A stretch of 64,000 nt of DNA, taken from assembly GCA_964483295.1 (NCBI GenBank), contig CAZAAD010000004.1, positions 10,782-74,781 on the forward strand, written 5' to 3'. The position numbers and the translations under genes are program-made. Origin of the DNA: an uncultured Gammaproteobacteria bacterium. GTDB taxonomy: Bacteria; Patescibacteriota; Patescibacteriia; Patescibacteriales; UBA12465. The notes beneath the pieces were generated by a model, which was given only the letters and a program-made list of their open reading frames with translations, had not been told where the DNA came from and made no database searches. Shown here in pieces: positions 1 through 64,000 of this stretch; position 1 is the stretch's first letter, and every line of letters starts with the position of its first letter.

Positions 1-767
1 TGTAGGCCCTGTTTTACCTCTTTATACTCCAAACCGTCATAACGAATAAACGGGGCTAGGTAAGTATCAAAATTAGCGAATGCTTGGGCCCCAGCAGCCT
101 CACCCTGAAGAGTATAGAAGAAATTGATAATCTGACCCAGTGCGCTTCTAAAATGCTTAGGCGGGTTACTCTGGACCTTCTCACTCACTCCTCTAAAACC
201 TCTAACTAAAATATCTTTTAAATCCCAGCCGCAGCAATAAGGGGCCAACAAGCCAAGGTCATGAATATGAATATCGCCATCAACATGGGCTTTACGAATA
301 TTTTCCGGATAAAGCTTGTTCAACCAGTAACGTGCCGAAATAGCAGAGGCAATGTAATTATTAAGACCCTGCACTGAGAAACTCATATTACTATTCTCTT
401 TTAAGCGCCAATCAGCCTTACCTAAATAATCCTCCATTAATTTCTCATCAGCGGTAGCCGAACTAATATCTCTCAACTGACGATGCTGGTCACGATAGAG
501 AATATACGCTTTAGCAGTTTTAACTTGTCCATTTTCAATTAAAACTTCCTCAACAATATCCTGCACTTCTTCAACAGCTGGAATACTGTTCTTATGGAAC
601 TTCTTATTAATACTCATCACTACCTGATCAGTCAACTTCTTGGCTAGATGTTTATCATCTATCCCGGCTGCCTCGGCGGCCTTATAGATAGCGCGAGCGA
701 TTTTGTCTTGATTGAAATCGACGATATCGCCAGATCTCTTAATGATTTTGCTGATGGTTTCGGACAT
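1..767 (-). CDS. nrdD: anaerobic (class III) ribonucleoside-triphosphate reductase NrdD, N-terminal part; the 3' end runs off the window
   Basis: Not in the ORF track because there is no stop in the window. Reverse translation from the ATG at 767 gives MSETISKIIKRSGDIVDFNQDKIARAIYKAA... (ATP-cone), then ...GDIHIHDLGLLAPYCCGWDL...FYTLQGEAAGAQAF, typical of NrdD. It lies directly downstream of nrdR. Confidence 0.8.
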   Translation of the reverse strand, partial: MSETISKIIKRSGDIVDFNQDKIARAIYKAAEAAGIDDKHLAKKLTDQVVMSINKKFHKNSIPAVEEVQDIVEEVLIENGQVKTAKAYILYRDQHRQLRDISSATADEKLMEDYLGKADWRLKENSNMSFSVQGLNNYIASAISARYWLNKLYPENIRKAHVDGDIHIHDLGLLAPYCCGWDLKDILVRGFRGVSEKVQSNPPKHFRSALGQIINFFYTLQGEAAGAQAFANFDTYLAPFIRYDGLEYKEVKQGL

Positions 768-781
768 AGGTATTCTTTAAA

Positions 782-1243
782 TTATTTATTTTTTTCACTA
801 ATCAGTTTATTAAGCTCTTTCCTAAATTCTTGAGCATCCTTAAAGGATTCATAAACTGAGGCGTAGCGGATATAGGCAATCATATCTAATTTCTTCAAAT
901 TCTTCATTACTGCTTGACCAATCTGACGGGAAGTTATTTCTGTTTTCTTCAAACGCTGCAAATCACGCTCAATTGCATTTACTAAACGACGGAATCTATC
1001 TTCAGTAATCGGACGCTTCTCGCAGGACTTCTTTAGACCGCTTACGAGCTTCTCGCGGCTATAGGATTCACGGCGGCCATCTCTTTTCACTATCACAAGG
1101 TCTAATAATTCAATTTCCTCGTACGTTGAGAAGCGAAAAGAACACTTTAAACACTCGCGGCGGCGGCGGATAGACAGACCATCAGTGGCGACGCGCGAAT
1201 CAACCACCTTAGTATCAGGGTAATAGCAGATTGGACACTTCAT
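782..1243 (-). CDS. nrdR: transcriptional repressor NrdR (zinc ribbon + ATP-cone)
   Basis: MKCPICYYPDTKVVDSR...RRRRECLKCSFRFSTYE zinc ribbon followed by an ATP-cone; 153 aa is the typical size. Confidence 0.92.
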   Translation of the reverse strand: MKCPICYYPDTKVVDSRVATDGLSIRRRRECLKCSFRFSTYEEIELLDLVIVKRDGRRESYSREKLVSGLKKSCEKRPITEDRFRRLVNAIERDLQRLKKTEITSRQIGQAVMKNLKKLDMIAYIRYASVYESFKDAQEFRKELNKLISEKNK

Positions 1244-1267
1244 AAATTATTTAATATTCCTAGGAAA

Positions 1268-1316
1268 AACCACATTTTGTGGACACTTATCTTAACTCAC
1301 CACTAAATATTGTGTC
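1268..1316 (-). promoter_or_regulatory. tandem NrdR boxes upstream of nrdR-nrdD
   Basis: ccacaTTTtgtgg palindrome at 1270-1282 and cactaaatattgtg at 1301-1314 resemble the acaCwAtATaTwgtgt NrdR-box consensus. Their centres are ~31.5 bp apart, about three helical turns. Confidence 0.6.
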
Positions 1317-1412
1317 TGACTTTATTTTAACAAATCTTCAGCTATGGGTCAATTCAGCTAGTTTTAAGATAATTATAAAGTATTTTATAGTTATCCACAG
1401 CGCTTTAAATAA

Positions 1413-1446
1413 TAAAAAACCACCCTCTAACGAGGGTGGTAAAAAA
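1413..1446 (-). terminator. rho-independent terminator after ftsZ
   Basis: 8-bp GC-rich stem ccaccctc / gagggtgg (1420-1427 / 1432-1439) with a 4-nt loop, followed by a T-run on the minus strand. Confidence 0.7.
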
Positions 1447-1495
1447 TCAAGAGCTTAAATTATAATTCTTTTAGCCTAATCTTGAAAGAATATTT

Positions 1496-2692
1496 TTAAC
1501 CCATCTTCTTTCTAATAAAGGCTGGTACGCTCAAGTCATCATCTTCATCATTCAGCATACCTTGATCGGCTTTACGGTTTTCCACAGCCGGTTTTAATGG
1601 TAAATTTTTAAAAACTGAGGAAAATTTATTCTTATTTCTATCCTCCCGGGCCAAATCTTCCTTTTCGGTCTCTTTTTCGGCAATAAACGAATTCCGCGTA
1701 TAAGCTGGCTTCACCGTTTCTGCTTTTTTATTCTGATTACGGTTATCAAAACCAGTAGCTACGACTGTAATCTTAATCTGATCCTTTAATTTTTCATCAA
1801 TCACAGCACCAAAGATAATTTTGGCTTCTTCATCAGCAGCCGCAGTAATAATCTTCGCGGCCTCATTAACTTCAGACATACTCAATTCCGGTCCACCAGT
1901 AACCGTAAAGACGATGCCTCTTGCCCCGTCAATAGACATATCCAACAGATTAGAGTTAATTGCTTGCTTAGCCGCCTCTACAGCTTTATTCTCACCTGAA
2001 GCGACGCCAATGCCCATCAGAGCCGAACCAGCGTTAGACATAACAGTCTTCACATCAGCGAAGTCCGCATTAATCACGCCCGGCACAGTAATAATTTCGG
2101 CAATACCCTGAACTCCCTGACGTAAAACGTCATCAGCAATCTTGAAAGCTTCAAGTAAAGAAGTTTTTTTATCAATTACTTGTAATAATTTGTCATTAGA
2201 AATAGTAATAATCGCATCAACCTTATCAGCTAACTCCGCAAAACCACGGTCAGCGACATTTTTACGCTGTCCGCCTTCAAACATAAAAGGTTTAGTTACG
2301 ACCGCCACTGTTAAAGCGCCTAACTCCTTGGCAATTTTGGCAACTATCGGTGAGGCACCAGTACCAGTACCGCCGCCTAAGCCGCAAGTAACAAACACCA
2401 TATCGCAACCTTTCAAACATTCTTTTAGTTCATTCTCTGTTTCCTCGGCCGCTGCCTTACCTAAATCCGGATTCATCCCCGCTCCTAGGCCGCGAGTTAC
2501 TGCTTTACCAATATGAATCTTTTCGCCAGCTTTATTATGATGTAGAGCCTGAATATCAGTATTAACAGCCACAAAACCAACGCCTTTAACGCCGCTGTCT
2601 ATCATGCGATTCAGGGCGGAATTACCGCCGCCACCAACGCCGACCACTTTGATCTTAGCGAAGGTCTCTATTTCTGGTTTTACTTCAGCCAT
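1496..2692 (-). CDS. ftsZ: cell division GTPase FtsZ
   Basis: KIKVVGVGGGGNSALNRM, GLGAGMNP and GGGTGTGASP tubulin signature motifs; C-terminal DDLSVPAFIRKK tail. Confidence 0.97.
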   Translation of the reverse strand: MAEVKPEIETFAKIKVVGVGGGGNSALNRMIDSGVKGVGFVAVNTDIQALHHNKAGEKIHIGKAVTRGLGAGMNPDLGKAAAEETENELKECLKGCDMVFVTCGLGGGTGTGASPIVAKIAKELGALTVAVVTKPFMFEGGQRKNVADRGFAELADKVDAIITISNDKLLQVIDKKTSLLEAFKIADDVLRQGVQGIAEIITVPGVINADFADVKTVMSNAGSALMGIGVASGENKAVEAAKQAINSNLLDMSIDGARGIVFTVTGGPELSMSEVNEAAKIITAAADEEAKIIFGAVIDEKLKDQIKITVVATGFDNRNQNKKAETVKPAYTRNSFIAEKETEKEDLAREDRNKNKFSSVFKNLPLKPAVENRKADQGMLNDEDDDLSVPAFIRKKMG

Positions 2693-2710
2693 AGTATAAA
2701 ATTTATTTTT

Positions 2711-3970
2711 TTATTTCGGCAAGATGCGATTGAAAAGACCTTTAGCCTTATCAAAAACACCACTCAAATTCTTTTTCAGCTTACCAGAGGAATTTGAGTC
2801 ACCGTCAGCATTGTTCCCCCAAATAACTAAACCTAGCGCGGTTAAGAACTCCGGATTTTTTACCTTATCAATCACTACGCTAATATTCTTAGCCAGGCCA
2901 ATAGCCGCTGGTAGGCGTAACTTCTTTTTAGCAGATTCTACCAAGCCGTCAAGCTCGCAGCCACCACCGACAAAGATAACCCCCGCCGGCAACATACCGG
3001 AACGATCAATTTTTCTAAATTCATTATCTACCTTATCAAATATTTCCTCCACCCGAGCGCCAATTATTTCCGCAACATACTTTTTAGAAATAGTTCTAAT
3101 ATCATCATTAACCTCCTCTTCTTTAACAAGCGTCGAAATATCAATTTCATCCTCATGCTTATCTTCCGGCGCAATAGCACTACCATACTCTCGTTTAATT
3201 CTTTCGGCCAAGTTAATTGGGCAACGTAAACCAATGGCAACGTCGGCTGTAATATGTTCAGCGCCAATCGGTAAAATAGCCGTATGAATTAAATTCCTTT
3301 CTTCATAGATAGCTAAGGAAGTAGTAGAAGAGCCTAAATTAACTAAAGCGACGCCTAGCTCTTTCTGTTTAGAACTAACAACGGCTTCGGCTGCGGCCAG
3401 TGGAGCCAAGACTAAATCTTCTATCTCTAAACCAGTGCGATATATCGCCTTGGTTAAATTTTTAATTTGTGTACTTAAGCCCTGGATAATCAAAGTTTCA
3501 ACTTCTAGTCTGATACCATTCATGCCAATCGGGTCTTTTACATCAGCCTGATTATCAACGCTAAATTTAATCGGAATAACATGCAAAATTTCATAATTAA
3601 CCGGAACAGCTAAGGCTCGCGCTGCTTCAATTGCACGATTAACATCATTATCACCAATTTCACCATCACTGCGACTAACGGCCACTACGCCCTTAGAGCG
3701 TTCACATTTTATATGCGGATCATTAATGCCAACCCAAACCCGGCTAATCGGCACGCCGACTAATCTTTCTGCCTTTTCTAAAACAGCAGAAATCGAAGAG
3801 GTTGTCTCTTCGATACTATTAACTATTCCGCGATTTACTCCGGCTGTCGGCCCAGACACCGCTCCAATGATTTGCAGTTCATCACCGGCTATGCCCGCGA
3901 TCTTCTGTCCGATTACTAAACGGATGGAAGTCGATCCGATATCCAAGCCGGCGATAATGTTATCCTTCAT
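2711..3970 (-). CDS. ftsA: cell division protein FtsA (actin-like ATPase)
   Basis: MKDNIIAGLDIGSTSIRLV... and ...GVIFVGGGCELDGL, immediately upstream of ftsZ. The ORF-track start at 4021 is a TTG extension, so I use the ATG at 3970. Confidence 0.9.
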   Translation of the reverse strand: MKDNIIAGLDIGSTSIRLVIGQKIAGIAGDELQIIGAVSGPTAGVNRGIVNSIEETTSSISAVLEKAERLVGVPISRVWVGINDPHIKCERSKGVVAVSRSDGEIGDNDVNRAIEAARALAVPVNYEILHVIPIKFSVDNQADVKDPIGMNGIRLEVETLIIQGLSTQIKNLTKAIYRTGLEIEDLVLAPLAAAEAVVSSKQKELGVALVNLGSSTTSLAIYEERNLIHTAILPIGAEHITADVAIGLRCPINLAERIKREYGSAIAPEDKHEDEIDISTLVKEEEVNDDIRTISKKYVAEIIGARVEEIFDKVDNEFRKIDRSGMLPAGVIFVGGGCELDGLVESAKKKLRLPAAIGLAKNISVVIDKVKNPEFLTALGLVIWGNNADGDSNSSGKLKKNLSGVFDKAKGLFNRILPK

Positions 3971-4038
3971 ATTGATTGGCGAGTTGCTCGTACATATAAA
4001 AATACGGCAATATTTTCTCAATATTATTTACTGTTAAT

Positions 4039-4067
4039 ATTATACAAAATTTATAAGATTTTAACAA
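4039..4067 (-). promoter_or_regulatory. sigma70-type promoter for ftsA-ftsZ
   Basis: On the minus strand: TTGTTA (4067-4062), 17-bp spacer, TATAAT (4044-4039). Confidence 0.5.
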
Positions 4068-4069
4068 TT

Positions 4070-4834
4070 CTAAAACAGACCAGAATACCAAGCTAAAATC
4101 TTTTCTCCGTAAATTAGGGTAATAATAGCACCAAAAGACAAAAACGGACCGAGTGCTATTTTTGATTTCCATCCCCGCTGACGACCAAGCAGCAAAATTC
4201 CACTAAAAATTGCCCCTACAAAATAAGCTAAAATTAAAGCGAGCGCCAATAGTCCGCCCTCCGGCAAAGCCACGCCGATTAAAAGTCCAAGCCAAATATC
4301 GCCTTCACCGAGGCCACGTTTAGCGGTCGCAAAATATTGAATCAAGAAAAAAGAGGTTCCCACGGCACCAAATAAAAGAATTTCCTGCCAAGGATAACCA
4401 AGAAAAAGACTAATGCCAGCCGCAACAATAATCATTGGCCAAACTATTAACATCGGCACCATCTGCCAGCGGAAGTCATAAACAAATACTATTAAAAAAG
4501 TAATAATCAACAACCAATTACGCGCCAAGAGCAAGGGCATATCAGGCACATGAGCAACAGCAATAAAAGATAAGGCAAATAAAAGGCTAGTAAAAAATTC
4601 TACCAGCGGGTACTGCCAAGATATTTGCTCTTGGCAATGGCGACAACGGCCTCGTAAAATAATAAAACTTAAAAGCGGTATATTATCATACCAAGCAATC
4701 TGCTTAGAGCACTTAGGACAATAAGAGCGCCCCATCATGCTTTCTTCTTTATAAATACGCCAAACCAAACAATTCAAAAAACTGCCGATAATTAAACCAA
4801 GCAAAGCAGAAATAATAATAAAAAAATAATCCAT
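4070..4834 (-). CDS. pilD: prepilin peptidase / N-methyltransferase (A24 family, PilD-like)
   Basis: GSFLNCLVWR, then CPKCSKQI...CRHCQEQI zinc pairs and a polytopic membrane core with GEGDIWLG. The ATG at 4834 is preferred over the GTG at 4840. Confidence 0.88.
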   Translation of the reverse strand: MDYFFIIISALLGLIIGSFLNCLVWRIYKEESMMGRSYCPKCSKQIAWYDNIPLLSFIILRGRCRHCQEQISWQYPLVEFFTSLLFALSFIAVAHVPDMPLLLARNWLLIITFLIVFVYDFRWQMVPMLIVWPMIIVAAGISLFLGYPWQEILLFGAVGTSFFLIQYFATAKRGLGEGDIWLGLLIGVALPEGGLLALALILAYFVGAIFSGILLLGRQRGWKSKIALGPFLSFGAIITLIYGEKILAWYSGLF

Positions 4835-4885
4835 AGACACAACTGTTCTTCTTTATAATAACTGGCACTAACCGAATAATCAAGA

Positions 4886-7228
4886 CTACTGATTAAACTT
4901 AAGACGTAAACTTTCTATTTCTGAAAGTGAGCTAGCTGGGGCAATTTTTTCTGCTTCATCTAAGCGCCCTAAAGCATCAGAAATATTATTATTTTCAAAA
5001 TATAAAACTGCTAAGGCGATATGCCAACTAACATCGCGTGGATTAGCCGCTAAACCGCGCCGAACATATTTAATAGCGGTATCTAGGTCACCCTGCAAAT
5101 AATAACAATCAGCAATTTTTTTAAATATGGAATAATCTTCAGGACGATAGCGAAAGGCTGCTTGAAAAAACATTTCCGCGCGACCATAATTTCCCTGTTT
5201 AAAATAACCCTCTGCTAAGCTAGCATACATCAAAAACTTATAATTAGCGACCACACGACGATGGGAAGAGTTAATTTTATCACCGTCTGGGTCCGGAAGA
5301 TTTAAATCCGCTATTTGATAATATTTTTCTGCCTCCGTTAACTTTCCTTGTTTTGCTAAATAATGGCCTCTTTCTAAGTAGCCGCGCGGCCATTCTGGGG
5401 CTAATTGTTCTAAAAGGTTAAAATATTTTTCCGTATTATCACTGTCAGCTAAACAAGCAAAGGCAGTAGCTTTAAATAAAATATTTTCATAACCGCTATC
5501 TGGTAGAGCATTAATAATAATTTTTAATTTATCTTTCAAAATTTTTTCCTCGCCTAAGTCTTGAAAGCTCCCATAAAGACAGTAACTAACTATTTGCGAA
5601 CCTAAATAATAATCATAGTGCTCTCTTAGAACCGGATTAATATCTAGAGCGCTAATTTCTGAACGAAAAACCACTGCCTCAATAAATTCTCTATTCTCAA
5701 CGGCAATAAAAATTTTATTTTTAAAATAATCTGCCATTAAAACCTGAAGACTTAGAGCCATTTGCCAAAGAGATAACAATACCACTAAAGCTAAAATAAT
5801 AATGCTGACCCATTTAGTATTTACTTTTTCAGGTTTTAGCTCTGCCTGTCTGCCCTCATCATCTGCAGCACGATTAGTAACCATAGTCAGCAGAATGGCT
5901 AACAAAGACCAATAATAAACTTCACCCGCAACAATGGCAAAACTGAAAAATAGAGAGGTTAAATAAGCAAACGCTCCTAAAAATAAAGCAATGATTAAAG
6001 GTTTATTGTGGCCGCTCTTAAGCTCCTGCCAACTAAGACGAAAGTAGTAATAATAAAACATCACCAATAAACATAAGCCCCAAAACCCAGCCGATATTAA
6101 AATATCTAAAAAAATATTATGTGCTCTATCGGTATTAGAGCTAACGTCACCATAGATGCCCCAATCGCGCTCATAATATTTAATAAAAACCTCACTCCCG
6201 TTTTCCAGACCGTATCCGAATATTGGTCTCTCCAAGATAGCGTCAGCCGAAGCTTGAAAGAAAAAAACACGTGAAGCAAAGCTGCCACGCGTCGGATCAA
6301 AAGATTCTTTAACGCGCCCAGGTGTCACTAATTCTAAAGCGGCTAAACTAGTAAATCCTAAAAATATAACCGCCGCCACTAAACTAATTTTTACGCGCCT
6401 AGATAAAGAGGAGGAAGAAAAAAGTAAATAAATTGCTAAAAGAGCCAGCATAGTCAAAAAAGCCAAGAGGCCTCCACGGCTAGATGTAAAAAACAAGCAA
6501 GCAAGCTGTACTATTAATAAAATTAGATAAGCTGACTTAACAAAGAAATGTTTACCGCTGTACATCAAATAAGCTGTCAGAGGTAGGCCTAAAAGCAAGA
6601 AGGAGGCTAAAAAATTAGGCTGACCTAAAGAAGCTAGGGCTCTTCCTGTTAGATATGGCTGTTCTGGCCATTCTAAAAAATCAAAACCCATAATTTGCAG
6701 GACTCCATATAAAGCTACTAATGAAGTAGAAATTACCATTGTTAACACTAAACGCTTAACTCGGCGCCAAACAATTGATTTGTTCTCTAATGCTGTCTTT
6801 TTTTCCGAAGACCACAACAGATTAATCACTAATAAAACCGACCATAGAAAATAAGTTGCTTGGCTCATTAGGCCCTCTTGACGATCATAAGAACCAAAAA
6901 AACTTTGTTGCCAGTCAAGAGAAAAAAATAAAGATACAGCCAAACCCGCTAGAAACAAAAACGGAATCAAAAATAATTTAGTTATTTTCAAAAAAGAAGA
7001 TCCTATTTTTTGCCGACAAAACCCAAGCCTTATAGCGGTAAGAGCTAATAAAAACCACACTAAAAAACGAAAAACTGACAATTTACTGAGTTCGAACATG
7101 TTAAAGCTGGGGAAAAAATAAGCAAACCAGACAGGAATTAAAAAAACGGCTAATAAATAGGTCGTTTCTACCGCCAGCTCCAAGGCTCTTAATTTTGTTA
7201 TTTTTAGAGAAGTAAAAAAAGGTTTCAT
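4886..7228 (-). CDS. polytopic membrane protein with an O-antigen ligase/Wzy_C-like domain and C-terminal TPR repeats
   Basis: About 12 hydrophobic segments. FFTSSRGGLLAF and TDRAHNIFLDILISAGFWGL resemble Wzy_C/O-antigen ligase motifs. The C-terminal 250 aa has TPR-like repeats (YYQIADLN..., YFKQGNYGRAEMFFQAAF..., YYLQGDLDTAIKY...). Confidence 0.7.
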   Translation of the reverse strand: MKPFFTSLKITKLRALELAVETTYLLAVFLIPVWFAYFFPSFNMFELSKLSVFRFLVWFLLALTAIRLGFCRQKIGSSFLKITKLFLIPFLFLAGLAVSLFFSLDWQQSFFGSYDRQEGLMSQATYFLWSVLLVINLLWSSEKKTALENKSIVWRRVKRLVLTMVISTSLVALYGVLQIMGFDFLEWPEQPYLTGRALASLGQPNFLASFLLLGLPLTAYLMYSGKHFFVKSAYLILLIVQLACLFFTSSRGGLLAFLTMLALLAIYLLFSSSSLSRRVKISLVAAVIFLGFTSLAALELVTPGRVKESFDPTRGSFASRVFFFQASADAILERPIFGYGLENGSEVFIKYYERDWGIYGDVSSNTDRAHNIFLDILISAGFWGLCLLVMFYYYYFRLSWQELKSGHNKPLIIALFLGAFAYLTSLFFSFAIVAGEVYYWSLLAILLTMVTNRAADDEGRQAELKPEKVNTKWVSIIILALVVLLSLWQMALSLQVLMADYFKNKIFIAVENREFIEAVVFRSEISALDINPVLREHYDYYLGSQIVSYCLYGSFQDLGEEKILKDKLKIIINALPDSGYENILFKATAFACLADSDNTEKYFNLLEQLAPEWPRGYLERGHYLAKQGKLTEAEKYYQIADLNLPDPDGDKINSSHRRVVANYKFLMYASLAEGYFKQGNYGRAEMFFQAAFRYRPEDYSIFKKIADCYYLQGDLDTAIKYVRRGLAANPRDVSWHIALAVLYFENNNISDALGRLDEAEKIAPASSLSEIESLRLKFNQ

Positions 7229-7239
7229 GCCTTATATTA

Positions 7240-7274
7240 TAACAAACAAAGAAGCCGGTGGGAACCGGCTTCTT
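7240..7274 (-). terminator. rho-independent terminator after secF
   Basis: 11-bp stem aagaagccggt / accggcttctt (7249-7259 / 7264-7274) with a 4-nt loop, followed by a T-rich tract on the minus strand. Confidence 0.65.
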
Positions 7275-7302
7275 GGGGAAAGTATCTTAAAGATTTATTT
7301 AA

Positions 7303-8214
7303 CTAGGCTTTGCGACCCATGAGTTTGTGCCAAATAACTAATAAGGGGCTAGCAACAAAAATGGAGCTATAAGTACCGATAAAGACACCAATCAGCAAGG
7401 CTAAGGCAAAGTCACGAATTGTGCTGCCGCCAAAAGCAAAAATAGCTAAAAGCGCGAGCATGGTTGAGATTGAGGTATTGATGGAACGGTTAATAGTCTG
7501 ATTAATACTAGTATTTACTGTATTTTCAAAATCTTCATGACTCTTAGGTAAATTCTCGCGCACGCGGTCAAAAACAATAATAGTATCGTTAATACTATAA
7601 CCTAACACCGTCAGAATAGCAGCAATAAACGGCGTATTTATTTCAATGTTATAAAAATGACCTAAAACAGCAAACGCGCCTAAAGTAATAAGAACATCAT
7701 GCGCTAAAGCAATAATTGCGGCGACGCCATATTTCCAAGAAGCGACCGGACGAGATACTCTGCGAAAAACTAAGGAAATATAAATAATAATCATGATTAA
7801 AACTATCACTGAAGCGTTGAAAGATTTGCTCTTTAATTCAGCACCGATTGAAGGGCCGACTAAATCTAAACGTAACTGCTTAAAAGAAGCATTCTCTTGC
7901 TTGGCTGCTAACTGCTCTAACTGACCTAAGACGGCCTGATGCGATTCCTCTGAGGTCTCTTTAAAACGAAGGATGAAGGTGCTTTCTTCAGTTGGCTGCA
8001 CTGTTAAATTATTAACATTAGCCGCTCTGGCAGCGTCCTGAATTTCGGTGATCGCCGGCTGATAGCCGGAGAATTCCGCCTCTAGCAGACTTCCTCCACT
8101 AAAATCAACTCCAAAGTTCAAACCCCACATTGATAAAAAAACGATGGCGGCTGTTACTAAAATCCCAGAGATTGCTAGGAAAATATTTCTTTTTTGAATT
8201 ATCCGATAAGTCAT
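7303..8214 (-). CDS. secF: protein translocase subunit SecF
   Basis: 303 aa with a six-TM SecDF-type C-terminal core (INDTIIVFDRVREN), directly downstream of secD. Confidence 0.9.
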   Translation of the reverse strand: MTYRIIQKRNIFLAISGILVTAAIVFLSMWGLNFGVDFSGGSLLEAEFSGYQPAITEIQDAARAANVNNLTVQPTEESTFILRFKETSEESHQAVLGQLEQLAAKQENASFKQLRLDLVGPSIGAELKSKSFNASVIVLIMIIIYISLVFRRVSRPVASWKYGVAAIIALAHDVLITLGAFAVLGHFYNIEINTPFIAAILTVLGYSINDTIIVFDRVRENLPKSHEDFENTVNTSINQTINRSINTSISTMLALLAIFAFGGSTIRDFALALLIGVFIGTYSSIFVASPLLVIWHKLMGRKA

Positions 8215-8244
8215 ATATTTTTATTTGCTCTTAGTTTCTTATGG

Positions 8245-9849
8245 TTATTCCTTAATATTCTTAACTCCTAGCAACCAGCGTCTTTTGTCTAACCAATCAC
8301 CTAGAGAAACAATGGTTAAAATTCTAGTAATTACAATGGCACTGAACAAGGAAACAACAATACCAATAAATAAAGTCGTACCAAATCCTTGTACCGAGGA
8401 GGTGCCAAAGAACATCAAAATCAAACAAGTAATTAAAGTAGAAATATTACCATCACGAATTGAGGGCCAGGCGCGACGGAAACCGTCAGATAGAGACTGG
8501 CTAATAGACTTTCCCTGTTTAAGTTCTTCCTTCATGCGGGAAAAGATTAAAATATTAGCATCAACCGCCATGCCTAAAGATAGAATTAAACCGGCAATTC
8601 CGGATAGCGATAAGGTAATCGGCTGTAGGGCATAAAAGAAAAGCAGTACGCCAATGACCACAAACAACAAGGCTAAGGAGCCATCAAAAACTTTAAGCTC
8701 ATTAAATGTGTAGAAAATTAAGGCAATCATGATAAATATCATTGGCAGGGCAATGAAAATCGGAATGGCCTTAAAAATAGCAAGCATAACCACACCATAA
8801 GCTGCCAAAGAAAAGACAGAAAGTAAGCCAGGCAACCGATAAACTATAATCATGAAAATAGAAACCAATAACAAACCAATTAAACCAGCCTGAAGACTGT
8901 TATCAACTGATTTAGCCCCTAAACTAGCCTCAACTGTTTTTTGTGAGACCAAAGAAATCGGTACTGGTAAGGCACCAGAATTTAAACGCTTAACTAATAG
9001 CTTAGCTTCTTCAATATTGAACTGACCAGAGATAACTGCCTGCCCGCCAGTAATTTTTTCATTAACTGTCGGGGCGCTAATTATATAACCATCAAGAAAA
9101 ATAGCGACTGGCTGACCAACATTTCGAGCAGTAATATCTTCAAACATTTGTGCGCCCTCAGAGTTGAACTCTAAAGAAACTTCCGGTGTGCCATCATTAG
9201 GATTAAATTGGAGAACGGCGCGCTTTAAATATTTTCCAGTTAACTCCGTATTCTGCCACAAATCTTCTGGATTCAAATTTAAGGCCACGGCGCCATCAGT
9301 CGCAGTCACTTCAGTAGTAGTAGCTGACTCTCCTTCAGTCGAAGCTGGGGCTGCCTCTAGGGACTCGTTAATAGCAGCTGTATTCTGTTCTTTAAATTCT
9401 AAAATCGGAGTTTCACCAATCATCTGAATAGCTTCTTCCACGTCCTTTACGCCGGCTAGCTCAGCAATAATACGATATTCACCATTCGCCCCCTTATTAA
9501 CCTGGACTAACGGTTCGCTCACGCCAAAAGTATTAACCCGGCGCTCAATAACATCACGAGCAGATTCCATCGCTCCGGCACGATCAGCCTCGGCAATTTT
9601 CGTAACATCAGCTTCATAAATTAACTGAGTTCCTCCTTGTAAATCTAAGCCGAGATTAAACGGCAAATCTTTAACGATTGGTAAGACCACAATATTATTG
9701 GTCTTAGCCGCTAAAAATTTAGCAAACTGATTGTATTGATAGCCGCCGGCAATAATGGCCGCCGTCAAAACAAACAAGGCAATTAAACCGAGAACCCAGC
9801 GCGTCTTAGCCTTCAGAGACATCTTGGCAAGTTTTTGTGAGAATGACAT
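8245..9849 (-). CDS. secD: protein translocase subunit SecD
   Basis: N-terminal TM, large periplasmic-type domain (LGLDLQGGTQLIYEAD) and C-terminal SecDF core (GMAVDANILIFSRMKEE). Confidence 0.9.
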   Translation of the reverse strand: MSFSQKLAKMSLKAKTRWVLGLIALFVLTAAIIAGGYQYNQFAKFLAAKTNNIVVLPIVKDLPFNLGLDLQGGTQLIYEADVTKIAEADRAGAMESARDVIERRVNTFGVSEPLVQVNKGANGEYRIIAELAGVKDVEEAIQMIGETPILEFKEQNTAAINESLEAAPASTEGESATTTEVTATDGAVALNLNPEDLWQNTELTGKYLKRAVLQFNPNDGTPEVSLEFNSEGAQMFEDITARNVGQPVAIFLDGYIISAPTVNEKITGGQAVISGQFNIEEAKLLVKRLNSGALPVPISLVSQKTVEASLGAKSVDNSLQAGLIGLLLVSIFMIIVYRLPGLLSVFSLAAYGVVMLAIFKAIPIFIALPMIFIMIALIFYTFNELKVFDGSLALLFVVIGVLLFFYALQPITLSLSGIAGLILSLGMAVDANILIFSRMKEELKQGKSISQSLSDGFRRAWPSIRDGNISTLITCLILMFFGTSSVQGFGTTLFIGIVVSLFSAIVITRILTIVSLGDWLDKRRWLLGVKNIKE

Positions 9850-9958
9850 AGGATGTTTAGCTTAAAATCAGCCGGCTTAACAAACCGGCAAACATTAGTG
9901 AATAACTCTAACTTTCCTTCATCTTAGGACAAACGCCAAGAAAAATCAAGGCTCGACC

Positions 9959-9987
9959 TTTACAAAAACGCCATTTTTATTTATAAT
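9959..9987 (+). promoter_or_regulatory. sigma70-type promoter for clpP
   Basis: TTTACA (9959-9964), 17-bp spacer, TATAAT (9982-9987), 26 nt upstream of the clpP ATG. Confidence 0.55.
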
Positions 9988-10013
9988 GAAGCTATTAAAA
10001 TTTTTATACAAAT

Positions 10014-10592
10014 ATGCCATTAATACCAACAGTTATTGAAAAAGAGGGTCAAGTAGAACGTGCCTATGATATATATTCCCGTCTTTTAAAGGATAGAATC
10101 ATATTTTTAGGCGAACCAATAGACGATCATGTCGCTAATATTGTCATTGCTCAATTCCTATTTCTCGACGCCCAAAATAAAGACCAAGATATCAAATTCT
10201 ACATTAATTCCCCAGGCGGCTCCGTGAGCGCTGGCTTGGCGATTTATGATACGATGCAATATATCAAGTCGGACGTTTCGACGATTTGCGTAGGTCTAGC
10301 CGCTTCTATGGCCTCAGTCTTGCTCGCCGCTGGCGCCCCTGGCAAACGTTTTGCTCTACCTAATAGCGAAGTGATGATACACCAAGTCATAGGTGGAGCC
10401 GAAGGTCAGGCCTCTGATATTAAAATTCGCGCCGAACATATCCTAAAAACAAAAGCGAAGATGAACAAGATTCTAGCTTTCCATACCAAACAAAAAGAGG
10501 CGACGGTAGAAAAAGATAGCGACCGCGACAATTTTATGTCTGCCGATGAAGCTCTAAAATACGGCATCATTGATAGAATCATCAAAAAATAA
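10014..10592 (+). CDS. clpP: ATP-dependent Clp protease proteolytic subunit ClpP
   Basis: [45 protein letters not shown] and MIHQ motifs. Confidence 0.96.
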
Positions 10593-10601
10593 ACAATACA
10601 C

Positions 10602-10634
10602 AAAAACACCGCCTATAACTGGGCGGTGTTTTTT
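10602..10634. terminator. bidirectional rho-independent terminator between the convergent clpP and exoprotein-island genes
   Basis: Stem caccgcc / ggcggtg (10607-10613 / 10622-10628), flanked by an A-run on the 5' side and a T-run on the 3' side. Confidence 0.8.
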
Positions 10635-10650
10635 AAAATTTAATTCATTT

Positions 10651-11691
10651 TTATTGAACTCGGAAAGTATCAATCATCATCTGATAAATGTTTAGATATG
10701 CCAAGCGGGTACCAATAACGGGGATATAAGAAACGGCATAAATATTTTGTTTCTTGCTATCGGTAAGATAAAAATTTATCCCATCTTTGCTCATAACGCC
10801 CTCCCAGCCATTACCATTTTTAAAACGACCATAGGTATCTATTTCGCTAGAGAAGGTTTCTGCATACCAATCTGCAATCGCTTGATTGTGTGGATTATCC
10901 TGAACAGAAACCTGGAAAAGAGAATTATCCGGCGCAGAAATAATTAAAGTATAACCATTATTTAAAGATTGCTTAGTCCAAGAAGCAGGATATAAAATTG
11001 AGAATTTACTAATTGTATCTTGGTGGACTGCTAACGATGAACTTTCTTCTAGTCTACCCGCTCCAATCGGGTTATAGCCACTTTTAATTTCTGCTAAATC
11101 TAAATAGCCATCCTGATCAGTATCAATTTCTGTGACTATCGTCCTCATGACCACCTCCTCATCATCAGTTAAACCATCGCCATCTGTATCCAAAATTGGT
11201 GTCCATAAAACTTCTTCAACGAGCCCCTCTTCTGGCATTAATTCTTCATTTATTGCTTCCGAAGAAGAAGTAGCGACGTTTTCGTTAGCGGGCGCGCTAG
11301 CTGGATCTACCACCTCTATCGGTGTGGTTGAGGAAGTTGTAGCAGTTTCCGAATTAGCGGTTTCTTCAGTAATTGGCGTTGACACAACCGGAGTCTGAGT
11401 AGCTACTTGATTTACTGGATTATTTTCCGCCTGGGGTTTAATAATAAAACGATAACTTAAATAAATTAAAGCCCCTACTAAAATAATACCTAGGCCAATA
11501 ATTATCGCCCCGACTGATTTCACATTACTTTTTTGTCCGCCTGAACCAGAAAATCCCTGTCCAGAAAGAGTCGGCGCCGAAGAACTGCCCAAGCGAGATC
11601 GATTAGGCATGTTGTGGACTATTAAATCTTGATCAACCTTATTAATAGTCGGGGCACCATTTTCTGATTGAGAGTTCTTCTTATTAAACAT
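10651..11691 (-). CDS. single-pass membrane protein with thrombospondin type 3-like Ca-binding repeats and a C-terminal globular domain
   Basis: N-terminal low-complexity region, TM helix (VGAIIIGLGIILVGALIYLSY), acidic S/T-rich linker, then DTDGDGLTDDEE and DTDQDGYLDLAE repeats. The ATG at 11691 (MFNKKN...) is preferred over the TTG at 11757. Confidence 0.65.
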   Translation of the reverse strand: MFNKKNSQSENGAPTINKVDQDLIVHNMPNRSRLGSSSAPTLSGQGFSGSGGQKSNVKSVGAIIIGLGIILVGALIYLSYRFIIKPQAENNPVNQVATQTPVVSTPITEETANSETATTSSTTPIEVVDPASAPANENVATSSSEAINEELMPEEGLVEEVLWTPILDTDGDGLTDDEEVVMRTIVTEIDTDQDGYLDLAEIKSGYNPIGAGRLEESSSLAVHQDTISKFSILYPASWTKQSLNNGYTLIISAPDNSLFQVSVQDNPHNQAIADWYAETFSSEIDTYGRFKNGNGWEGVMSKDGINFYLTDSKKQNIYAVSYIPVIGTRLAYLNIYQMMIDTFRVQ

Positions 11692-11693
11692 AA

Positions 11694-11855
11694 TCAAATT
11701 ATGAGCAGAAACAGAATAATTATTATCAGCAACATCACTCCGCCTAAAATGAACCAAGCTTTCATGCTTTTCTCACTAGTTTTTGGCATAGCATGAATAC
11801 CTAAAACTGGCTCGTTTTCCTTAATTATAGGAGCCTGATTATCAGCTTTAAACAT
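11694..11855 (-). CDS. possible 53-aa single-pass membrane mini-protein (below the ORF-track cutoff)
   Basis: ATG at 11855 to TGA at 11694 gives MFKADNQAPIIKENEPVLGIHAMPKTSEKSMKAWFILGGVMLLIIIILFLLII. It has the same 'MF..., xHxMPxxS, then TM' layout as the two flanking genes. Confidence 0.35.
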   Translation of the reverse strand: MFKADNQAPIIKENEPVLGIHAMPKTSEKSMKAWFILGGVMLLIIIILFLLII

Positions 11856-11886
11856 AAAAAGTCTATAGTAAAATCATCCTGACTAA

Positions 11887-12645
11887 CTACTGAATGTTGC
11901 CCGGCAGCTTACCGTCCCCATTAGGATTATAACCGCCCCTAACTTCTGTACCATCAGGATAACCATCCCGATCAGTATCAACCACTAAAGGATTGGTCTT
12001 GTATATTTTTACTTCCTCATAATCAGACAAACCATCATTATCAGTATCAATAATATTAGGGTTAGTTCCTAAAGCAGCTTCCTCGTCGTCGGTTAAACCA
12101 TCGCTATCAGAATCTACTGGAACAGCAGGTAACGCTGGGGTTGTTATTTCCTCCTCGCCAGCACTGCCTGGCTCTACTGCGTCTGAAGACGAACTATTCT
12201 CACCCGGCATGACCGGCAAAAAATCAATAAACTCATTATCGGTTGCTGTTTCAGTGGTTGAAGCGGAGACGGTATTACTCTCTTCAATTTCGCCCGTTGT
12301 GGTTGCTTCGGTAATATCGGAATTCACCACTTCGTTTTCTATCGGCAGAGCCTCTAAATCATCGCCTTTAAAAAATTTACTATACGCCAAATAACCTAGC
12401 AGTCCTAAAATTATTACCGACATCATAATAACAGCTATCATAAAACCTTTGCCGCCTTTTTTTTCTGGCTGCTCAGAATTAACATCTAATAAAGAACTAG
12501 AAGGAACGGCTGAATTAGTGCTCTGCGGCATGGCAACCGAACTTCTCATTGGTGGCTGGTTATCAACGGCCTGATCAGTATCGGCAAAAATATCATCAAC
12601 CTGAGAACGGCCCGACTGGTTTTGGTTTTGCAAATTTTCAAACAT
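11887..12645 (-). CDS. single-pass membrane protein with three thrombospondin type 3-like Ca-binding repeats
   Basis: TM helix (FMIAVIMMSVIILGLLGYLAY), acidic linker, then DSDSDGLTDDEE, DTDNDGLSDYEE and DTDRDGYPDGTE, ending GGYNPNGDGKL. Confidence 0.65.
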   Translation of the reverse strand: MFENLQNQNQSGRSQVDDIFADTDQAVDNQPPMRSSVAMPQSTNSAVPSSSLLDVNSEQPEKKGGKGFMIAVIMMSVIILGLLGYLAYSKFFKGDDLEALPIENEVVNSDITEATTTGEIEESNTVSASTTETATDNEFIDFLPVMPGENSSSSDAVEPGSAGEEEITTPALPAVPVDSDSDGLTDDEEAALGTNPNIIDTDNDGLSDYEEVKIYKTNPLVVDTDRDGYPDGTEVRGGYNPNGDGKLPGNIQ

Positions 12646-12672
12646 ATTTTTAACTGAGTTTATTATTTATAT

Positions 12673-12701
12673 ATTATAGCGGATGATTTGAGCCGCGACA
12701 A
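12673..12701 (-). promoter_or_regulatory. internal sigma70-type promoter upstream of the 252-aa TSP3 (thrombospondin type 3) repeat gene
   Basis: On the minus strand: TTGTCG (12701-12696), 17-bp spacer, TATAAT (12678-12673). Confidence 0.45.
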
Positions 12702-12729
12702 ACAAAACTTAATAATTTAACCAGATAAA

Positions 12730-13014
12730 TTATTTTACCTCTGCCGGATTAGTCACCACGTCACCTTCTTCACGGATAATCTTATAAACCTGGACCTCGC
12801 CAGTTTCGCCTCTTGTTAAAACCTGGATTTGAGAATCAGCTGACAAGCCAAAAGCCTCTTTTTCTTGTTGATTCATAAACTCTGGCTGATAACTATTGAC
12901 CACGTCGGTATTAAAATCTGAAGCGCGCGGCTTGTTAATCATAGTAATTACTATAATCAACGCCAACACAGCTAATGTTATGGCCACAATGATATATAAC
13001 CTTTTTTTATTCAT
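12730..13014 (-). CDS. small single-pass membrane/exported protein, function unknown
   Basis: 94-aa ORF with an N-terminal TM (LYIIVAITLAVLALIIVITMI), tightly packed 33 nt downstream of the 1310-aa gene. Confidence 0.5.
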   Translation of the reverse strand: MNKKRLYIIVAITLAVLALIIVITMINKPRASDFNTDVVNSYQPEFMNQQEKEAFGLSADSQIQVLTRGETGEVQVYKIIREEGDVVTNPAEVK

Positions 13015-13047
13015 ATCTTAAGAAATTAATATAAAGAATATTAAAAA

Positions 13048-16000
13048 TTATTCTTCAATCACCTCAATAACACATAAACCATCAGAACAAGTTTTTCCAG
13101 TCGGACAAGGACAGCTGGTACTACAAGGACAATCATTATAGGTTTTATTCCCGCGTTTACAGGTTTGGCCACAAAACTCTTGCGTACCAATCATATTTTT
13201 ATCACACTTCCCATCGCCGCAAACATGTGAATATGTAACTGAATCACAATTTTTCTGACAATACGTATTAGTCCCGTAATAATATTGACCATTGTAGGTT
13301 GGTTCAACGCCTACATTAATATTATTTACACCATTATCACATTCTTCTCCCGGAACAGCATATCCACTTTGATTATATATATTGGGCTGAAGGATGCCAT
13401 CGCCACACCAACCACCAAAAGGAGAACAATAGCCGTTAATTTGAGCACAATTATAATGATAGGTAGGACTACTAGTTTCCGGTGAATAAGCACATTCCGA
13501 GCTACAAACGCAAACTGAATTACCTGACACTTGTTGGCAAGTCAAACCTGTCTGACACTGACAGGTATTACCGCCACAACTATCAGTGCCACAGTATCCG
13601 GCCGTCGTCGGGCAAGTAGGAATACAGCTACCACCGACTCCACCACCGGAAGCAGGCGCCTGACAATCAACATAAGCATCGGAACCAACAGGGGAGGTAT
13701 AATTAGCCGGGCAAGATGTTGGCGCAGTAGCCCCAGCTGCACAATAATTATTACTAGGACACAGGGTACAGCTTGTAGCGGTACTAGAATCTGATTTATA
13801 TGTTCCCGCTGGACAAGTTAAACAAACGCCGGAAGATAAATATTTTCCGGCAGGGCAAGTGGTTGTGCTTGGCGCTATTGTTGCTTGCAGCGGTGTCGGC
13901 ACGCAAACACCATTAGTTTCTACCCATTGGCAAACATCGCTGTAATCACAACTATATTTATTAGGCAACTGATCGCAATCAGAAACTACATCTTCGCTTG
14001 TTTTATTAATACAATAACCACCAATTCCTTCGCAGGTAGAGCCTGAAGGGCAAGGAGTAGTGGTTGAACAGGCCGCCGGCCTTAAGCACTGGCCGCTGAT
14101 ATTCATATAACCATCCTCAGCAATACTCCCTAAAGTCGTGCGGCATTTATCCGCTACGCAACGCTTAATAGTGCGGTCTCCATAACAAGTAATCTGTCGA
14201 CGATCATCCCAGCCCGCAAGTTCTGTATTATTTTTTTTACAATCATCTCCTCCACTTACTGTAGTTATGGCGCTAACACGACTATTACAACCGGAAGGGC
14301 AACTAGCTAACGATAGACTACTGGCACTTGAACACATCGGATTATCTAATCTGATAACACTATATCCGATACAATCTTTTTTAGCATTCTCCATGTACTT
14401 AGTATCGTCGCTTCTTGAAGGATAGCAAATTTTAACACTCGCCTGCGTATCGCCGCAGCCAACTAAATTTGTTGAACTGAACGTAGCGGTTTGATATTCA
14501 TTTTTCACTGATGACATCCAAACAGCATAAGTTCCGGGTCTAGTAGCGTCCCCAGACGAGATTCTAACCGTATTTACAGTCTCATTTCTATCCCAACACT
14601 TAACCTGGCAAAGATTATTGACGCAATCATAACCCGTAGGACAAGGGTTGGCGCCGGAACAGGCAATATTAGTTGTTCCTCCTGTGTCTGGTGTGGGCAA
14701 AGAGGGTGGTTCACCGAAATAACTTGGATCACAATCATATTTACAGTTAGACATGTTTTCATACTGTGTCTGACAATATAAGTCGCCACAATACCCGCCG
14801 CCTTCAAGTGGAGACTTAAAGACACAATAGTTATTACTATTTATCGGATAGGGTGGCTCTTCACTAATATTGTTAACAACCGGTGTACTGCAAGCATATT
14901 GATTCTTATAATTACTCGCTTCTGCTGTAGTTACTATATTACTCGTACCGTCACAAGCCTCATAACCATTATTAAAGACACCGCCACGCCCTTCAGTATT
15001 AGGATCCTGTGTCACGCCATCACCACAATAGTTATTAACTCTTAAAACAAAACTTTTAACCGTTGGACTACCATATTCATTTACAGCCTTAATCCGTACC
15101 TCTTGGCCAGTGTGCAAAACAGTCGTTTGCCCTGATAGATAAAATACACCAGGCTCAGCAATGGGATCTTCCACAATTGTTAAGCCTGTTGGCAAGGTTC
15201 CTTCACTTGAATAGGAAACAAAATGGTTGCCCTGGTTTCTAATACCAAGACGACACTTATAGACGTGGTTTAAACGAGATTGGGTTTCACAATTAAAATC
15301 AAGTGTCGGCGGATCAATCTTAACTCTAATCACAAAATTACTAGAAGCGCCGTTGACTGTTAATCTATAAATAGACTCCTTGTCTTCAGTGAAGACCCCA
15401 GAAGTAGAAGTTGATATGATTCCCTGATAAGAAATCTTCTGACGATTAATACCATCAGCTGCTACTGAGCGCACAATTCCAGGGAATCTTAAAATATCTA
15501 TACCTGATAATAAATCTAGGGAATAGCTTGGAGTAGAGGTGTCTCCAGAAACATAAAAACTAAAACTAAAAGGAATGGTCTGATCAAGACGATAAGTATA
15601 CTCATCTGCCTGCCCAAAGGCCGCAGTGGGAGCAATGATAATATTACTGGTAGTAGCACTGCTACTTCCCTTACTATCGGTTACTGTAATAGTTATCGGG
15701 TATGACCCCGCATTACCAGCTTGCTCTGCGTAAATCTTTTTTTGATTAACATCGCTCACGCCTTTAAGAATTGGAGCGGCTGACCAACCAGCCCAGCCAC
15801 TACCCGTAGAAATTGACCAAGTAATTGGATCGCCTTCATTATCAACGGCACGGGCAAAGCCATTAAATTCTCGACCAGTAACTCCCTTTAAGGCTAGGTC
15901 CACTATTTTTGGAGCGGTATTAGTTAAGTTGCCAGTCGCCATAATACCGGTAGCGGTTACACAGTTATCATCGTTCACTCCTGGCTCTAAGCGATAACCC

Positions 16001-16980
16001 AAAGCCGGATTAGAAGCATCTCGACTCTCCATGATTGCGCACAGACTATAAGTAGACCCGGCTTGATTGGCAGTATAAGCTAAAGCATAGCTATTAGCTG
16101 GCAAAGCTAAAGCCGGACCGGCGCCAGTAACAAATTGTTTACTCGTAGCGTTCCAACAAGTTTTAGCGTCGTATCCAGAACAGGCACCAAAACGATTAAC
16201 CGGATCAACGATGGGAGTCTTAATGCCAATAGCTGGTAAGAAAACCTCATTCCAACTCGGCCACAAAGAGGTGGTTTTCCCTGGTAAATAAGTACCAGCT
16301 GCTAACAAAGGATAAACACCGTTTACCTCTTTATATTTCGCCAGACCTTCTCTTATCTCTTCAATTTTACCGATTCTTTTTAAGTCACGGATAACCATGG
16401 CCTTTAAGCTGCCACAAAATAAACCAGTCGGGCAGTCGCCATCAACGACGCAGCTCTTTGGTTCTTTCAATAAACAAGTACCGTTCGCTAATGAACAAGT
16501 TTGATTGGTAGAACAATCAGAGTCTTGAGCACACTTAGTTGCAGAAATAGAACAGGTTGATACTTGATCAGATAAATTATCATTAAATTTCCAATGAGAA
16601 ATGATTTGTCCTAAAATATCAGTCGTTTTACTGCTAGAATCCTGATTATAGGAAATCAAATAAATATTGGTGTAGATTATTTTTTGTGCCGAATCAACAT
16701 GCGCAGCATTAATATAAACAGTGCGACCATCACGCAAAGCTTCATAACCATCAACGGTTAGCGCTTGTGGTGCGCCAGAAAAACCCTGGCTTTGATACCA
16801 ACGGTAGACGCTATAGTGATTAGGATTAGGAATAATGCGAATACCAATAGCATCACTCTCAGATTTGACCTGAGAATTTGCACTGTTGCTAGAAAAAAAT
16901 AGAGTTCCAGCAACTAATAGAACGGCGACGGCCAACAGGCCAGTAACCATTCTGGTTTTATTAAATTTTTGATTGGCCAT
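13048..16980 (-). CDS. giant (1310 aa) cysteine-rich secreted/anchored protein with an internal type IV pilin-like head region, Ig-like repeats and CGDG...ECD repeats
   Basis: N-terminal signal anchor (MVTGLLAVAVLLVAGTLFF) and ~80 Cys by hand count. RDLKRIGKIEEIREGLAKYKEVNGVYP...VDPVN...YALAYTANQAGSTYSLCAIMES is pilin-head-like. YCGDGVTQ...EACDG and WCGDGILQ...EECDNG are Myxococcus-type Cys-rich repeats. Confidence 0.8.
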   Translation of the reverse strand: MANQKFNKTRMVTGLLAVAVLLVAGTLFFSSNSANSQVKSESDAIGIRIIPNPNHYSVYRWYQSQGFSGAPQALTVDGYEALRDGRTVYINAAHVDSAQKIIYTNIYLISYNQDSSSKTTDILGQIISHWKFNDNLSDQVSTCSISATKCAQDSDCSTNQTCSLANGTCLLKEPKSCVVDGDCPTGLFCGSLKAMVIRDLKRIGKIEEIREGLAKYKEVNGVYPLLAAGTYLPGKTTSLWPSWNEVFLPAIGIKTPIVDPVNRFGACSGYDAKTCWNATSKQFVTGAGPALALPANSYALAYTANQAGSTYSLCAIMESRDASNPALGYRLEPGVNDDNCVTATGIMATGNLTNTAPKIVDLALKGVTGREFNGFARAVDNEGDPITWSISTGSGWAGWSAAPILKGVSDVNQKKIYAEQAGNAGSYPITITVTDSKGSSSATTSNIIIAPTAAFGQADEYTYRLDQTIPFSFSFYVSGDTSTPSYSLDLLSGIDILRFPGIVRSVAADGINRQKISYQGIISTSTSGVFTEDKESIYRLTVNGASSNFVIRVKIDPPTLDFNCETQSRLNHVYKCRLGIRNQGNHFVSYSSEGTLPTGLTIVEDPIAEPGVFYLSGQTTVLHTGQEVRIKAVNEYGSPTVKSFVLRVNNYCGDGVTQDPNTEGRGGVFNNGYEACDGTSNIVTTAEASNYKNQYACSTPVVNNISEEPPYPINSNNYCVFKSPLEGGGYCGDLYCQTQYENMSNCKYDCDPSYFGEPPSLPTPDTGGTTNIACSGANPCPTGYDCVNNLCQVKCWDRNETVNTVRISSGDATRPGTYAVWMSSVKNEYQTATFSSTNLVGCGDTQASVKICYPSRSDDTKYMENAKKDCIGYSVIRLDNPMCSSASSLSLASCPSGCNSRVSAITTVSGGDDCKKNNTELAGWDDRRQITCYGDRTIKRCVADKCRTTLGSIAEDGYMNISGQCLRPAACSTTTPCPSGSTCEGIGGYCINKTSEDVVSDCDQLPNKYSCDYSDVCQWVETNGVCVPTPLQATIAPSTTTCPAGKYLSSGVCLTCPAGTYKSDSSTATSCTLCPSNNYCAAGATAPTSCPANYTSPVGSDAYVDCQAPASGGGVGGSCIPTCPTTAGYCGTDSCGGNTCQCQTGLTCQQVSGNSVCVCSSECAYSPETSSPTYHYNCAQINGYCSPFGGWCGDGILQPNIYNQSGYAVPGEECDNGVNNINVGVEPTYNGQYYYGTNTYCQKNCDSVTYSHVCGDGKCDKNMIGTQEFCGQTCKRGNKTYNDCPCSTSCPCPTGKTCSDGLCVIEVIEE

Positions 16981-16991
16981 AAAGAAAAAAA

Positions 16992-19900
16992 TTATCTAAC
17001 CACACAGGCGCCTGCTACACAAACCTGATTTTCAGCACAGGCTATCTTAGTAATCATTATTTCATTTGATTTTGAACTTTCATTTCCGGCGCTATCCAAG
17101 GAAGACAGGGCAAAATAATTAGCACCATCACTTAAATTATTGGCCGTTAGTGACAGCGCTGTTGCTCCTGATTCAGAATCAAAAGATTCTCCATAGGCAG
17201 CGCTGCGCGTACCCCGATACAACCGGAAGGACGAAGCACTAGGATCGGTGTGGGTCCAAGTAAAGCGATATGAGTCACATTTATTAACAGAGGTTAAACC
17301 TGATGGAGCCAGAGGTGCTGTTTGATCAGTCGGGATAGCCGACTCCATATTGCTAAGTGTGCTTTCGGTACGATTAGCAGAAATAACAGAAATACGGAAA
17401 GAATAGGCTTGATTATTTTTTAAACCAGAGATAGTCGCCGCACACGCAAATGCGGTGCCATTCCAATCGCAAGCATCTGTGGCAGTAAACTCCCGAGAAA
17501 TACTAGCTGATTTACCGGTTTCACTATAATAAACTTTAAAAGAAATAGATTGAGCGCTACTCGAACTCCACTCTACTAGAATCTCGCCACCGGTTTTTTT
17601 ATCAGTAGCGGCTGTTACTTCCCCAGCTGGCAAAACCTCTTCTCGGAAAAAATATGATTCCTTTAAAACATTCCAAACACAAATTCCATCAACTAAACCA
17701 TCGCCATTACGATCAGTGCCACAAGCCGAACCAGCCGCTGAACAAGCGGAGCCATCGGCACTGCAAGCTAAAGTCGTACTCTGCCCTCTAATAACCGCTC
17801 TATCAATAATGGCAGGCAAATCATCAACAGTGCCTGGTTGTCCAGCATCACGACAGTAATAAAATTTATAACTAAAGTCCGTACATGGTCCACCTAAAGC
17901 GCCGTTACATGTATCCGTCCAAGGAAACCAAGTGCCATCACTATTAACTGGCGGCCAAGGATTATTACAAATAAAGACGTAAATATTGCTAGCTTTAGAT
18001 AAATCATCACCTATTGAAAAAGCGTTGGCACAATTTTGTGTACAAGTAGCATCAGAACAAACACAGCTAGGACTATAGTCGGGATTATTCAAGAAACGCT
18101 CCATACTTATAGTCGCCGTTAATTTAGTTTCACCGTCAGTAACACCGCTAGCGGCCGCAACAAAGGCACGATTCATCTCTAAACCATTGATGTTTGTTAG
18201 AGAAGCAATAGAAGTATCTAAAATATTAAATTTCCACTCCCAGAAATAACCAGTAACCGGCTGCAAAATCTGATTGTCGGCACTAAAAGCCCAGGCGATG
18301 AAAACCTTATCTTTATCTTGAATAGTATCAAATGTTTTATCGGTCGGATTATCATCCTTCTCTACCAAACTATTATCCGTAGTTTTAAACAAATAGGAAG
18401 CCGGTAATAATTTAACCGAACTAATGGCGCAAACTCCGGAATTAGTTGCCTTATCTGATAAAGTTTTAAACTGAATAATATGAGAATTTTTGTAATAGGT
18501 GGTATTAAAAGCTAAACCAGCTCCCTCTAGTCCGTCTAGCCCGGTACCATTTAAACCAATGCCATCAACACTAGTTACTCCGAGCTGACTGTTTAATTCC
18601 TCATCTCCTTTAACAACTAGGAAATAGTTAGTGTCTGGAGACATTAACTGCCGTGGCATAATGTTGGCAACGGTCATACTACCACTATGACTACCAGAAA
18701 CAATTACTGGCGAGGCGCAATATAATTTACTCGGACTTGGCGGCACAGCAATCGCGCTTTCCTGGTTTGGGAAAAATACAGCTACTAACCTATTAACCGA
18801 CAGCCTGGCCTGAGAAAATAATTTTGTAAACCAGCTATCTTTTTTAAGTTGATTATTAAAATCATAAGCCATTGTCCCCGATGGGCAGACTCCTGAACCA
18901 TAATCCATTTCCTTAATCAATAAAATATTAGGACCAAGAGTAGTTATGTCCATTAATTGGTCAAAGGTGACACTCAAAACAGCATTGCGGCAAATATTAT
19001 TAGCACCATTAACCGGTAAAGTTTCTAAAACATTAGGACGTGCCTGACAACAAGTATCAGCTCCGCAACCAATGGTTTCCGGATTACCGCAATCACCATC
19101 ACTTTTGCAACCACAGCATAAACCACGACTCGCTCCGGAACAATTACCCTGATCGGCTTTACAATATAAATATGGCGCCTCTTCTGTTTGGCAAGCAGTG
19201 GGATTAGACGGACTGCAACAACAGGTACCGCAATCCGAGATACTGGTAGCTGCAGCGCCGCCATCAACTAAGCAGGCCATGCCCGGATAATTACAAACAC
19301 TAAAATCACAAGTAGCCATCATGTAGGGCGATGAACAATTTTTACCAGCACCGCCATAATTGCCACTGCAACGAGTTTGACAAGTAGTTAGACTATTAAA
19401 AGTTCCAGTCGTTCTTGGGATAGCTTCGCAAGTAGCAGGATCGCCTGGTGGCGTCGCAGCCGGGTCGCCACAATTATAGTAGGCGCAATAACCCGCATCG
19501 GCCCCAGAAGCAATTTGTTCTCCGCCTTTACAAGTAGAAGATGTTTGGTCAAAGCAACAAGAAGGCGCGGCCGTGCATTCATCTTTGCGGCCATTAAATA
19601 AAGAACAGAAATCTACGCCAGCAGTACAACCAGTAGTACAAGCATCAACATCTTTAAAATAACCAAGCTTCACTGGCGTTGAAGAAGCGCAGCTAGTTGA
19701 GTCGGTAGCTGAACAATTAAAGTAGCCACAATAGCCATAATCCGGACTAGCGGGATTACTAGAAACTGCTGTACCAGAACCGCCACGACAAATATCATCA
19801 TCTAACGACGGAGTTCTTCTAGCATCAAAGCAACAAGCCGCACTATGATCAGCGCATGAAGACTGAGTCTTTAAGCCAGTACAGTCAGTACAAACTCCTT

Positions 19901-22766
19901 GAGGATTTTCAGAGGTAATGCTGCAATATTGTCCGCTTTTACCAGAGCAATTACAAGCAGCATCATGCTCGGCTTGAGTGCTGCCGACATTGGCACAGCC
20001 AGAACACTGTCCTAAGCCAGCACCATCATTCGCCTGGTCACTACCACAAGTACCAGAACATTCTAAAGGAGCACAACAATCTTGTGCACTGTTACCAATA
20101 CGGCAACAGCAATCGCAACTAGGGGCGTCATAAGCAATACAGCGATCAGACGCTGCTAAGTCTGGGTTATCTTCACACAAAGAGCCAGCGGGACAAACTG
20201 TTTTAGACACGCAACGACCGTCAGTCGCCACTCTTTCACAACTTAAACCATCCGCACAGACGGAACAAGTAGAATTTTTATCAACACAAATATTATTCAA
20301 ACCTCGCTCCCAATTATCCGGACAGGAGGTTTGGGTAGAAAATTGCCAATTACCATCTTGGTTACAAGTCACATTAGCCTGAATATTCTGCCCACCTAAA
20401 GTAAGCGTCCTAGCTTCAGGTAAACTACATAAACCATCTGCTCCTGATTTTACACATTTATTAATAGAAGCATCATAAAAACAAGACGAAGGAAATGCGC
20501 TGCAGCCAGCAACCGAGGCGCAAGAATAATCACAGCTCCCTACTACTTTTTTATTGTTACCAGCATAAGGAGAACAGACGCCAGTAGTATTAGGACAGAA
20601 AGAGTCAACCTGACAAGCACCGGCGTAGGCAGCTAAAGTAGAACAGCTTTCCGTTGGGTCAACCACATCTTTTTTGACATAACCCGTACTAAAATTCCAT
20701 TCAAAAACTGAGTTAGGAATATCAATTAAACAATCGGTTAAACTAGCGACGCAGCGTCCTTTTTTATAAGTATTACTCGGGCAACAAACCTGACTGCCGC
20801 CACAATTTTCATTAGTCACACAACTGCCAACCTCAAAATTCAGTTCATTCCCCCATTCACCTGACTTTACTACTCGGACTGGACCAGTAACCGCACCTTC
20901 AGGAACGGAAACCGCCAAAACGTCTGCGCCATTTTCCTGATTAACTGTTCCAGAAATATTCTTATTAATACTAAATTGGGCTAAGCCATTACCAAAATAT
21001 TCTCCATATAATTTTACTGGCGTAGAAACAGCTCCCTGCTTTGGTTCAATTTTACACAGACTAGTCTTTAAAGAAGCAGCACTATCAACGTTAAAAGAAT
21101 TAGGATTCAATTGACTAGTATCAATAGCGCCGCCGGCCAACTCTACACGAATATAGTGATAGCCGTTAACCGCTGAGGCAGGAACTTTAACAATAATTTG
21201 ATTATCACTCCAAACCGAACTAGCGCAAACTGCTGGAAAAACATAATCTGCTTCCGCGCTACCAAAATAAACCTTAGAATTACCACGCGCGCCACCAAAA
21301 CCACTGCCAATTATCGTCACATACTGACCGGCGCGACCACTAGCAGGAGAAAAGGAAACAATAAATGGGCCATCTTTAGGATCAGCCTCTTTCGTAAAAT
21401 ATAAATAATTACTTTTCTCTTGATTACCGCCTAACGTACTAACCACAAAGCTAGTCGCTTCACCTGATCTAATATTGGGTACGCCCGCGTTACCAGCTAA
21501 ACCACTAGGGTGGTTAAAACTAGAGTTAAGAGCCTGCACGCCAGTCTGATAAGTACCGAAATAAGCTTTACCAGAATAAAGACTAACTCCTTGATATGTG
21601 GCGACTGCCCCTAAACCTCCCTGGCCAGGAGTTAATTTACACAAACCAGGTCTCACAATAGTGTTAGCAATAAAGTCTGGTAACTGTGGGCCATATTCAT
21701 TATTAGTAACATCTTCTTTGCCGTCCTGACGAATGACTTTAATTGCGCCACTCGTAACACCACTAGGAATGGCAATAATTATTTGTTTATCACTCCAAGA
21801 ATCAATACAAATCGGATTAATTTCTGAAGGACTTCTACCAATTCTATCACCTCCTAAAAAGATTACTTGGCTAACGGCTGCATCATATTCCCCAAAACCC
21901 TGACCAAAAATAGTTAAAAAATTATCAGCTGCACCATTAGGTGTGTTTTGATTACAAATAGTATTACAACCAGCGTCAGACTGACAGGATTTATTTATAT
22001 CTTCCTGGCAGAATCCACCTGCTGGGCTAATTCCCGTAATAACTGGCGGGCCAGCACAAGTACAAGTATCAGGATCACAAGCTAAAAATCCTGAGCACAG
22101 GCTATTATCAGCATCACAAGTCGGAGTGCTATCATCAGCATCGCAAGAAGACCCTGCCTCACCTCGGGGCTGACAAGTACAATCAGCGGCACAATAATCC
22201 TGAGGGGCGCAAATATTATCATCTGCCTGACAGCCTCCTAAAATAGAACTGGAATCACAGTATTCTTCCGGCGGATAACTAGTACAATCAGAGCCAACGC
22301 AGCCGCCCCAAGAACCGGCGGCACATAGCATCGAACCATTGCAGCCACACGCTCTTGTACTGCCATCAACACAACCACTTTCACCATTCGTACCATTAGT
22401 AGCATTATGCAACCTGTTAAGAACAAAGGAGGCGATGGCCCAGGACGACAAGATAATGCCCAAACCAATAACGGCGCTGATTAATAATTTTTTGGCTTTG
22501 GAAATTTTTTCTTCTTCCCCTCCAGAGGTCATCCACAAAAAGCCAGCATAAATGATTAAACCTACAGCAATAACACCAAGCAAGCCAAGAGCAATATTAA
22601 TAATACGTCCAGCAATGGCTCGCGGATCACTACCTGACAAAGAACCTCCTAAACCAGAAGAGACCTCATCGGTTCCAAAATTCTGCGCAAATACTAAACG
22701 AAAAGCCAGTATTCCGCCAAATACCACTAAAACAGACAGTAATTGTTTCAATATTTTCTTAGACAC
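16992..22766 (-). CDS. giant (1924 aa) cysteine-rich surface protein: signal peptide + TrbC/VirB2-like pilin module + IPT/TIG-like, Cys-repeat, Ig-like and two FN3-like domains
   Basis: Uninterrupted 5.8 kb ORF with ~126 Cys by hand count. The N-terminal ...IIYAGFLWMTSGGEEEKISKAKKLLISAVIGLGIILSSW is paralogous to the upstream gene. IPT-like: PVITGISPAGG..., PFIVSFSPASGRAGQYVTIIGSGFG. FN3-like: GEILVEWSS...FKVYY, YRFTWTH...FRLYRG. Only a GTG start at 22766 retains the signal peptide. Confidence 0.85.
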   Translation of the reverse strand: MSKKILKQLLSVLVVFGGILAFRLVFAQNFGTDEVSSGLGGSLSGSDPRAIAGRIINIALGLLGVIAVGLIIYAGFLWMTSGGEEEKISKAKKLLISAVIGLGIILSSWAIASFVLNRLHNATNGTNGESGCVDGSTRACGCNGSMLCAAGSWGGCVGSDCTSYPPEEYCDSSSILGGCQADDNICAPQDYCAADCTCQPRGEAGSSCDADDSTPTCDADNSLCSGFLACDPDTCTCAGPPVITGISPAGGFCQEDINKSCQSDAGCNTICNQNTPNGAADNFLTIFGQGFGEYDAAVSQVIFLGGDRIGRSPSEINPICIDSWSDKQIIIAIPSGVTSGAIKVIRQDGKEDVTNNEYGPQLPDFIANTIVRPGLCKLTPGQGGLGAVATYQGVSLYSGKAYFGTYQTGVQALNSSFNHPSGLAGNAGVPNIRSGEATSFVVSTLGGNQEKSNYLYFTKEADPKDGPFIVSFSPASGRAGQYVTIIGSGFGGARGNSKVYFGSAEADYVFPAVCASSVWSDNQIIVKVPASAVNGYHYIRVELAGGAIDTSQLNPNSFNVDSAASLKTSLCKIEPKQGAVSTPVKLYGEYFGNGLAQFSINKNISGTVNQENGADVLAVSVPEGAVTGPVRVVKSGEWGNELNFEVGSCVTNENCGGSQVCCPSNTYKKGRCVASLTDCLIDIPNSVFEWNFSTGYVKKDVVDPTESCSTLAAYAGACQVDSFCPNTTGVCSPYAGNNKKVVGSCDYSCASVAGCSAFPSSCFYDASINKCVKSGADGLCSLPEARTLTLGGQNIQANVTCNQDGNWQFSTQTSCPDNWERGLNNICVDKNSTCSVCADGLSCERVATDGRCVSKTVCPAGSLCEDNPDLAASDRCIAYDAPSCDCCCRIGNSAQDCCAPLECSGTCGSDQANDGAGLGQCSGCANVGSTQAEHDAACNCSGKSGQYCSITSENPQGVCTDCTGLKTQSSCADHSAACCFDARRTPSLDDDICRGGSGTAVSSNPASPDYGYCGYFNCSATDSTSCASSTPVKLGYFKDVDACTTGCTAGVDFCSLFNGRKDECTAAPSCCFDQTSSTCKGGEQIASGADAGYCAYYNCGDPAATPPGDPATCEAIPRTTGTFNSLTTCQTRCSGNYGGAGKNCSSPYMMATCDFSVCNYPGMACLVDGGAAATSISDCGTCCCSPSNPTACQTEEAPYLYCKADQGNCSGASRGLCCGCKSDGDCGNPETIGCGADTCCQARPNVLETLPVNGANNICRNAVLSVTFDQLMDITTLGPNILLIKEMDYGSGVCPSGTMAYDFNNQLKKDSWFTKLFSQARLSVNRLVAVFFPNQESAIAVPPSPSKLYCASPVIVSGSHSGSMTVANIMPRQLMSPDTNYFLVVKGDEELNSQLGVTSVDGIGLNGTGLDGLEGAGLAFNTTYYKNSHIIQFKTLSDKATNSGVCAISSVKLLPASYLFKTTDNSLVEKDDNPTDKTFDTIQDKDKVFIAWAFSADNQILQPVTGYFWEWKFNILDTSIASLTNINGLEMNRAFVAAASGVTDGETKLTATISMERFLNNPDYSPSCVCSDATCTQNCANAFSIGDDLSKASNIYVFICNNPWPPVNSDGTWFPWTDTCNGALGGPCTDFSYKFYYCRDAGQPGTVDDLPAIIDRAVIRGQSTTLACSADGSACSAAGSACGTDRNGDGLVDGICVWNVLKESYFFREEVLPAGEVTAATDKKTGGEILVEWSSSSAQSISFKVYYSETGKSASISREFTATDACDWNGTAFACAATISGLKNNQAYSFRISVISANRTESTLSNMESAIPTDQTAPLAPSGLTSVNKCDSYRFTWTHTDPSASSFRLYRGTRSAAYGESFDSESGATALSLTANNLSDGANYFALSSLDSAGNESSKSNEIMITKIACAENQVCVAGACVVR

Positions 22767-22775
22767 AAATTTATA

Positions 22776-25439
22776 TTATTGGCAGTTGCCATTTTCATCT
22801 AAATTATTAGACGGGGAACCAAAACAGCAAGAAGGATTCTCCCAAGTCGCCTCGCAGCTCGGACCAGCGCTTGGTTTAAAACAGTTCTGATAAACATCTT
22901 TAACACCTGAACCGGCTTGAGCAATATAGGAAAACGATTCGGCAAATAAAGAATGTTTTACTTTAGTAACGGTTAAGTCGGCTACACCATCCAGCGGAGA
23001 GACATCCCTATCTTCAGAAATCATCCAATATCCCAAAGGAGAAGCGGCCGCGCTCTTTAAATTAATAAATTTATGCTCGGTTGCGGTTTGCCCATTATCC
23101 ATAATCGCACTCCCAGACTTAAGAGTGCTAGTCATCATTAAAGTATTAAAAGTTATTTCTACCGGGTCAGTTAAAGCAGTAATATCGGTTTGTCCATTAT
23201 TCGGAGTTATAGAAATAATACGTGGGGATGATAATTCTTTCTGATCGTTTACAAAGAAGGAAAAACGGTAACTATCTTTATTGCTGACCGTACCGTCATT
23301 CTCATTAAAATAAGTAATCGGTCCATCAGCCGCTGTGTCACGATTACCATCCAAAGAATTAAAGGCTGTATCTGTAATACCACTTAGAGCCGCGATGTTA
23401 GCTAAGGGATAATTTCTCTGTCCGGCGTCTTGGCAAGTTCTATAACCAAGCGGACCCATCACGCAAGATTTGTGCGGGCTAAAAGCGGCGCAATCTTGAT
23501 CGCTAGCACAAGTTTTTAAATCAGCCGCCTTAATTTCTAGGGCTAAATTACTATTAGGCGGCAGGCAATAAACCTTTTCGCCACAACCATTAATACCGCA
23601 CTCATTATCAGAAATAAATTCTACAGTTTTATAACCATTAGAAATTATGAATTGACCATTAACATAATTACCAACACAAACACCACCAGCACATTTATAT
23701 GACAAGCATTCTGAGTTAAGGGTGCAAGAAGCACCAGCCGCCTTACCACCAACAGCATTAACTAAACGTATATAAGGAGCAACGTCAGCAGCAAACCCGG
23801 AGAGAGTTGTGGGATTCATCGCTTCATTGAATGTTACTTTTATAGCAGCATTCATCGCCACGTCTTTTTTATCATTTACCGTGTACGTTATTTTCTGATC
23901 AGCCCCGCCGGTAAAAGGAGTTAAGCCCAGCACATTATTATTGCTAGTAGCAAGCACTAAGCTGTTGGCAGCGCTACCGGCGACCTTAGCCGTTAAAGAA
24001 ATGCGACTAGCCGTGCGAGAAACATTAATATCAGGATGACCACTTAATTTAGCTTGAATGTCAGCGGCCTGATTGTCAGTATTGCATACGCCGGCACGAA
24101 CAATAATATTATTATTTTCTCCCGTAGCAGCAAAAATATATTTAATATTGCCAACCGTTAAAGTGTCCGCGAGTTGTTCAGGAGAAATCGCTATTTCCCA
24201 AGAACTACCAGCCGCATGACTATCCACTTTCAAACTAAGGTAACCTTCAAAATTTACTTCATTATCAGCAGTAAAATCAGCTACTCCCAACAAAGCATTA
24301 GTGTTGCGATTAAATAACTGAGCGCGATTAGGTTCGTCTGCCGGAACAGCAACCATAAAACGATTAATAACGCCGTGATAATTTAAAACCACTTCCGCTT
24401 CCGGCGATACACTGTTTAACTTAGCGGGTGAGTATATTCGCGGACAACCATTAACAAATATTTCGGCAGTAGCATTAGCCGGAGCGACGCTCACGCCAAC
24501 TTGGTCTTTAATATTATCAGGACGAGGGAATAAAAAATTTGCGACTACTTGAGGAGGTGTTAAATCTAAACGAGAGCCAACCTGAAATCCCCAGACTAAC
24601 TCACTGGCACTACAAGTTCTAAACATAGACGAACCATCCGCCTTCTTTAAATCAGAAGTGATTTTAACAACATAATCAGTATTAGTTTCCGGGGAACCAA
24701 GATAACTTAAAGGAGAAAAAATCATCGTTCTCTTATCTGCTGATAAAGAAACAGCTACGTCAGTCACATTTGAATTTGCGGCCGGACAAGTGGCGCCACA
24801 AGCATCATTTAAGTCTTGTTTATATATTCTAATTACTTTAGGATTAATCAAAGAACAGGCGCCATTATCACAAGCGCAAGAAGCGCCACTAGCATCAACA
24901 CAAGCTGAAGCTGGATCTAGTTCTTCTTTAAAAGTCACGATAATAGACGTATTACGCGGAACATCACTCTGGTTATTTTCTGGATAAACTGTCTGCACTG
25001 AACAGGAGCCAATAGCTCCTAGGCCAGCACTAAAATTATTCCCCGAATAGGCTCCTGGTTGATTAACTCCATTACCAGAAATAGCACCTAATAATCTGTT
25101 CAGTAAAAAAGTAGTGATTGACCAGGCGGACAAAATAATAACCAAACCAATAATAGCATTCCTCAGAATATTTTTTGCGCTTCTAATTCTCTCCTCTTCG
25201 CCACCGGAAGTCATCCACAAAAAGCCAGCATAGATTATTAATCCTAACACAACAACGCCAAGTAAACTTAGCGCTATTTGAATAATGCGCCCAACAATAG
25301 CTCGCGGATCGCCTTGTGCTAAAGCAATCGTGTTGTTAACTGGGTCTAAGCCCAAGTCTTGCGCTAGAGATATTTTGGCAGACAATAACACTACTGATGC
25401 CAAAAAAACGCCGAAAATTATCTTAAATCTTTTCAACAT
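22776..25439 (-). CDS. large (887 aa) surface protein: signal peptide + TrbC/VirB2-like pilin module + three SbsA/Big-like Ig domains and Cys-rich segments
   Basis: MLKRFKIIFGVFLASVVLLSAKISLAQ signal, then ...IIYAGFLWMTSGGEEERIRSAKNILRNAIIGLVIILSAW. Ig-domain starts: VYPENNQSDVPRNTSIIVTFKEELD, VNDKKDVAMNAAIKVTFNEAMN and ITPNNGQTDITALTDPVEITFNTLM. Confidence 0.85.
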   Translation of the reverse strand: MLKRFKIIFGVFLASVVLLSAKISLAQDLGLDPVNNTIALAQGDPRAIVGRIIQIALSLLGVVVLGLIIYAGFLWMTSGGEEERIRSAKNILRNAIIGLVIILSAWSITTFLLNRLLGAISGNGVNQPGAYSGNNFSAGLGAIGSCSVQTVYPENNQSDVPRNTSIIVTFKEELDPASACVDASGASCACDNGACSLINPKVIRIYKQDLNDACGATCPAANSNVTDVAVSLSADKRTMIFSPLSYLGSPETNTDYVVKITSDLKKADGSSMFRTCSASELVWGFQVGSRLDLTPPQVVANFLFPRPDNIKDQVGVSVAPANATAEIFVNGCPRIYSPAKLNSVSPEAEVVLNYHGVINRFMVAVPADEPNRAQLFNRNTNALLGVADFTADNEVNFEGYLSLKVDSHAAGSSWEIAISPEQLADTLTVGNIKYIFAATGENNNIIVRAGVCNTDNQAADIQAKLSGHPDINVSRTASRISLTAKVAGSAANSLVLATSNNNVLGLTPFTGGADQKITYTVNDKKDVAMNAAIKVTFNEAMNPTTLSGFAADVAPYIRLVNAVGGKAAGASCTLNSECLSYKCAGGVCVGNYVNGQFIISNGYKTVEFISDNECGINGCGEKVYCLPPNSNLALEIKAADLKTCASDQDCAAFSPHKSCVMGPLGYRTCQDAGQRNYPLANIAALSGITDTAFNSLDGNRDTAADGPITYFNENDGTVSNKDSYRFSFFVNDQKELSSPRIISITPNNGQTDITALTDPVEITFNTLMMTSTLKSGSAIMDNGQTATEHKFINLKSAAASPLGYWMISEDRDVSPLDGVADLTVTKVKHSLFAESFSYIAQAGSGVKDVYQNCFKPSAGPSCEATWENPSCCFGSPSNNLDENGNCQ

Positions 25440-25497
25440 TTTTTCTAAGGAGGTCTTTAAAAATGCTCCTTTTAATGCTACACTAAATTATGCTTTT

Positions 25498-25506
25498 ATT
25501 ATAACA
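25498..25506 (-). promoter_or_regulatory. extended -10 promoter element for the giant-protein gene string
   Basis: The minus strand reads TGtTATAAT (25506-25498), ~58 nt upstream of the 887-aa gene ATG. Only a weak -35 (TTTTTA) is present. Confidence 0.4.
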
Positions 25507-25532
25507 TAAGCATGGCAAAATAAAAACTATTT

Positions 25533-26996
25533 ATGACCATAGAAAGGATCATCAAAAAATTTACCGATAACAATCCCGGAGTAGACGCTAGCCTCCTCGA
25601 AAAGGTCTTTCTTTTTGCCGATGCGGCGCATGCTGGGCAGCTTAGAAAAAACGGTGAACCTTATATTCAGCACCCGCTACACACCGCCTATATCCTTGCC
25701 GAAATTCGCGCCGACTTACCAACTGTCGCTGCTGGTCTTCTTCATGATGTTCCAGAAGATACGGACAGAACTTTAGAAGAAGTTGAGCTAGAATTCGGTG
25801 CCGAGATTGCTAGCTTAGTTAAAGGTGTTACCAAATTAAGTAAAATTAAATATCGCGGCATTGAGCGTTACCGAGAAAACTTAAAAAAAATGTTTCTGGC
25901 AATGACTAGTGATTTACGTGTGGTTTTTATTAAATTTTGTGATCGTTTAAATAACCTCCGCACCTTAGATGCTTTGCCACCTGATAAAAAAAGGCGAATT
26001 GCCGCTGAGACCCTAGAAATATACGCCCCAGTCGCCGGCCTATTAGGAATCGAGCGTTTAAAATGGCAAATGGAAGATATTTGCTTTAAATATCTTTATC
26101 CAGAAAAATTTAACGAGTTGGAATACAAGTACGAAGTTGAAAAAAAAGTTGAACGCCAACGTTTCTTCCAGAATGTACGCGGAGTTTTAAAGCCTAAGCT
26201 CGATGAAGCGGGAATTACTTACGAAGTAGAGGCGCGTTTTAAACATTTATACAGCATCTTTAAAAAGATGCAGGAAAAAGACAGAAAATTCAACGAAATT
26301 TATGATGTTTTTGCCATGCGCATTATTGTGCCAACGATTGATGACTGCTATAAAGTTCTTGGCGTAATTCACACTATTTGGAAGCCAAAGCCAAATCGCT
26401 TTAAGGATTATATTGCGGTTCCTAAACCAAATGGCTATCGCTCACTGCATACTACTATTTTTGGCCCTGAAGGCAAACCAACTGAATTTCAAATCCGCAC
26501 CAAAGAAATGCACGAAGAAGCTTTGTATGGTATCGCCGCCCATTGGTATTATAAATCCAAGGGCAGCCACGATGCCTACCAGCAACCGCGTTGGGTAAAA
26601 GAAATTGTGGATATTCAAAAAGAAATCACTAACACCTCAGAACTAGTTAAAAACGTAAAAATGGATATTTTCCGTGACCGAATTTTTGTCTTTTCCCCAA
26701 AAGGAGATGTATTTGAACTACCAGAAAAATCGACACCAATTGATTTTGCTTATGCGATTCATGGCAATGTTGGCAACAAGGCCTCTGGAGTATTGATTAA
26801 TGACAAACTCGGACGACTAGACCAAGAATTAAAAAATGGCGATATGGTCGAAATAATTATTGAAAAAAACCGCCAGCACCCTAACAAAGACTGGTTAAAA
26901 TTCGTCAAAACTAAACGCGCTCGAGATCAAATCAAGCAACACGCCAAGAAATCAACTCTAGAAAATATCAAGCGCTTAATTCCTGGCATGAAATAA
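25533..26996 (+). CDS. RelA/SpoT-family bifunctional-type (p)ppGpp synthetase/hydrolase, short form (HD + synthetase + TGS)
   Basis: HD: HPLHTAYIL...LLHDVPEDT. Synthetase: RFKDYIAVPKPNGYRSLHTTI. TGS: IFVFSPKGDVFELPEKSTPIDFAYAIH. At 487 aa it has no C-terminal ACT/RRM region. Confidence 0.9.
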   Translation: MTIERIIKKFTDNNPGVDASLLEKVFLFADAAHAGQLRKNGEPYIQHPLHTAYILAEIRADLPTVAAGLLHDVPEDTDRTLEEVELEFGAEIASLVKGVTKLSKIKYRGIERYRENLKKMFLAMTSDLRVVFIKFCDRLNNLRTLDALPPDKKRRIAAETLEIYAPVAGLLGIERLKWQMEDICFKYLYPEKFNELEYKYEVEKKVERQRFFQNVRGVLKPKLDEAGITYEVEARFKHLYSIFKKMQEKDRKFNEIYDVFAMRIIVPTIDDCYKVLGVIHTIWKPKPNRFKDYIAVPKPNGYRSLHTTIFGPEGKPTEFQIRTKEMHEEALYGIAAHWYYKSKGSHDAYQQPRWVKEIVDIQKEITNTSELVKNVKMDIFRDRIFVFSPKGDVFELPEKSTPIDFAYAIHGNVGNKASGVLINDKLGRLDQELKNGDMVEIIIEKNRQHPNKDWLKFVKTKRARDQIKQHAKKSTLENIKRLIPGMK

Positions 26997-27008
26997 AAAT
27001 TTAATTAC

Positions 27009-27038
27009 AAAAAACGTCCCTATCAAGGGACGTTTTTA
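27009..27038. terminator. bidirectional rho-independent terminator between the convergent relA-like and rpsU genes
   Basis: Stem acgtccc / gggacgt (27014-27020 / 27027-27033) flanked by an A-run and a T-run. Confidence 0.8.
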
Positions 27039-27054
27039 TAATTGAAACGAAAAT

Positions 27055-27285
27055 TTATCTTCTTGTAGTTTCTGGAAGCTTGCCAGTCTTGCGCAAGAAC
27101 TCATTTTTTTTGCTCAATGCTAACCCTGACAAAGCGCGCTTTTTGAAAAGACGCTTAGTCTGTTTTGGTTCCAAATGCTGTTTGGATCGAGCTTTATCCA
27201 GCCTTTTGCTGTTTTTTAAGCCTTTCTTAAATTTTCTGAGAAAGCTTTCAAAACTTTCTCCTGGTTTTCTTTTGAAATCAGCCAT
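27055..27285 (-). CDS. rpsU: 30S ribosomal protein S21
   Basis: 76-aa, very basic. ...ESFESFLRKFKKGLKNSKRLDKARSKQHLEPKQTKR... parallels the S21 pattern (E.F...LRRFKR......L.E.R...Y.KP...RK). Confidence 0.65.
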   Translation of the reverse strand: MADFKRKPGESFESFLRKFKKGLKNSKRLDKARSKQHLEPKQTKRLFKKRALSGLALSKKNEFLRKTGKLPETTRR

Positions 27286-28652
27286 TAGAATACACCTCCC
27301 TTTCTAAGACTTAGTTTTTTATCATATCTGTCCTTGCGTGACAGTCTTTCTTTAACTTTCTTAAATACTAGGGTTTCTTGAGCACCGGAATCCATATCTC
27401 GCATTAAAATAGTGCCATCCATTATCTCTTTCTTACCTAATATTAAACAAGTTGTTGCCTTCATGGCCGTTGCTTCTTCAATTTGAAGCTTTAGGCTATC
27501 AGAGGCTAAGGCTTGTCTGACGTTAAAGCCAGCTTTACGCAAATCTTCAAATAGCTGCAGGGCTTTCAGTTTTGCCTGATCACCTAACTGAGCAATGAAC
27601 ACTATATCTTGTTCAGTTTTATTTGTCAAAGCTTGCTTATCTTTAATGCGACCAACAGTTCTTTCAATACCAATTGCAATACCAGAAGCTGGTGCCGCTT
27701 GACCGCCCAGGCTCTCCACTAAGCCATCATACCGGCCGCCACCTGCTAGCGACAAACGACCAACGCTACCGTCATCGTTCACTGGCCAGAATTCAAAGAC
27801 AATATCATTATAATAATTCAAACCACGAACTAAGTAGGGGTTAAAATTATAACTAATATTTAACTCATCTAAAAACTCCAAAGTCTTCGCTAAATATTCA
27901 CGGCTAGCGTCAGACAGAAAATCGGCAATTTGTGGAGCCTCTTCGCGCAATTTTAAACAAGACTCTTCCTTGCAATCCAATAGGCTTAAGCAATTTTTTC
28001 CTAAACTATTTTTACAGGCATTACACAACTTTGAGCGATGACCTCGTTCTTTGTAAAAATTAAATAATTTACTGCAATAACTCTTGCGGCACTCGGCATC
28101 ACCCAAGCTATTAATTTGTAACTGAGCGCTAACTTGCATCTCTTCAAAAAAATTATTAGCAATCATTATCAAGACTGCCTCTGCCATCGGTTTCTTGTCA
28201 CCAATAATTTCTAAATCAAACTGAGTTGATTCACGATAACGGCCGCTTTGTAATTTTTCTCGACGAAAAATGGGACCAACGGAAAAAAGACGAGCGGTTT
28301 TCATTTCCGCCTGCAAGCCATTTTCTAAATAAGAACGGACAATACCCTGGGTAATTTCCGGGCGCATGACTGTCTTCTCGCCTTTCTCGCCATCAACAAC
28401 ATAAATCTCTTTATCGCTTTCCCGCCGTGATGATTTTTTATATAAATCAAAACTCTCTAAAATAGGTGTTTTTACAGGAGAAAAGCCATACAATTGTGCC
28501 AACTGATTAGCTTTTTCAACAGCTAAATCAAAGCAAGCTTGTTCTGCGCCGGAAAAATCTTTCATCCCCAAAAGCCTTCCTGGAGTTTTATCATTTTTTC
28601 TTTCCGTTTTAACGGCCGGGGATGAAGTTGTTCCCTTTTTCCTTCTGGGCAT
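27285..28652 (-). CDS. hisS: histidine--tRNA ligase
   Basis: Class II motifs: GMKDF, MRPEITQGIVR, FSVGPIFRREKLQSGRYRESTQFDLEIIG, GGGRYDGLV. The stop overlaps the rpsU ATG by 1 nt (TAATG). Confidence 0.92.
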   Translation of the reverse strand: MPRRKKGTTSSPAVKTERKNDKTPGRLLGMKDFSGAEQACFDLAVEKANQLAQLYGFSPVKTPILESFDLYKKSSRRESDKEIYVVDGEKGEKTVMRPEITQGIVRSYLENGLQAEMKTARLFSVGPIFRREKLQSGRYRESTQFDLEIIGDKKPMAEAVLIMIANNFFEEMQVSAQLQINSLGDAECRKSYCSKLFNFYKERGHRSKLCNACKNSLGKNCLSLLDCKEESCLKLREEAPQIADFLSDASREYLAKTLEFLDELNISYNFNPYLVRGLNYYNDIVFEFWPVNDDGSVGRLSLAGGGRYDGLVESLGGQAAPASGIAIGIERTVGRIKDKQALTNKTEQDIVFIAQLGDQAKLKALQLFEDLRKAGFNVRQALASDSLKLQIEEATAMKATTCLILGKKEIMDGTILMRDMDSGAQETLVFKKVKERLSRKDRYDKKLSLRKGGVF

Positions 28653-28684
28653 AGTTTTATATATTTATTTTCTTTTTTCTCTTA

Positions 28685-29266
28685 TTAATTGGAAACAATC
28701 TCGCCATACTGCGGCCAATAATTTCTATCAAAAACAGTGACGCGGTCAAATGGCCAACCACGAAATAGCACTTTTCCGGTAATAAAAGATTTATCAACCG
28801 GACCGAAGCTCCGAGAATCTTTAGAGGCAGGACGATTATCGCCAAGAACAAAATACTCATTAGCACCAACTGTAATCAATGATTCACTATTATCATAAGT
28901 TCCTAGACCATCAGGCAGGTATGCCTCCTTAAGTACTAGGCCGTCTGGATTGAAAGCATTAAAAATTTTAACCTGTCCATCTTTAATCTGAACCTCTTCA
29001 CCCGGCAAACCAATAATACGCTTAATGAAATATTCTTGAGGATCCTTAGGGTAACGAAAAACAATAACTTGCCCACGTGCCGGTTCATTAAAACGATAAC
29101 TAATTTCATCAATAATTAAATATTCATGATCGTGGAAATTTGGCTCCATTGAAGCCCCTTTAACATAAAAAGGCTGAATCAAATAATAGCGCACCGGTAA
29201 AATAATGGCTAAAGAAATACTAACAACTTTAATTATCTCCCAAACGAATAAAAAGAATTTACGCAT
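28685..29266 (-). CDS. lepB: signal peptidase I
   Basis: N-terminal TM, catalytic GASMEPNF, and VLGDNRPASKDSR box. Confidence 0.9.
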   Translation of the reverse strand: MRKFFLFVWEIIKVVSISLAIILPVRYYLIQPFYVKGASMEPNFHDHEYLIIDEISYRFNEPARGQVIVFRYPKDPQEYFIKRIIGLPGEEVQIKDGQVKIFNAFNPDGLVLKEAYLPDGLGTYDNSESLITVGANEYFVLGDNRPASKDSRSFGPVDKSFITGKVLFRGWPFDRVTVFDRNYWPQYGEIVSN

Positions 29267-29397
29267 AAAATTGCTAGAGAAATACTAGTTTCTCTGCTTA
29301 AGTTAAATGTCCTTAACAACAATAAGGACAACTTACATACTATCAAAAAAAACGAGAAAAATCAAATCTAGCTAAAGACTACCTAAAACTTACTTAC

Positions 29398-30453
29398 TTA
29401 AATTATTAGCATCGCATCACCATAACTAAAGAAGCGATAATTTTGAGAAATAGCCTCATTATAAACGCGTAAAATATTATCCTTACCTGCTAGAGCGCTA
29501 ACTAACATAAGAAGAGTTGACTCTGGTAAATGAAAATTTGTAACCAGAGCGTCTACTATTTTAAACGTATATCCGGGGTAGATAAAAATATTAGTTCTAA
29601 AAAATAAATCAGTGGCTGATTTTTGAATTTTATCACCAAACAAAGTGGCGGCAGCTTCTAGCGAGCGACAACTAGTCGTGCCGACTGCCACCACACGCTT
29701 ACCAGATTGCTTAGCAGCTAAAATTTCTTCCCAGACTTCTGCTTTTATTTCTACTGACTCGCTATGCATTTTATGATCGGTAATATACTCAGTTTTCACT
29801 GGCGCAAATGTCCCTAAACCAACATGCAAAGTTATAAATCTAACTTTAACTCCCTTAGCTTCAATTTTCTTTAATAAGCGGGTGGTAAAATGAAGGCCAG
29901 CAGTAGGTGCGGCCGCCGAACCGTCCTTGCCGCTAGCAGCAAAAACGGTTTGATAACTAACTTTATCTTGTTTTTCACCCCGAGGATTTTTAATATAAGG
30001 CGGCAGTGGCACTTCACCAATTCTATTAATTTCCTTAAAAAAAGCTGAACCCGTTAAATTAAAAACAACATTTCTCGTACCATCTTGATTATCAGCGCCA
30101 ACAACAGCGAATAACTTAGCGGATAAATCAACTATCTGTCCGGTCTTTAAGCGCCCTCTAACTAAGCACTCCCAGGAATTATCAGCTATTTTTTGATGCA
30201 AAAAAATTTCAACCGCACCGCCAGAATCACGTTTATGACCGTGCAGTCTCGCCGGAAAAACTTTAGAATTATTTAAAACTAAAATATCGCCAGCTTGCAG
30301 ATAATCCACTATTTCAAAAAAACGCTGATGTTCAGAAGTCCCCCTATTTTTAAATAATACTAACAACCGCGAGTGATCTCGCGGCTTGACTGGTTCCTGG
30401 GCAATCAATTCTGGTGGCAAATAATAAGAAAAATCTGCAGTCTTGAACTTCAT
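29398..30453 (-). CDS. queA: S-adenosylmethionine:tRNA ribosyltransferase-isomerase
   Basis: FSYYLPPELIAQEPVKPRDHSRLLV at the N-terminus, GEVPLPPYIK, and AAPTAGLHFT. Confidence 0.92.
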   Translation of the reverse strand: MKFKTADFSYYLPPELIAQEPVKPRDHSRLLVLFKNRGTSEHQRFFEIVDYLQAGDILVLNNSKVFPARLHGHKRDSGGAVEIFLHQKIADNSWECLVRGRLKTGQIVDLSAKLFAVVGADNQDGTRNVVFNLTGSAFFKEINRIGEVPLPPYIKNPRGEKQDKVSYQTVFAASGKDGSAAAPTAGLHFTTRLLKKIEAKGVKVRFITLHVGLGTFAPVKTEYITDHKMHSESVEIKAEVWEEILAAKQSGKRVVAVGTTSCRSLEAAATLFGDKIQKSATDLFFRTNIFIYPGYTFKIVDALVTNFHLPESTLLMLVSALAGKDNILRVYNEAISQNYRFFSYGDAMLII

Positions 30454-30459
30454 ATCAAC

Positions 30460-31479
30460 TCAAACTAATTTATCCTGACCGGCCGCTTTAATTCCTAAAT
30501 GTTCCAAGCCTAAATGAGTAATCATTCGACCTCGCGGCGAGCGGTCTAAAAATCCTAACTGCATCAAATAAGGCTCATACATATTTTCAATCGTATCCGC
30601 TTCTTCGCCGGTTGAAGCTGCCAGTGTATTTAAGCCAACTGGCCCACCTTTAAATTTATGGGCGATAGTTTCTAACAAGCGCCGATCTACATTATCAAGA
30701 CCTAATTCATCTATTTCTAACATCTTAAAAGCTTCGCGACAGCCAACAGCATTAACTACGCCATTGCCCTTAACGGTACAATAATCTCGAACCCGTTTTA
30801 ATAAACGATTAGCAATACGTGGCGTCCGACGACTGCGCCCAGCAATCGCTTGTTTAGCGTCAGCCTCAATTTCCACTCCTAAAATACTAGCGCTCCGAAA
30901 AACAATGCGCTCAATATCAGCTTGCTCGTAAAAATTAAGATGATAGGATAAACCAAAACGATCTCTAAGTGGCGCCGAAAGGAGAGAGGCCATTGTAGTA
31001 GCGCCGACAATAGTAAACTTAGGCAAATCAAGACGTAGAGTACGCGCGCTTGGCCCTTTGCCCATAATAATATCTAACGCAAAATCTTCCATCGCTGGAT
31101 ACAATATTTCTTCTACTGCCTTAGGTAAGCGATGAATTTCATCAATAAATAAAATATCGCCCGCCTCTAAATTAGTTAAAATAGCCGCTAAATCACCGCT
31201 TTTTTCAATTGCTGGCCCAGAAGTCACACGAATATTAGCGCCTGTTTCATTAGCGATAACATGCGCCAGCGTCGTCTTTCCTAAGCCCGGAGCGCCATAA
31301 AGTAAAATGTGCTCAATCGGTTCATTCCTTTTCTTGGCGGCCGTAATAGTAATTTCCAGGCTCTGTTTAATTTTTTCTTGCCCAATATATTCCTGGAACT
31401 GGCGCGGCCTTAAAGAAAAATCTAATTTTTCATCTTCCGGCGTATCTTCCGGGGTTATTAAGCGGTCTTCTTCATTCAT
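30460..31479 (-). CDS. ruvB: Holliday junction branch migration ATPase RuvB
   Basis: [25 protein letters not shown] Walker [11 protein letters not shown] Walker B, and [13 protein letters not shown]. The ATG at 31479 is preferred over the GTG at 31527. Confidence 0.95.
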
Positions 31480-31489
31480 ATTATTAACA

Positions 31490-34459
31490 TTATATCTGAC
31501 GAAATTCACAAATAGAATTAAAGTCACAGTACTTACACATCATTGATGGTGTTGGCGCAAAATTACGATTCTTAATCGCCGCGATTTCCTCAATGATACC
31601 AAGTTTTAATTTATCAATCTCTTTCTCTGTCGCCACAAACGACACCTTGTTGCCAGTCTCTAAATAATAATAGCTAAGCTGGCCGACTTTTTCACCGAGA
31701 AATTCCTCTAAGAAAACTTGGTATAAAATTAATTGGCGTTTCTCATCAAAAGTAAGTTTATCTTTACCTTTACCCGTCTTATAATCCACCACCTCAAGAC
31801 GGCCGTCAGCCAAGCGATCAACTCGATCAATCGTTCCTTTAATAATATTGCCACCAATTTTAAACGAAAACTTTTTTTCTAAAAAAATAGTTTCAGTCGG
31901 CGGCGCGGCTTGATAATCAGCCAAGAAATCTTTTAAAGCTTTTTTGCCGTTCTTATGATATTTCTCACGTTCCTCTTTATTAGCATAACCATCAGCCTGC
32001 CAAAATTCTTCATATAAAGATAGTAGTCTTTTTTCACCAAGATCAATCTTCTTCAGAGCCTGGCCATCACCATCGGCAAATAGACTGATTTGTAACTTTT
32101 TAGCTTCTGCTAAAGTTGGTAATAAAAAATTATACAAAGTATTATGCAAGACGCGACCAAAAATAAGCGAAGCTTTATCAGTTGAGGCGGGAATTTTAAG
32201 AATAAAAGCAAACTTATACTGCAGCGGGCAAGTAGAAAACGCAGCTAACTGGGAAAATGAAAATTTAGCTGGTAGTGGCAAGACAATATCTTTATCTTGG
32301 CGCACCTTCTCCGCTTCCTCCAACTCATTTAAACGATGTAAATCTTTTAAAAAAGCATTTTGCTTGCTCAACTCTGCTTCTTCGCTAACTAACTCAGGAT
32401 TGATGCCCATTTCTAAAATAAAACGAGATGGTTTTTTATCTCTTGCGCCACCGTAATCCTTAGCACCAGTAAGATATAATTCTTCTTTAGCTCTGGTGGC
32501 CGCTACATAAAATAACCGGCGCTCTTCTTCAAGATGCGCATCCACGGAAGCGGCGATTTTTTCTTTTATCAGCGCTTCAGGAATAGAAATTTTTTCGCTG
32601 CGTGCGATAGTCGGAAACTTCTTGTCTACTAAATTAACAATAAAAACATATTTAAACTCCAAGCCTTTGGCGCCGTGTACAGTCATAATTCTCACACTTT
32701 CATTATCAGTAAAATCAAGCTTTAAAGAACCAGTCTCACCTGCTTCTAATTCTAAATTAATTACCTCTAAAAAATCTTTCAACTTTAAATCAGAGTTACC
32801 ATCTTCCAATGTCTTAATTTTTTGATAGAACTGATTAAGATAAGAGAATAATTCTAAATCACGATCGTGGTCTAGTTTTTCTAGCAAGCCAGAGTCATAA
32901 GCAAAATGCAAAAATATTTTAGTCGGCCTATCTTTAGCGGCCAGAGCTGAATGCGTCTCAATTAAAGTAAGCAACTTGGCAATATTTTTTTCACTTTCCG
33001 CGGAAATATTCTTAATTAAACGCACATTTTTTAAGGCTTCATATAAAGACCAAACCTTGCGCGCCGCTAATTTATTAATTTCTACTAGTTCAGCGTGAGA
33101 AACTTTAAAAGTCTCCATATTTAAAACCCTAAATAAGGCCGAGGATTCATGATAATTATCCAGTAAGCGAAAATATGCCAGAATATCTAGAATAATCGGC
33201 TTATAATACAAGCCACGCCAAGACATAAAACGATGAGGAATGCTCAGGCGGCTTAATTCTTTGACATAAGCATCAGCCGTATCATTAGCTCTCACTAAAA
33301 TTGCAAAATCTAGCCAACTAACTTCCTCACCTTGAGAAATTTTTTCTTCATAAATATCTTTAATACGCTGACCGACAAACGACACCTCTTCTTCCTGAGT
33401 AGAAAAATTAAAAAAGCGTACTGCTGGTGCGGGATATTTTTTACTAGCCGCCTCTCCTTTAGCTACCAGCTTTTTATCAAGACCAAGTCTTGCTTCCAAG
33501 CGATTAGGATCATTATGTTTAATAAAATCATGAGAGCGATCTAAAATCTCCTGACGCGAACGATAATTTTCTGTCAAAATTATCTCCTGAGCCTGCGGAT
33601 AATCGGACTTAAACTGCATGATATTAGAAATAGACGCGCCCCGAAATTTATAAATCGCCTGGTCATCATCGCCAACCACTAATAAATTATTTTGCGGGGC
33701 CGCTAAAATTTTTACTAACTGATACTGGGCTAAATTAGTATCCTGAAACTCATCAACCATGATGAATTTAAATTTGCGACGGTAATACTTTAAAATATTC
33801 GGTCTCTCTTTAAATAACTTGATGGCGTAGACAATCAAATCGCCGAAGTCCAGATAATTATTTTCTATTAACAACTGATTATAAGTATGATAGGCGTCAG
33901 CCAACTCGCGCACGCGCGCTAGTTCAAGCTCGTCATCATCTTCAACATCTAAATCTTCAGCGTACTTCAGGTATTCGGCAACCGAAATATCCTCATCCTT
34001 CAGGCGAGAAAAATGCTTTAATAGCTCAGAAATAAATTTAGTCGGATTACCAAGCGGCCGATAATAATCTAATTGAAAACGCGTTAAATTTCTTTTTATC
34101 ATCACCCATTGGTCAGTTGCGGATAAAAGTTTAAATCCAGGATTAAGGCCGATTTCTAAAGCGTGATCGCGTAAAATACGTTCGCAGAAACCATGAAAAG
34201 TATTAATCCATAAATCTGTATAGCCATAAGGCAAAATAATATCCGCCCGCTCTTCCATTTCGCCGGCCGCTTTTTCCGTAAAGGTTAAAAGGAGAATTTC
34301 ATCTGAAGAAACTTTTTTTGTGGTTAAAAGATGTGCTAGGCGATTAATTAAAACCGTAGTCTTGCCCGTGCCGGCACCAGCGACAATCAAAAGCGGCCCA
34401 TCTTCATGAGTAACGGCTGCTTTTTGCGCGCTATTTAATTTTGCTAGTAATCCAGACAT
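31490..34459 (-). CDS. UvrD/PcrA-type superfamily 1 helicase fused to a C-terminal PD-(D/E)XK nuclease with Cas4/AddB-like Cys cluster
   Basis: AGAGTGKTT Walker [34 protein letters not shown]. The C-terminus has STCPLQY...DRVD...VVDYKTG...[10 protein letters not shown]. The ATG at 34459 (MSGLLAKLN) is preferred over the GTG at 34480. Confidence 0.85.
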
Positions 34460-34479
34460 AAATTTTTGTATTGTTATCA

Positions 34480-35604
34480 CTACCGAGCCAGCTCTAAGAG
34501 TCCGCCACTAACAGCTCCTTCTTCATTCTCATTAAGCTTCGACCAAGTAAGATACTTCTGAAAAAAATTCTCGCGCTCCTTATCATCAAGCAAACGTGGC
34601 GCCGATGCTGTAGAACGCAGAGGTACAAAATGAATAGTTGTAGTGCTTACTCCAACATTTAATTTAACTGCCAGGCTTTCTTGCGTATCTGAAGAAAAAT
34701 ATTGATCAAAAATAAAATTACCTAAAGAATAAAAAATTGGCTTGCCCTGATAAACTTCCATTCCCTGAACCACGTGAGGATGGTGTCCAATAATAATGTC
34801 GGCACCAGCCTCTACTAAGGCGTGCCCGATGTCTTGCTGATAACGATTAAACTGGTGTTCATATTCTGTTCCCCAGTGGATATTAATAACTACTAAATCA
34901 GTAGTTGAGGCGGCTGCTTTAACTAATTCTGTAGCCACTTCTAAGTCAAAATGAGCATAAACCATTGATAGCCCAATTAAAGAAACTTTTTGACCAGAAA
35001 TTTCCATATCTTGACGGGAGTACTCATCAATTTGTGCATCCGGAGCACCGCTAAAATAAAAATCTAATGCTTGCAAGTTTTTTCTAGTCTCCTCTACTCC
35101 TTTTACTCCTTGGTCACTGAAATGATTATTAGCTAACGTAAAATAATTGAAACCAAAATCTTTGAGCTCGGCTATTCTGTCCGGAGAAAAAGCAAAGTCA
35201 TAAGCATTCTGAGGAGAATAATGGGCGCCGCCATCAGTGACTGCTCCTTCAAGGTTAGCACCAATAATATCAAAGCCAGAAAAAAAAATTTTATCTTCTC
35301 CGGCTAAACCGTCAAGCAAAAAACCGACATGTTTATTTTTCAATCTTTCACCAACATGACGATCAAGCATCATGTCACCAAAAAAAAGAAAGTTAATATC
35401 GCGAGCACCGATTAAAGACGGGTCGAGATTTTGCCTGGGAATAAAGTCTAATTGGTTATCTTCTTCAGCTGCTTCCTTAATAGCATTCTTTGTCTCTACC
35501 TCCGAACTATCTCCAATAATATTTAAGGCATAAAAAGCGATAGTGCTAGTAGCGAGCAACAAAACTGCGCCAATTATCAATATTCCTAGCCACCGCTTTG
35601 ACAT
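34480..35604 (-). CDS. CapA-family metallophosphatase-like protein (poly-gamma-glutamate/capsule biosynthesis type), membrane-anchored
   Basis: N-terminal TM, then FFGDMMLDRHV, LANNHFSD, IHWGTEYE and GHHPHVVQG motifs. Confidence 0.75.
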   Translation of the reverse strand: MSKRWLGILIIGAVLLLATSTIAFYALNIIGDSSEVETKNAIKEAAEEDNQLDFIPRQNLDPSLIGARDINFLFFGDMMLDRHVGERLKNKHVGFLLDGLAGEDKIFFSGFDIIGANLEGAVTDGGAHYSPQNAYDFAFSPDRIAELKDFGFNYFTLANNHFSDQGVKGVEETRKNLQALDFYFSGAPDAQIDEYSRQDMEISGQKVSLIGLSMVYAHFDLEVATELVKAAASTTDLVVINIHWGTEYEHQFNRYQQDIGHALVEAGADIIIGHHPHVVQGMEVYQGKPIFYSLGNFIFDQYFSSDTQESLAVKLNVGVSTTTIHFVPLRSTASAPRLLDDKERENFFQKYLTWSKLNENEEGAVSGGLLELAR

Positions 35605-35612
35605 ATAAATAC

Positions 35613-36878
35613 TTAAAATTTTAAGCTCTTTTTCAAATCTGCCGCCTTCATCTTACCAATCCCAGCTAAATTTAAGCCTGCGTCAACAAATATTTTTCTA
35701 GCCGTCTTACGCAAATCAGCCGCTGAAACTTTTTTAATTTTTTTTAAAAATTCTTCTGGGGTAAATAGTTGGCCGCGCAAAACTGCTTGCCGTGCATACC
35801 AATTAGCCAGGTTATCACTTGCTTCCATTTGCAGAAACATTCTGCCTTGCAACAAGTCTTTAGTGCGAGACAATTCTTCTTCAGAAACCAATTCCTCCCT
35901 CAGGCGTCCATACTCGGCTAAAATAATTTCCATGGCGCGAGCTACTTTATCAGTCGGCACGCCAGCTTGAGTAGAAAGATAGCCGGAATCAGTATAAAAC
36001 TCGGTATCAGTCTTCACGTAATAAGCTAAGCCGTTCCTTTCTCTAAGATTTATAAACAATCTTGAGCTCATCGCCCCGCCCAAAATTACCGCCAATAATT
36101 TAGCATTTAATTCTTCGGCATGACCGATTGGAAAAGTTCGCACGGCTAGAGAAATATTGGCCTGGTCCGTGTCTTTAAACACGATTTTAATCTGGGGCGT
36201 AGTCTGCTGATAAATATTTTTCACTTGCTTCTTCCACTTATTATCTCCAAGTTTCTTCATTATTTCCCGACCCTTTTTAATATCCCGATCTTTAACACCG
36301 CCCGCTAAAATTAAGGTGCCGCTCTTGGTGCCGTATTGGGAACGGAAATAAGAAATAAAATCCTGACGGGTAAAATTCTGAATATTTTCTTTAGTGCCAA
36401 TCGTGTCCCAGCCCGCCGGTGTGTCACCAAACAGACAACCCTCTAAGACATCTTCAATATGCATCATTGGGTTATCTTCATACATGTTTAACTCTTCAAT
36501 AATAACTCCTTTTTCTCGCTCGATTTCTTCCTTGTCAAACTTAGAGTGTAAAATCATGTCACCTAGGATATCTAGAGCTTCTCCCAGCTTATTCTCCGCC
36601 GCCTTTACCCAGTAACCAGTATATTCCTTAGAAGTAAAAGCATTAAACTCACAACCTAAGGCATCTAAGGCACTTGAAATCATTAAAGTATCTGGTCTAT
36701 TTTCCGTACCCTTAAAAAACATATGCTCCAAAAAATGGGAAATGCCATTATTTTTTCTGGTCTCATAACGAGAGCCGGTCTTAAAAACCATTAAAGCGGT
36801 CGTTGTCTTCGCTCCAGGAACCGGCACCGTAATAATCGGCGCCTTATTTGACAAAACTATTCTTTTGTATTTATTCAT
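35613..36878 (-). CDS. M16-family zinc metallopeptidase (insulinase/pitrilysin-like)
   Basis: Inverted zincin motif GISHFLEHMFFKGT (HxxEH) near the N-terminus; two-lobed length of 421 aa. Confidence 0.85.
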   Translation of the reverse strand: MNKYKRIVLSNKAPIITVPVPGAKTTTALMVFKTGSRYETRKNNGISHFLEHMFFKGTENRPDTLMISSALDALGCEFNAFTSKEYTGYWVKAAENKLGEALDILGDMILHSKFDKEEIEREKGVIIEELNMYEDNPMMHIEDVLEGCLFGDTPAGWDTIGTKENIQNFTRQDFISYFRSQYGTKSGTLILAGGVKDRDIKKGREIMKKLGDNKWKKQVKNIYQQTTPQIKIVFKDTDQANISLAVRTFPIGHAEELNAKLLAVILGGAMSSRLFINLRERNGLAYYVKTDTEFYTDSGYLSTQAGVPTDKVARAMEIILAEYGRLREELVSEEELSRTKDLLQGRMFLQMEASDNLANWYARQAVLRGQLFTPEEFLKKIKKVSAADLRKTARKIFVDAGLNLAGIGKMKAADLKKSLKF

Positions 36879-36926
36879 ATAAAAAACTGCTTAATTACTT
36901 AGCTTGTTTTAAATTTAGCATAGATT

Positions 36927-36935
36927 TGATATAAT
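36927..36935 (+). promoter_or_regulatory. extended -10 promoter element upstream of radC
   Basis: TGaTATAAT at 36927-36935, ~44 nt upstream of the radC ATG. Confidence 0.4.
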
Positions 36936-36978
36936 TTAAAGCGACAAGACTCCTATAATTCCTAATCTTTTTCGACTT

Positions 36979-37695
36979 ATGAAGTATGCTATTAAAGATC
37001 GTAACACCATCCTAACTGACGGGCATTTTTATAAAATTGCCCGTGTCAAAGATTTACCAGACGACGAAAAGCCACGCGAAAAACTTTTAGAAAACGGGCC
37101 TGGGTCACTTAGCTCTGCCGAACTGCTGGCCATAATTCTTGGCGTCGGCACTAAAAAAGAAGAAGTTTTTTCGATGGCGAGCCGACTTTTGCGAGAATAT
37201 GGTGAAAAAGGCATTGCCTACCAGAAAAACCCTCAAGTTATTCAAAAAGATTTAAATCTGCCAATCGCTAAAGCTTGTCAAATCGTAGCTTGTTTTGAAC
37301 TCGGACGCCGTTTTTATCAAAAGAAACCCGGCGGGTCTATTACTATTAGAACCGCTAAGCAGGCTTACGAATATCTCAAGGACATGCGCACTCTAAACAA
37401 AGAACAATTCCGCGGTCTATACCTCAACACTCATTATCAGTTAATTCATGACGAGGTAATATCTATCGGGACACTTGATTCCGCCATTGTCCAACCACGT
37501 GAAGTTTTTCGACCAGCTCTAGAATATTCAGCCGCCGCTATCATTATTGCCCATAATCATCCTTCTGGAGTAGTAAAAGCGACTAAAGCTGACCTGGAAA
37601 TTACTAATAAACTAGTGGAAGCGGGCAAAATATTAGACATTGAGGTTTTAGACCATTTAATTATCGGACAAAATAAATTTCTCAGCATTATTTAG
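36979..37695 (+). CDS. radC: RadC-family JAB/MPN-domain protein (UPF0758)
   Basis: HhH-like N-terminus (LSSAELLAIILGVGTK) and the C-terminal JAMM motif IIIAHNHPSG. Confidence 0.88.
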   Translation: MKYAIKDRNTILTDGHFYKIARVKDLPDDEKPREKLLENGPGSLSSAELLAIILGVGTKKEEVFSMASRLLREYGEKGIAYQKNPQVIQKDLNLPIAKACQIVACFELGRRFYQKKPGGSITIRTAKQAYEYLKDMRTLNKEQFRGLYLNTHYQLIHDEVISIGTLDSAIVQPREVFRPALEYSAAAIIIAHNHPSGVVKATKADLEITNKLVEAGKILDIEVLDHLIIGQNKFLSII

Positions 37696-37697
37696 GC

Positions 37698-37979
37698 ATG
37701 GCAAAAACATATCAAATAAAAAAACTCGTCTGGTTAGTTAAAGATGAGGCTAGTACCCGTTTTCATGTTGAGCAAGATGACTACTTCGGAACTATTGCTA
37801 CTATTATCAGCCTACTTAAACAAACCTTAAAAGAAAATCCGGCTAAACAACTGCCGGATTTTATTGCTACTTTAAATAATTTAGAGCGTGACTTGGTTTG
37901 GTTACAAAATAATTATCAGATTAGCCCAAGAATAAAAAAGAAAAATAAAATACCAAAAGGCAAAGACAAAAGCCAATGA
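37698..37979 (+). CDS. hypothetical 93-aa protein with a basic C-terminal tail
   Basis: ORF starting 2 nt after the radC stop, with no recognisable motif. Its last ~64 nt overlap the convergent membrane-protein gene. Confidence 0.4.
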   Translation: MAKTYQIKKLVWLVKDEASTRFHVEQDDYFGTIATIISLLKQTLKENPAKQLPDFIATLNNLERDLVWLQNNYQISPRIKKKNKIPKGKDKSQ

Positions 37980-39196
37980 TCAAACATCATTAAAATTATC
38001 ATTGCTACAACAACTGCTACCGAGAACGACTGTCGACGACTATCTCGCGCTAAAAAAGAAAGAAATAAAATTAATCCCAAAAAGGCAAACAACCCACTTT
38101 CTGCAAACGCCAGAATAAAAGCATTGTGCACCGGTTGATTAAGATAATTATTGGGTCGGCCGTTTAGCACTGCCTCTTGCACATAGTTGCCTGTCCCTAT
38201 CCCGAATAAGGGATTTTTTTTAATCATTTCTTCGGCATCCGACAAATAATCAATCCGTTCACTCAAAGAGGCCTGTTCTAATCGGGTAGCAGCATCTAAG
38301 CGCGTAAACACAAGTTCTCGATACGGAAAAACCGCTAACACAAATAGAATAACAGAAAAAAAGGAAACCGCTAAAAAGCGCTTTAAAACCCAACGATCTT
38401 CATTTTTTATAATAGCAATTAACAGACAAACCATGCCGACGGCATAAGCTAGCCAAGCCGCCCGAGAAAAAGAAAAAAACAGAGCAGCTAAAGATACAAA
38501 ATAGCTAAAAAATAAAAGTAATAATCCCCAAACATGAATCTGGGAATTGATAATTTTTTTGCGCGCTAATAAAAAAGCGGAAAACAATAAAGCAAAAACC
38601 AAAACTCCGCCTAAAATATTAGGATGATCTAGGCCGCCGTAAGCTCTAAGCCAGCGACCCGTGGTCGTTTCAATAACCGAGGAACCTAGTATCTGCGGAT
38701 CATGACTAGCAATACCTAAATATTTAGAAGCAAAGGTTTTTTGACTTAAAAACTGCCAGACGCCCAGGGCAGCATGTAAAAAAATACTTGATAAAAAAAC
38801 ATAAAGCGCTCTGATACGATTAAGACAGCTTTCTTGATAGGCAACATGATTCATTCCCTCGCGTAACAAATAAAATAAACCCAAACCGCCCAGAAAAATG
38901 AAATAGCGATGAGCGGCTAATAAAGTATCGGGAGCAAAAAAGAAAGAAATGAGAATGGCTATTTCTAGGATTGCTAAAAAATACCAAACTGGCGGAGTCT
39001 TTTTATCTTCATCGCGCCGGATTAGCTGATAGACAAAAAAACAAATTAAAGCCAACAGTAAAACCAGATGACTAACATACAAGCTAATCTCGTTAAAATT
39101 ATTAGTGTCTGCTCGCAAAATTAATTTAGTCTGCCAAGGAAGCAAAAAGACAAAGAGCAGTAAAAATACTTCAGTTAATTTTCGTAATGATTTCAT
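37916..39196 (-). CDS. O-antigen ligase / Wzy_C-family polytopic membrane protein
   Basis: About 10 TM segments with FSFSRAAWLAYAVG and PVHNAFILAFAESGLFAFLG motifs. The ATG at 39196 (MKSLRKL...) is preferred over the TTG at 39223. Confidence 0.65.
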   Translation of the reverse strand: MKSLRKLTEVFLLLFVFLLPWQTKLILRADTNNFNEISLYVSHLVLLLALICFFVYQLIRRDEDKKTPPVWYFLAILEIAILISFFFAPDTLLAAHRYFIFLGGLGLFYLLREGMNHVAYQESCLNRIRALYVFLSSIFLHAALGVWQFLSQKTFASKYLGIASHDPQILGSSVIETTTGRWLRAYGGLDHPNILGGVLVFALLFSAFLLARKKIINSQIHVWGLLLLFFSYFVSLAALFFSFSRAAWLAYAVGMVCLLIAIIKNEDRWVLKRFLAVSFFSVILFVLAVFPYRELVFTRLDAATRLEQASLSERIDYLSDAEEMIKKNPLFGIGTGNYVQEAVLNGRPNNYLNQPVHNAFILAFAESGLFAFLGLILFLSFLARDSRRQSFSVAVVVAMIILMMFDHWLLSLPFGILFFFFILGLI

Positions 39197-40070
39197 GTTT
39201 TTTATCTTTAAAAATAGAAGCAAACTGCTGACGACGATCGCCCAGATAGAGCTTCAGTATGCTATCGGTAATAACTACACCATCTGAGTTTTCCCGCGCT
39301 GCTAATAGAGCTGGCGCCATTATTTTTAACTGTAGCCACTTGGCTAATTTTTCGCCTCTGCTCATTTTTACAGGACTATTCTGATTAATACTTATCTCAT
39401 TATTAATATTAGGAAAACGAGCTAAACTATTGGCCTGTAAAAATTTCTCCCAGGTATGACGATAATTATAAAGCGGCACCAAGCCTCTTTGCCAATAATA
39501 AAAATAAGGGTCTCCTGTTGGTAAAGCTAGCGCGGAAATATTTAAATTATCGGCAGCAATATAAAAACTCAAACAGATTTTATCCTTCTTTTTTCGACTA
39601 GTCGGTCGACGGTTGAGAATTTTTGCTAAACCAGCACAACACAAACGACTAAGCCAAATTTTTCCCGGTTTAGTGATAATAAAAAAATCAATATCACTGC
39701 CGGAACGTAAATTATGACGGCCAATAAAATTAGCGGCCGCCACCGCTATCACTCCAGGAAACCAAGAAAATAAACGACTAAAACGACGAGCAATTTTTAA
39801 TTTCGCACAAGAATAATTATAGCGTGCCTGACGGATATCAATTACCTCCCGTCGACCAGGTAGAAAATAAAAACCCTGACTCTCCTGAATAATACCCTGA
39901 CTATTTAATTCATCCAGTATGGAAAAAATCTGTGGTAAAGAAAATTTGTCATCAAGATAATAATTAATTTCGTAAGCGGTAGGCGGATAATCAAAGATAT
40001 CTAAAAAAATAACCGGCTCTAAAACGGCACTAAAATTTTTATTAGTTTCTACTTTTTCTTCAGCTAGCAT
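39171..40070 (-). CDS. putative winged-helix + Pol-beta-type nucleotidyltransferase-fold protein
   Basis: N-terminal wHTH-like segment (LPQIFSILDELNSQGIIQESQGFYFL). The FIGRHNLRSGSDIDFFIITK pattern fits a minimal NTase G-x(n)-S-D-x-D. Confidence 0.45.
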   Translation of the reverse strand: MLAEEKVETNKNFSAVLEPVIFLDIFDYPPTAYEINYYLDDKFSLPQIFSILDELNSQGIIQESQGFYFLPGRREVIDIRQARYNYSCAKLKIARRFSRLFSWFPGVIAVAAANFIGRHNLRSGSDIDFFIITKPGKIWLSRLCCAGLAKILNRRPTSRKKKDKICLSFYIAADNLNISALALPTGDPYFYYWQRGLVPLYNYRHTWEKFLQANSLARFPNINNEISINQNSPVKMSRGEKLAKWLQLKIMAPALLAARENSDGVVITDSILKLYLGDRRQQFASIFKDKKHEIITKIN

Positions 40071-41178
40071 TTTTTGGCTTTTCTATTTTAAGCGGCTCAA
40101 TATCGCCGCCAACATCAGTAATTCGAGTTATGTCTTTATCAATTTTTTTGAATTCAACATAGGCGTTGTTGTAATGATTTACCATCGTTGACATACTCAG
40201 TCCTAGCTTCTTCATAAACTCATCGTAGCTAAGAATATGCTTACCTAATTTTTCAATATTAATGCGTATTTCCTTAGCTTTTTCCTCAATTTGCATGGCT
40301 TTTAGGCCCTGAAGTACTGTCTGTAAATAAGCTAAAAAAGAAGTGGGGGAAACAATAATAACCTTCTTATCTCGAAACGCGTATTCTATTAAATCGCGCG
40401 TATTAACCTTAACTGCGCCCACTTTATTAATTAGCAAATCATAATAAATTGCTTCCGAAGGAATAAACATAAAAGCAAATTCCATCGTTTTTTTCTCCGG
40501 CAAGACATACTTAGCGGTTTCATCAATCCGATTTTTTAAGTCCTGCTTAAACTGCTGCTCAAACTTTTCTCTAGCCTCCTTATCGGTGGCATTTAAAATA
40601 CGTTCATAGTTCTCTAGGGAAAACTTAGCATCAATCGGAATAACTTTATCTTTCACAAAAACCACCGCATCAACAATTAAGTCCTTACCGGTCTTATCAT
40701 CTTTACCAAAACTATATTGCATTTGATAGGAGTTGGGCGGCAAAACATTTTTTAAAGTTTCTTCTAAAAAATATTCTCCCAAAACTCCACGCTGTTTTGG
40801 ATTTTTTAAAATATCTTGAAGGTTTTGAAGCTGAGAAGAAAAATTAACAACCTGTTTATTGGTTTCATCAAGCTTGGTCAATTTCTCAGTCACATCAGAA
40901 ATTAATTTAGCTGATTGATTGGTAATATTTTGCACTATCTTGGCAGTTTGGCCAAACTGCTCTTGATTAGCACGATGCGTCTCTGATAATTTACGATCAA
41001 GCTCAGAGCGCAAATCAGTGTTCTGTTGAGATAATTGCGAGAGCTTTTCCGATTGTTGCGCCAGCCTCTCCATTAGGGGAATCATCTGAGCTTCTAAGCT
41101 ATTGCCCTTTTTCTTAAGCAAAAGATATATAACCGCCGCTAGGGCTGCTAATATTAAAATAAACAAAAAAGTATCCAT
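40060..41178 (-). CDS. rmuC: DNA recombination protein RmuC
   Basis: N-terminal TM, long coiled coil, then the conserved core VVFVKDKVIPIDAKFSLENYERI...MFIPSEAIYYDL...VIIVSPTSFLAYL. Confidence 0.85.
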   Translation of the reverse strand: MDTFLFILILAALAAVIYLLLKKKGNSLEAQMIPLMERLAQQSEKLSQLSQQNTDLRSELDRKLSETHRANQEQFGQTAKIVQNITNQSAKLISDVTEKLTKLDETNKQVVNFSSQLQNLQDILKNPKQRGVLGEYFLEETLKNVLPPNSYQMQYSFGKDDKTGKDLIVDAVVFVKDKVIPIDAKFSLENYERILNATDKEAREKFEQQFKQDLKNRIDETAKYVLPEKKTMEFAFMFIPSEAIYYDLLINKVGAVKVNTRDLIEYAFRDKKVIIVSPTSFLAYLQTVLQGLKAMQIEEKAKEIRINIEKLGKHILSYDEFMKKLGLSMSTMVNHYNNAYVEFKKIDKDITRITDVGGDIEPLKIEKPKNAS

Positions 41179-41241
41179 AGTATTTGAAATTATTATGCTT
41201 TCTTTATTATATATCTTTTAATACTTTTTGGGCATATTGAC

Positions 41242-41270
41242 AAAAAAACCGGATTTTACCCGGTTTTTTC
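41242..41270 (-). terminator. rho-independent terminator after mscL
   Basis: accgg / ccggt stem (41248-41252 / 41260-41264) extended by A/T-run pairing, followed by a T-run on the minus strand. Confidence 0.6.
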
Positions 41271-41299
41271 TATAATTAATCTCTGTCGTAAAACTTATT

Positions 41300-41743
41300 T
41301 TAATTTTTTTGCTCCTTCAAAATATCTCTGATTTCGGCTAGCAATTTCTGTTCTTCACTAATTTTTGGTGCCGCTTCCTTTTTTTCCGCATCTTCTTCCC
41401 TAATTAATCTCTTTTTGACTCTAGTTAATAACTTAATCATCAAGAAAATTGAGGAAGCAATTACTAAGAAGTCAAAAATATTCTGAACAAAGGTGCCGAC
41501 ATTCATAGTAACAGCAGCCTGAGTTATTGCGCCGCCTTCATCTAAAACTGCTTGCTTTAAAATAACTTTCCAGCTGGTAAAATTTACGCCACCAGCCAAA
41601 ACACCGATGAGTGGCATCACAATATCGGCTACAAGTGAAGAAACAATCTTGCCGAAGGCGCCACCGATGATAACGGCAACGGCTAAATCAACAACATTGC
41701 CTTTGACCGCGAACTCACGGAACTCTCGCCAATATCTTTTCAT
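41300..41743 (-). CDS. mscL: large-conductance mechanosensitive channel
   Basis: FREFAVKGNVVDLAVAVIIGGAFGKIVSSLVADIVMPLIG is a near-canonical MscL N-terminus. Confidence 0.93.
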   Translation of the reverse strand: MKRYWREFREFAVKGNVVDLAVAVIIGGAFGKIVSSLVADIVMPLIGVLAGGVNFTSWKVILKQAVLDEGGAITQAAVTMNVGTFVQNIFDFLVIASSIFLMIKLLTRVKKRLIREEDAEKKEAAPKISEEQKLLAEIRDILKEQKN

Positions 41744-41755
41744 ATATTTAGATAA

Positions 41756-44293
41756 TTAAACCCAGGTTACGCCCGCGACTTGATCCGATGATTCTTTGAA
41801 GCGCATCACGCGAACTCCTTGTGTATCACGACCTAAAATACTAACAGTCTTAAACGGCGTACGGATAACTTGTCCTTTTTCAGAAATTACAATCAAGTCC
41901 TTGCCTTCCATGTTATCAGCGTTTACCAAGAAAGCGTTAGTAATATCTCCGGTCTTATCAGTTACTTTAGCCGTCTTAATGCCGCTACCGCCGCGACCCT
42001 GAACTTTGTAGGCATTAAGTTCGGTACGCTTGCCATAACCCTTAGCCATAATCGTAATAATCTGATAGTTACGCTTGCGCTCCTTGTCAGTCTTGGCGAC
42101 TCCCATACCGATAACAGTATCATTTTTATGCAATCTAATACCGATAACACCGGCAGCCGAGCGACCCATGTCACGAACATCAGTTTCCTTGAAGCGGATA
42201 GCCTGTCCTTGAGCAGTCACTAACTGAATATGGTCACTACCGGAAGTCGGCTTTACCCAGGTAAGCTTATCATCATCTTTAATCTTAATCGCAATTAGTC
42301 CGCTGCGTCTAACATTCTTAAACGCTTCTAGTTCTACTTTCTTAACTAAACCTTTTTCAGTAGCAAAGAATAAATATTTACTAAAGACTGCTTTATCTAA
42401 AGGCAAAATAGAAGACACTTGTTCACCGCTCAGTAGCTGCAAGAAATTAACCACTGGCGTTCCCTTGGCAATACGTGAGGCCTGAGGAATTTCATAAACT
42501 TTTAATTGAAAAACCCGACCCTTGGTCGTAAAGAAAAGAATGTCATTATGAGTAAGACTGGTAAACATAAACTGCACCGTGTCTTCCTCTTTGGTTGTTA
42601 GTCCCATCACGCCTTTGCCGCCCCGGGCTTGAACTTTAAAAGTATCCGGCTCTAAGCGCTTAATATAACCGTCTCTTGTCATCATGACAACGGTTTCTTC
42701 ATTAGGGACTAAGTCTTCCATACTAAATTCGCCCACGCCACCGGCCACAACCGCTGTTTTGCGTTCGTCACCATATTTTTCCGCTAACACCTTTAACTCA
42801 TCTTTTACAATACTGCGGATTTTGGCCACTGACTTCAAGATACTTTCCAATTCTTTAATTAAGAGCATCTTTTCCTTTAATTCTTCTTCAACTCTTAACT
42901 GCTCCAGGTTGGCTAAATTCTGCAAGCGCATTTCTAAAATAGCGATTGACTGTCTATCTGATAATTTAAACTTCTTAATTAAGTTGGCCTTAGCAGTCTC
43001 TTTATCTTTAGAAGCTTTGATGGTTTTAATAACCTCATCAATATTCTTTAAGGCAATCATTAAGCCCTCAAGAATATGGGCCCTATCTTTAGCTTTATCT
43101 AAATCAAACTGCGTGCGGCGTTTAACAACTTCAACTCGATGCTTGATATACTCTTCCAAAATCATTTTCAAAGTCAAAACTTTCGGCTGAATACCATCAA
43201 TCAACGCTAGCATGTTTAAATGAAAGGTGGTTTGCAGGCTAGTGTGTTTATATAAAGCATTAAGGATTTTCTTGGGATAAGAATCTTTTTTAAGTTCAAT
43301 CACAATGCGCACACCATCCTTATCGGATTCATCACGCAATGCTTTAATTCCTTCAACTTTTTTATCTTTAACCAAGTCCGCAATCTTTTCTACTAAATCT
43401 GATTTATTTACTTGATAAGGGATTTCCGAAATAATAATTTGGAAGCCGCCTGATTTCTCTTCAATAATATCAGCCTTGCCACGTAAAACTACGCCGCCAC
43501 GACCAGTCGCATAAGCAGTGAGAATATCCTTCTTATTATATATAATGCCGCCGGTCGGAAAATCCGGACCCTTAACAAACTGCATTAAGTCTTCAATACT
43601 GGCATCGGGATTTTCGGCCAGATGCTCAATCGCGGCCGCCAGTTCTCGTAAATTGTGCGGCGGGATATTAGTAGCCATACCAACCGCAATTCCCATTGTA
43701 CCGTTTAAAAGTAGGTTTGGTAATTTAGCCGGCAAAACTCTTGGTTCTTTGTGGCTACCATCAAAATTAGGAATGAAGTCAACCGTATTCTTATCAATAT
43801 CTAAAAGCATTTCTTCAGAGATGGCTGATAGTTTGGCTTCGGTATAACGCATCGCCGCTGCATTATCGCCGTCCATGGAGCCGAAGTTTCCCTGGCCACG
43901 TACCAATGGATAACGCATCGCGAAATCTTGAGCCATTCTGACCATTGAATCGTAAACCGCCAAATCGCCGTGAGGATGGTACTTACCTAAAACTTCACCA
44001 ACAACAGTTGCTGACTTTCTAAATTTCGCACTTGATTTCAAACCGATACTCCACATCGCGTATAAAATACGACGATGAACAGGCTTAAGACCATCGCGCA
44101 CATCCGGTAAGGCACGAGAAACAATTACGCTCATCGCGTAGTCAAGATAAGACTTACTCATCTCTTCCGTAATCGGCTGGTCTTCAACAATGCCAAATTC
44201 GGTCTGACGGCGTGCATTACCAAGCGGAGCTTCCTCTTCAGGAATAATTTGCGGCTCTTTTATTTCTTCATTATCTTTATCTTTGTTAGGCAT
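41756..44293 (-). CDS. gyrA: DNA gyrase subunit A
   Basis: [22 protein letters not shown], and active-site [10 protein letters not shown]; C-terminal beta-pinwheel repeats. Confidence 0.97.
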
Positions 44294-44315
44294 ATTATCA
44301 TCAAACTATTACAAA

Positions 44316-44795
44316 CTAATAAGCGATTTGAGTAATTCCTTCACAACCAGCGGGAATTTGGCAAGACCTTGGCTCGCCAATTGTTGGCATACAATTAATC
44401 CATTCTGGACAATTAATATTTCTCGGAATAGTAATATCCTCTGGCAATCCCGGAGTAGTAGTTGCATCAGGTGTTACCGGTAACAATATTTCATCAGACG
44501 AAGAAGCTGAATTTTTAGCCTCTTCTATCAACTCATTTAACATCTCATTAGCGTCATCTTTAAGACGAGAATTTTCTTCCAATTTCTGTTCTAATTCACC
44601 TAGGGAATTACTGATTTCTTCCTTCACTATTCCTAAATCTAGATTGGAGTCAGAATTTGATTGCCAAACATTTTTTAGGTTATACGCCCAAAAAGCAAAA
44701 ACTAAAGCAGCTAAAATAATTACAACCGGCCACATCATTTGTTGCTTCTTGTGCTCTGACCATTTGTCTTCATTCGTCTTATCTTCGTGCGCCAT
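44316..44795 (-). CDS. single-pass membrane protein with coiled-coil and C-terminal 4-Cys motif, function unknown
   Basis: TM helix WPVVIILAALVFAFWAY; the C-terminus is NCPEWINCMPTIGEPRSCQIPAGCEGITQIAY. Confidence 0.5.
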   Translation of the reverse strand: MAHEDKTNEDKWSEHKKQQMMWPVVIILAALVFAFWAYNLKNVWQSNSDSNLDLGIVKEEISNSLGELEQKLEENSRLKDDANEMLNELIEEAKNSASSSDEILLPVTPDATTTPGLPEDITIPRNINCPEWINCMPTIGEPRSCQIPAGCEGITQIAY

Positions 44796-44806
44796 ATTTT
44801 TATATT

Positions 44807-45409
44807 TTACTCCTTGATACCATCCAAATTTACATCATATAAGATGCTCTCCATAAACAAGCGGTATTTCAACATCTCTTCTTCAGTAAACCAAATCTTA
44901 ATTTCTCTTTCTGCTTCTTCTGGCTTATCTGAGCAATGAATTAAATTACGCACCGCTCGTTCGTCCAAATTTGCTAAACCGAAAGAATCAATCGTATAAT
45001 CACCACGAATCGTGCCACCATCAGAAGATAGGGGCTCAGTTGAACCAACTAATTTTTTAACAATACCAACTGACTGATTTCCCTCCCAAACCATCGGGAC
45101 AACTGGTCCGCAAGTCATAAACTTTACTAAAGCGCCAATAATATCACGGCCGTATTCAATAGCTTCTTTAGTAATTGGCAAACCAGCCGACTTTCTATTT
45201 TCAACAGTTAACTCACCTTTCTTTAAAAACCATTCTTCATCTTTATTATAATGGGTCCAACATTGTTCTTCGGTGGCCATGTTCATTTTTAAGGCGACCA
45301 ATTTTAAACCCGTGCTCTCTATTCTTTTAATAATCTCACCGACTAAGCCACGTTGTACGGCATCCGGTTTCAGAATAACTAAGGTTCTTTCTTTTTTGGG
45401 GTTTGTCAT
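44807..45409 (-). CDS. ndk: nucleoside-diphosphate kinase, long form with insertions
   Basis: ERTLVILKPDAVQRGLVGEII, TCGPVVPMVWEG, GTIRGDY, and active-site NLIHCSD. It is 200 aa versus ~140-150 for typical bacterial Ndk. Confidence 0.85.
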   Translation of the reverse strand: MTNPKKERTLVILKPDAVQRGLVGEIIKRIESTGLKLVALKMNMATEEQCWTHYNKDEEWFLKKGELTVENRKSAGLPITKEAIEYGRDIIGALVKFMTCGPVVPMVWEGNQSVGIVKKLVGSTEPLSSDGGTIRGDYTIDSFGLANLDERAVRNLIHCSDKPEEAEREIKIWFTEEEMLKYRLFMESILYDVNLDGIKE

Positions 45410-45418
45410 AAGTTTTAT

Positions 45419-46063
45419 TTAAATGCTTAATATTACTAATTCCATATCTTCCTGGGGAAGATCTTTTTTAGAAATTTTTAATTTCTCTTCATAAATCGGC
45501 TCGATTCCTAATTCTTTGATAAACTTATCAAGCGAGTCTAATTCCAGCTTCAAACCCTCTGTCTGATAGTGCATCGGAATAACCATGCGCGGCTCAATCT
45601 GAGAAATTACCTCAACTGCTCCTTTAGCATCGAGCGTATATTTGCCGCCTACTGGAATTAACAAAATATCAGTGCCAACTAACTTTTCCAACTGAGAATT
45701 ATCAAGCGGCGCACCTAAATCACCTAGGTGCGCAACTGAAATATCATCTATCTCCATTCTATATATAATATTGCGACCTCTTTCGGCTCCACTTTTGTCA
45801 TCATGAAAAGAATCAATCCCTTCCACTAAAACACCTTTAAAATCATATTCACCGGCGCAATCAATCACAAAAGGATTACCACGCAATGTCTCAACATTAT
45901 TATGGTCATCATGATTGTGCGACACAGTTACAATATCCGCCTCAAAGTTAGGCACTTTAAGACCAATATCTTTACCGAATGGATCAGTTACAACTGTCAC
46001 CCCTTCTGGACCGACCTTGTCTTGAATTTTAAAACAGGAATGTCCCTGCCAAGTAATCATCAT
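45419..46063 (-). CDS. metallo-beta-lactamase-fold hydrolase (UPF0173-like)
   Basis: MITWQGHSCFKI start and VSHNHDDH metal motif. The ATG at 46063 is preferred over the TTG at 46078. Confidence 0.75.
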   Translation of the reverse strand: MMITWQGHSCFKIQDKVGPEGVTVVTDPFGKDIGLKVPNFEADIVTVSHNHDDHNNVETLRGNPFVIDCAGEYDFKGVLVEGIDSFHDDKSGAERGRNIIYRMEIDDISVAHLGDLGAPLDNSQLEKLVGTDILLIPVGGKYTLDAKGAVEVISQIEPRMVIPMHYQTEGLKLELDSLDKFIKELGIEPIYEEKLKISKKDLPQEDMELVILSI

Positions 46064-46107
46064 ATGAGTATAAAACAATAAAAATTGGGCTGATTTACCC
46101 TAAAATC

Positions 46108-46136
46108 ATTATAACAAAGCCAGACACCAAGGTCAA
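46108..46136 (-). promoter_or_regulatory. sigma70-type promoter for the MBL-ndk-...-gyrA-mscL gene string
   Basis: On the minus strand: TTGACC (46136-46131), 17-bp spacer, TGtTATAAT (-10 at 46113-46108). Confidence 0.55.
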
Positions 46137-46193
46137 CCAGGGAACCGTGGATATAGCCAACCTAATTAACGATAATTATCTTTTAATATTAGC

Positions 46194-46227
46194 AATAAAA
46201 AAAGGACTCGTGGTTTAAACGAGTCCT
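46194..46227 (-). terminator. rho-independent terminator after the 325-aa orphan gene
   Basis: Stem aggactcg / cgagtcct (46203-46210 / 46220-46227), followed by a run of 8-9 T on the minus strand. Confidence 0.75.
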
Positions 46228-46256
46228 CAAATTTCTTTTACTTTTTACGGACATAA

Positions 46257-47234
46257 TTACCTACTAAAATTCGTAATCACGATGTTGTCGCGATTAACAG
46301 TAATCTGATCCGAACCAGCTTTTCCGCGAGCCATCATTGGCCTACGAAGATCATTCACTAAAAGGATAAGAATGGCTTGCGTTGGTAAGCCACCAGCATC
46401 TTTATACTGGATTGGTAAAATATTCCAACCCAAGTATAGTTCAAGTTTTGTTGGCGCATTAGCCGGAATCACGGTCCCACGCGAAGCGCCCTCAGCGATG
46501 ATAAAATCAAATGGTAATTTAGATACCAATATTTTTTTTATCTCTTTACCGCTATTGGCCTGCATGATATCCCCAGCTTTAAATTCAAATTCTTCCTGTC
46601 CTTCAGTAATAATTTTATTTACCAGGGCCCAGGAATAATTTATACCAGTTTTAGTGGAACCATCTTCCTCAGCAACCAGAAACACTGGAAACAGAATTTC
46701 ACCTGTTTTTAAGGTGATTTGTTTGTTCGAGGCTTGACCAGCTTTCAGAGCTAAGCCACGGAATGGTTCCGAGGGAACGAAAATACTATATCCCTCAAGA
46801 CTGTTTTTAGGGGCCACGGTAACGTAGGCCCACCAGTCACCCGAGGCGACGTCCTTCATCCCGGCGTAGTCAATCGCGGGAACAGATTGGGTTGGCGGCA
46901 TTATTGCTTCATTAGCAGATGAGCGTCTAGTAGTACGTTGCTCCCCATCGGTGGAAAAATCTCTAATCGTAATTCGGTTACCTCGCTCCAAGGAACGAGA
47001 CAGTGACACCGGTCCGAGTTTTTCCTGGCCAACGTAATATTCATTGACCTGAAATGAGGCAACTCCGTTAGCGACATCCATGCTCACATTAACAATTTCG
47101 CGTGCCGGGACATTAATGCCGTTTACTTTCATGATTGAGCTCGTAGCATTTGCCACTTGCACGGTCTGCTTCTGAGCCAAAAGACTCAACGAGAAAAAAA
47201 TTCCAAAAATTAAAAGGAATACCAATTTTTTCAT
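46257..47234 (-). CDS. secreted protein of unknown function (monocistronic)
   Basis: Signal peptide MKKLVFLLIFGIFFSLSLLAQ, no recognisable motif; has its own consensus promoter and terminator. Confidence 0.6.
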   Translation of the reverse strand: MKKLVFLLIFGIFFSLSLLAQKQTVQVANATSSIMKVNGINVPAREIVNVSMDVANGVASFQVNEYYVGQEKLGPVSLSRSLERGNRITIRDFSTDGEQRTTRRSSANEAIMPPTQSVPAIDYAGMKDVASGDWWAYVTVAPKNSLEGYSIFVPSEPFRGLALKAGQASNKQITLKTGEILFPVFLVAEEDGSTKTGINYSWALVNKIITEGQEEFEFKAGDIMQANSGKEIKKILVSKLPFDFIIAEGASRGTVIPANAPTKLELYLGWNILPIQYKDAGGLPTQAILILLVNDLRRPMMARGKAGSDQITVNRDNIVITNFSR

Positions 47235-47313
47235 GATTTCTTATTTTTTAGTTAATATTAATTTTTTAAAGTTCTTTCATCAAAATTACTATTTTGACCT
47301 CAAATTATATCAT

Positions 47314-47342
47314 TTATAAATAGTTTTGTCAATATTTTAGCC
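47314..47342 (-). promoter_or_regulatory. perfect-consensus sigma70 promoter with extended -10
   Basis: On the minus strand: TTGACA (47342-47337), 17-bp spacer, TGaTATAAT (-10 at 47319-47314). Confidence 0.7.
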
Positions 47343-47350
47343 ATTACAAG

Positions 47351-48187
47351 CTATTGTTTAATACTAGCTAAATTTATCTGAAAACGAATAGTTCCAAGCT
47401 GGTCAGTTCGCTTAATTGGCACTTGCAGCGTTTGAGCTATGGCCAACACTTCTGGGGATGGATGCCCAAAACTATTATCCATGCCAACCGGAACTACTAA
47501 TATTTTCGGAGAAATTGCTGCTAAAAAAGCTAACTGATTGGAAGTTTTAGAACCATGATGAGAAGCTTTAAAAATATTGGCAGACAAATCATAACCAGAC
47601 GCGATTAAAAAATCCTCAACCTCTTTTTCATTATCTCCGGAAAACAAAAACCGATAATTAGCACAGGTCAATTTTACTATCAGGGAATTATTACCGTCTT
47701 CTTTTACTCCCAGACTAAGCGGATTAATAAAAAATAATTGACAGTCATCACTCAATTTTAAACTTGATTCATTTTTAATTTCCACTAACTCAGTATCGCG
47801 TCGCTTAGCTTCAGCTATTAAATAGTCCCCCAAAAGAAATTTTTCCAGACCAGCGGCGAAAATAATCTTCTCAACGCGATATCTTTCCAACACTGAAATC
47901 AATCCAACAATGTGGTCATCATGAAAATGACTGATAATAATAAAATTTATTTTTCTTTGGTAAGGTGGCAACTCTTCGCCGAGTCGATTTAAAATTAAAT
48001 TATCCGGACCGCCATCAATTAAAACATTTTTTCCATTAGGAAATTCCAACAAGCTGGCATCGCCCTGACCAACATCTAAAAAAGAAACTTCAAAAAATTT
48101 ATTTTTTTCAGTTTGTTGCCATAATAAAAACAAAATAGACAACAAGACGACAAAAAAAATAATTTTTATATTTTTTTTCTTTTTCAT
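47351..48187 (-). CDS. ComEC/Rec2-related metallo-beta-lactamase domain protein (stand-alone, membrane-anchored)
   Basis: N-terminal TM, FLDVGQGDASLLEFPNGKNVLIDGG, ISHFHDDH, ASHHGS. The ATG at 48187 (MKKKKNIK...) is preferred; the TTG extension to 48259 would run through a terminator hairpin. Confidence 0.75.
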   Translation of the reverse strand: MKKKKNIKIIFFVVLLSILFLLWQQTEKNKFFEVSFLDVGQGDASLLEFPNGKNVLIDGGPDNLILNRLGEELPPYQRKINFIIISHFHDDHIVGLISVLERYRVEKIIFAAGLEKFLLGDYLIAEAKRRDTELVEIKNESSLKLSDDCQLFFINPLSLGVKEDGNNSLIVKLTCANYRFLFSGDNEKEVEDFLIASGYDLSANIFKASHHGSKTSNQLAFLAAISPKILVVPVGMDNSFGHPSPEVLAIAQTLQVPIKRTDQLGTIRFQINLASIKQ

Positions 48188-48249
48188 GTTGCTATTATAG
48201 CAATTCACCAATGAACGCCCCTTAATATTTTCCTGAAAAATACTTAAAA

Positions 48250-48286
48250 AACTATACAAAAACCGCCCTGATTCCGCAGGTCGGCC
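48250..48286 (-). terminator. rho-independent terminator after the Lys-rich mini-gene
   Basis: Stem ccgccctg / caggtcgg (48263-48270 / 48277-48284, one mismatch), followed by tttttgtat on the minus strand. Confidence 0.55.
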
Positions 48287-48339
48287 TTTGTATAATTTTC
48301 AAATTAATAAAATCTATTATCGCTAATAAACTTTAAAAA

Positions 48340-48480
48340 TTATTTTTTCTTAGCAGCCTTTTTCTTAGCAGCTGGTTTCTTTGCAACCTTCTTAGGGGCA
48401 GCTTTCTTAACAGCCTTCTTGACGACTTTTTTCTTAGCAACCGGCTTCTTAGCGGCGACTTTTTTTGCAGTTTTTTTCAT
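48340..48480 (-). CDS. 46-aa Lys/Ala-rich histone H1-like basic protein (below the ORF-track cutoff)
   Basis: ATG at 48480 to TAA at 48340 gives MKKTAKKVAAKKPVAKKKVVKKAVKKAAPKKVAKKPAAKKKAAKKK. It is preceded by the perfect SD AAGGAGGTGA 7 nt upstream and has its own promoter and terminator. Confidence 0.65.
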   Translation of the reverse strand: MKKTAKKVAAKKPVAKKKVVKKAVKKAAPKKVAKKPAAKKKAAKKK

Positions 48481-48563
48481 AATATATCACCTCCTTTCTT
48501 GAAAAATTTTTTTCGACAGAGTTGTGATACGAAAAAATTTTTAAAAAAATTTCCTACATCTAT

Positions 48564-48592
48564 ATTATACAGCGAATAAAAATAACACGCAA
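48564..48592 (-). promoter_or_regulatory. sigma70-type promoter for the Lys-rich mini-gene
   Basis: On the minus strand: TTGCGT (48592-48587), 17-bp spacer, TATAAT (48569-48564). Confidence 0.55.
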
Positions 48593-48612
48593 TAGTTTTT
48601 AGGATAATTTTT

Positions 48613-48650
48613 AAAAAAATTCCCTCCAGGCATTTTAGCGTGGAAGGAAT
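48613..48650 (-). terminator. rho-independent terminator after glyQS
   Basis: 10-bp stem attccctcca / tggaaggaat (48619-48628 / 48641-48650, one G-U pair on the minus-strand RNA), followed by a 7-T run on the minus strand. Confidence 0.7.
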
Positions 48651-48685
48651 TCTTATCTCCGCACTTTAATTTATCGCGGAAAGAT

Positions 48686-50074
48686 TTAATTTATTGCTTG
48701 GCGGAAAAAATTTTCTAACTCGGAAATTTTTATTCTCTCTTGTTTCATTGTATCGCGGTAACGAATAGTAACATCATTATTTTCCAAGCTATCAAAATCA
48801 ATTGTTAAGCAAAAAGGTGTACCAATTTCATCTTGACGGCGATAGCGCTTACCAATATTGCCATTGTCATCGAATTCACAACGCCAATCTTGCTTTAAAA
48901 CATTAAACACTTCGCGCGCCTTAGCAACTAATTCCGGCTTATTCTTTAATAATGGAAAAACGGCAATTTTTACTGGCGCTAACTTAGGAGCAATTGCTAA
49001 AACAATGCGCACCTCGCCCTCAATTTCTTCTTCCCGATAAGCTTCACTTAGGACGGCCAAAAAAGTCCGACCGACTCCAGCGGAAGTCTCAACCACATGC
49101 GGCACAAATTTTTCATTCGTCGCGGGATCTAAATAATTTAACTCCTGTCCCGAAAACTTGCCATGTTGAGTTAGGTCATAATCACCACGGGCGTGAACAC
49201 CTTCTAATTCTTTAAAGCCAAAAGGAAAATTATATTCAATATCATAAGCTTCCTTAGCATAGAAAACTAAATTTTCATGTTTATGCCAACGTAAATTATC
49301 TGCCTTAATACCTAGCCCTAAATAAAAAGCAAATCTAATTTCTCGCCACTGCTCAAAATATTCCATATCATCTCCAGGCTTCACGAAGTACTGCATTTCC
49401 ATCTGTTCAAACTCTCTGGTGCGAAAAATAAATTGACGCGCTGTAATTTCATTACGAAACGCTTTACCAATCTGAGCAATACCAAAAGGAATTTTCACAC
49501 GAGCAGTATCAACGACATTCTTAAAATTAACATAAATCCCCTGACAGGTTTCGCCGCGTAAATAAGTTGGTTCTTTAGTCCAGTCGCCGGTAAAATTACC
49601 CAGATTTGATTGCACAAGTAAATTAAATTTCTTCCCAGGCGTAAAATCTTGCGCACCACAGTTAGGGCATTTTATCTTAACCCGATTTTGTTCAAAAATT
49701 TCGTTGATTTCATCTTCTGACATTTTTTCATCCGCAAAAACACTAGCTTCCTCTAATAAAGAATCGAGGCGTAAACGGCTATGACATTTTCGGCATTCAG
49801 TTAATGGATCAGAAAATCCTTTAACATGACCAGACGCCTCCCAAATTTTCGGACTCATAAAAATTGCCGAATCTAAACCAACCACGTCATCGCGCAACTG
49901 AGTCATAGCTCGCCACCACTCCTTCTTTATATTGTTAGCCAACTCAACACCATAAGGTCCAAAGTCATATACCGCGGTAAAACCATCATAAATTTCTGAT
50001 GACGGAAAAACAAAACCACGTCGCTTAGCAAGGGCGACAATCTTATCCATTTTTTTATCTACTTCCTTTTTCAT
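48686..50074 (-). CDS. glyQS: glycine--tRNA ligase (homodimeric GlyQS type)
   Basis: MDKIVALAKRRGFVFPSSEIYDGF..., YLRGETCQGIYVNF, FGIAQIGKAFRNEITARQFIFRTREFEQMEMQYF. The start could instead be the internal ATG at 50050. Confidence 0.92.
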   Translation of the reverse strand: MKKEVDKKMDKIVALAKRRGFVFPSSEIYDGFTAVYDFGPYGVELANNIKKEWWRAMTQLRDDVVGLDSAIFMSPKIWEASGHVKGFSDPLTECRKCHSRLRLDSLLEEASVFADEKMSEDEINEIFEQNRVKIKCPNCGAQDFTPGKKFNLLVQSNLGNFTGDWTKEPTYLRGETCQGIYVNFKNVVDTARVKIPFGIAQIGKAFRNEITARQFIFRTREFEQMEMQYFVKPGDDMEYFEQWREIRFAFYLGLGIKADNLRWHKHENLVFYAKEAYDIEYNFPFGFKELEGVHARGDYDLTQHGKFSGQELNYLDPATNEKFVPHVVETSAGVGRTFLAVLSEAYREEEIEGEVRIVLAIAPKLAPVKIAVFPLLKNKPELVAKAREVFNVLKQDWRCEFDDNGNIGKRYRRQDEIGTPFCLTIDFDSLENNDVTIRYRDTMKQERIKISELENFFRQAIN

Positions 50075-50097
50075 ATAAAATTAATTAATTCCTGAAA

Positions 50098-51795
50098 TTA
50101 CATTTCTTCTAAGACTGGTAACCCCAGTAAACCAAAACCATTTTCTAAAACTTGCGCCACTGCCTTAATTAAAGACAGGCGCGCCTTTTTAACCTTTTTA
50201 TCTGACTTTAAGATATTAACTGTATGATAATAGTCATTAGAATCTTTAGCTAGTTCAAACAAATATTTAGAGATTTCTCCTGGATTCTTTTTTTCTTGAG
50301 CCGCTACCACTATTTCCGGATAACGAGCTATTCTCATTAACAAATCTTTTTCTTTAACTTCGGTTAAAACAGAAAAATCGGTTCTACCCGCAAAAAAACT
50401 AGCACCTTCTTTTCGTAAAATACTTTTTAAGCGAGCGTGGCTATATTCTAAATAACAAGCAGTATAACCATCAAACTTAAGCGCCTCTTCAATATTAAAA
50501 GTCATTATTTTATCCGCACTCACTTTTAACATTTCAAATTTAATAACCGCAATAGCTAATGATTCCGCGGTTTTAGAGACATCTTCTAAAGACCAATCTT
50601 CTCGCCTAGCCCTAGTTTCCTTTTCCAGGCGTCCCTTAATTTTATCCTTTAATTCTCGATAGGTAATAACATTGCCCGTTCGAGAAGACATCATTCCCTC
50701 CGGCAAAGTAACAAAGTCGTAAGGTAGATGGGTTAATTTTTGCTTATAGCCAAGAAGTTCAAGAACTTTAAATAATTGCTTAAAATATTGACTTTGGCGA
50801 ATATCAACAACATAAATAGATTCCGCTAAATCATATAAGCTAAATTTATTAACTGCTAAAGCCAGGTCAGCTACCGGATAAAGTGCCGTGCCGTCTGAAC
50901 GAATGACTGGTAAAACTCCTAGGCCATATTTTTCTAAATCAGCAATGATTGCCCCCTGACTCTCTATTAAAATATTTTTTGCCCGCAAGGACTTAACCAT
51001 AGCCAACCCCTCAGTAATGACCTCGCTTTCATAAAAAGTGCGAGCGAACTTAATACCTAGCTCCTTATATATAGAAGCAAAGTATTCAATACTCCAATCT
51101 CTTGTCTCCTTCCATAATAAATAGATTTCCCCCTGACGGCTTTCAATCTCCTGCATCACTTTAGTAACTTCAAGCTTATACTCTGGTCTTTCTGTTAATT
51201 TTTGGCTAGCATCAGCGTAACATTTGCCCAATAAATAACCTTTTGGTTCATCAAGGTTAGCATAGGCTGGATTTTGTTTCCAGTTCCATAAAGTTTTAGC
51301 AACGTGAATGCCAAAATCATTAATATAAGAAACTCTTACCGCCACAAAACCATTAGCGTCAAGAATGCGACTAACAGCGTCGCCATAAGAAATATTACGC
51401 AAATGGCCGACATGATATTCTTTATGAGTGTTCCCATTAGAGTACTCCACCATAATTCTTGCTCCTTGACCACTATCATTAGTGCCATACTTATTTTTTG
51501 TTGTTCTGACGGCTGTTATGACATTTTCTGCCAAAAAATTCAGAGAAAAGAAAAAATTGACATAAGGACCGACCGCCCGCACTTCACTAAAAAACTTTTT
51601 AAAGTCTTCAGATTGACTAATTTTTTTAGACCAAGCGCTAGCCAGCTCTGCTGGGTTTTTTCCTAATTTTTTTGCCGTCTCAAAACAAGCCAAACTCAAA
51701 TCACCCAACTCAGAAGTTGGGGGGTAAGAAAATATCGGCCTTTCTTGTTCTAGAAAGGAGGCAATCTTAGTTTTTACGTCTTCAATCAAGGCCAT
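50098..51795 (-). CDS. argS: arginine--tRNA ligase
   Basis: VEYSNGNTHKEYHVGHLRN (HIGH region), MSSRTGNV (KMSK-like), and a C-terminal anticodon-binding DALR-type domain. The ATG at 51795 is preferred over the TTG at 51819. Confidence 0.9.
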   Translation of the reverse strand: MALIEDVKTKIASFLEQERPIFSYPPTSELGDLSLACFETAKKLGKNPAELASAWSKKISQSEDFKKFFSEVRAVGPYVNFFFSLNFLAENVITAVRTTKNKYGTNDSGQGARIMVEYSNGNTHKEYHVGHLRNISYGDAVSRILDANGFVAVRVSYINDFGIHVAKTLWNWKQNPAYANLDEPKGYLLGKCYADASQKLTERPEYKLEVTKVMQEIESRQGEIYLLWKETRDWSIEYFASIYKELGIKFARTFYESEVITEGLAMVKSLRAKNILIESQGAIIADLEKYGLGVLPVIRSDGTALYPVADLALAVNKFSLYDLAESIYVVDIRQSQYFKQLFKVLELLGYKQKLTHLPYDFVTLPEGMMSSRTGNVITYRELKDKIKGRLEKETRARREDWSLEDVSKTAESLAIAVIKFEMLKVSADKIMTFNIEEALKFDGYTACYLEYSHARLKSILRKEGASFFAGRTDFSVLTEVKEKDLLMRIARYPEIVVAAQEKKNPGEISKYLFELAKDSNDYYHTVNILKSDKKVKKARLSLIKAVAQVLENGFGLLGLPVLEEM

Positions 51796-51936
51796 AATGG
51801 TAATTTTTGGCAACACCAAGAACCATAAATCCTTGGTAATAATAATATAATTATGTTATAATACTATCAGACTTCTTCAAGTTTTTCAATCAATATAAAT
51901 AATCGAGCCGACTGACTCGGCCGGCTTATAAATCTT

Positions 51937-52911
51937 ATGTTTTCTTATCGCGCACTCTTAAAACAAGCCTGGAATATTGCCTGGCAATATAAGCCTCTGT
52001 GGATTTTTGGCGTTTTTGCCTCAATCGCGGCGGCTAGCGGCTCTTTTGAGTATCAAATTTTAGTCAATAATTTCCAAAATGGTGCCCTAGAAAGCTCTTA
52101 CTACCACTTAGGCATGTTCGTGTTGATTCTAAAAACTATTGGCGGATTTGTTCTTGGCTTAATAAATCTTTTTTCCTACAATCTGCTTGATGTGATTAAC
52201 ACGCTAACTGTCTTAATTATTACCGGAACTATTGTTGCCTCTTTTGTCTGGTTATCCGTTACTTCTCAGGGCGCCCTGGTTTTAAATGCTAAAAAGCTTA
52301 TCACAAGCAAGAAGAAACCAGAAGATTTAAACATTCAAGAAGGTTTTACCAAAGGAAACAAATATTTCTGGCAAATTCTAGGATTTAACGTGTTAACAAA
52401 ATTTGCCATTGCTCTTATCCTATTTTTAATCAGTCTACCTCTAGTTTTTTTAGCTAGCAAAGCATCTGGCCTACTAGCAACAATGTACACTCTGGCCTTT
52501 GTTATTTTTATCCCTCTTGCCATTGCCACATCTCTTATCCTTAAATACGCTATTGCCTATTTAGTTTTAGAGGATGAAAGTTTTTGTGCAGCCTTCAAAA
52601 AATCTTGGCATTTATTTATTAAAAATTGGTTAGTCAGCGTAGAAATGGGCATAATTCTCTTTTTGGTCAGCTTTTTGGTCGGTTTCATTATTTTAGCTAT
52701 CTTATCTATTTTTGTCCTTCCTTATTTTGTCTTTGCCTTAGATTATGGCCTAGCTTGGCTAATTATTACCCTGGCCCTATTATCATTATTCTTACTAATA
52801 GTAAGCAGCGCTCTATTAGCCACCTTCCAAATTTCAGCCTGGACTGGATTATTCCTAGATCTTAAAAATAATCGCGGTTTAGCAAAATTGGAAAGATTAT
52901 TTAAAAGATAA
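51937..52911 (+). CDS. polytopic membrane protein of unknown function, immediately upstream of the tandem PilB gene
   Basis: 324 aa with about 6-7 hydrophobic segments and no recognisable catalytic motif. It ends 6 nt before the next ATG. Confidence 0.55.
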   Translation: MFSYRALLKQAWNIAWQYKPLWIFGVFASIAAASGSFEYQILVNNFQNGALESSYYHLGMFVLILKTIGGFVLGLINLFSYNLLDVINTLTVLIITGTIVASFVWLSVTSQGALVLNAKKLITSKKKPEDLNIQEGFTKGNKYFWQILGFNVLTKFAIALILFLISLPLVFLASKASGLLATMYTLAFVIFIPLAIATSLILKYAIAYLVLEDESFCAAFKKSWHLFIKNWLVSVEMGIILFLVSFLVGFIILAILSIFVLPYFVFALDYGLAWLIITLALLSLFLLIVSSALLATFQISAWTGLFLDLKNNRGLAKLERLFKR

Positions 52912-52917
52912 TTTGTT

Positions 52918-55900
52918 ATGCGTCCAGTTGATTCTATAGAAAATTTAATTAATCCTACAGGCGACGAACAAAGCGTCGCCGGTATTTTTGCTAAGAAACA
53001 AAGGGAGATAAAGCAAAAAGAGGCAGAAAGACAAACTCAACGCGATGCGGCTGATGTCGGCTTAGAATATATTAATCTTTTTGGATTCCCTATCAGCCCA
53101 GAAGCTTTGGGATTAATCAGCGAAGAGAGAGCCAAAGAGATTAAAGCTATCTGTTTTTTTTATGATGGCAATAACTTGCGCTTAGCCTGCCTGGCTCCCA
53201 CAGAAGATGTTTTAGCCGAACTTAAAAGCCTAGCTGACCGCTATTTTGCTAATGCAAAACTATATTTAATCTCAGAAAATAGTCTTAGCTACGCTCTAGA
53301 TGCCTACCGTTCTGTACCAAAAATCAAAAAATACGACAGTGGCGTAGAAATCAGCCAAGTACAGCTCCAGAAATTTAAAGACGATATCACGAGTTACAAA
53401 AACTTAAACGATAAAATAAACGAAGTTAACATTACCGATGTTATTACTTTAATGTTGGCCACAGCTATAAAAGTAGGGGCGAGCGATATCCATATTGAAG
53501 CCGAAGAAAGAGGTGTGGTAATTCGTGTCCGTATTGATGGTGTTTTACAAGAAGCCGCGGTTATTGCTAGAGAAAAATGGCAAAAAATTATATCTCGCCT
53601 CAAGATTCTCTCCAAGGTAAAGCTTAATATTGAGAATAAGCCGCAGGACGGACGCTATACTATCTTCCTTCAAGATCATAAAATTGATGTACGCTGTTCT
53701 TTTCTGCCAACCGCTTTCGGAGAAAGCGTGGTAATGCGTTTACTTGATTCCCATACTTCTGCTTTAGATATCAATAAACTTGGTATCCGTACAGAGATAA
53801 TGCCAATTCTCCAAAAAGAAATTTCCAAACCTAACGGCTTAATTTTAACAACCGGCCCAACTGGCAGCGGAAAAACTACTACTCTCTACTCTATTCTTAG
53901 CCAATTAAATAAACCGGGGAATAAAATTATCACCTTAGAGGAACCGATTGAATATCAACTACCTGGTATTAATCAAAGTCAGGTAGACGCTAAGCATGGT
54001 TTTAATTTTTCTGAAGGTCTGCGCTCTATTTTACGCCAAGACCCGAATATCGTAATGGTTGGCGAAGTACGCGACTTAGAAACAGCCGAAATCGCTATTC
54101 AGGCCGCCCTGACTGGACACTTAGTGCTTTCCACGCTACATACTAACGATGCTTCTGGTGTTATCCCGCGCATGATTGATATTGGTGTTAAGCCTTATTT
54201 CTTAGCGCCAGCTGTGAACGCGGTTATTGGGCAACGCCTAGTGCGACAACTTTGTACCCATTGCCGCCAAAAAAAAACAATTACCCCAGACGAAGAGGAA
54301 TTAATTTATAAAATTTTAGCAGTCATCTCGCCTAAAGCAGGGGTTAACGTTCCCTCAACTCTACCGACCATCTTTCAATCAGGTGCCGGTTGCGAGCACT
54401 GTAACTTTACCGGCTATAGCGGGCGCTCGGGTATTTTTGAAATTTTTACCATTAACGATAATATCCGCCAACTCGTTATTGATAATGCTCCTTCGTTTAA
54501 AATTCTGCAACAAGCAATTGAAAACGGCATGATAACCATGCTGCAAGATGGTATTTTAAAAGTCTTGGAGGGCTTAACTAGTCTTGAGGAAATTTATCGT
54601 GTTATCGGTAATTTTGATTATGTCAACGAACTATACGATATCGTTATTTCCCAAACTATTGGTCGCGGTATCAGAATTAAAGAAGAAGAGATAGGGGAAA
54701 TTACTGAAATTGGCAAAGATATTTTAAATATCAGCGATCACGCCAACCAAATTCCTAGCTCCAAGCTCGTAGCCCTAACAATGGGACTTGCGGTACTACG
54801 CGATGCGGGCGATGTTCACATTGAACCGACAGAAAACGATGTAAAAATTCGTTTCCGTATTGATGGCATTATGCATGATGTCTTCTCGGTGCCTAAAACT
54901 AGTTATTTGCCGTTACTATCGGAAATAAAAATCCTTGCCGGTACGCCAACTAATGTAAAAAAAGCAACTTTCGATGGACGCTTCAGTATTTATTTACCGC
55001 CAAACAGAAAAATTGATTGCCGTTTATCTATTATTGCGGGCGGTTACGGGGAAACGATTGTTGTGCGCTTACTCTCATCTTCAGCGGCTAGCTTGGAATT
55101 ACCAAAATTAGGTGTTTCTTCAGTAGCCCTAGAAGCTATGAACCGGGCTATGCAAAAAAACCGGGGTATTATTATTACTACTGGACCGACTGGTAGCGGT
55201 AAAACCACTACCCTATACAGCATGCTCAATAAGTTAAATCATCCTGATGTAAAAATAATTACTGTTGAAGATCCAATTGAATATCAATTATCGGGTGTCA
55301 TGCAAACACAAATTGATGAAGCAAACGGTTATACCTTTGCCTCAGCCATGCGTTCACTTTTGCGCCAAAATCCAAATATCATGATGATTGGTGAAATTCG
55401 TGATAATGAAACCGCCAAGATTGCTATTGAGGCTGCCATGACTGGTCACTTAGTATTATCAACCATTCATGCTAATAGTGCCGCGGGAGCTATCTTCCGT
55501 TTTGCTGGCCTTGGTGTAGAAAGACAAATGCTCGCTAATTCTATGGAGTTCGCTATCGGTCAACGTTTAGCTAGACGTCTTTGTCCGCATTGCAAACAAG
55601 CAGCTGAAACATCCGTCGAAGACCTAGCTAGAGTTAAGGAAATTTTAAATAGCATTAAGAATCCGGCCGTTGTCATCCCTGAGCAAATGACTTTTTATAA
55701 GAGTGTTGGCTGCGAACAATGCGGACAAATCGGCTATAAGGGCCGAATTGGTCTGTACGAAACCATTGAACTAACTCCCAATATCCGCAAACTAATGCAA
55801 TCTGATGGTATTACTGAATATGAAATTGAGCAGGCCGCTATCAGCGAAGGCATGGTAACTATGCTCCAAGACGGAATCTTAAAAGCTTTGGCCGGAGAAA

Positions 55901-55932
55901 CGTCTTTAGTAGAAATATTTCGTGTCGCTTAA
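52918..55932 (+). CDS. tandem-duplicated type II/IV secretion ATPase (GspE/PilB family): T2SSE_N-like N-terminus + two complete ATPase cores
   Basis: Core 1: GASDIHIE, GPTGSGKTTT (53854-53877), IVMVGEVRD, TGHLVLSTLHTN, CTHC...CEHC. Core 2: AGDVHIEP, GPTGSGKTTT (55183-55206), IMMIGEIRD, TGHLVLSTIHAN, CPHC...CEQC. Confidence 0.9.
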   Translation: MRPVDSIENLINPTGDEQSVAGIFAKKQREIKQKEAERQTQRDAADVGLEYINLFGFPISPEALGLISEERAKEIKAICFFYDGNNLRLACLAPTEDVLAELKSLADRYFANAKLYLISENSLSYALDAYRSVPKIKKYDSGVEISQVQLQKFKDDITSYKNLNDKINEVNITDVITLMLATAIKVGASDIHIEAEERGVVIRVRIDGVLQEAAVIAREKWQKIISRLKILSKVKLNIENKPQDGRYTIFLQDHKIDVRCSFLPTAFGESVVMRLLDSHTSALDINKLGIRTEIMPILQKEISKPNGLILTTGPTGSGKTTTLYSILSQLNKPGNKIITLEEPIEYQLPGINQSQVDAKHGFNFSEGLRSILRQDPNIVMVGEVRDLETAEIAIQAALTGHLVLSTLHTNDASGVIPRMIDIGVKPYFLAPAVNAVIGQRLVRQLCTHCRQKKTITPDEEELIYKILAVISPKAGVNVPSTLPTIFQSGAGCEHCNFTGYSGRSGIFEIFTINDNIRQLVIDNAPSFKILQQAIENGMITMLQDGILKVLEGLTSLEEIYRVIGNFDYVNELYDIVISQTIGRGIRIKEEEIGEITEIGKDILNISDHANQIPSSKLVALTMGLAVLRDAGDVHIEPTENDVKIRFRIDGIMHDVFSVPKTSYLPLLSEIKILAGTPTNVKKATFDGRFSIYLPPNRKIDCRLSIIAGGYGETIVVRLLSSSAASLELPKLGVSSVALEAMNRAMQKNRGIIITTGPTGSGKTTTLYSMLNKLNHPDVKIITVEDPIEYQLSGVMQTQIDEANGYTFASAMRSLLRQNPNIMMIGEIRDNETAKIAIEAAMTGHLVLSTIHANSAAGAIFRFAGLGVERQMLANSMEFAIGQRLARRLCPHCKQAAETSVEDLARVKEILNSIKNPAVVIPEQMTFYKSVGCEQCGQIGYKGRIGLYETIELTPNIRKLMQSDGITEYEIEQAAISEGMVTMLQDGILKALAGETSLVEIFRVA

Positions 55933-55949
55933 ATATAAATTTAACAATT

Positions 55950-56525
55950 ATGATTGATAAGAAATTTCTAGAACACCTCAAAGAGGACTATGCGGCTAAC
56001 GAAAAAGAGCGTCGCCAGATTATTAGTGCCGCTAATGGCCTATTGTTTGAAGCAAAAAAAATTATTTTTGCCATTCAACGCCAAGACCTTAAAACTGCGG
56101 CAGAAAAATTAGACGCTTTAGAAAGTGAATTTAAAAATTTAGAAAAGCGCTTTGGCATTGACCGCCTGCGCAAGGAAGGGGCCTATAAAGCGGCGGCTGA
56201 AGAATATCTTGAAGGTAAAACTTTATTTTTAATAATTAAGAAAAAGCCAATTACTAAAATTGAAGGTGCTTCTTTTGATTATGAAGCTTATTTAGGCGGC
56301 ATTTGTGACTTAATCGGTGAACTAGTGCGCTACGCGACCAACCAAGCAGCCAAGGGAAAGTTTGCTGAAGTTCCAAAAATAAAAAAAGCAGCCGATGATA
56401 TTATGGTACAGCTGGTAGACTTTGATATGACTGGCTATCTACGCACAAAATACGACCAAGCTCGCGGCCATTTACGCAAACTGGAACAGATGGCTTATGA
56501 AATCAAGCTCAAGACAGGAAAATAA
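55950..56525 (+). CDS. translin-family protein
   Basis: DYEAYLGGICDLIGELVRYATNQAAKGKF...LVDFDMTGYLRTKYDQARGHLRKLEQMAYEIK parallels human translin DVEDYLSGVLILASELSRLSVNSVTAGDY...FRLLNLKNDSLRKRYDGLKYDVKKVEEVVYDL. Confidence 0.65.
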   Translation: MIDKKFLEHLKEDYAANEKERRQIISAANGLLFEAKKIIFAIQRQDLKTAAEKLDALESEFKNLEKRFGIDRLRKEGAYKAAAEEYLEGKTLFLIIKKKPITKIEGASFDYEAYLGGICDLIGELVRYATNQAAKGKFAEVPKIKKAADDIMVQLVDFDMTGYLRTKYDQARGHLRKLEQMAYEIKLKTGK

Positions 56526-56527
56526 CT

Positions 56528-57022
56528 ATGCAGTTAGCGATTATTTCCGATCTACATGACAATCTAGTTAATATAAAACTCTGTCTTGATTGGTGCCGGG
56601 AAAACAAAATTGAAAAAATAATTTGCTGTGGTGACGTCGGCAACCGAGAAACTATTTCTTATCTCTCTACTAATTTTAGTGGCGAGATTTTTTTAGTAGC
56701 GGGCAACGCGGAAACACATGAAGTAGCCGACTTAAAACCATTAACTAATATAAAATTTTTTGGATTGTTGGGAAAAGTAGAGCTAGATAATTTAAAAATA
56801 GGCTTTTGCCATAAAGAAAAAGACATCCCCGGATTACTCACTACTAACTGGTGCCCGGATTTTATCTTTTATGGACACAGTCATAAACCGTGGCTTGAAA
56901 AAAAGAATAAAACCATGTTTGCTAATCCAGGAAACTTAGCCGGTATCTTCTTTGCTCCCACCTTTGCTGCTCTTAATACCGAAAAAAAATATCTTGAACT
57001 AAAATTATTATCCAACTTATGA
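56528..57022 (+). CDS. YfcE/MJ0936-type metallophosphoesterase
   Basis: ISDLHDN, CCGDVGN, GNAE and GHSHKPW calcineurin-like metal-binding motifs in 164 aa. Confidence 0.8.
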   Translation: MQLAIISDLHDNLVNIKLCLDWCRENKIEKIICCGDVGNRETISYLSTNFSGEIFLVAGNAETHEVADLKPLTNIKFFGLLGKVELDNLKIGFCHKEKDIPGLLTTNWCPDFIFYGHSHKPWLEKKNKTMFANPGNLAGIFFAPTFAALNTEKKYLELKLLSNL

Positions 57023-57822
57023 AACAATCCGCTTACTTAAAAATTTTGTCGCCCATCGTCCAGACTGCCGGCCAAAAAGCAAAGAAGCTATGGCTTAATT
57101 TTGATCGTCGTCAAATAAAATTAAAAAGTCAAACCCAAATAGTTACCGCCGTTGATCAAATGACAGAAAAATATCTAGTTAAAAACATTAAGAAATCTTT
57201 TCCGGGGCACGCTTTTTTAGGGGAAGAGTATGGCGCTAGTAAAAAGAAGTCGGATTATATTTGGATTATTGACCCGATTGACGGCACTACTAATTTTTCT
57301 ATCCATAACCCACTCTGGTCAATTTCTATCGGCTTAGCCTATCAAGGAGAAATAATTTTTGGCCTAATTTACGCACCGGTCTTAGATGAACTGTTTTGGG
57401 CGGAAAAAGAAAAAGGCGCTTATTTAAACAATAAGCACCTTAAATTAAGTAACGAAAATATTAAAACTAGAAGTGGTAAATTAATCCACGCCTTCTGCCA
57501 TGGCGACAAGAAACGTGATCTAGAACTTGCTTTAGCTTACTACCGTAATCAAAAATTAAGTGCCCTAGATTGTCGCCAGCTTGGTAGCGCAGCGCTAGAA
57601 CTAGCTTACGTTGCTAGCGGCCGCATTGATTCACTCGCCATCCCTGGAGCAAAGTCTTGGGATGTCGCCGCCGGTGCTTTAATCGCACGCGAGGCCGGCG
57701 CAGAAGTAAAAGATTTTTCCGGTCAAAAATGGCAATTAACGAGCCGAGATATTCTCGCTTGTCACCCAAGAATATCAGCCGATGTTCTCAAAAAAATAAA
57801 CAAAGCTTTTCTTCTTAACTAG
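57019..57822 (+). CDS. inositol monophosphatase-family phosphatase (SuhB/CysQ-like)
   Basis: [19 protein letters not shown] and WDVAAG motifs. The start overlaps the previous stop by 4 nt. Confidence 0.85.
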
Positions 57823-60310
57823 CTAGTATTTCTTTCAAATAAGCTCCGGTAAAACTATTCTTTACTTTCGCAACCTCAACCGGAGTGCCAGCTGCTACTA
57901 AATTTCCACCCCTTTCGCCACCTTCAGGGCCAAGATCTATGACCCAATCAGCTGATTTAATCACATCAAGATTGTGCTCAATTACTAACACTGTATTACC
58001 CTGATCAACGAGCATATTCAAAACCTTAAGCAAGCGATCAATATCATCAAAATGCAAACCAGTTGTTGGCTCATCTAAAATATAAAGAGTTTTACCAGTA
58101 GAGCGGCGCGCTAACTCTGTCGCTAACTTTATACGCTGGGCTTCGCCACCAGAAAAAGTAGTTGCGCTTTGGCCTAAACGAATATAACCAAGACCAACTT
58201 CTTCTAAAGTGCTTAATTTTTGTACAATCGGTGGGATATTGCGGAAAAAATCACGCGCCTCACTAACCGTCATCTCTAATACTTCATAAATATTTTTTCC
58301 TTGGTACAATACTTCTAAAATCTTATCTTTGAATTTCTTGCCACCACAAACATCACAAGTGATATAAACATCAGATAAAAATTGCATTTCTATCTTAATG
58401 GAGCCATCACCGGAACAATTCTCGCAACGACCACCAGGGACATTAAAGGAAAAATGACCAGCGCCCAAACCTTTAACCCGCGCTTCTGGTAATTGGGCAA
58501 ATAAATCACGGATATAGGTAAATAAACCAGTATAGGTTGCGGGGTTAGAGCGTGGCGTGCGACCAATTGGGGACTGATCAATATCAATTACTTTATCAAT
58601 ATTCTCTAAACCCTTTATTTCTTGATGACTACCGACATCCGCTTTAGCGCGATAAAATTTTCTATTCAAAGCATTAGCAAGAATATCATTCATTAAGGTT
58701 GATTTTCCGGAACCAGATACACCAGTAACGGCCACTAATTTACCGAGCGGAAAACTGACATTAATATTTTTTAAATTATGTTCTTTGGCGCCGATAATTT
58801 CAATCGCCTTGCCAGAACCAGCCCGGAATTTATTTGGTGAGGAAATTTTCTTGCGACCAGAAAGATAAGCGCCTGTTAATGAGCGTTGGCAATTCATAAT
58901 ATCGCTCGGCTTGCCAACAAATAGAACTTCGCCACCGTGTTCTCCGGCTCCTGGTCCAATATCTACCAGATAATCAGCGGCTAACATTGTAGTCGCATCG
59001 TGCTCTACAACAATAACGGTATTGCCATTATCACGTAAACCCTTAAGCGTGCCAATTAATTTATCGTTATCTTTTTGATGCAAGCCGATTGATGGCTCAT
59101 CAAGAACATACAGAACACCAGAAAGAGCCGAGCCGACCTGAGAGGCCAAACGGATACGCTGGGCTTCACCACCGGATAACGTCGCCGCTGAACGCGATAA
59201 AGCTAAGTAGTCCAAGCCTACATCTGAAAGGAAATTTAAATTCTTGCTAATCTCTTTAGCAATCGGCATCATAATAACTGCCTGCCCATTAAAAGTTTTG
59301 GTATCCTTAAGCCAAGCAGCAAATAAATTTTTTGCCTTATCAATGCTTAACTGTGAGGTTTCAAAAATATTTAAACCACCAATTCTAACAGCCAAGGATT
59401 CTGATTTCAGTCTAGCGCCATGACAAAGCGGGCATAAAGACGTGCGCATCACCTTCTCTATTTCTTGTTTAACAAAATTGGATTTAGTATTTTGATATTT
59501 TTCCTCTAAATAGCGCACGATACCAGAAAAAGAGTTGTCACCGAATAATAAAAATTTTTTTATTTCACTAGAAAAATCTTTCACCAGCAAGCGCAAGCTA
59601 AAACCCTTATCAACTGCTATTTTTTCTAAGCTAGCAATTAAGCCGTTACCATTTAAATTAGAATGCGACAAAGGCTTAATGGCTCCCTCTAAAATACTAA
59701 GGTTACCATTAAATACTAAATCGGGATCAACCTCTAATCTAGTGCCTAGGCCGGAGCAGACTGAACAAGCGCCATGGCCAGAATTAAAAGAAAATTCGCG
59801 AGGCTCTAAGTCGGCGCGACGATAACCACATTCGGCGCAAGAAAAAAATCTTTCCATCTTAACTGACTTAATTGTCCTTCCAGAAACAGTCCGAACATTT
59901 TTCTTTTCTTCCGATAATCGATTGAGCTTAGCACCACAATGCGGGCAATAAGGAACGCCACACTTAGCATACAAGAGGCGCAAATAATCATATATTTCGG
60001 TAATCGTACCGACGGTAGAACGAGGATTATTACCAACAGTGCGCTGATCAATAGAAATAGCAGGTGATAAGCCTTCAATTAAATCAACCTCCGGCTTATC
60101 CATCAAACCAACAAACTGACGCGCGTAAGAAGACAAGGATTCAACGTAACGACGTTGTCCTTCAGCATATATAGTATCAAAGGCTAAAGATGATTTACCC
60201 GATCCAGAAAGACCAGTAATAACTACTAGTTGACCGCGAGGTATATCTAAATCAATATTTTTTAGATTATTAGTTCGCGCGCCACGAATCTTGATATTGT
60301 CTAAGTTCAT
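57815..60310 (-). CDS. uvrA: excinuclease ABC subunit A, short form lacking the UvrB-binding domain
   Basis: Two ABC modules ([18 protein letters not shown]; LSGGEAQR twice) and zinc modules. It is 831 aa, with only 32 residues between CPHC and CAEC. Confidence 0.9.
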
Positions 60311-60375
60311 AACTACCAGGATTATTTATTATTGCAGATATTATAGAGTAAAAAATATAAAAAAACAAGACCGAC

Positions 60376-60413
60376 AAAATAAAAAGAGGGCTCACTAAAT
60401 AAGTGGGTCCTCT
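60376..60413 (-). terminator. probable rho-independent terminator after the patatin-PLD pair
   Basis: Imperfect stem agagggctcac / gtgggtcctct (60385-60395 / 60403-60413, two mismatches), followed by ctttttatttt on the minus strand. Confidence 0.45.
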
Positions 60414-60428
60414 TAATAACAGTAAAGC

Positions 60429-61466
60429 TTAAAATATTGGATAAAAAAGCCTTAAAAATAAGGTAACAATTCGATCAATAAAAATCATTTTTACTGGTCC
60501 ACCGGCAAAGGGCTTAGCCTCGGCCTTCCAGGTTTCAACTATCTTTTTTAAATCATTAACTAGTTTTTTCTGCCGAGAAAAAATACCTACTTCAAAATTA
60601 AAATTAAAAGATAAAATATCCATATTCTGAGAACCAACCACCACCTCCTCCGTATCTAGAATCATTACTTTGGCATGATTCATGGTTTTTGTTAGATAAA
60701 AATGAACACCAACATTATATAAGCGACAAGCATTTAAAAAATTTAATTTATTTAAGGCTTTAACATCAGTATCTTCGGGAATAATAATTTCCACGCGCAC
60801 ACCGCGACGACAAGCGTCATCAAGCGCTACCAACAACCAGCGCGGCGGCAAAAAATATGGCGTTACCATCTGCACCAAGGTATTTGCTTCCGCAATTTTT
60901 TGACGATAATAACTATTTAAATAATAGGGCTTATTAGTTCCAGGCCAATTATCAACCACCCAATATTTAATCCGCTTAGATAAAGGGGTGCGGCTAAATT
61001 TTAAAACAGACTCTAGTTCACCGCCACAACGACGATAAGAATTAGCAAAAGATTTAAGGGCAAATTTTACTGTACCTCCTTCTATTCTTATTTGCAGGTC
61101 TATCCAGTTGCGAATCCTTTCTTCAATATTAACTCCTCCCAAAAAAGCAACTTTGTTATCAACAATTAACAGCTTACGATGCGTCCTTTTAAGCCAATGA
61201 CTGAAAAAAATAAACTCCGCTCCGGCCGCGCGTAATTCTTTAACCGCTTCGGACTTCAGCGATAAACTACCATAAGCATCAGCAATAACCACTACTTCCA
61301 CGCCGCTTACGACCTTCTCTTTTAATAATTTAAAAAAGTCATGAGTCCGCTCAGTATCACTAGCTAGAATATACATTTCTAAATAAATCGAAGACTTGGC
61401 CTTAGCCATTGCCTTAAACATGCCATCCCAAGCTTTTTGCGAAGTTGTATACAAGCGATATCTCAT
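60429..61466 (-). CDS. phospholipase D / cardiolipin synthase-family protein (two HKD motifs, no TM)
   Basis: HRKLLIVDNKVAFLGGVNI and HAKVMILDTEEVVVGSQNM are HxK(x)4D motifs. Confidence 0.85.
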   Translation of the reverse strand: MRYRLYTTSQKAWDGMFKAMAKAKSSIYLEMYILASDTERTHDFFKLLKEKVVSGVEVVVIADAYGSLSLKSEAVKELRAAGAEFIFFSHWLKRTHRKLLIVDNKVAFLGGVNIEERIRNWIDLQIRIEGGTVKFALKSFANSYRRCGGELESVLKFSRTPLSKRIKYWVVDNWPGTNKPYYLNSYYRQKIAEANTLVQMVTPYFLPPRWLLVALDDACRRGVRVEIIIPEDTDVKALNKLNFLNACRLYNVGVHFYLTKTMNHAKVMILDTEEVVVGSQNMDILSFNFNFEVGIFSRQKKLVNDLKKIVETWKAEAKPFAGGPVKMIFIDRIVTLFLRLFYPIF

Positions 61467-62278
61467 AGCAGTTTTTTAATCTCTTTAATATTTTTTTCCG
61501 CCTCCCGACGACCAACTCTAATAACTTCATCCGCCGACTGGTTAGACAGGTATCGATTTAAATTTAGATTTTGAATAAAACGAGAAGAATCTGGATTAAT
61601 ACGAACAGCCGCGTTCATCATGGAAATCTGCGAAAGATTATAAAATGCGATTCTAATGCTACGCAAAGCTACTTTGGCAAACGTAAATTTTTTTTCAATA
61701 AATTCATTCTTATGATAGAGATTCACCGCTACAACCTTATCTTCTCCTAGCTCCTTTAAAGCATTTACTGGAACCGGGTCACTTAGCGCACCATCAACGA
61801 AGCGTTGATGGTGATGCTTCATGGGCTCAAATACTATCGGTACAGAAGAGCTAGCTCTGACCGCGGTAGTTAATCGACCAGAGGAAAAAATGACCGGCTG
61901 ACCGCTGGATAACTCTGTGGCTACGATTCTTAAAGGAATCATGGTCTCCGCAAAAGTATGCTGTCCTAATAATTGTTCAATAAATTTTTTATATTTATTC
62001 CCACTTACTAACCCGCCTTTAAAACCAAGATCAAATAACCTAAATAAACGTCCCTTACCACTCAGTATCTTGTCCCGCAAACTATCAACTTCACCATACA
62101 GAGCATAATAAGCCGCTACTAAAGCACCAATCGAGGATCCGCTAACGGCGCTAATTGGAATATTATATTTCTGAAGAACCTGGATAACTCCAATATGAGC
62201 AAAACCACGAAACCCCCCTGACCCTAAAGCTAAAGCGATTGCTTGACGACGAGTTGGCATAAAAATTTCTATTTTCAC
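61463..62278 (-). CDS. patatin-like phospholipase
   Basis: GSGGFRG oxyanion motif, GSSIGA (GxSxG) nucleophile elbow, and DGALSD catalytic Asp. The stop overlaps the PLD start (ATGA). Confidence 0.85.
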   Translation of the reverse strand: MKIEIFMPTRRQAIALALGSGGFRGFAHIGVIQVLQKYNIPISAVSGSSIGALVAAYYALYGEVDSLRDKILSGKGRLFRLFDLGFKGGLVSGNKYKKFIEQLLGQHTFAETMIPLRIVATELSSGQPVIFSSGRLTTAVRASSSVPIVFEPMKHHHQRFVDGALSDPVPVNALKELGEDKVVAVNLYHKNEFIEKKFTFAKVALRSIRIAFYNLSQISMMNAAVRINPDSSRFIQNLNLNRYLSNQSADEVIRVGRREAEKNIKEIKKLL

Positions 62279-62351
62279 TAGTATTTATGCTGGAATTATA
62301 ACACAGCAAAGAGTAACTTAAAAGTTTTGATGTCTTGCCCTAATTTTCAAA

Positions 62352-62380
62352 TTGACAAAAATGTTGAATTTTACTAATAT
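62352..62380 (+). promoter_or_regulatory. sigma70-type promoter for the PurO-like gene
   Basis: TTGACA (62352-62357), 17-bp spacer, TAATAT (62375-62380). Confidence 0.55.
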
Positions 62381-62429
62381 CCCGGAAAATGAACTTTAAC
62401 AATTTTTTAACCATAAAAAACCAAGAAAA

Positions 62430-63164
62430 ATGGAAAGTAAAGTCTTAGCCGAGAGAAATCTCTTGGCTCTCAAAGAAAACCCTTACCCAGGCAGGGGAAT
62501 AATCCTGGGATTAGATGAAACTGGTCAATATGCCGTTCAGGTATACTGGATTATGGGCCGTAGTGAAAACAGTCGCAATCGAGTTTTTATCGAGGAGTTT
62601 GAAGGAATCTTAAAAACTGCCGCCGCTGACCCAAGCAAGGTCAAGGACCCGAGCTTAATAATATACCAAGCGATGGCAGAGAATTATCTTTGTCACTACG
62701 CTGTTAGCAATGGCCACCAAACACTAAAAGTTTCGACGGTAAAAGATTTAAATAATTTAGCAGATTGGACTTATGAGCCTGACGCGCCAAACTACACGCC
62801 AAGAATATCTGGTCGGTTTGACCTCTTGGCAACCGACGAAAATTCAAGTCTAGTCACCGAAATACTGCTTCTCAAAAAATCTCCGCTAAGCGAAGCTTGT
62901 GACCGTCATTTATACAAGCTAGCCATTTCCACTCCTGGGTTAGGCTATTGTGTCACTACTTATAGTGGCGACGGTGATCCTCTCCCCTCGTTTGCAGGGG
63001 AACCATACCTCTTACCGATTACCGGAGAGATTGAAGACGTCATCGACTCTATTTGGCAAAATCTCAACGAAGAAAATCGGGTATCGCTAGCAGTAAAGTT
63101 TATTGATATTGAAACTGGAAAATCTTTCCTTAAGATTATCAATAAATACAAACAAATTGGTTAA
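62430..63164 (+). CDS. IMP cyclohydrolase-like protein (archaeal PurO family)
   Basis: YPGRGIILGLDETGQYAVQVYWIMGRSENSRNRVF and PSLIIYQAM...AVSNGHQT parallel PurO YLGRILAVGRN..FVAYRVSSRSFPNR and NPYIAYNC...AVVSNGSHT. Confidence 0.5.
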   Translation: MESKVLAERNLLALKENPYPGRGIILGLDETGQYAVQVYWIMGRSENSRNRVFIEEFEGILKTAAADPSKVKDPSLIIYQAMAENYLCHYAVSNGHQTLKVSTVKDLNNLADWTYEPDAPNYTPRISGRFDLLATDENSSLVTEILLLKKSPLSEACDRHLYKLAISTPGLGYCVTTYSGDGDPLPSFAGEPYLLPITGEIEDVIDSIWQNLNEENRVSLAVKFIDIETGKSFLKIINKYKQIG

Positions 63165-63186
63165 AACCGCGTTATTAAAAAAATAA

Positions 63187-63220
63187 ACCCCGCCAGGTGA
63201 TGCTTGGCGGGGTCTTTATT
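63187..63220 (+). terminator. rho-independent terminator after the PurO-like gene
   Basis: About 11-bp GC-rich stem accccgccagg / cttggcggggt, followed by ctttattt. Confidence 0.7.
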
Positions 63221-63264
63221 TGCCAAAAAATAATTATCGCGCTATCATATCAATATAAATTGAT
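63220..63264 (+). promoter_or_regulatory. arsR promoter with an overlapping palindromic candidate operator
   Basis: TTGCCA (63220-63225), 17-bp spacer, TATCAT (63243-63248), immediately followed by ATCAATataaATTGAT (63249-63264). Confidence 0.45.
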
Positions 63265-63275
63265 TATATAATTAT

Positions 63276-63608
63276 ATGCCAACAAAATGTCCTACCTGTA
63301 ACCCACAAAAAGGACTAAGCCCAGAATATGCCAATCTGGCAAAATTTTTAAGAATTGTAGGTGATGACAACCGACTAAGAATCCTGTGTCTATTAAAATC
63401 AGGAGAACACTGCGTCTGTCAAATTTACCCAGCCCTTAAATTATCACAGAATCTAACTTCTAGTCATCTAAAAATTATGTTGGACTTCGGATTGCTAAAC
63501 GCGCGACAAGAATGGAAAAGAAATTATTATTCGATAAACCAGCAAGCTTTCAAAAAATACAATGCTTTATTAAATAACTTTCTTAAAAAATATGAGTGCT
63601 GTGATTAA
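63276..63608 (+). CDS. ArsR/SmtB-family metal-sensing transcriptional repressor
   Basis: LRIVGDDNRLRILCLLKSGEHCVCQI...LSQNLTSSHLKIM is a wHTH with the CVC metal-site motif. Confidence 0.85.
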   Translation: MPTKCPTCNPQKGLSPEYANLAKFLRIVGDDNRLRILCLLKSGEHCVCQIYPALKLSQNLTSSHLKIMLDFGLLNARQEWKRNYYSINQQAFKKYNALLNNFLKKYECCD

Positions 63609-63843
63609 AAACATAAAAGTTTTGGGATCAAATTGCCCAACCTGCAAACGACTCTTTGATTTAACAAGCGAGGCCGCCAAACAATTAAACCTCGGGGTTG
63701 AGGTTGAATATTTCACTGATATCCAGAAAATTATTGAGCTCGGCGTCATGTCGAGCCCGGTTTTATTAATTAATGATGAGATTGCTTTAGTCGGACAAGT
63801 GCCAAATCTGGAAAAAATTAAAGAATTACTAACCTCTCATTAA
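63592..63843 (+). CDS. small thioredoxin-fold protein (redox-active disulfide protein 2 / MTH895-like)
   Basis: 83 aa. IKVLGSNCPTCKRL CxxC motif and ...MSSPVLLINDE. Overlaps the arsR end by 17 nt. Confidence 0.75.
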   Translation: MSAVIKNIKVLGSNCPTCKRLFDLTSEAAKQLNLGVEVEYFTDIQKIIELGVMSSPVLLINDEIALVGQVPNLEKIKELLTSH

Positions 63844-63844
63844 T

Positions 63845-64000
63845 ATGTTTTACCCTTTTGAATTATTAGCTCATTGGTTATCTTACGAACTATTCGGCTT
63901 AGCTGCCGAGTCGCATCTTGGAGAATCGGTTGCGTTTTTCTTTTATGATTCTTTAAAAATTATCTTCTTGTTACTCGTCATTAATTATTTAATGGCAATT
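63845..64000 (+). CDS. permease (ArsP/DUF318-like), N-terminal fragment continuing past the window
   Basis: The ATG at 63845 gives MFYPFELLAHWLSYELFGLAAESHLGESVAFFFYDSLKIIFLLLVINYLMAI. The arsR - small thioredoxin - permease order is a common arrangement. Confidence 0.5.
   Translation, partial: MFYPFELLAHWLSYELFGLAAESHLGESVAFFFYDSLKIIFLLLVINYLMAI

Follow-up and report, generated by a model that had tools for sequence, protein, structure and literature searches.

Large cysteine-rich extracellular proteins have been described in the CPR Peregrinibacteria, where they were proposed to provide rigidity or to mediate attachment (Anantharaman et al., 2016; PMC4736985). Their genes are clustered and lack functional annotation; the products exceed 1000 aa, carry signal peptides, contain about 6-7% Cys overall and were reported to be weakly similar to the Myxococcus Cys-rich repeats (PMC4736985). 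The giant protein analyzed here, encoded in a 64-kb window (the whole 64,000-nucleotide stretch of DNA under study), answers to the same description: it comes from a CPR genome, is longer than 1000 aa, has an export signal and a Cys content far above the proteome mean. The comparison is between descriptions, and places the protein in a descriptive class rather than in a homology family. The source organism belongs to a different phylum, the Cys-rich core has no NCBIfam or Pfam match, and the giant, with its VirB2-like anchor, is a syntenic orthologue present in single copy.

That anchor links the protein to a second described system. The N-terminal 120 residues resemble the Mbov_0395 pilin-like conjugal transfer protein and, more broadly, the T4SS_pilin (PF18895)/VirB2-TrbC-like proteins of CPR and Mollicutes. 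Canonical VirB2-type pilins are only about 100-120 aa long, whereas the pilin domain of the giant bears a putatively extracellular extension of about 1800 aa.

Two further parallels concern the core. Eukaryotic Cys-rich spacers, such as the EGF, furin-like and TNFR/ephrin-receptor-like domains, embody the same concept, in which disulfide-locked modules of 30-90 aa serve as rigid spacers, but they have no sequence or fold match in the core, whose CCFD unit is a helix/hairpin module of about 85 aa with 10 Cys. In plexins, PSI domains alternate with IPT/TIG domains, and the giant may likewise set small disulfide-rich modules beside IPT/TIG in a large extracellular protein; the Cys patterns differ, however, and there is no Pfam PSI match at E ≤ 10, making this an analogy only.

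Architecture of the Giant Protein

The gene lies on the minus strand, as do all features below, at positions 16992..22766 of the window. It starts with GTG and, according to the ORF list and translation, encodes 1924 aa with 126 Cys, or 6.5% of residues, whereas most other ORFs of the window have about 1%. An artefactual or non-coding reading of the ORF is ruled out by a 226-member family and conserved synteny.

Residues 1-120 (22407..22766) comprise a signal peptide and a two-helix VirB2/TrbC-like pilin domain, as judged from Pfam, NCBIfam and hydrophobicity. The signal peptide spans approximately residues 4-27, with likely cleavage between VFA and QN, and the pilin-domain transmembrane helices are predicted at about 53-79 and 93-116; these three are the only hydrophobic segments of the protein, all within residues 1-117. 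The T4SS_pilin family matches residues 51-115 with 39.9 bits (cut-off 26.6), an assignment that holds for the N-terminal anchor only, and the NCBIfam model for the pilin-like conjugal transfer protein matches the N-terminus at E=1.7e-8 with 34 bits, under its 40-bit cut-off.

The anchor is followed by an N-terminal Cys-rich region recognized from the Cys map (residues 128-246, 22029..22385, 18 Cys), which is partly related to module M0 of the core (hhalign probability 94.6%), and then by a region of IPT/TIG-type Ig-like domains (residues 247-641, 20844..22028). Pfam TIG (PF01833) matches residues 467-553 at E=1.1e-13 and 51.5 bits against a cut-off of 20.9, a membership that applies to this flanking region only. 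Beyond the core lie a Big_5 bacterial Ig-like domain (residues 1242-1298, 18873..19043; PF13205, 24.9 bits against a cut-off of 23.6), a third, smaller Cys-rich region with 12 Cys and no Pfam match (residues 1561-1700, 17667..18086; Cys map), and a fibronectin type III-like domain (residues 1723-1798, 17373..17600; Pfam fn3, 23.5 bits, slightly below the cut-off of 25). The C-terminal region is the least conserved portion of the protein in the table of identities to orthologues. The Pfam domains that flank the core, TIG, Big_5 and fn3, are of extracellular types, and the core itself probably sits outside the membrane. Searches of the giant protein revealed neither a lectin nor an enzyme nor any known binding domain.

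Modules of the Cysteine Core

A preliminary description of this DNA had placed about 80 of some 126 Cys in residues ~649-1260, and a direct count gives 79 of 126 in residues 649-1260, which correspond exactly to nt 18987-20822. The peptides that it quoted are all present in the translation, with nucleotide ranges off by a few bases only. Cys makes up 12.9% of the core and 3.6% of the remaining protein.

The core is a mosaic whose modules always follow the same collinear order: M0, M2, CCC1, zero to three copies of CCFD, and CCC2. Module M0 (residues 642-700, 20667..20843) has 6 Cys in the pattern C-x5-C-G-x4-CC-P...G-x-C...C, followed by SVFEW.FST; it is present in 121 of 153 family sequences and is modeled with an AF2 pLDDT of about 79-86. 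The next segment, a variable linker designated M1 (residues 701-741, 20544..20666), is not recovered in relatives by profile, and relatives carry 6-Cys mini-modules inserted at its position; AF2 models the linker around residues 683-705 as disordered (pLDDT <50 at model positions 48-70). Module M2 (residues 742-875, 20142..20543) is a beta-rich, Cys-rich domain with an AF2 pLDDT of 91-97 and no PDB fold match, and its C-terminal half, M2b, is recovered in 83 of 153 family sequences. CCC1 (residues 876-961, 19884..20141), with the pattern C-x-CCC-R-I...DCCAPL-x-C-x-G-x-CGSD...CSGC...ACNC..., is found in 112 of 153 sequences, and every one of its Cys is invariant among 28 diverse relatives. It is also the best-conserved part of the protein, at 55-96% identity to orthologues, ranking first among the regions in most comparisons and first or close to first in the others.

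Two tandem CCFD units follow (unit 1, residues 962-1050, 19617..19883, AF2 pLDDT ~80-94; unit 2, residues 1051-1136, 19359..19616). As first quoted, they covered residues 969-1047 (nt 19626-19862) and 1062-1133 (nt 19368-19583); the true start of each lies one Cys earlier, at C962 and C1054, which brings each unit to 10 conserved Cys. Their proposed homology is borne out by BLASTP with composition correction (E=4e-6) and by reciprocal profiles, each of which recovers the other unit (E=2.8e-14 and 1.2e-16). The consensus is C-x8-C-x6-CC.D-x6-C.GG-x~17-GYCAYY.C-x7-C...P...G.Y-x5-C-x3-C; each of the 10 Cys is at least 93% conserved, the aromatic residues of GYCAYY.C are conserved too, and AF2 together with the alignment describes an ~85-aa mixed helix/hairpin module. 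The CCFD unit is a real tandem module that had not been filed before.

The core ends with CCC2 (residues 1137-1245, 19032..19358), the most widespread module (139 of 153 family sequences), which has invariant Cys and the pattern CGTCCC...L-x-C-x-AD-x-G-x-CSG-xx-RGLCCGC-xx-D-x-DCG...GCG-x-DTCC-x-ARP. CCC1 and CCC2 had been proposed to share a triple-Cys start. The strings are indeed there, at residues 883-910, 1178-1196 and 1208-1220, and both triplets are invariant across the 28 diverse relatives, but homology of the two units is unproven: BLASTP gives E=0.04, hhalign gives a probability of 28% (E=6e-4 in the CCC register), and the two HMM profiles do not cross-match. A second repeat pair is thus not established, and the view of the whole core as a new repeat family gives way to a fixed-order mosaic of different modules in which CCFD alone is repeated.

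M2b, CCC1 and the CCFD units are variously present or absent among relatives, and two AF2 models of the core are confident (mean pLDDT 81.4 and 79.7). Together with the collinear order, these observations are best read as pointing to modules that would fold independently.

Relation to Known Domains and Folds

The preliminary description could assign the core to no known domain, and extensive searches agree. Six fragments spanning all Cys-rich parts matched no Pfam family at E ≤ 10; the good matches to EGF, DSL or furin-like domains that would have overturned the preliminary reading did not appear. Neither the whole protein at E ≤ 0.1 (EGF, DSL, furin-like, TNFR, PSI, granulin and others) nor 28 family members at E ≤ 1 matched any established Pfam Cys-rich family, and NCBIfam, searched with the whole protein at E ≤ 0.1, matched only the pilin-like N-terminus, with no Myxococcus cysteine-rich repeat or other Cys-rich model. 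Core profiles A2-A5 reached a best E of 0.12 against PDB sequences, a match judged spurious. Foldseek found no PDB match at E ≤ 0.001 for either AF2 model; the best matches of model 1 were PSI domains, at non-significant values (E ~3-9.4, probability 0.10-0.21, 30-38 aligned columns). A BFVD search gave no match, and no modules are shared with the neighboring Cys-rich 1310-aa and 887-aa proteins. A known Cys-rich domain as the identity of the core is rejected on the Pfam fragments, NCBIfam, PDB profiles and Foldseek alike.

Family, Conservation and Selection

An exhaustive search recovered 226 cluster representatives. Almost all of them are giants, 1600-3800 aa long, that share the VirB2-like pilin N-terminus. 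This search supersedes a word-index homologue search that had found four relatives only; the word-index search with the CCFD alignment missed even known members, and its negative result is uninformative. The relatives come solely from Patescibacteria/Falkowbacteria-type MAGs and are named "hypothetical" or "IPT/TIG domain-containing" in public records; public assemblies have no exact match to the window protein on record, and the literature on Falkowbacteria and Patescibacteria Cys-rich proteins yielded nothing specific to this family.

Conservation is concentrated in the cysteines. Among 16 orthologues, down to ~40-50% identity, 77 of 79 core Cys are invariant, against 71 of 533 (13%) other core residues, and an alignment of 28 diverse sequences has 53 invariant columns, almost all Cys, Gly or Pro. 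The core is at least as conserved as the remainder of the protein. Comparison with the orthologues in loci L003 and L004 gives dN/dS of ~0.05-0.1, values that are only rough because dS is saturated (>1). Found once per locus and always in the same position, the giant gene behaves, in these comparisons, as a slowly evolving core gene, unlike a typical variable adhesin.

Gene Neighborhood

The giant gene is the middle member of a tight operon. Its upstream partner (22776..25439), separated by 9 nt, encodes an 887-aa protein with the same type of pilin-like N-terminus and Big_5 domains (Pfam) and is syntenic in all loci. The downstream partner (13048..16980), 11 nt away, encodes a secreted protein of 1310 aa that has 80 Cys and Ig-like domains (Pfam, synteny); it is syntenic in the closer loci, and an Ig-domain protein holds its position in the distant ones. 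Two proteins with TSP3 repeats of the calcium-binding type (10651..12645; Pfam TSP3_bac, E=6e-18 and 8e-5; synteny) end the conserved block, which reads SPase-HisRS-RelA/SpoT-pilin/Big_5-giant-Ig/Cys protein-TSP3. The order is the same at 36 genome loci and on four metagenome or assembly contigs, wherever the contig reaches far enough, and distant family members share it.

A Proposed Disulfide-Bonded Stalk and Its Alternatives

We favor a model in which the core forms the middle, extracellular part of a giant surface protein, made of independently folding, disulfide-bonded stalk modules, and in which the family is specific to one Patescibacteria (Falkowbacteria-type) lineage; we give the whole a probability of about 0.6. 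Sec would export the protein, the signal peptide would then be removed, and the N-terminal two-helix hairpin would anchor it in the membrane. Since the hairpin would hold the protein there, residues from ~120 to 1924 would lie outside the cell. The core would form a string of small modules, M0, M2, CCC1, two CCFD units and CCC2, each folding on its own, and all of its ~78 Cys would pair into ~39 intramodule disulfides, presumably the work of the MdbA-like/VKOR pathway that is common among CPR bacteria. The resulting stalk would be compact, rigid and resistant to proteases, and would separate the IPT/TIG domains near the membrane from the Big_5, beta-rich and fn3 domains farther out. With its operon partners, the giant may build a conserved surface structure, whose most plausible use would be to contact a host cell or substrate.

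The core had been described as either disulfide-knotted or metal-binding, and its composition favors the former. An even number of core Cys occurs in 87 of 115 relatives (range 26-125, with 78 in this protein; binomial p=3e-8, to be read knowing that the sequences are related and the envelope boundaries approximate). This parity and the invariance of the Cys lend indirect support to pairing, and disulfide bonds most likely hold the core together. In the competing metal-thiolate model, the Cys would be ligands of an extracellular region that binds or sequesters Zn, Fe, Cu or Fe-S, with CC/CCC motifs like those of metallothioneins or zinc ribbons and with thiols kept reduced in an anoxic habitat. 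Such a region would fit the extreme Cys conservation and the motifs of the core, which include 10 CC, two CCC, six CxxC and five CxC, but even counts show no preference for multiples of four (66, 74 and 78 are common), only two of 612 core residues are His (0.3%), and the residues other than Cys that are invariant in 28 sequences include neither His nor Glu but chiefly Gly, Pro, Leu, Asn, Ala and Arg, along with two Asp. Metallothionein-like proteins are small, contain ~30% Cys and few or no aromatic residues; the core, embedded in a 1924-aa protein, has far less Cys and 6.1% aromatic residues (F+Y+W), among them those conserved in GYCAYY.C. The probable location outside the membrane also speaks against metal. 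AF2 confidence fits both models, because AF2 folds zinc sites without metal too, and correlated Cys loss across 71 CCFD units offered no usable variation for identifying disulfide partners because the conserved Cys almost never change. On balance, we consider metal binding quite improbable.

The means of oxidation bear on the same choice. No Dsb, MdbA or VKOR gene was detected in the 64-kb window by Pfam among 20 further ORFs scanned, and the window has no thioredoxin-type CxxC ORF, [WFY]CxxC occurring only in ORFs read by eye as UvrA and prepilin peptidase; this lack of a thiol oxidase gene counts against disulfides and in favor of metal. So does the typical habitat of these bacteria, anoxic groundwater, where extracellular thiols might remain reduced. 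An MdbA-like oxidoreductase, often adjoining VKOR, is enriched in CPR bacteria (PMC6744442), and the question of oxidation raised in the preliminary description therefore already has a plausible answer.

Some of the cysteines might instead pair between chains, cross-linking copies of the giant, or the giant and its Cys-rich partners, into a covalent envelope lattice or filament, S-layer-like or pilus-like on the VirB2-like N-terminus, instead of a simple monomeric stalk. The tight, universally syntenic operon, with two adjacent genes for the same pilin-like N-terminus and a third for a protein with 80 Cys, would suit such an assembly, as would strong purifying selection on the giant core gene and the odd core Cys counts in 28 of 115 relatives. 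Even counts dominate nonetheless, each CCFD unit is self-contained with its 10 Cys, confident monomer models suggest that modules would close on themselves, and a Pfam scan or reading by eye of the window ORFs (about half by eye only) turned up no T4SS assembly genes. We regard intermolecular cross-linking as rather unlikely. A bolder extension, which we find doubtful and quite improbable, is that the operon encodes an undescribed surface organelle of Falkowbacteria-type Patescibacteria, a host-contact device in which pilin-like N-termini would polymerize or cluster and Cys modules would form covalent cross-links, or else bind metal or sulfide, in anoxic water. Its candidate components are two VirB2-like pilin-hairpin fusion proteins, the third Cys-rich secreted protein and the calcium-binding TSP3 proteins.

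The variant-specific surface proteins of Giardia, an organism of low-oxygen habitats, contain ~12% Cys, and this similarity in Cys content and surface location, together with module content that varies between relatives, could suggest a rapidly diversifying variable coat or host-range determinant. The giant, however, lacks CXXC periodicity, a multigene family and rapid variation: it has one copy per locus at a fixed position, its core is at least as conserved as the rest, with CCC1 the best-conserved segment, and dN/dS is ~0.05 (a rough value). A variable coat is therefore already disfavored and very improbable.

Implications

Cys-rich giant surface proteins in CPR and the MdbA/VKOR route have already been published; because the general phenomenon is in the literature, the advance is incremental rather than conceptual.

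The ultra-small CPR/Patescibacteria are believed to live in attachment to other cells, yet few of their surface proteins are understood. The giant gene evolves slowly and belongs to a surface operon conserved at every family locus examined, and its core holds at least five module types that domain and structure databases do not recognize. Defining these modules would supply annotators with new domain models, and, if the operon does encode a surface organelle, CCFD, CCC1 and CCC2 would be the first members of new folds among extracellular domains. At ~85-175 aa, the modules offer a compact target for asking if dozens of disulfides are really made outside the cell by a bacterium of anoxic groundwater.

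Modular Organization of the Cysteine-Rich Core

The ORF at 16992..22766 on the minus strand translates into a giant surface protein of 1924 residues and 126 cysteines. Its core, residues 649-1260 (exactly nt 18987-20822), holds 79 cysteines, or 12.9%; the remainder of the protein has 3.6%, and most of the window's other ORFs have about 1%. The dense core of the preliminary description is thereby borne out, and all peptides quoted there are found in the protein, their nucleotide ranges being off by a few bases at most.

Module limits were set by profile coverage and iterative searches with each module across 153 family sequences. From N- to C-terminus, the core comprises M0 (residues 642-700; 6 Cys; present in 121/153), a variable linker, M1 (701-741; 5 Cys; unrecovered in relatives), M2 (742-875; 16 Cys; its C-terminal half, M2b, present in 83/153), CCC1 (876-961; 15 Cys, C876 perhaps being part of M2; 112/153), two CCFD units (962-1050 and 1051-1136; 10 Cys each; CCFD is present in 44/153, with 71 units overall), and CCC2 (1137-1245; 16 Cys; 139/153). 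The order M0-(M2b)-(CCC1)-(CCFD x0-3)-CCC2 is fixed and collinear in all sequences; the most frequent architectures have no CCFD at all, and the giant's own arrangement is found in 11 of the representatives. This collinear but variable content qualifies the earlier proposal of a new repeat family: CCFD is a repeat, no other module is, and taken together the modules make the core a mosaic.

The homology of the two CCFD units, proposed from the sequence, is confirmed by BLASTP (composition-adjusted E=4e-6), and each unit is found by a profile seeded with its partner, at E=1e-14 to 1e-16. The best definition of the unit puts its start one Cys ahead of the one first drawn, with the consensus C-x8-C-x6-CC.D-x6-C.GG-x~17-GYCAYY.C-x7-C...P...G.Y-x5-C-x3-C; each of its ten cysteines is at least 93% conserved. 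The AlphaFold2 model gives it short helices at the N-terminus, a helix bearing C-x3-C at the C-terminus, and two hairpins (CCFD/C.GG and GYC.Y.NC). Both CCC units exist and their triplets are invariant across relatives; kinship between them is at most hinted at (BLASTP E=0.04; no cross-hits between HMMs; hhalign probability 28%, though aligned in the CCC register). M0 is akin to part of the giant's N-terminal Cys-rich region (hhalign 94.6%). A ~33-aa, 6-Cys mini-module (CD.D-x5-C-x6-C-x3-L.C-x4-C.C) lies between M0 and M2 in relatives P0123, P0037, P0064 and others, in 0 to at least 4 copies; the giant's N-terminal Cys region (residues ~200-245) is made of the same mini-module.

Comparison With Known Domains and Structures

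A whole-protein Pfam scan matched T4SS_pilin (51-115), TIG (467-553) and Big_5 (1242-1298), with fn3 (1723-1798) slightly under threshold, and nothing in the core. Six fragments that together cover all Cys-rich parts of the giant matched no Pfam family at E<=10, 28 family members scanned one by one gave no relevant match, and NCBIfam recognized only the pilin-like N-terminus. Four profiles (5 to 44 sequences each) found no credible match among PDB sequences. AlphaFold2, run with family alignments, gave confident models of residues 872-1256 (mean pLDDT 81.4) and of residues 636-890 (79.7; beta-rich and >90 over 735-885, with a disordered linker at ~683-705). In Foldseek, neither model had a PDB match at E<=0.001: the top matches of the former were semaphorin and plexin PSI domains (E=3-6, ~30 columns) and those of the latter were noise (TM ~0.1); a BFVD search returned nothing. 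Since Pfam, NCBIfam, PDB and Foldseek place these segments in no established Cys-rich family, the original statement that no domain can be assigned holds, and the core modules are new in being recognized by no domain or structure library.

Family and Genomic Setting

When 1.84 billion cluster representatives were searched exhaustively with an HMM, 226 relatives emerged at E<=1e-3 (143 at E<=1e-30), whereas a word-index search found 4 with the giant and 0 with the CCFD alignment; word-index negatives on such Cys-rich sequences are unreliable. The representatives are almost all 1600-3800 aa long, 123/153 share the N-terminal pilin-like domain, and public databases call them "hypothetical protein" or "IPT/TIG domain-containing protein."

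GTDB species genomes, when scanned, yielded 36 loci, all in Patescibacteria/Falkowbacteria-type MAGs and including the complete genome CP066698.1; at the nearest locus, the core is 86% identical. Wherever the contig reaches far enough, the loci share a block of signal peptidase, HisRS, RelA/SpoT (opposite strand), a ~890-aa pilin-like/Big_5 protein, the giant, a Cys-rich or Ig-domain protein, two TSP3 proteins, ClpP and SecD/SecF. Distant members lacking CCFD or CCC1 are flanked by the same block, and the gaps between the three large genes in the window are 9 and 11 nt; the giant is thus a single-copy, vertically inherited part of a conserved surface operon. Loci L003-L006, L010, L012, L020-L024, L026, L028, L032, L034 and L035 carry "uncultured Gammaproteobacteria bacterium" titles along with their Patescibacteria-syntenic block, and one contig of 1.3 kb is binned in a "Rheinheimera sp." MAG; the former are likely placeholders and the latter a binning contaminant. 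In MAG contig CAYMGT010000018.1 (L001/L026, 4167-11043, plus strand), the orthologous gene is split into four overlapping ORFs, so protein P0003 is a truncated gene call, for which frameshift or assembly errors are the probable cause.

The 887-aa protein (22776-25439, minus strand), whose gene precedes the giant's by 9 nt and is syntenic at all related loci, combines the giant's T4SS_pilin-like N-terminus with three Big_5 stretches. On the downstream side, the secreted protein at 13048-16980 (minus strand), of 1310 aa and 80 Cys, has only weak Ig matches in Pfam/NCBIfam; by eye, the "CGDG...(E/A)CD.G" and "CPAG.Y...C..CP" spacings in its C-terminal half recall Myxococcus-type and ephrin-receptor-like Cys repeats. 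Neither of these Cys-rich neighbors contains the core modules. Two TSP3_bac (calcium-binding thrombospondin-type-3-like) repeat proteins (10651-11757 and 11887-12645, minus strand) end the surface-protein block at every locus. Elsewhere, a 1004-aa protein (52918-55932, plus strand) looks like a tandem-ATPase fusion: it has an MshEN domain and matches T2SSE (PilB/GspE-type secretion ATPase) over two stretches. Two Wzy_C (O-antigen-ligase-like) membrane proteins lie at 4886-7228 and 37916-39223 (minus strand); the former, which also carries fused TPR repeats, weakly matches PglL_A (protein glycosylation ligase), a hint that surface proteins may be glycosylated.

State of the Cysteines and Possible Role

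The only hydrophobic segments of the giant, a signal peptide and two helices joined by a Lys-rich loop, lie within its first 117 residues; from this layout, VirB2/TrbC topology and the positive-inside rule, we infer that residues ~120 to 1924 are extracellular. Among 16 orthologues from the loci, 77/79 core cysteines are invariant, compared with 71/533 other core residues. The non-Cys residues that are invariant in 28 diverse family sequences are mainly Gly, Pro, Leu, Asn, Ala and Arg, along with two Asp. Conservation of the core equals or exceeds that of the rest of the giant (CCC1 highest, fn3 end lowest), and dN/dS against the two nearest orthologues is ~0.05-0.1 in every region, rough values because dS is saturated. 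This slow evolution and the single-copy synteny disfavor a variable coat of the VSP type.

Across 115 relatives, core Cys counts range from 26 to 125 and are even in 87 (p=3e-8), with no preference for multiples of four. Together with the extracellular placement, near-absolute Cys conservation, scarcity of His and acidic ligands, confident monomer models and cassette-like modules, evenness maintained through module gain and loss points to small autonomous domains with every Cys in a putative disulfide. Metal binding by thiolates would suit a probably anoxic habitat, the disulfides themselves being putative, but is improbable given the Cys-count parity and a composition with 0.3% His and no invariant His or Glu in the relatives' cores. 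Slightly less doubtful, if still unlikely, is intermolecular cross-linking into a lattice or filament, a variant whose appeal lies in the layout of the operon and its two pilin-like anchors.

Disulfide-bonded domains of this kind would make up a rigid spacer, with TIG near the membrane on one side and the Big_5, beta-rich and fn3 regions farther out on the other. How so many cysteines might be oxidized, a puzzle raised in the preliminary description, has a published candidate answer: CPR genomes are enriched in MdbA-like oxidoreductase and VKOR (PMC6744442; bioRxiv 10.1101/335083), which could plausibly oxidize the core; neither is encoded in the 64-kb window. Searches of the giant revealed neither a binding nor a catalytic domain, and its context and a Peregrinibacteria precedent (PMC4736985) suggest that it may serve in attachment or as an envelope scaffold. 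The family is conserved and lacks annotation; the kind of object, a giant Cys-rich extracellular CPR protein made of disulfide-type spacer modules, is already known.
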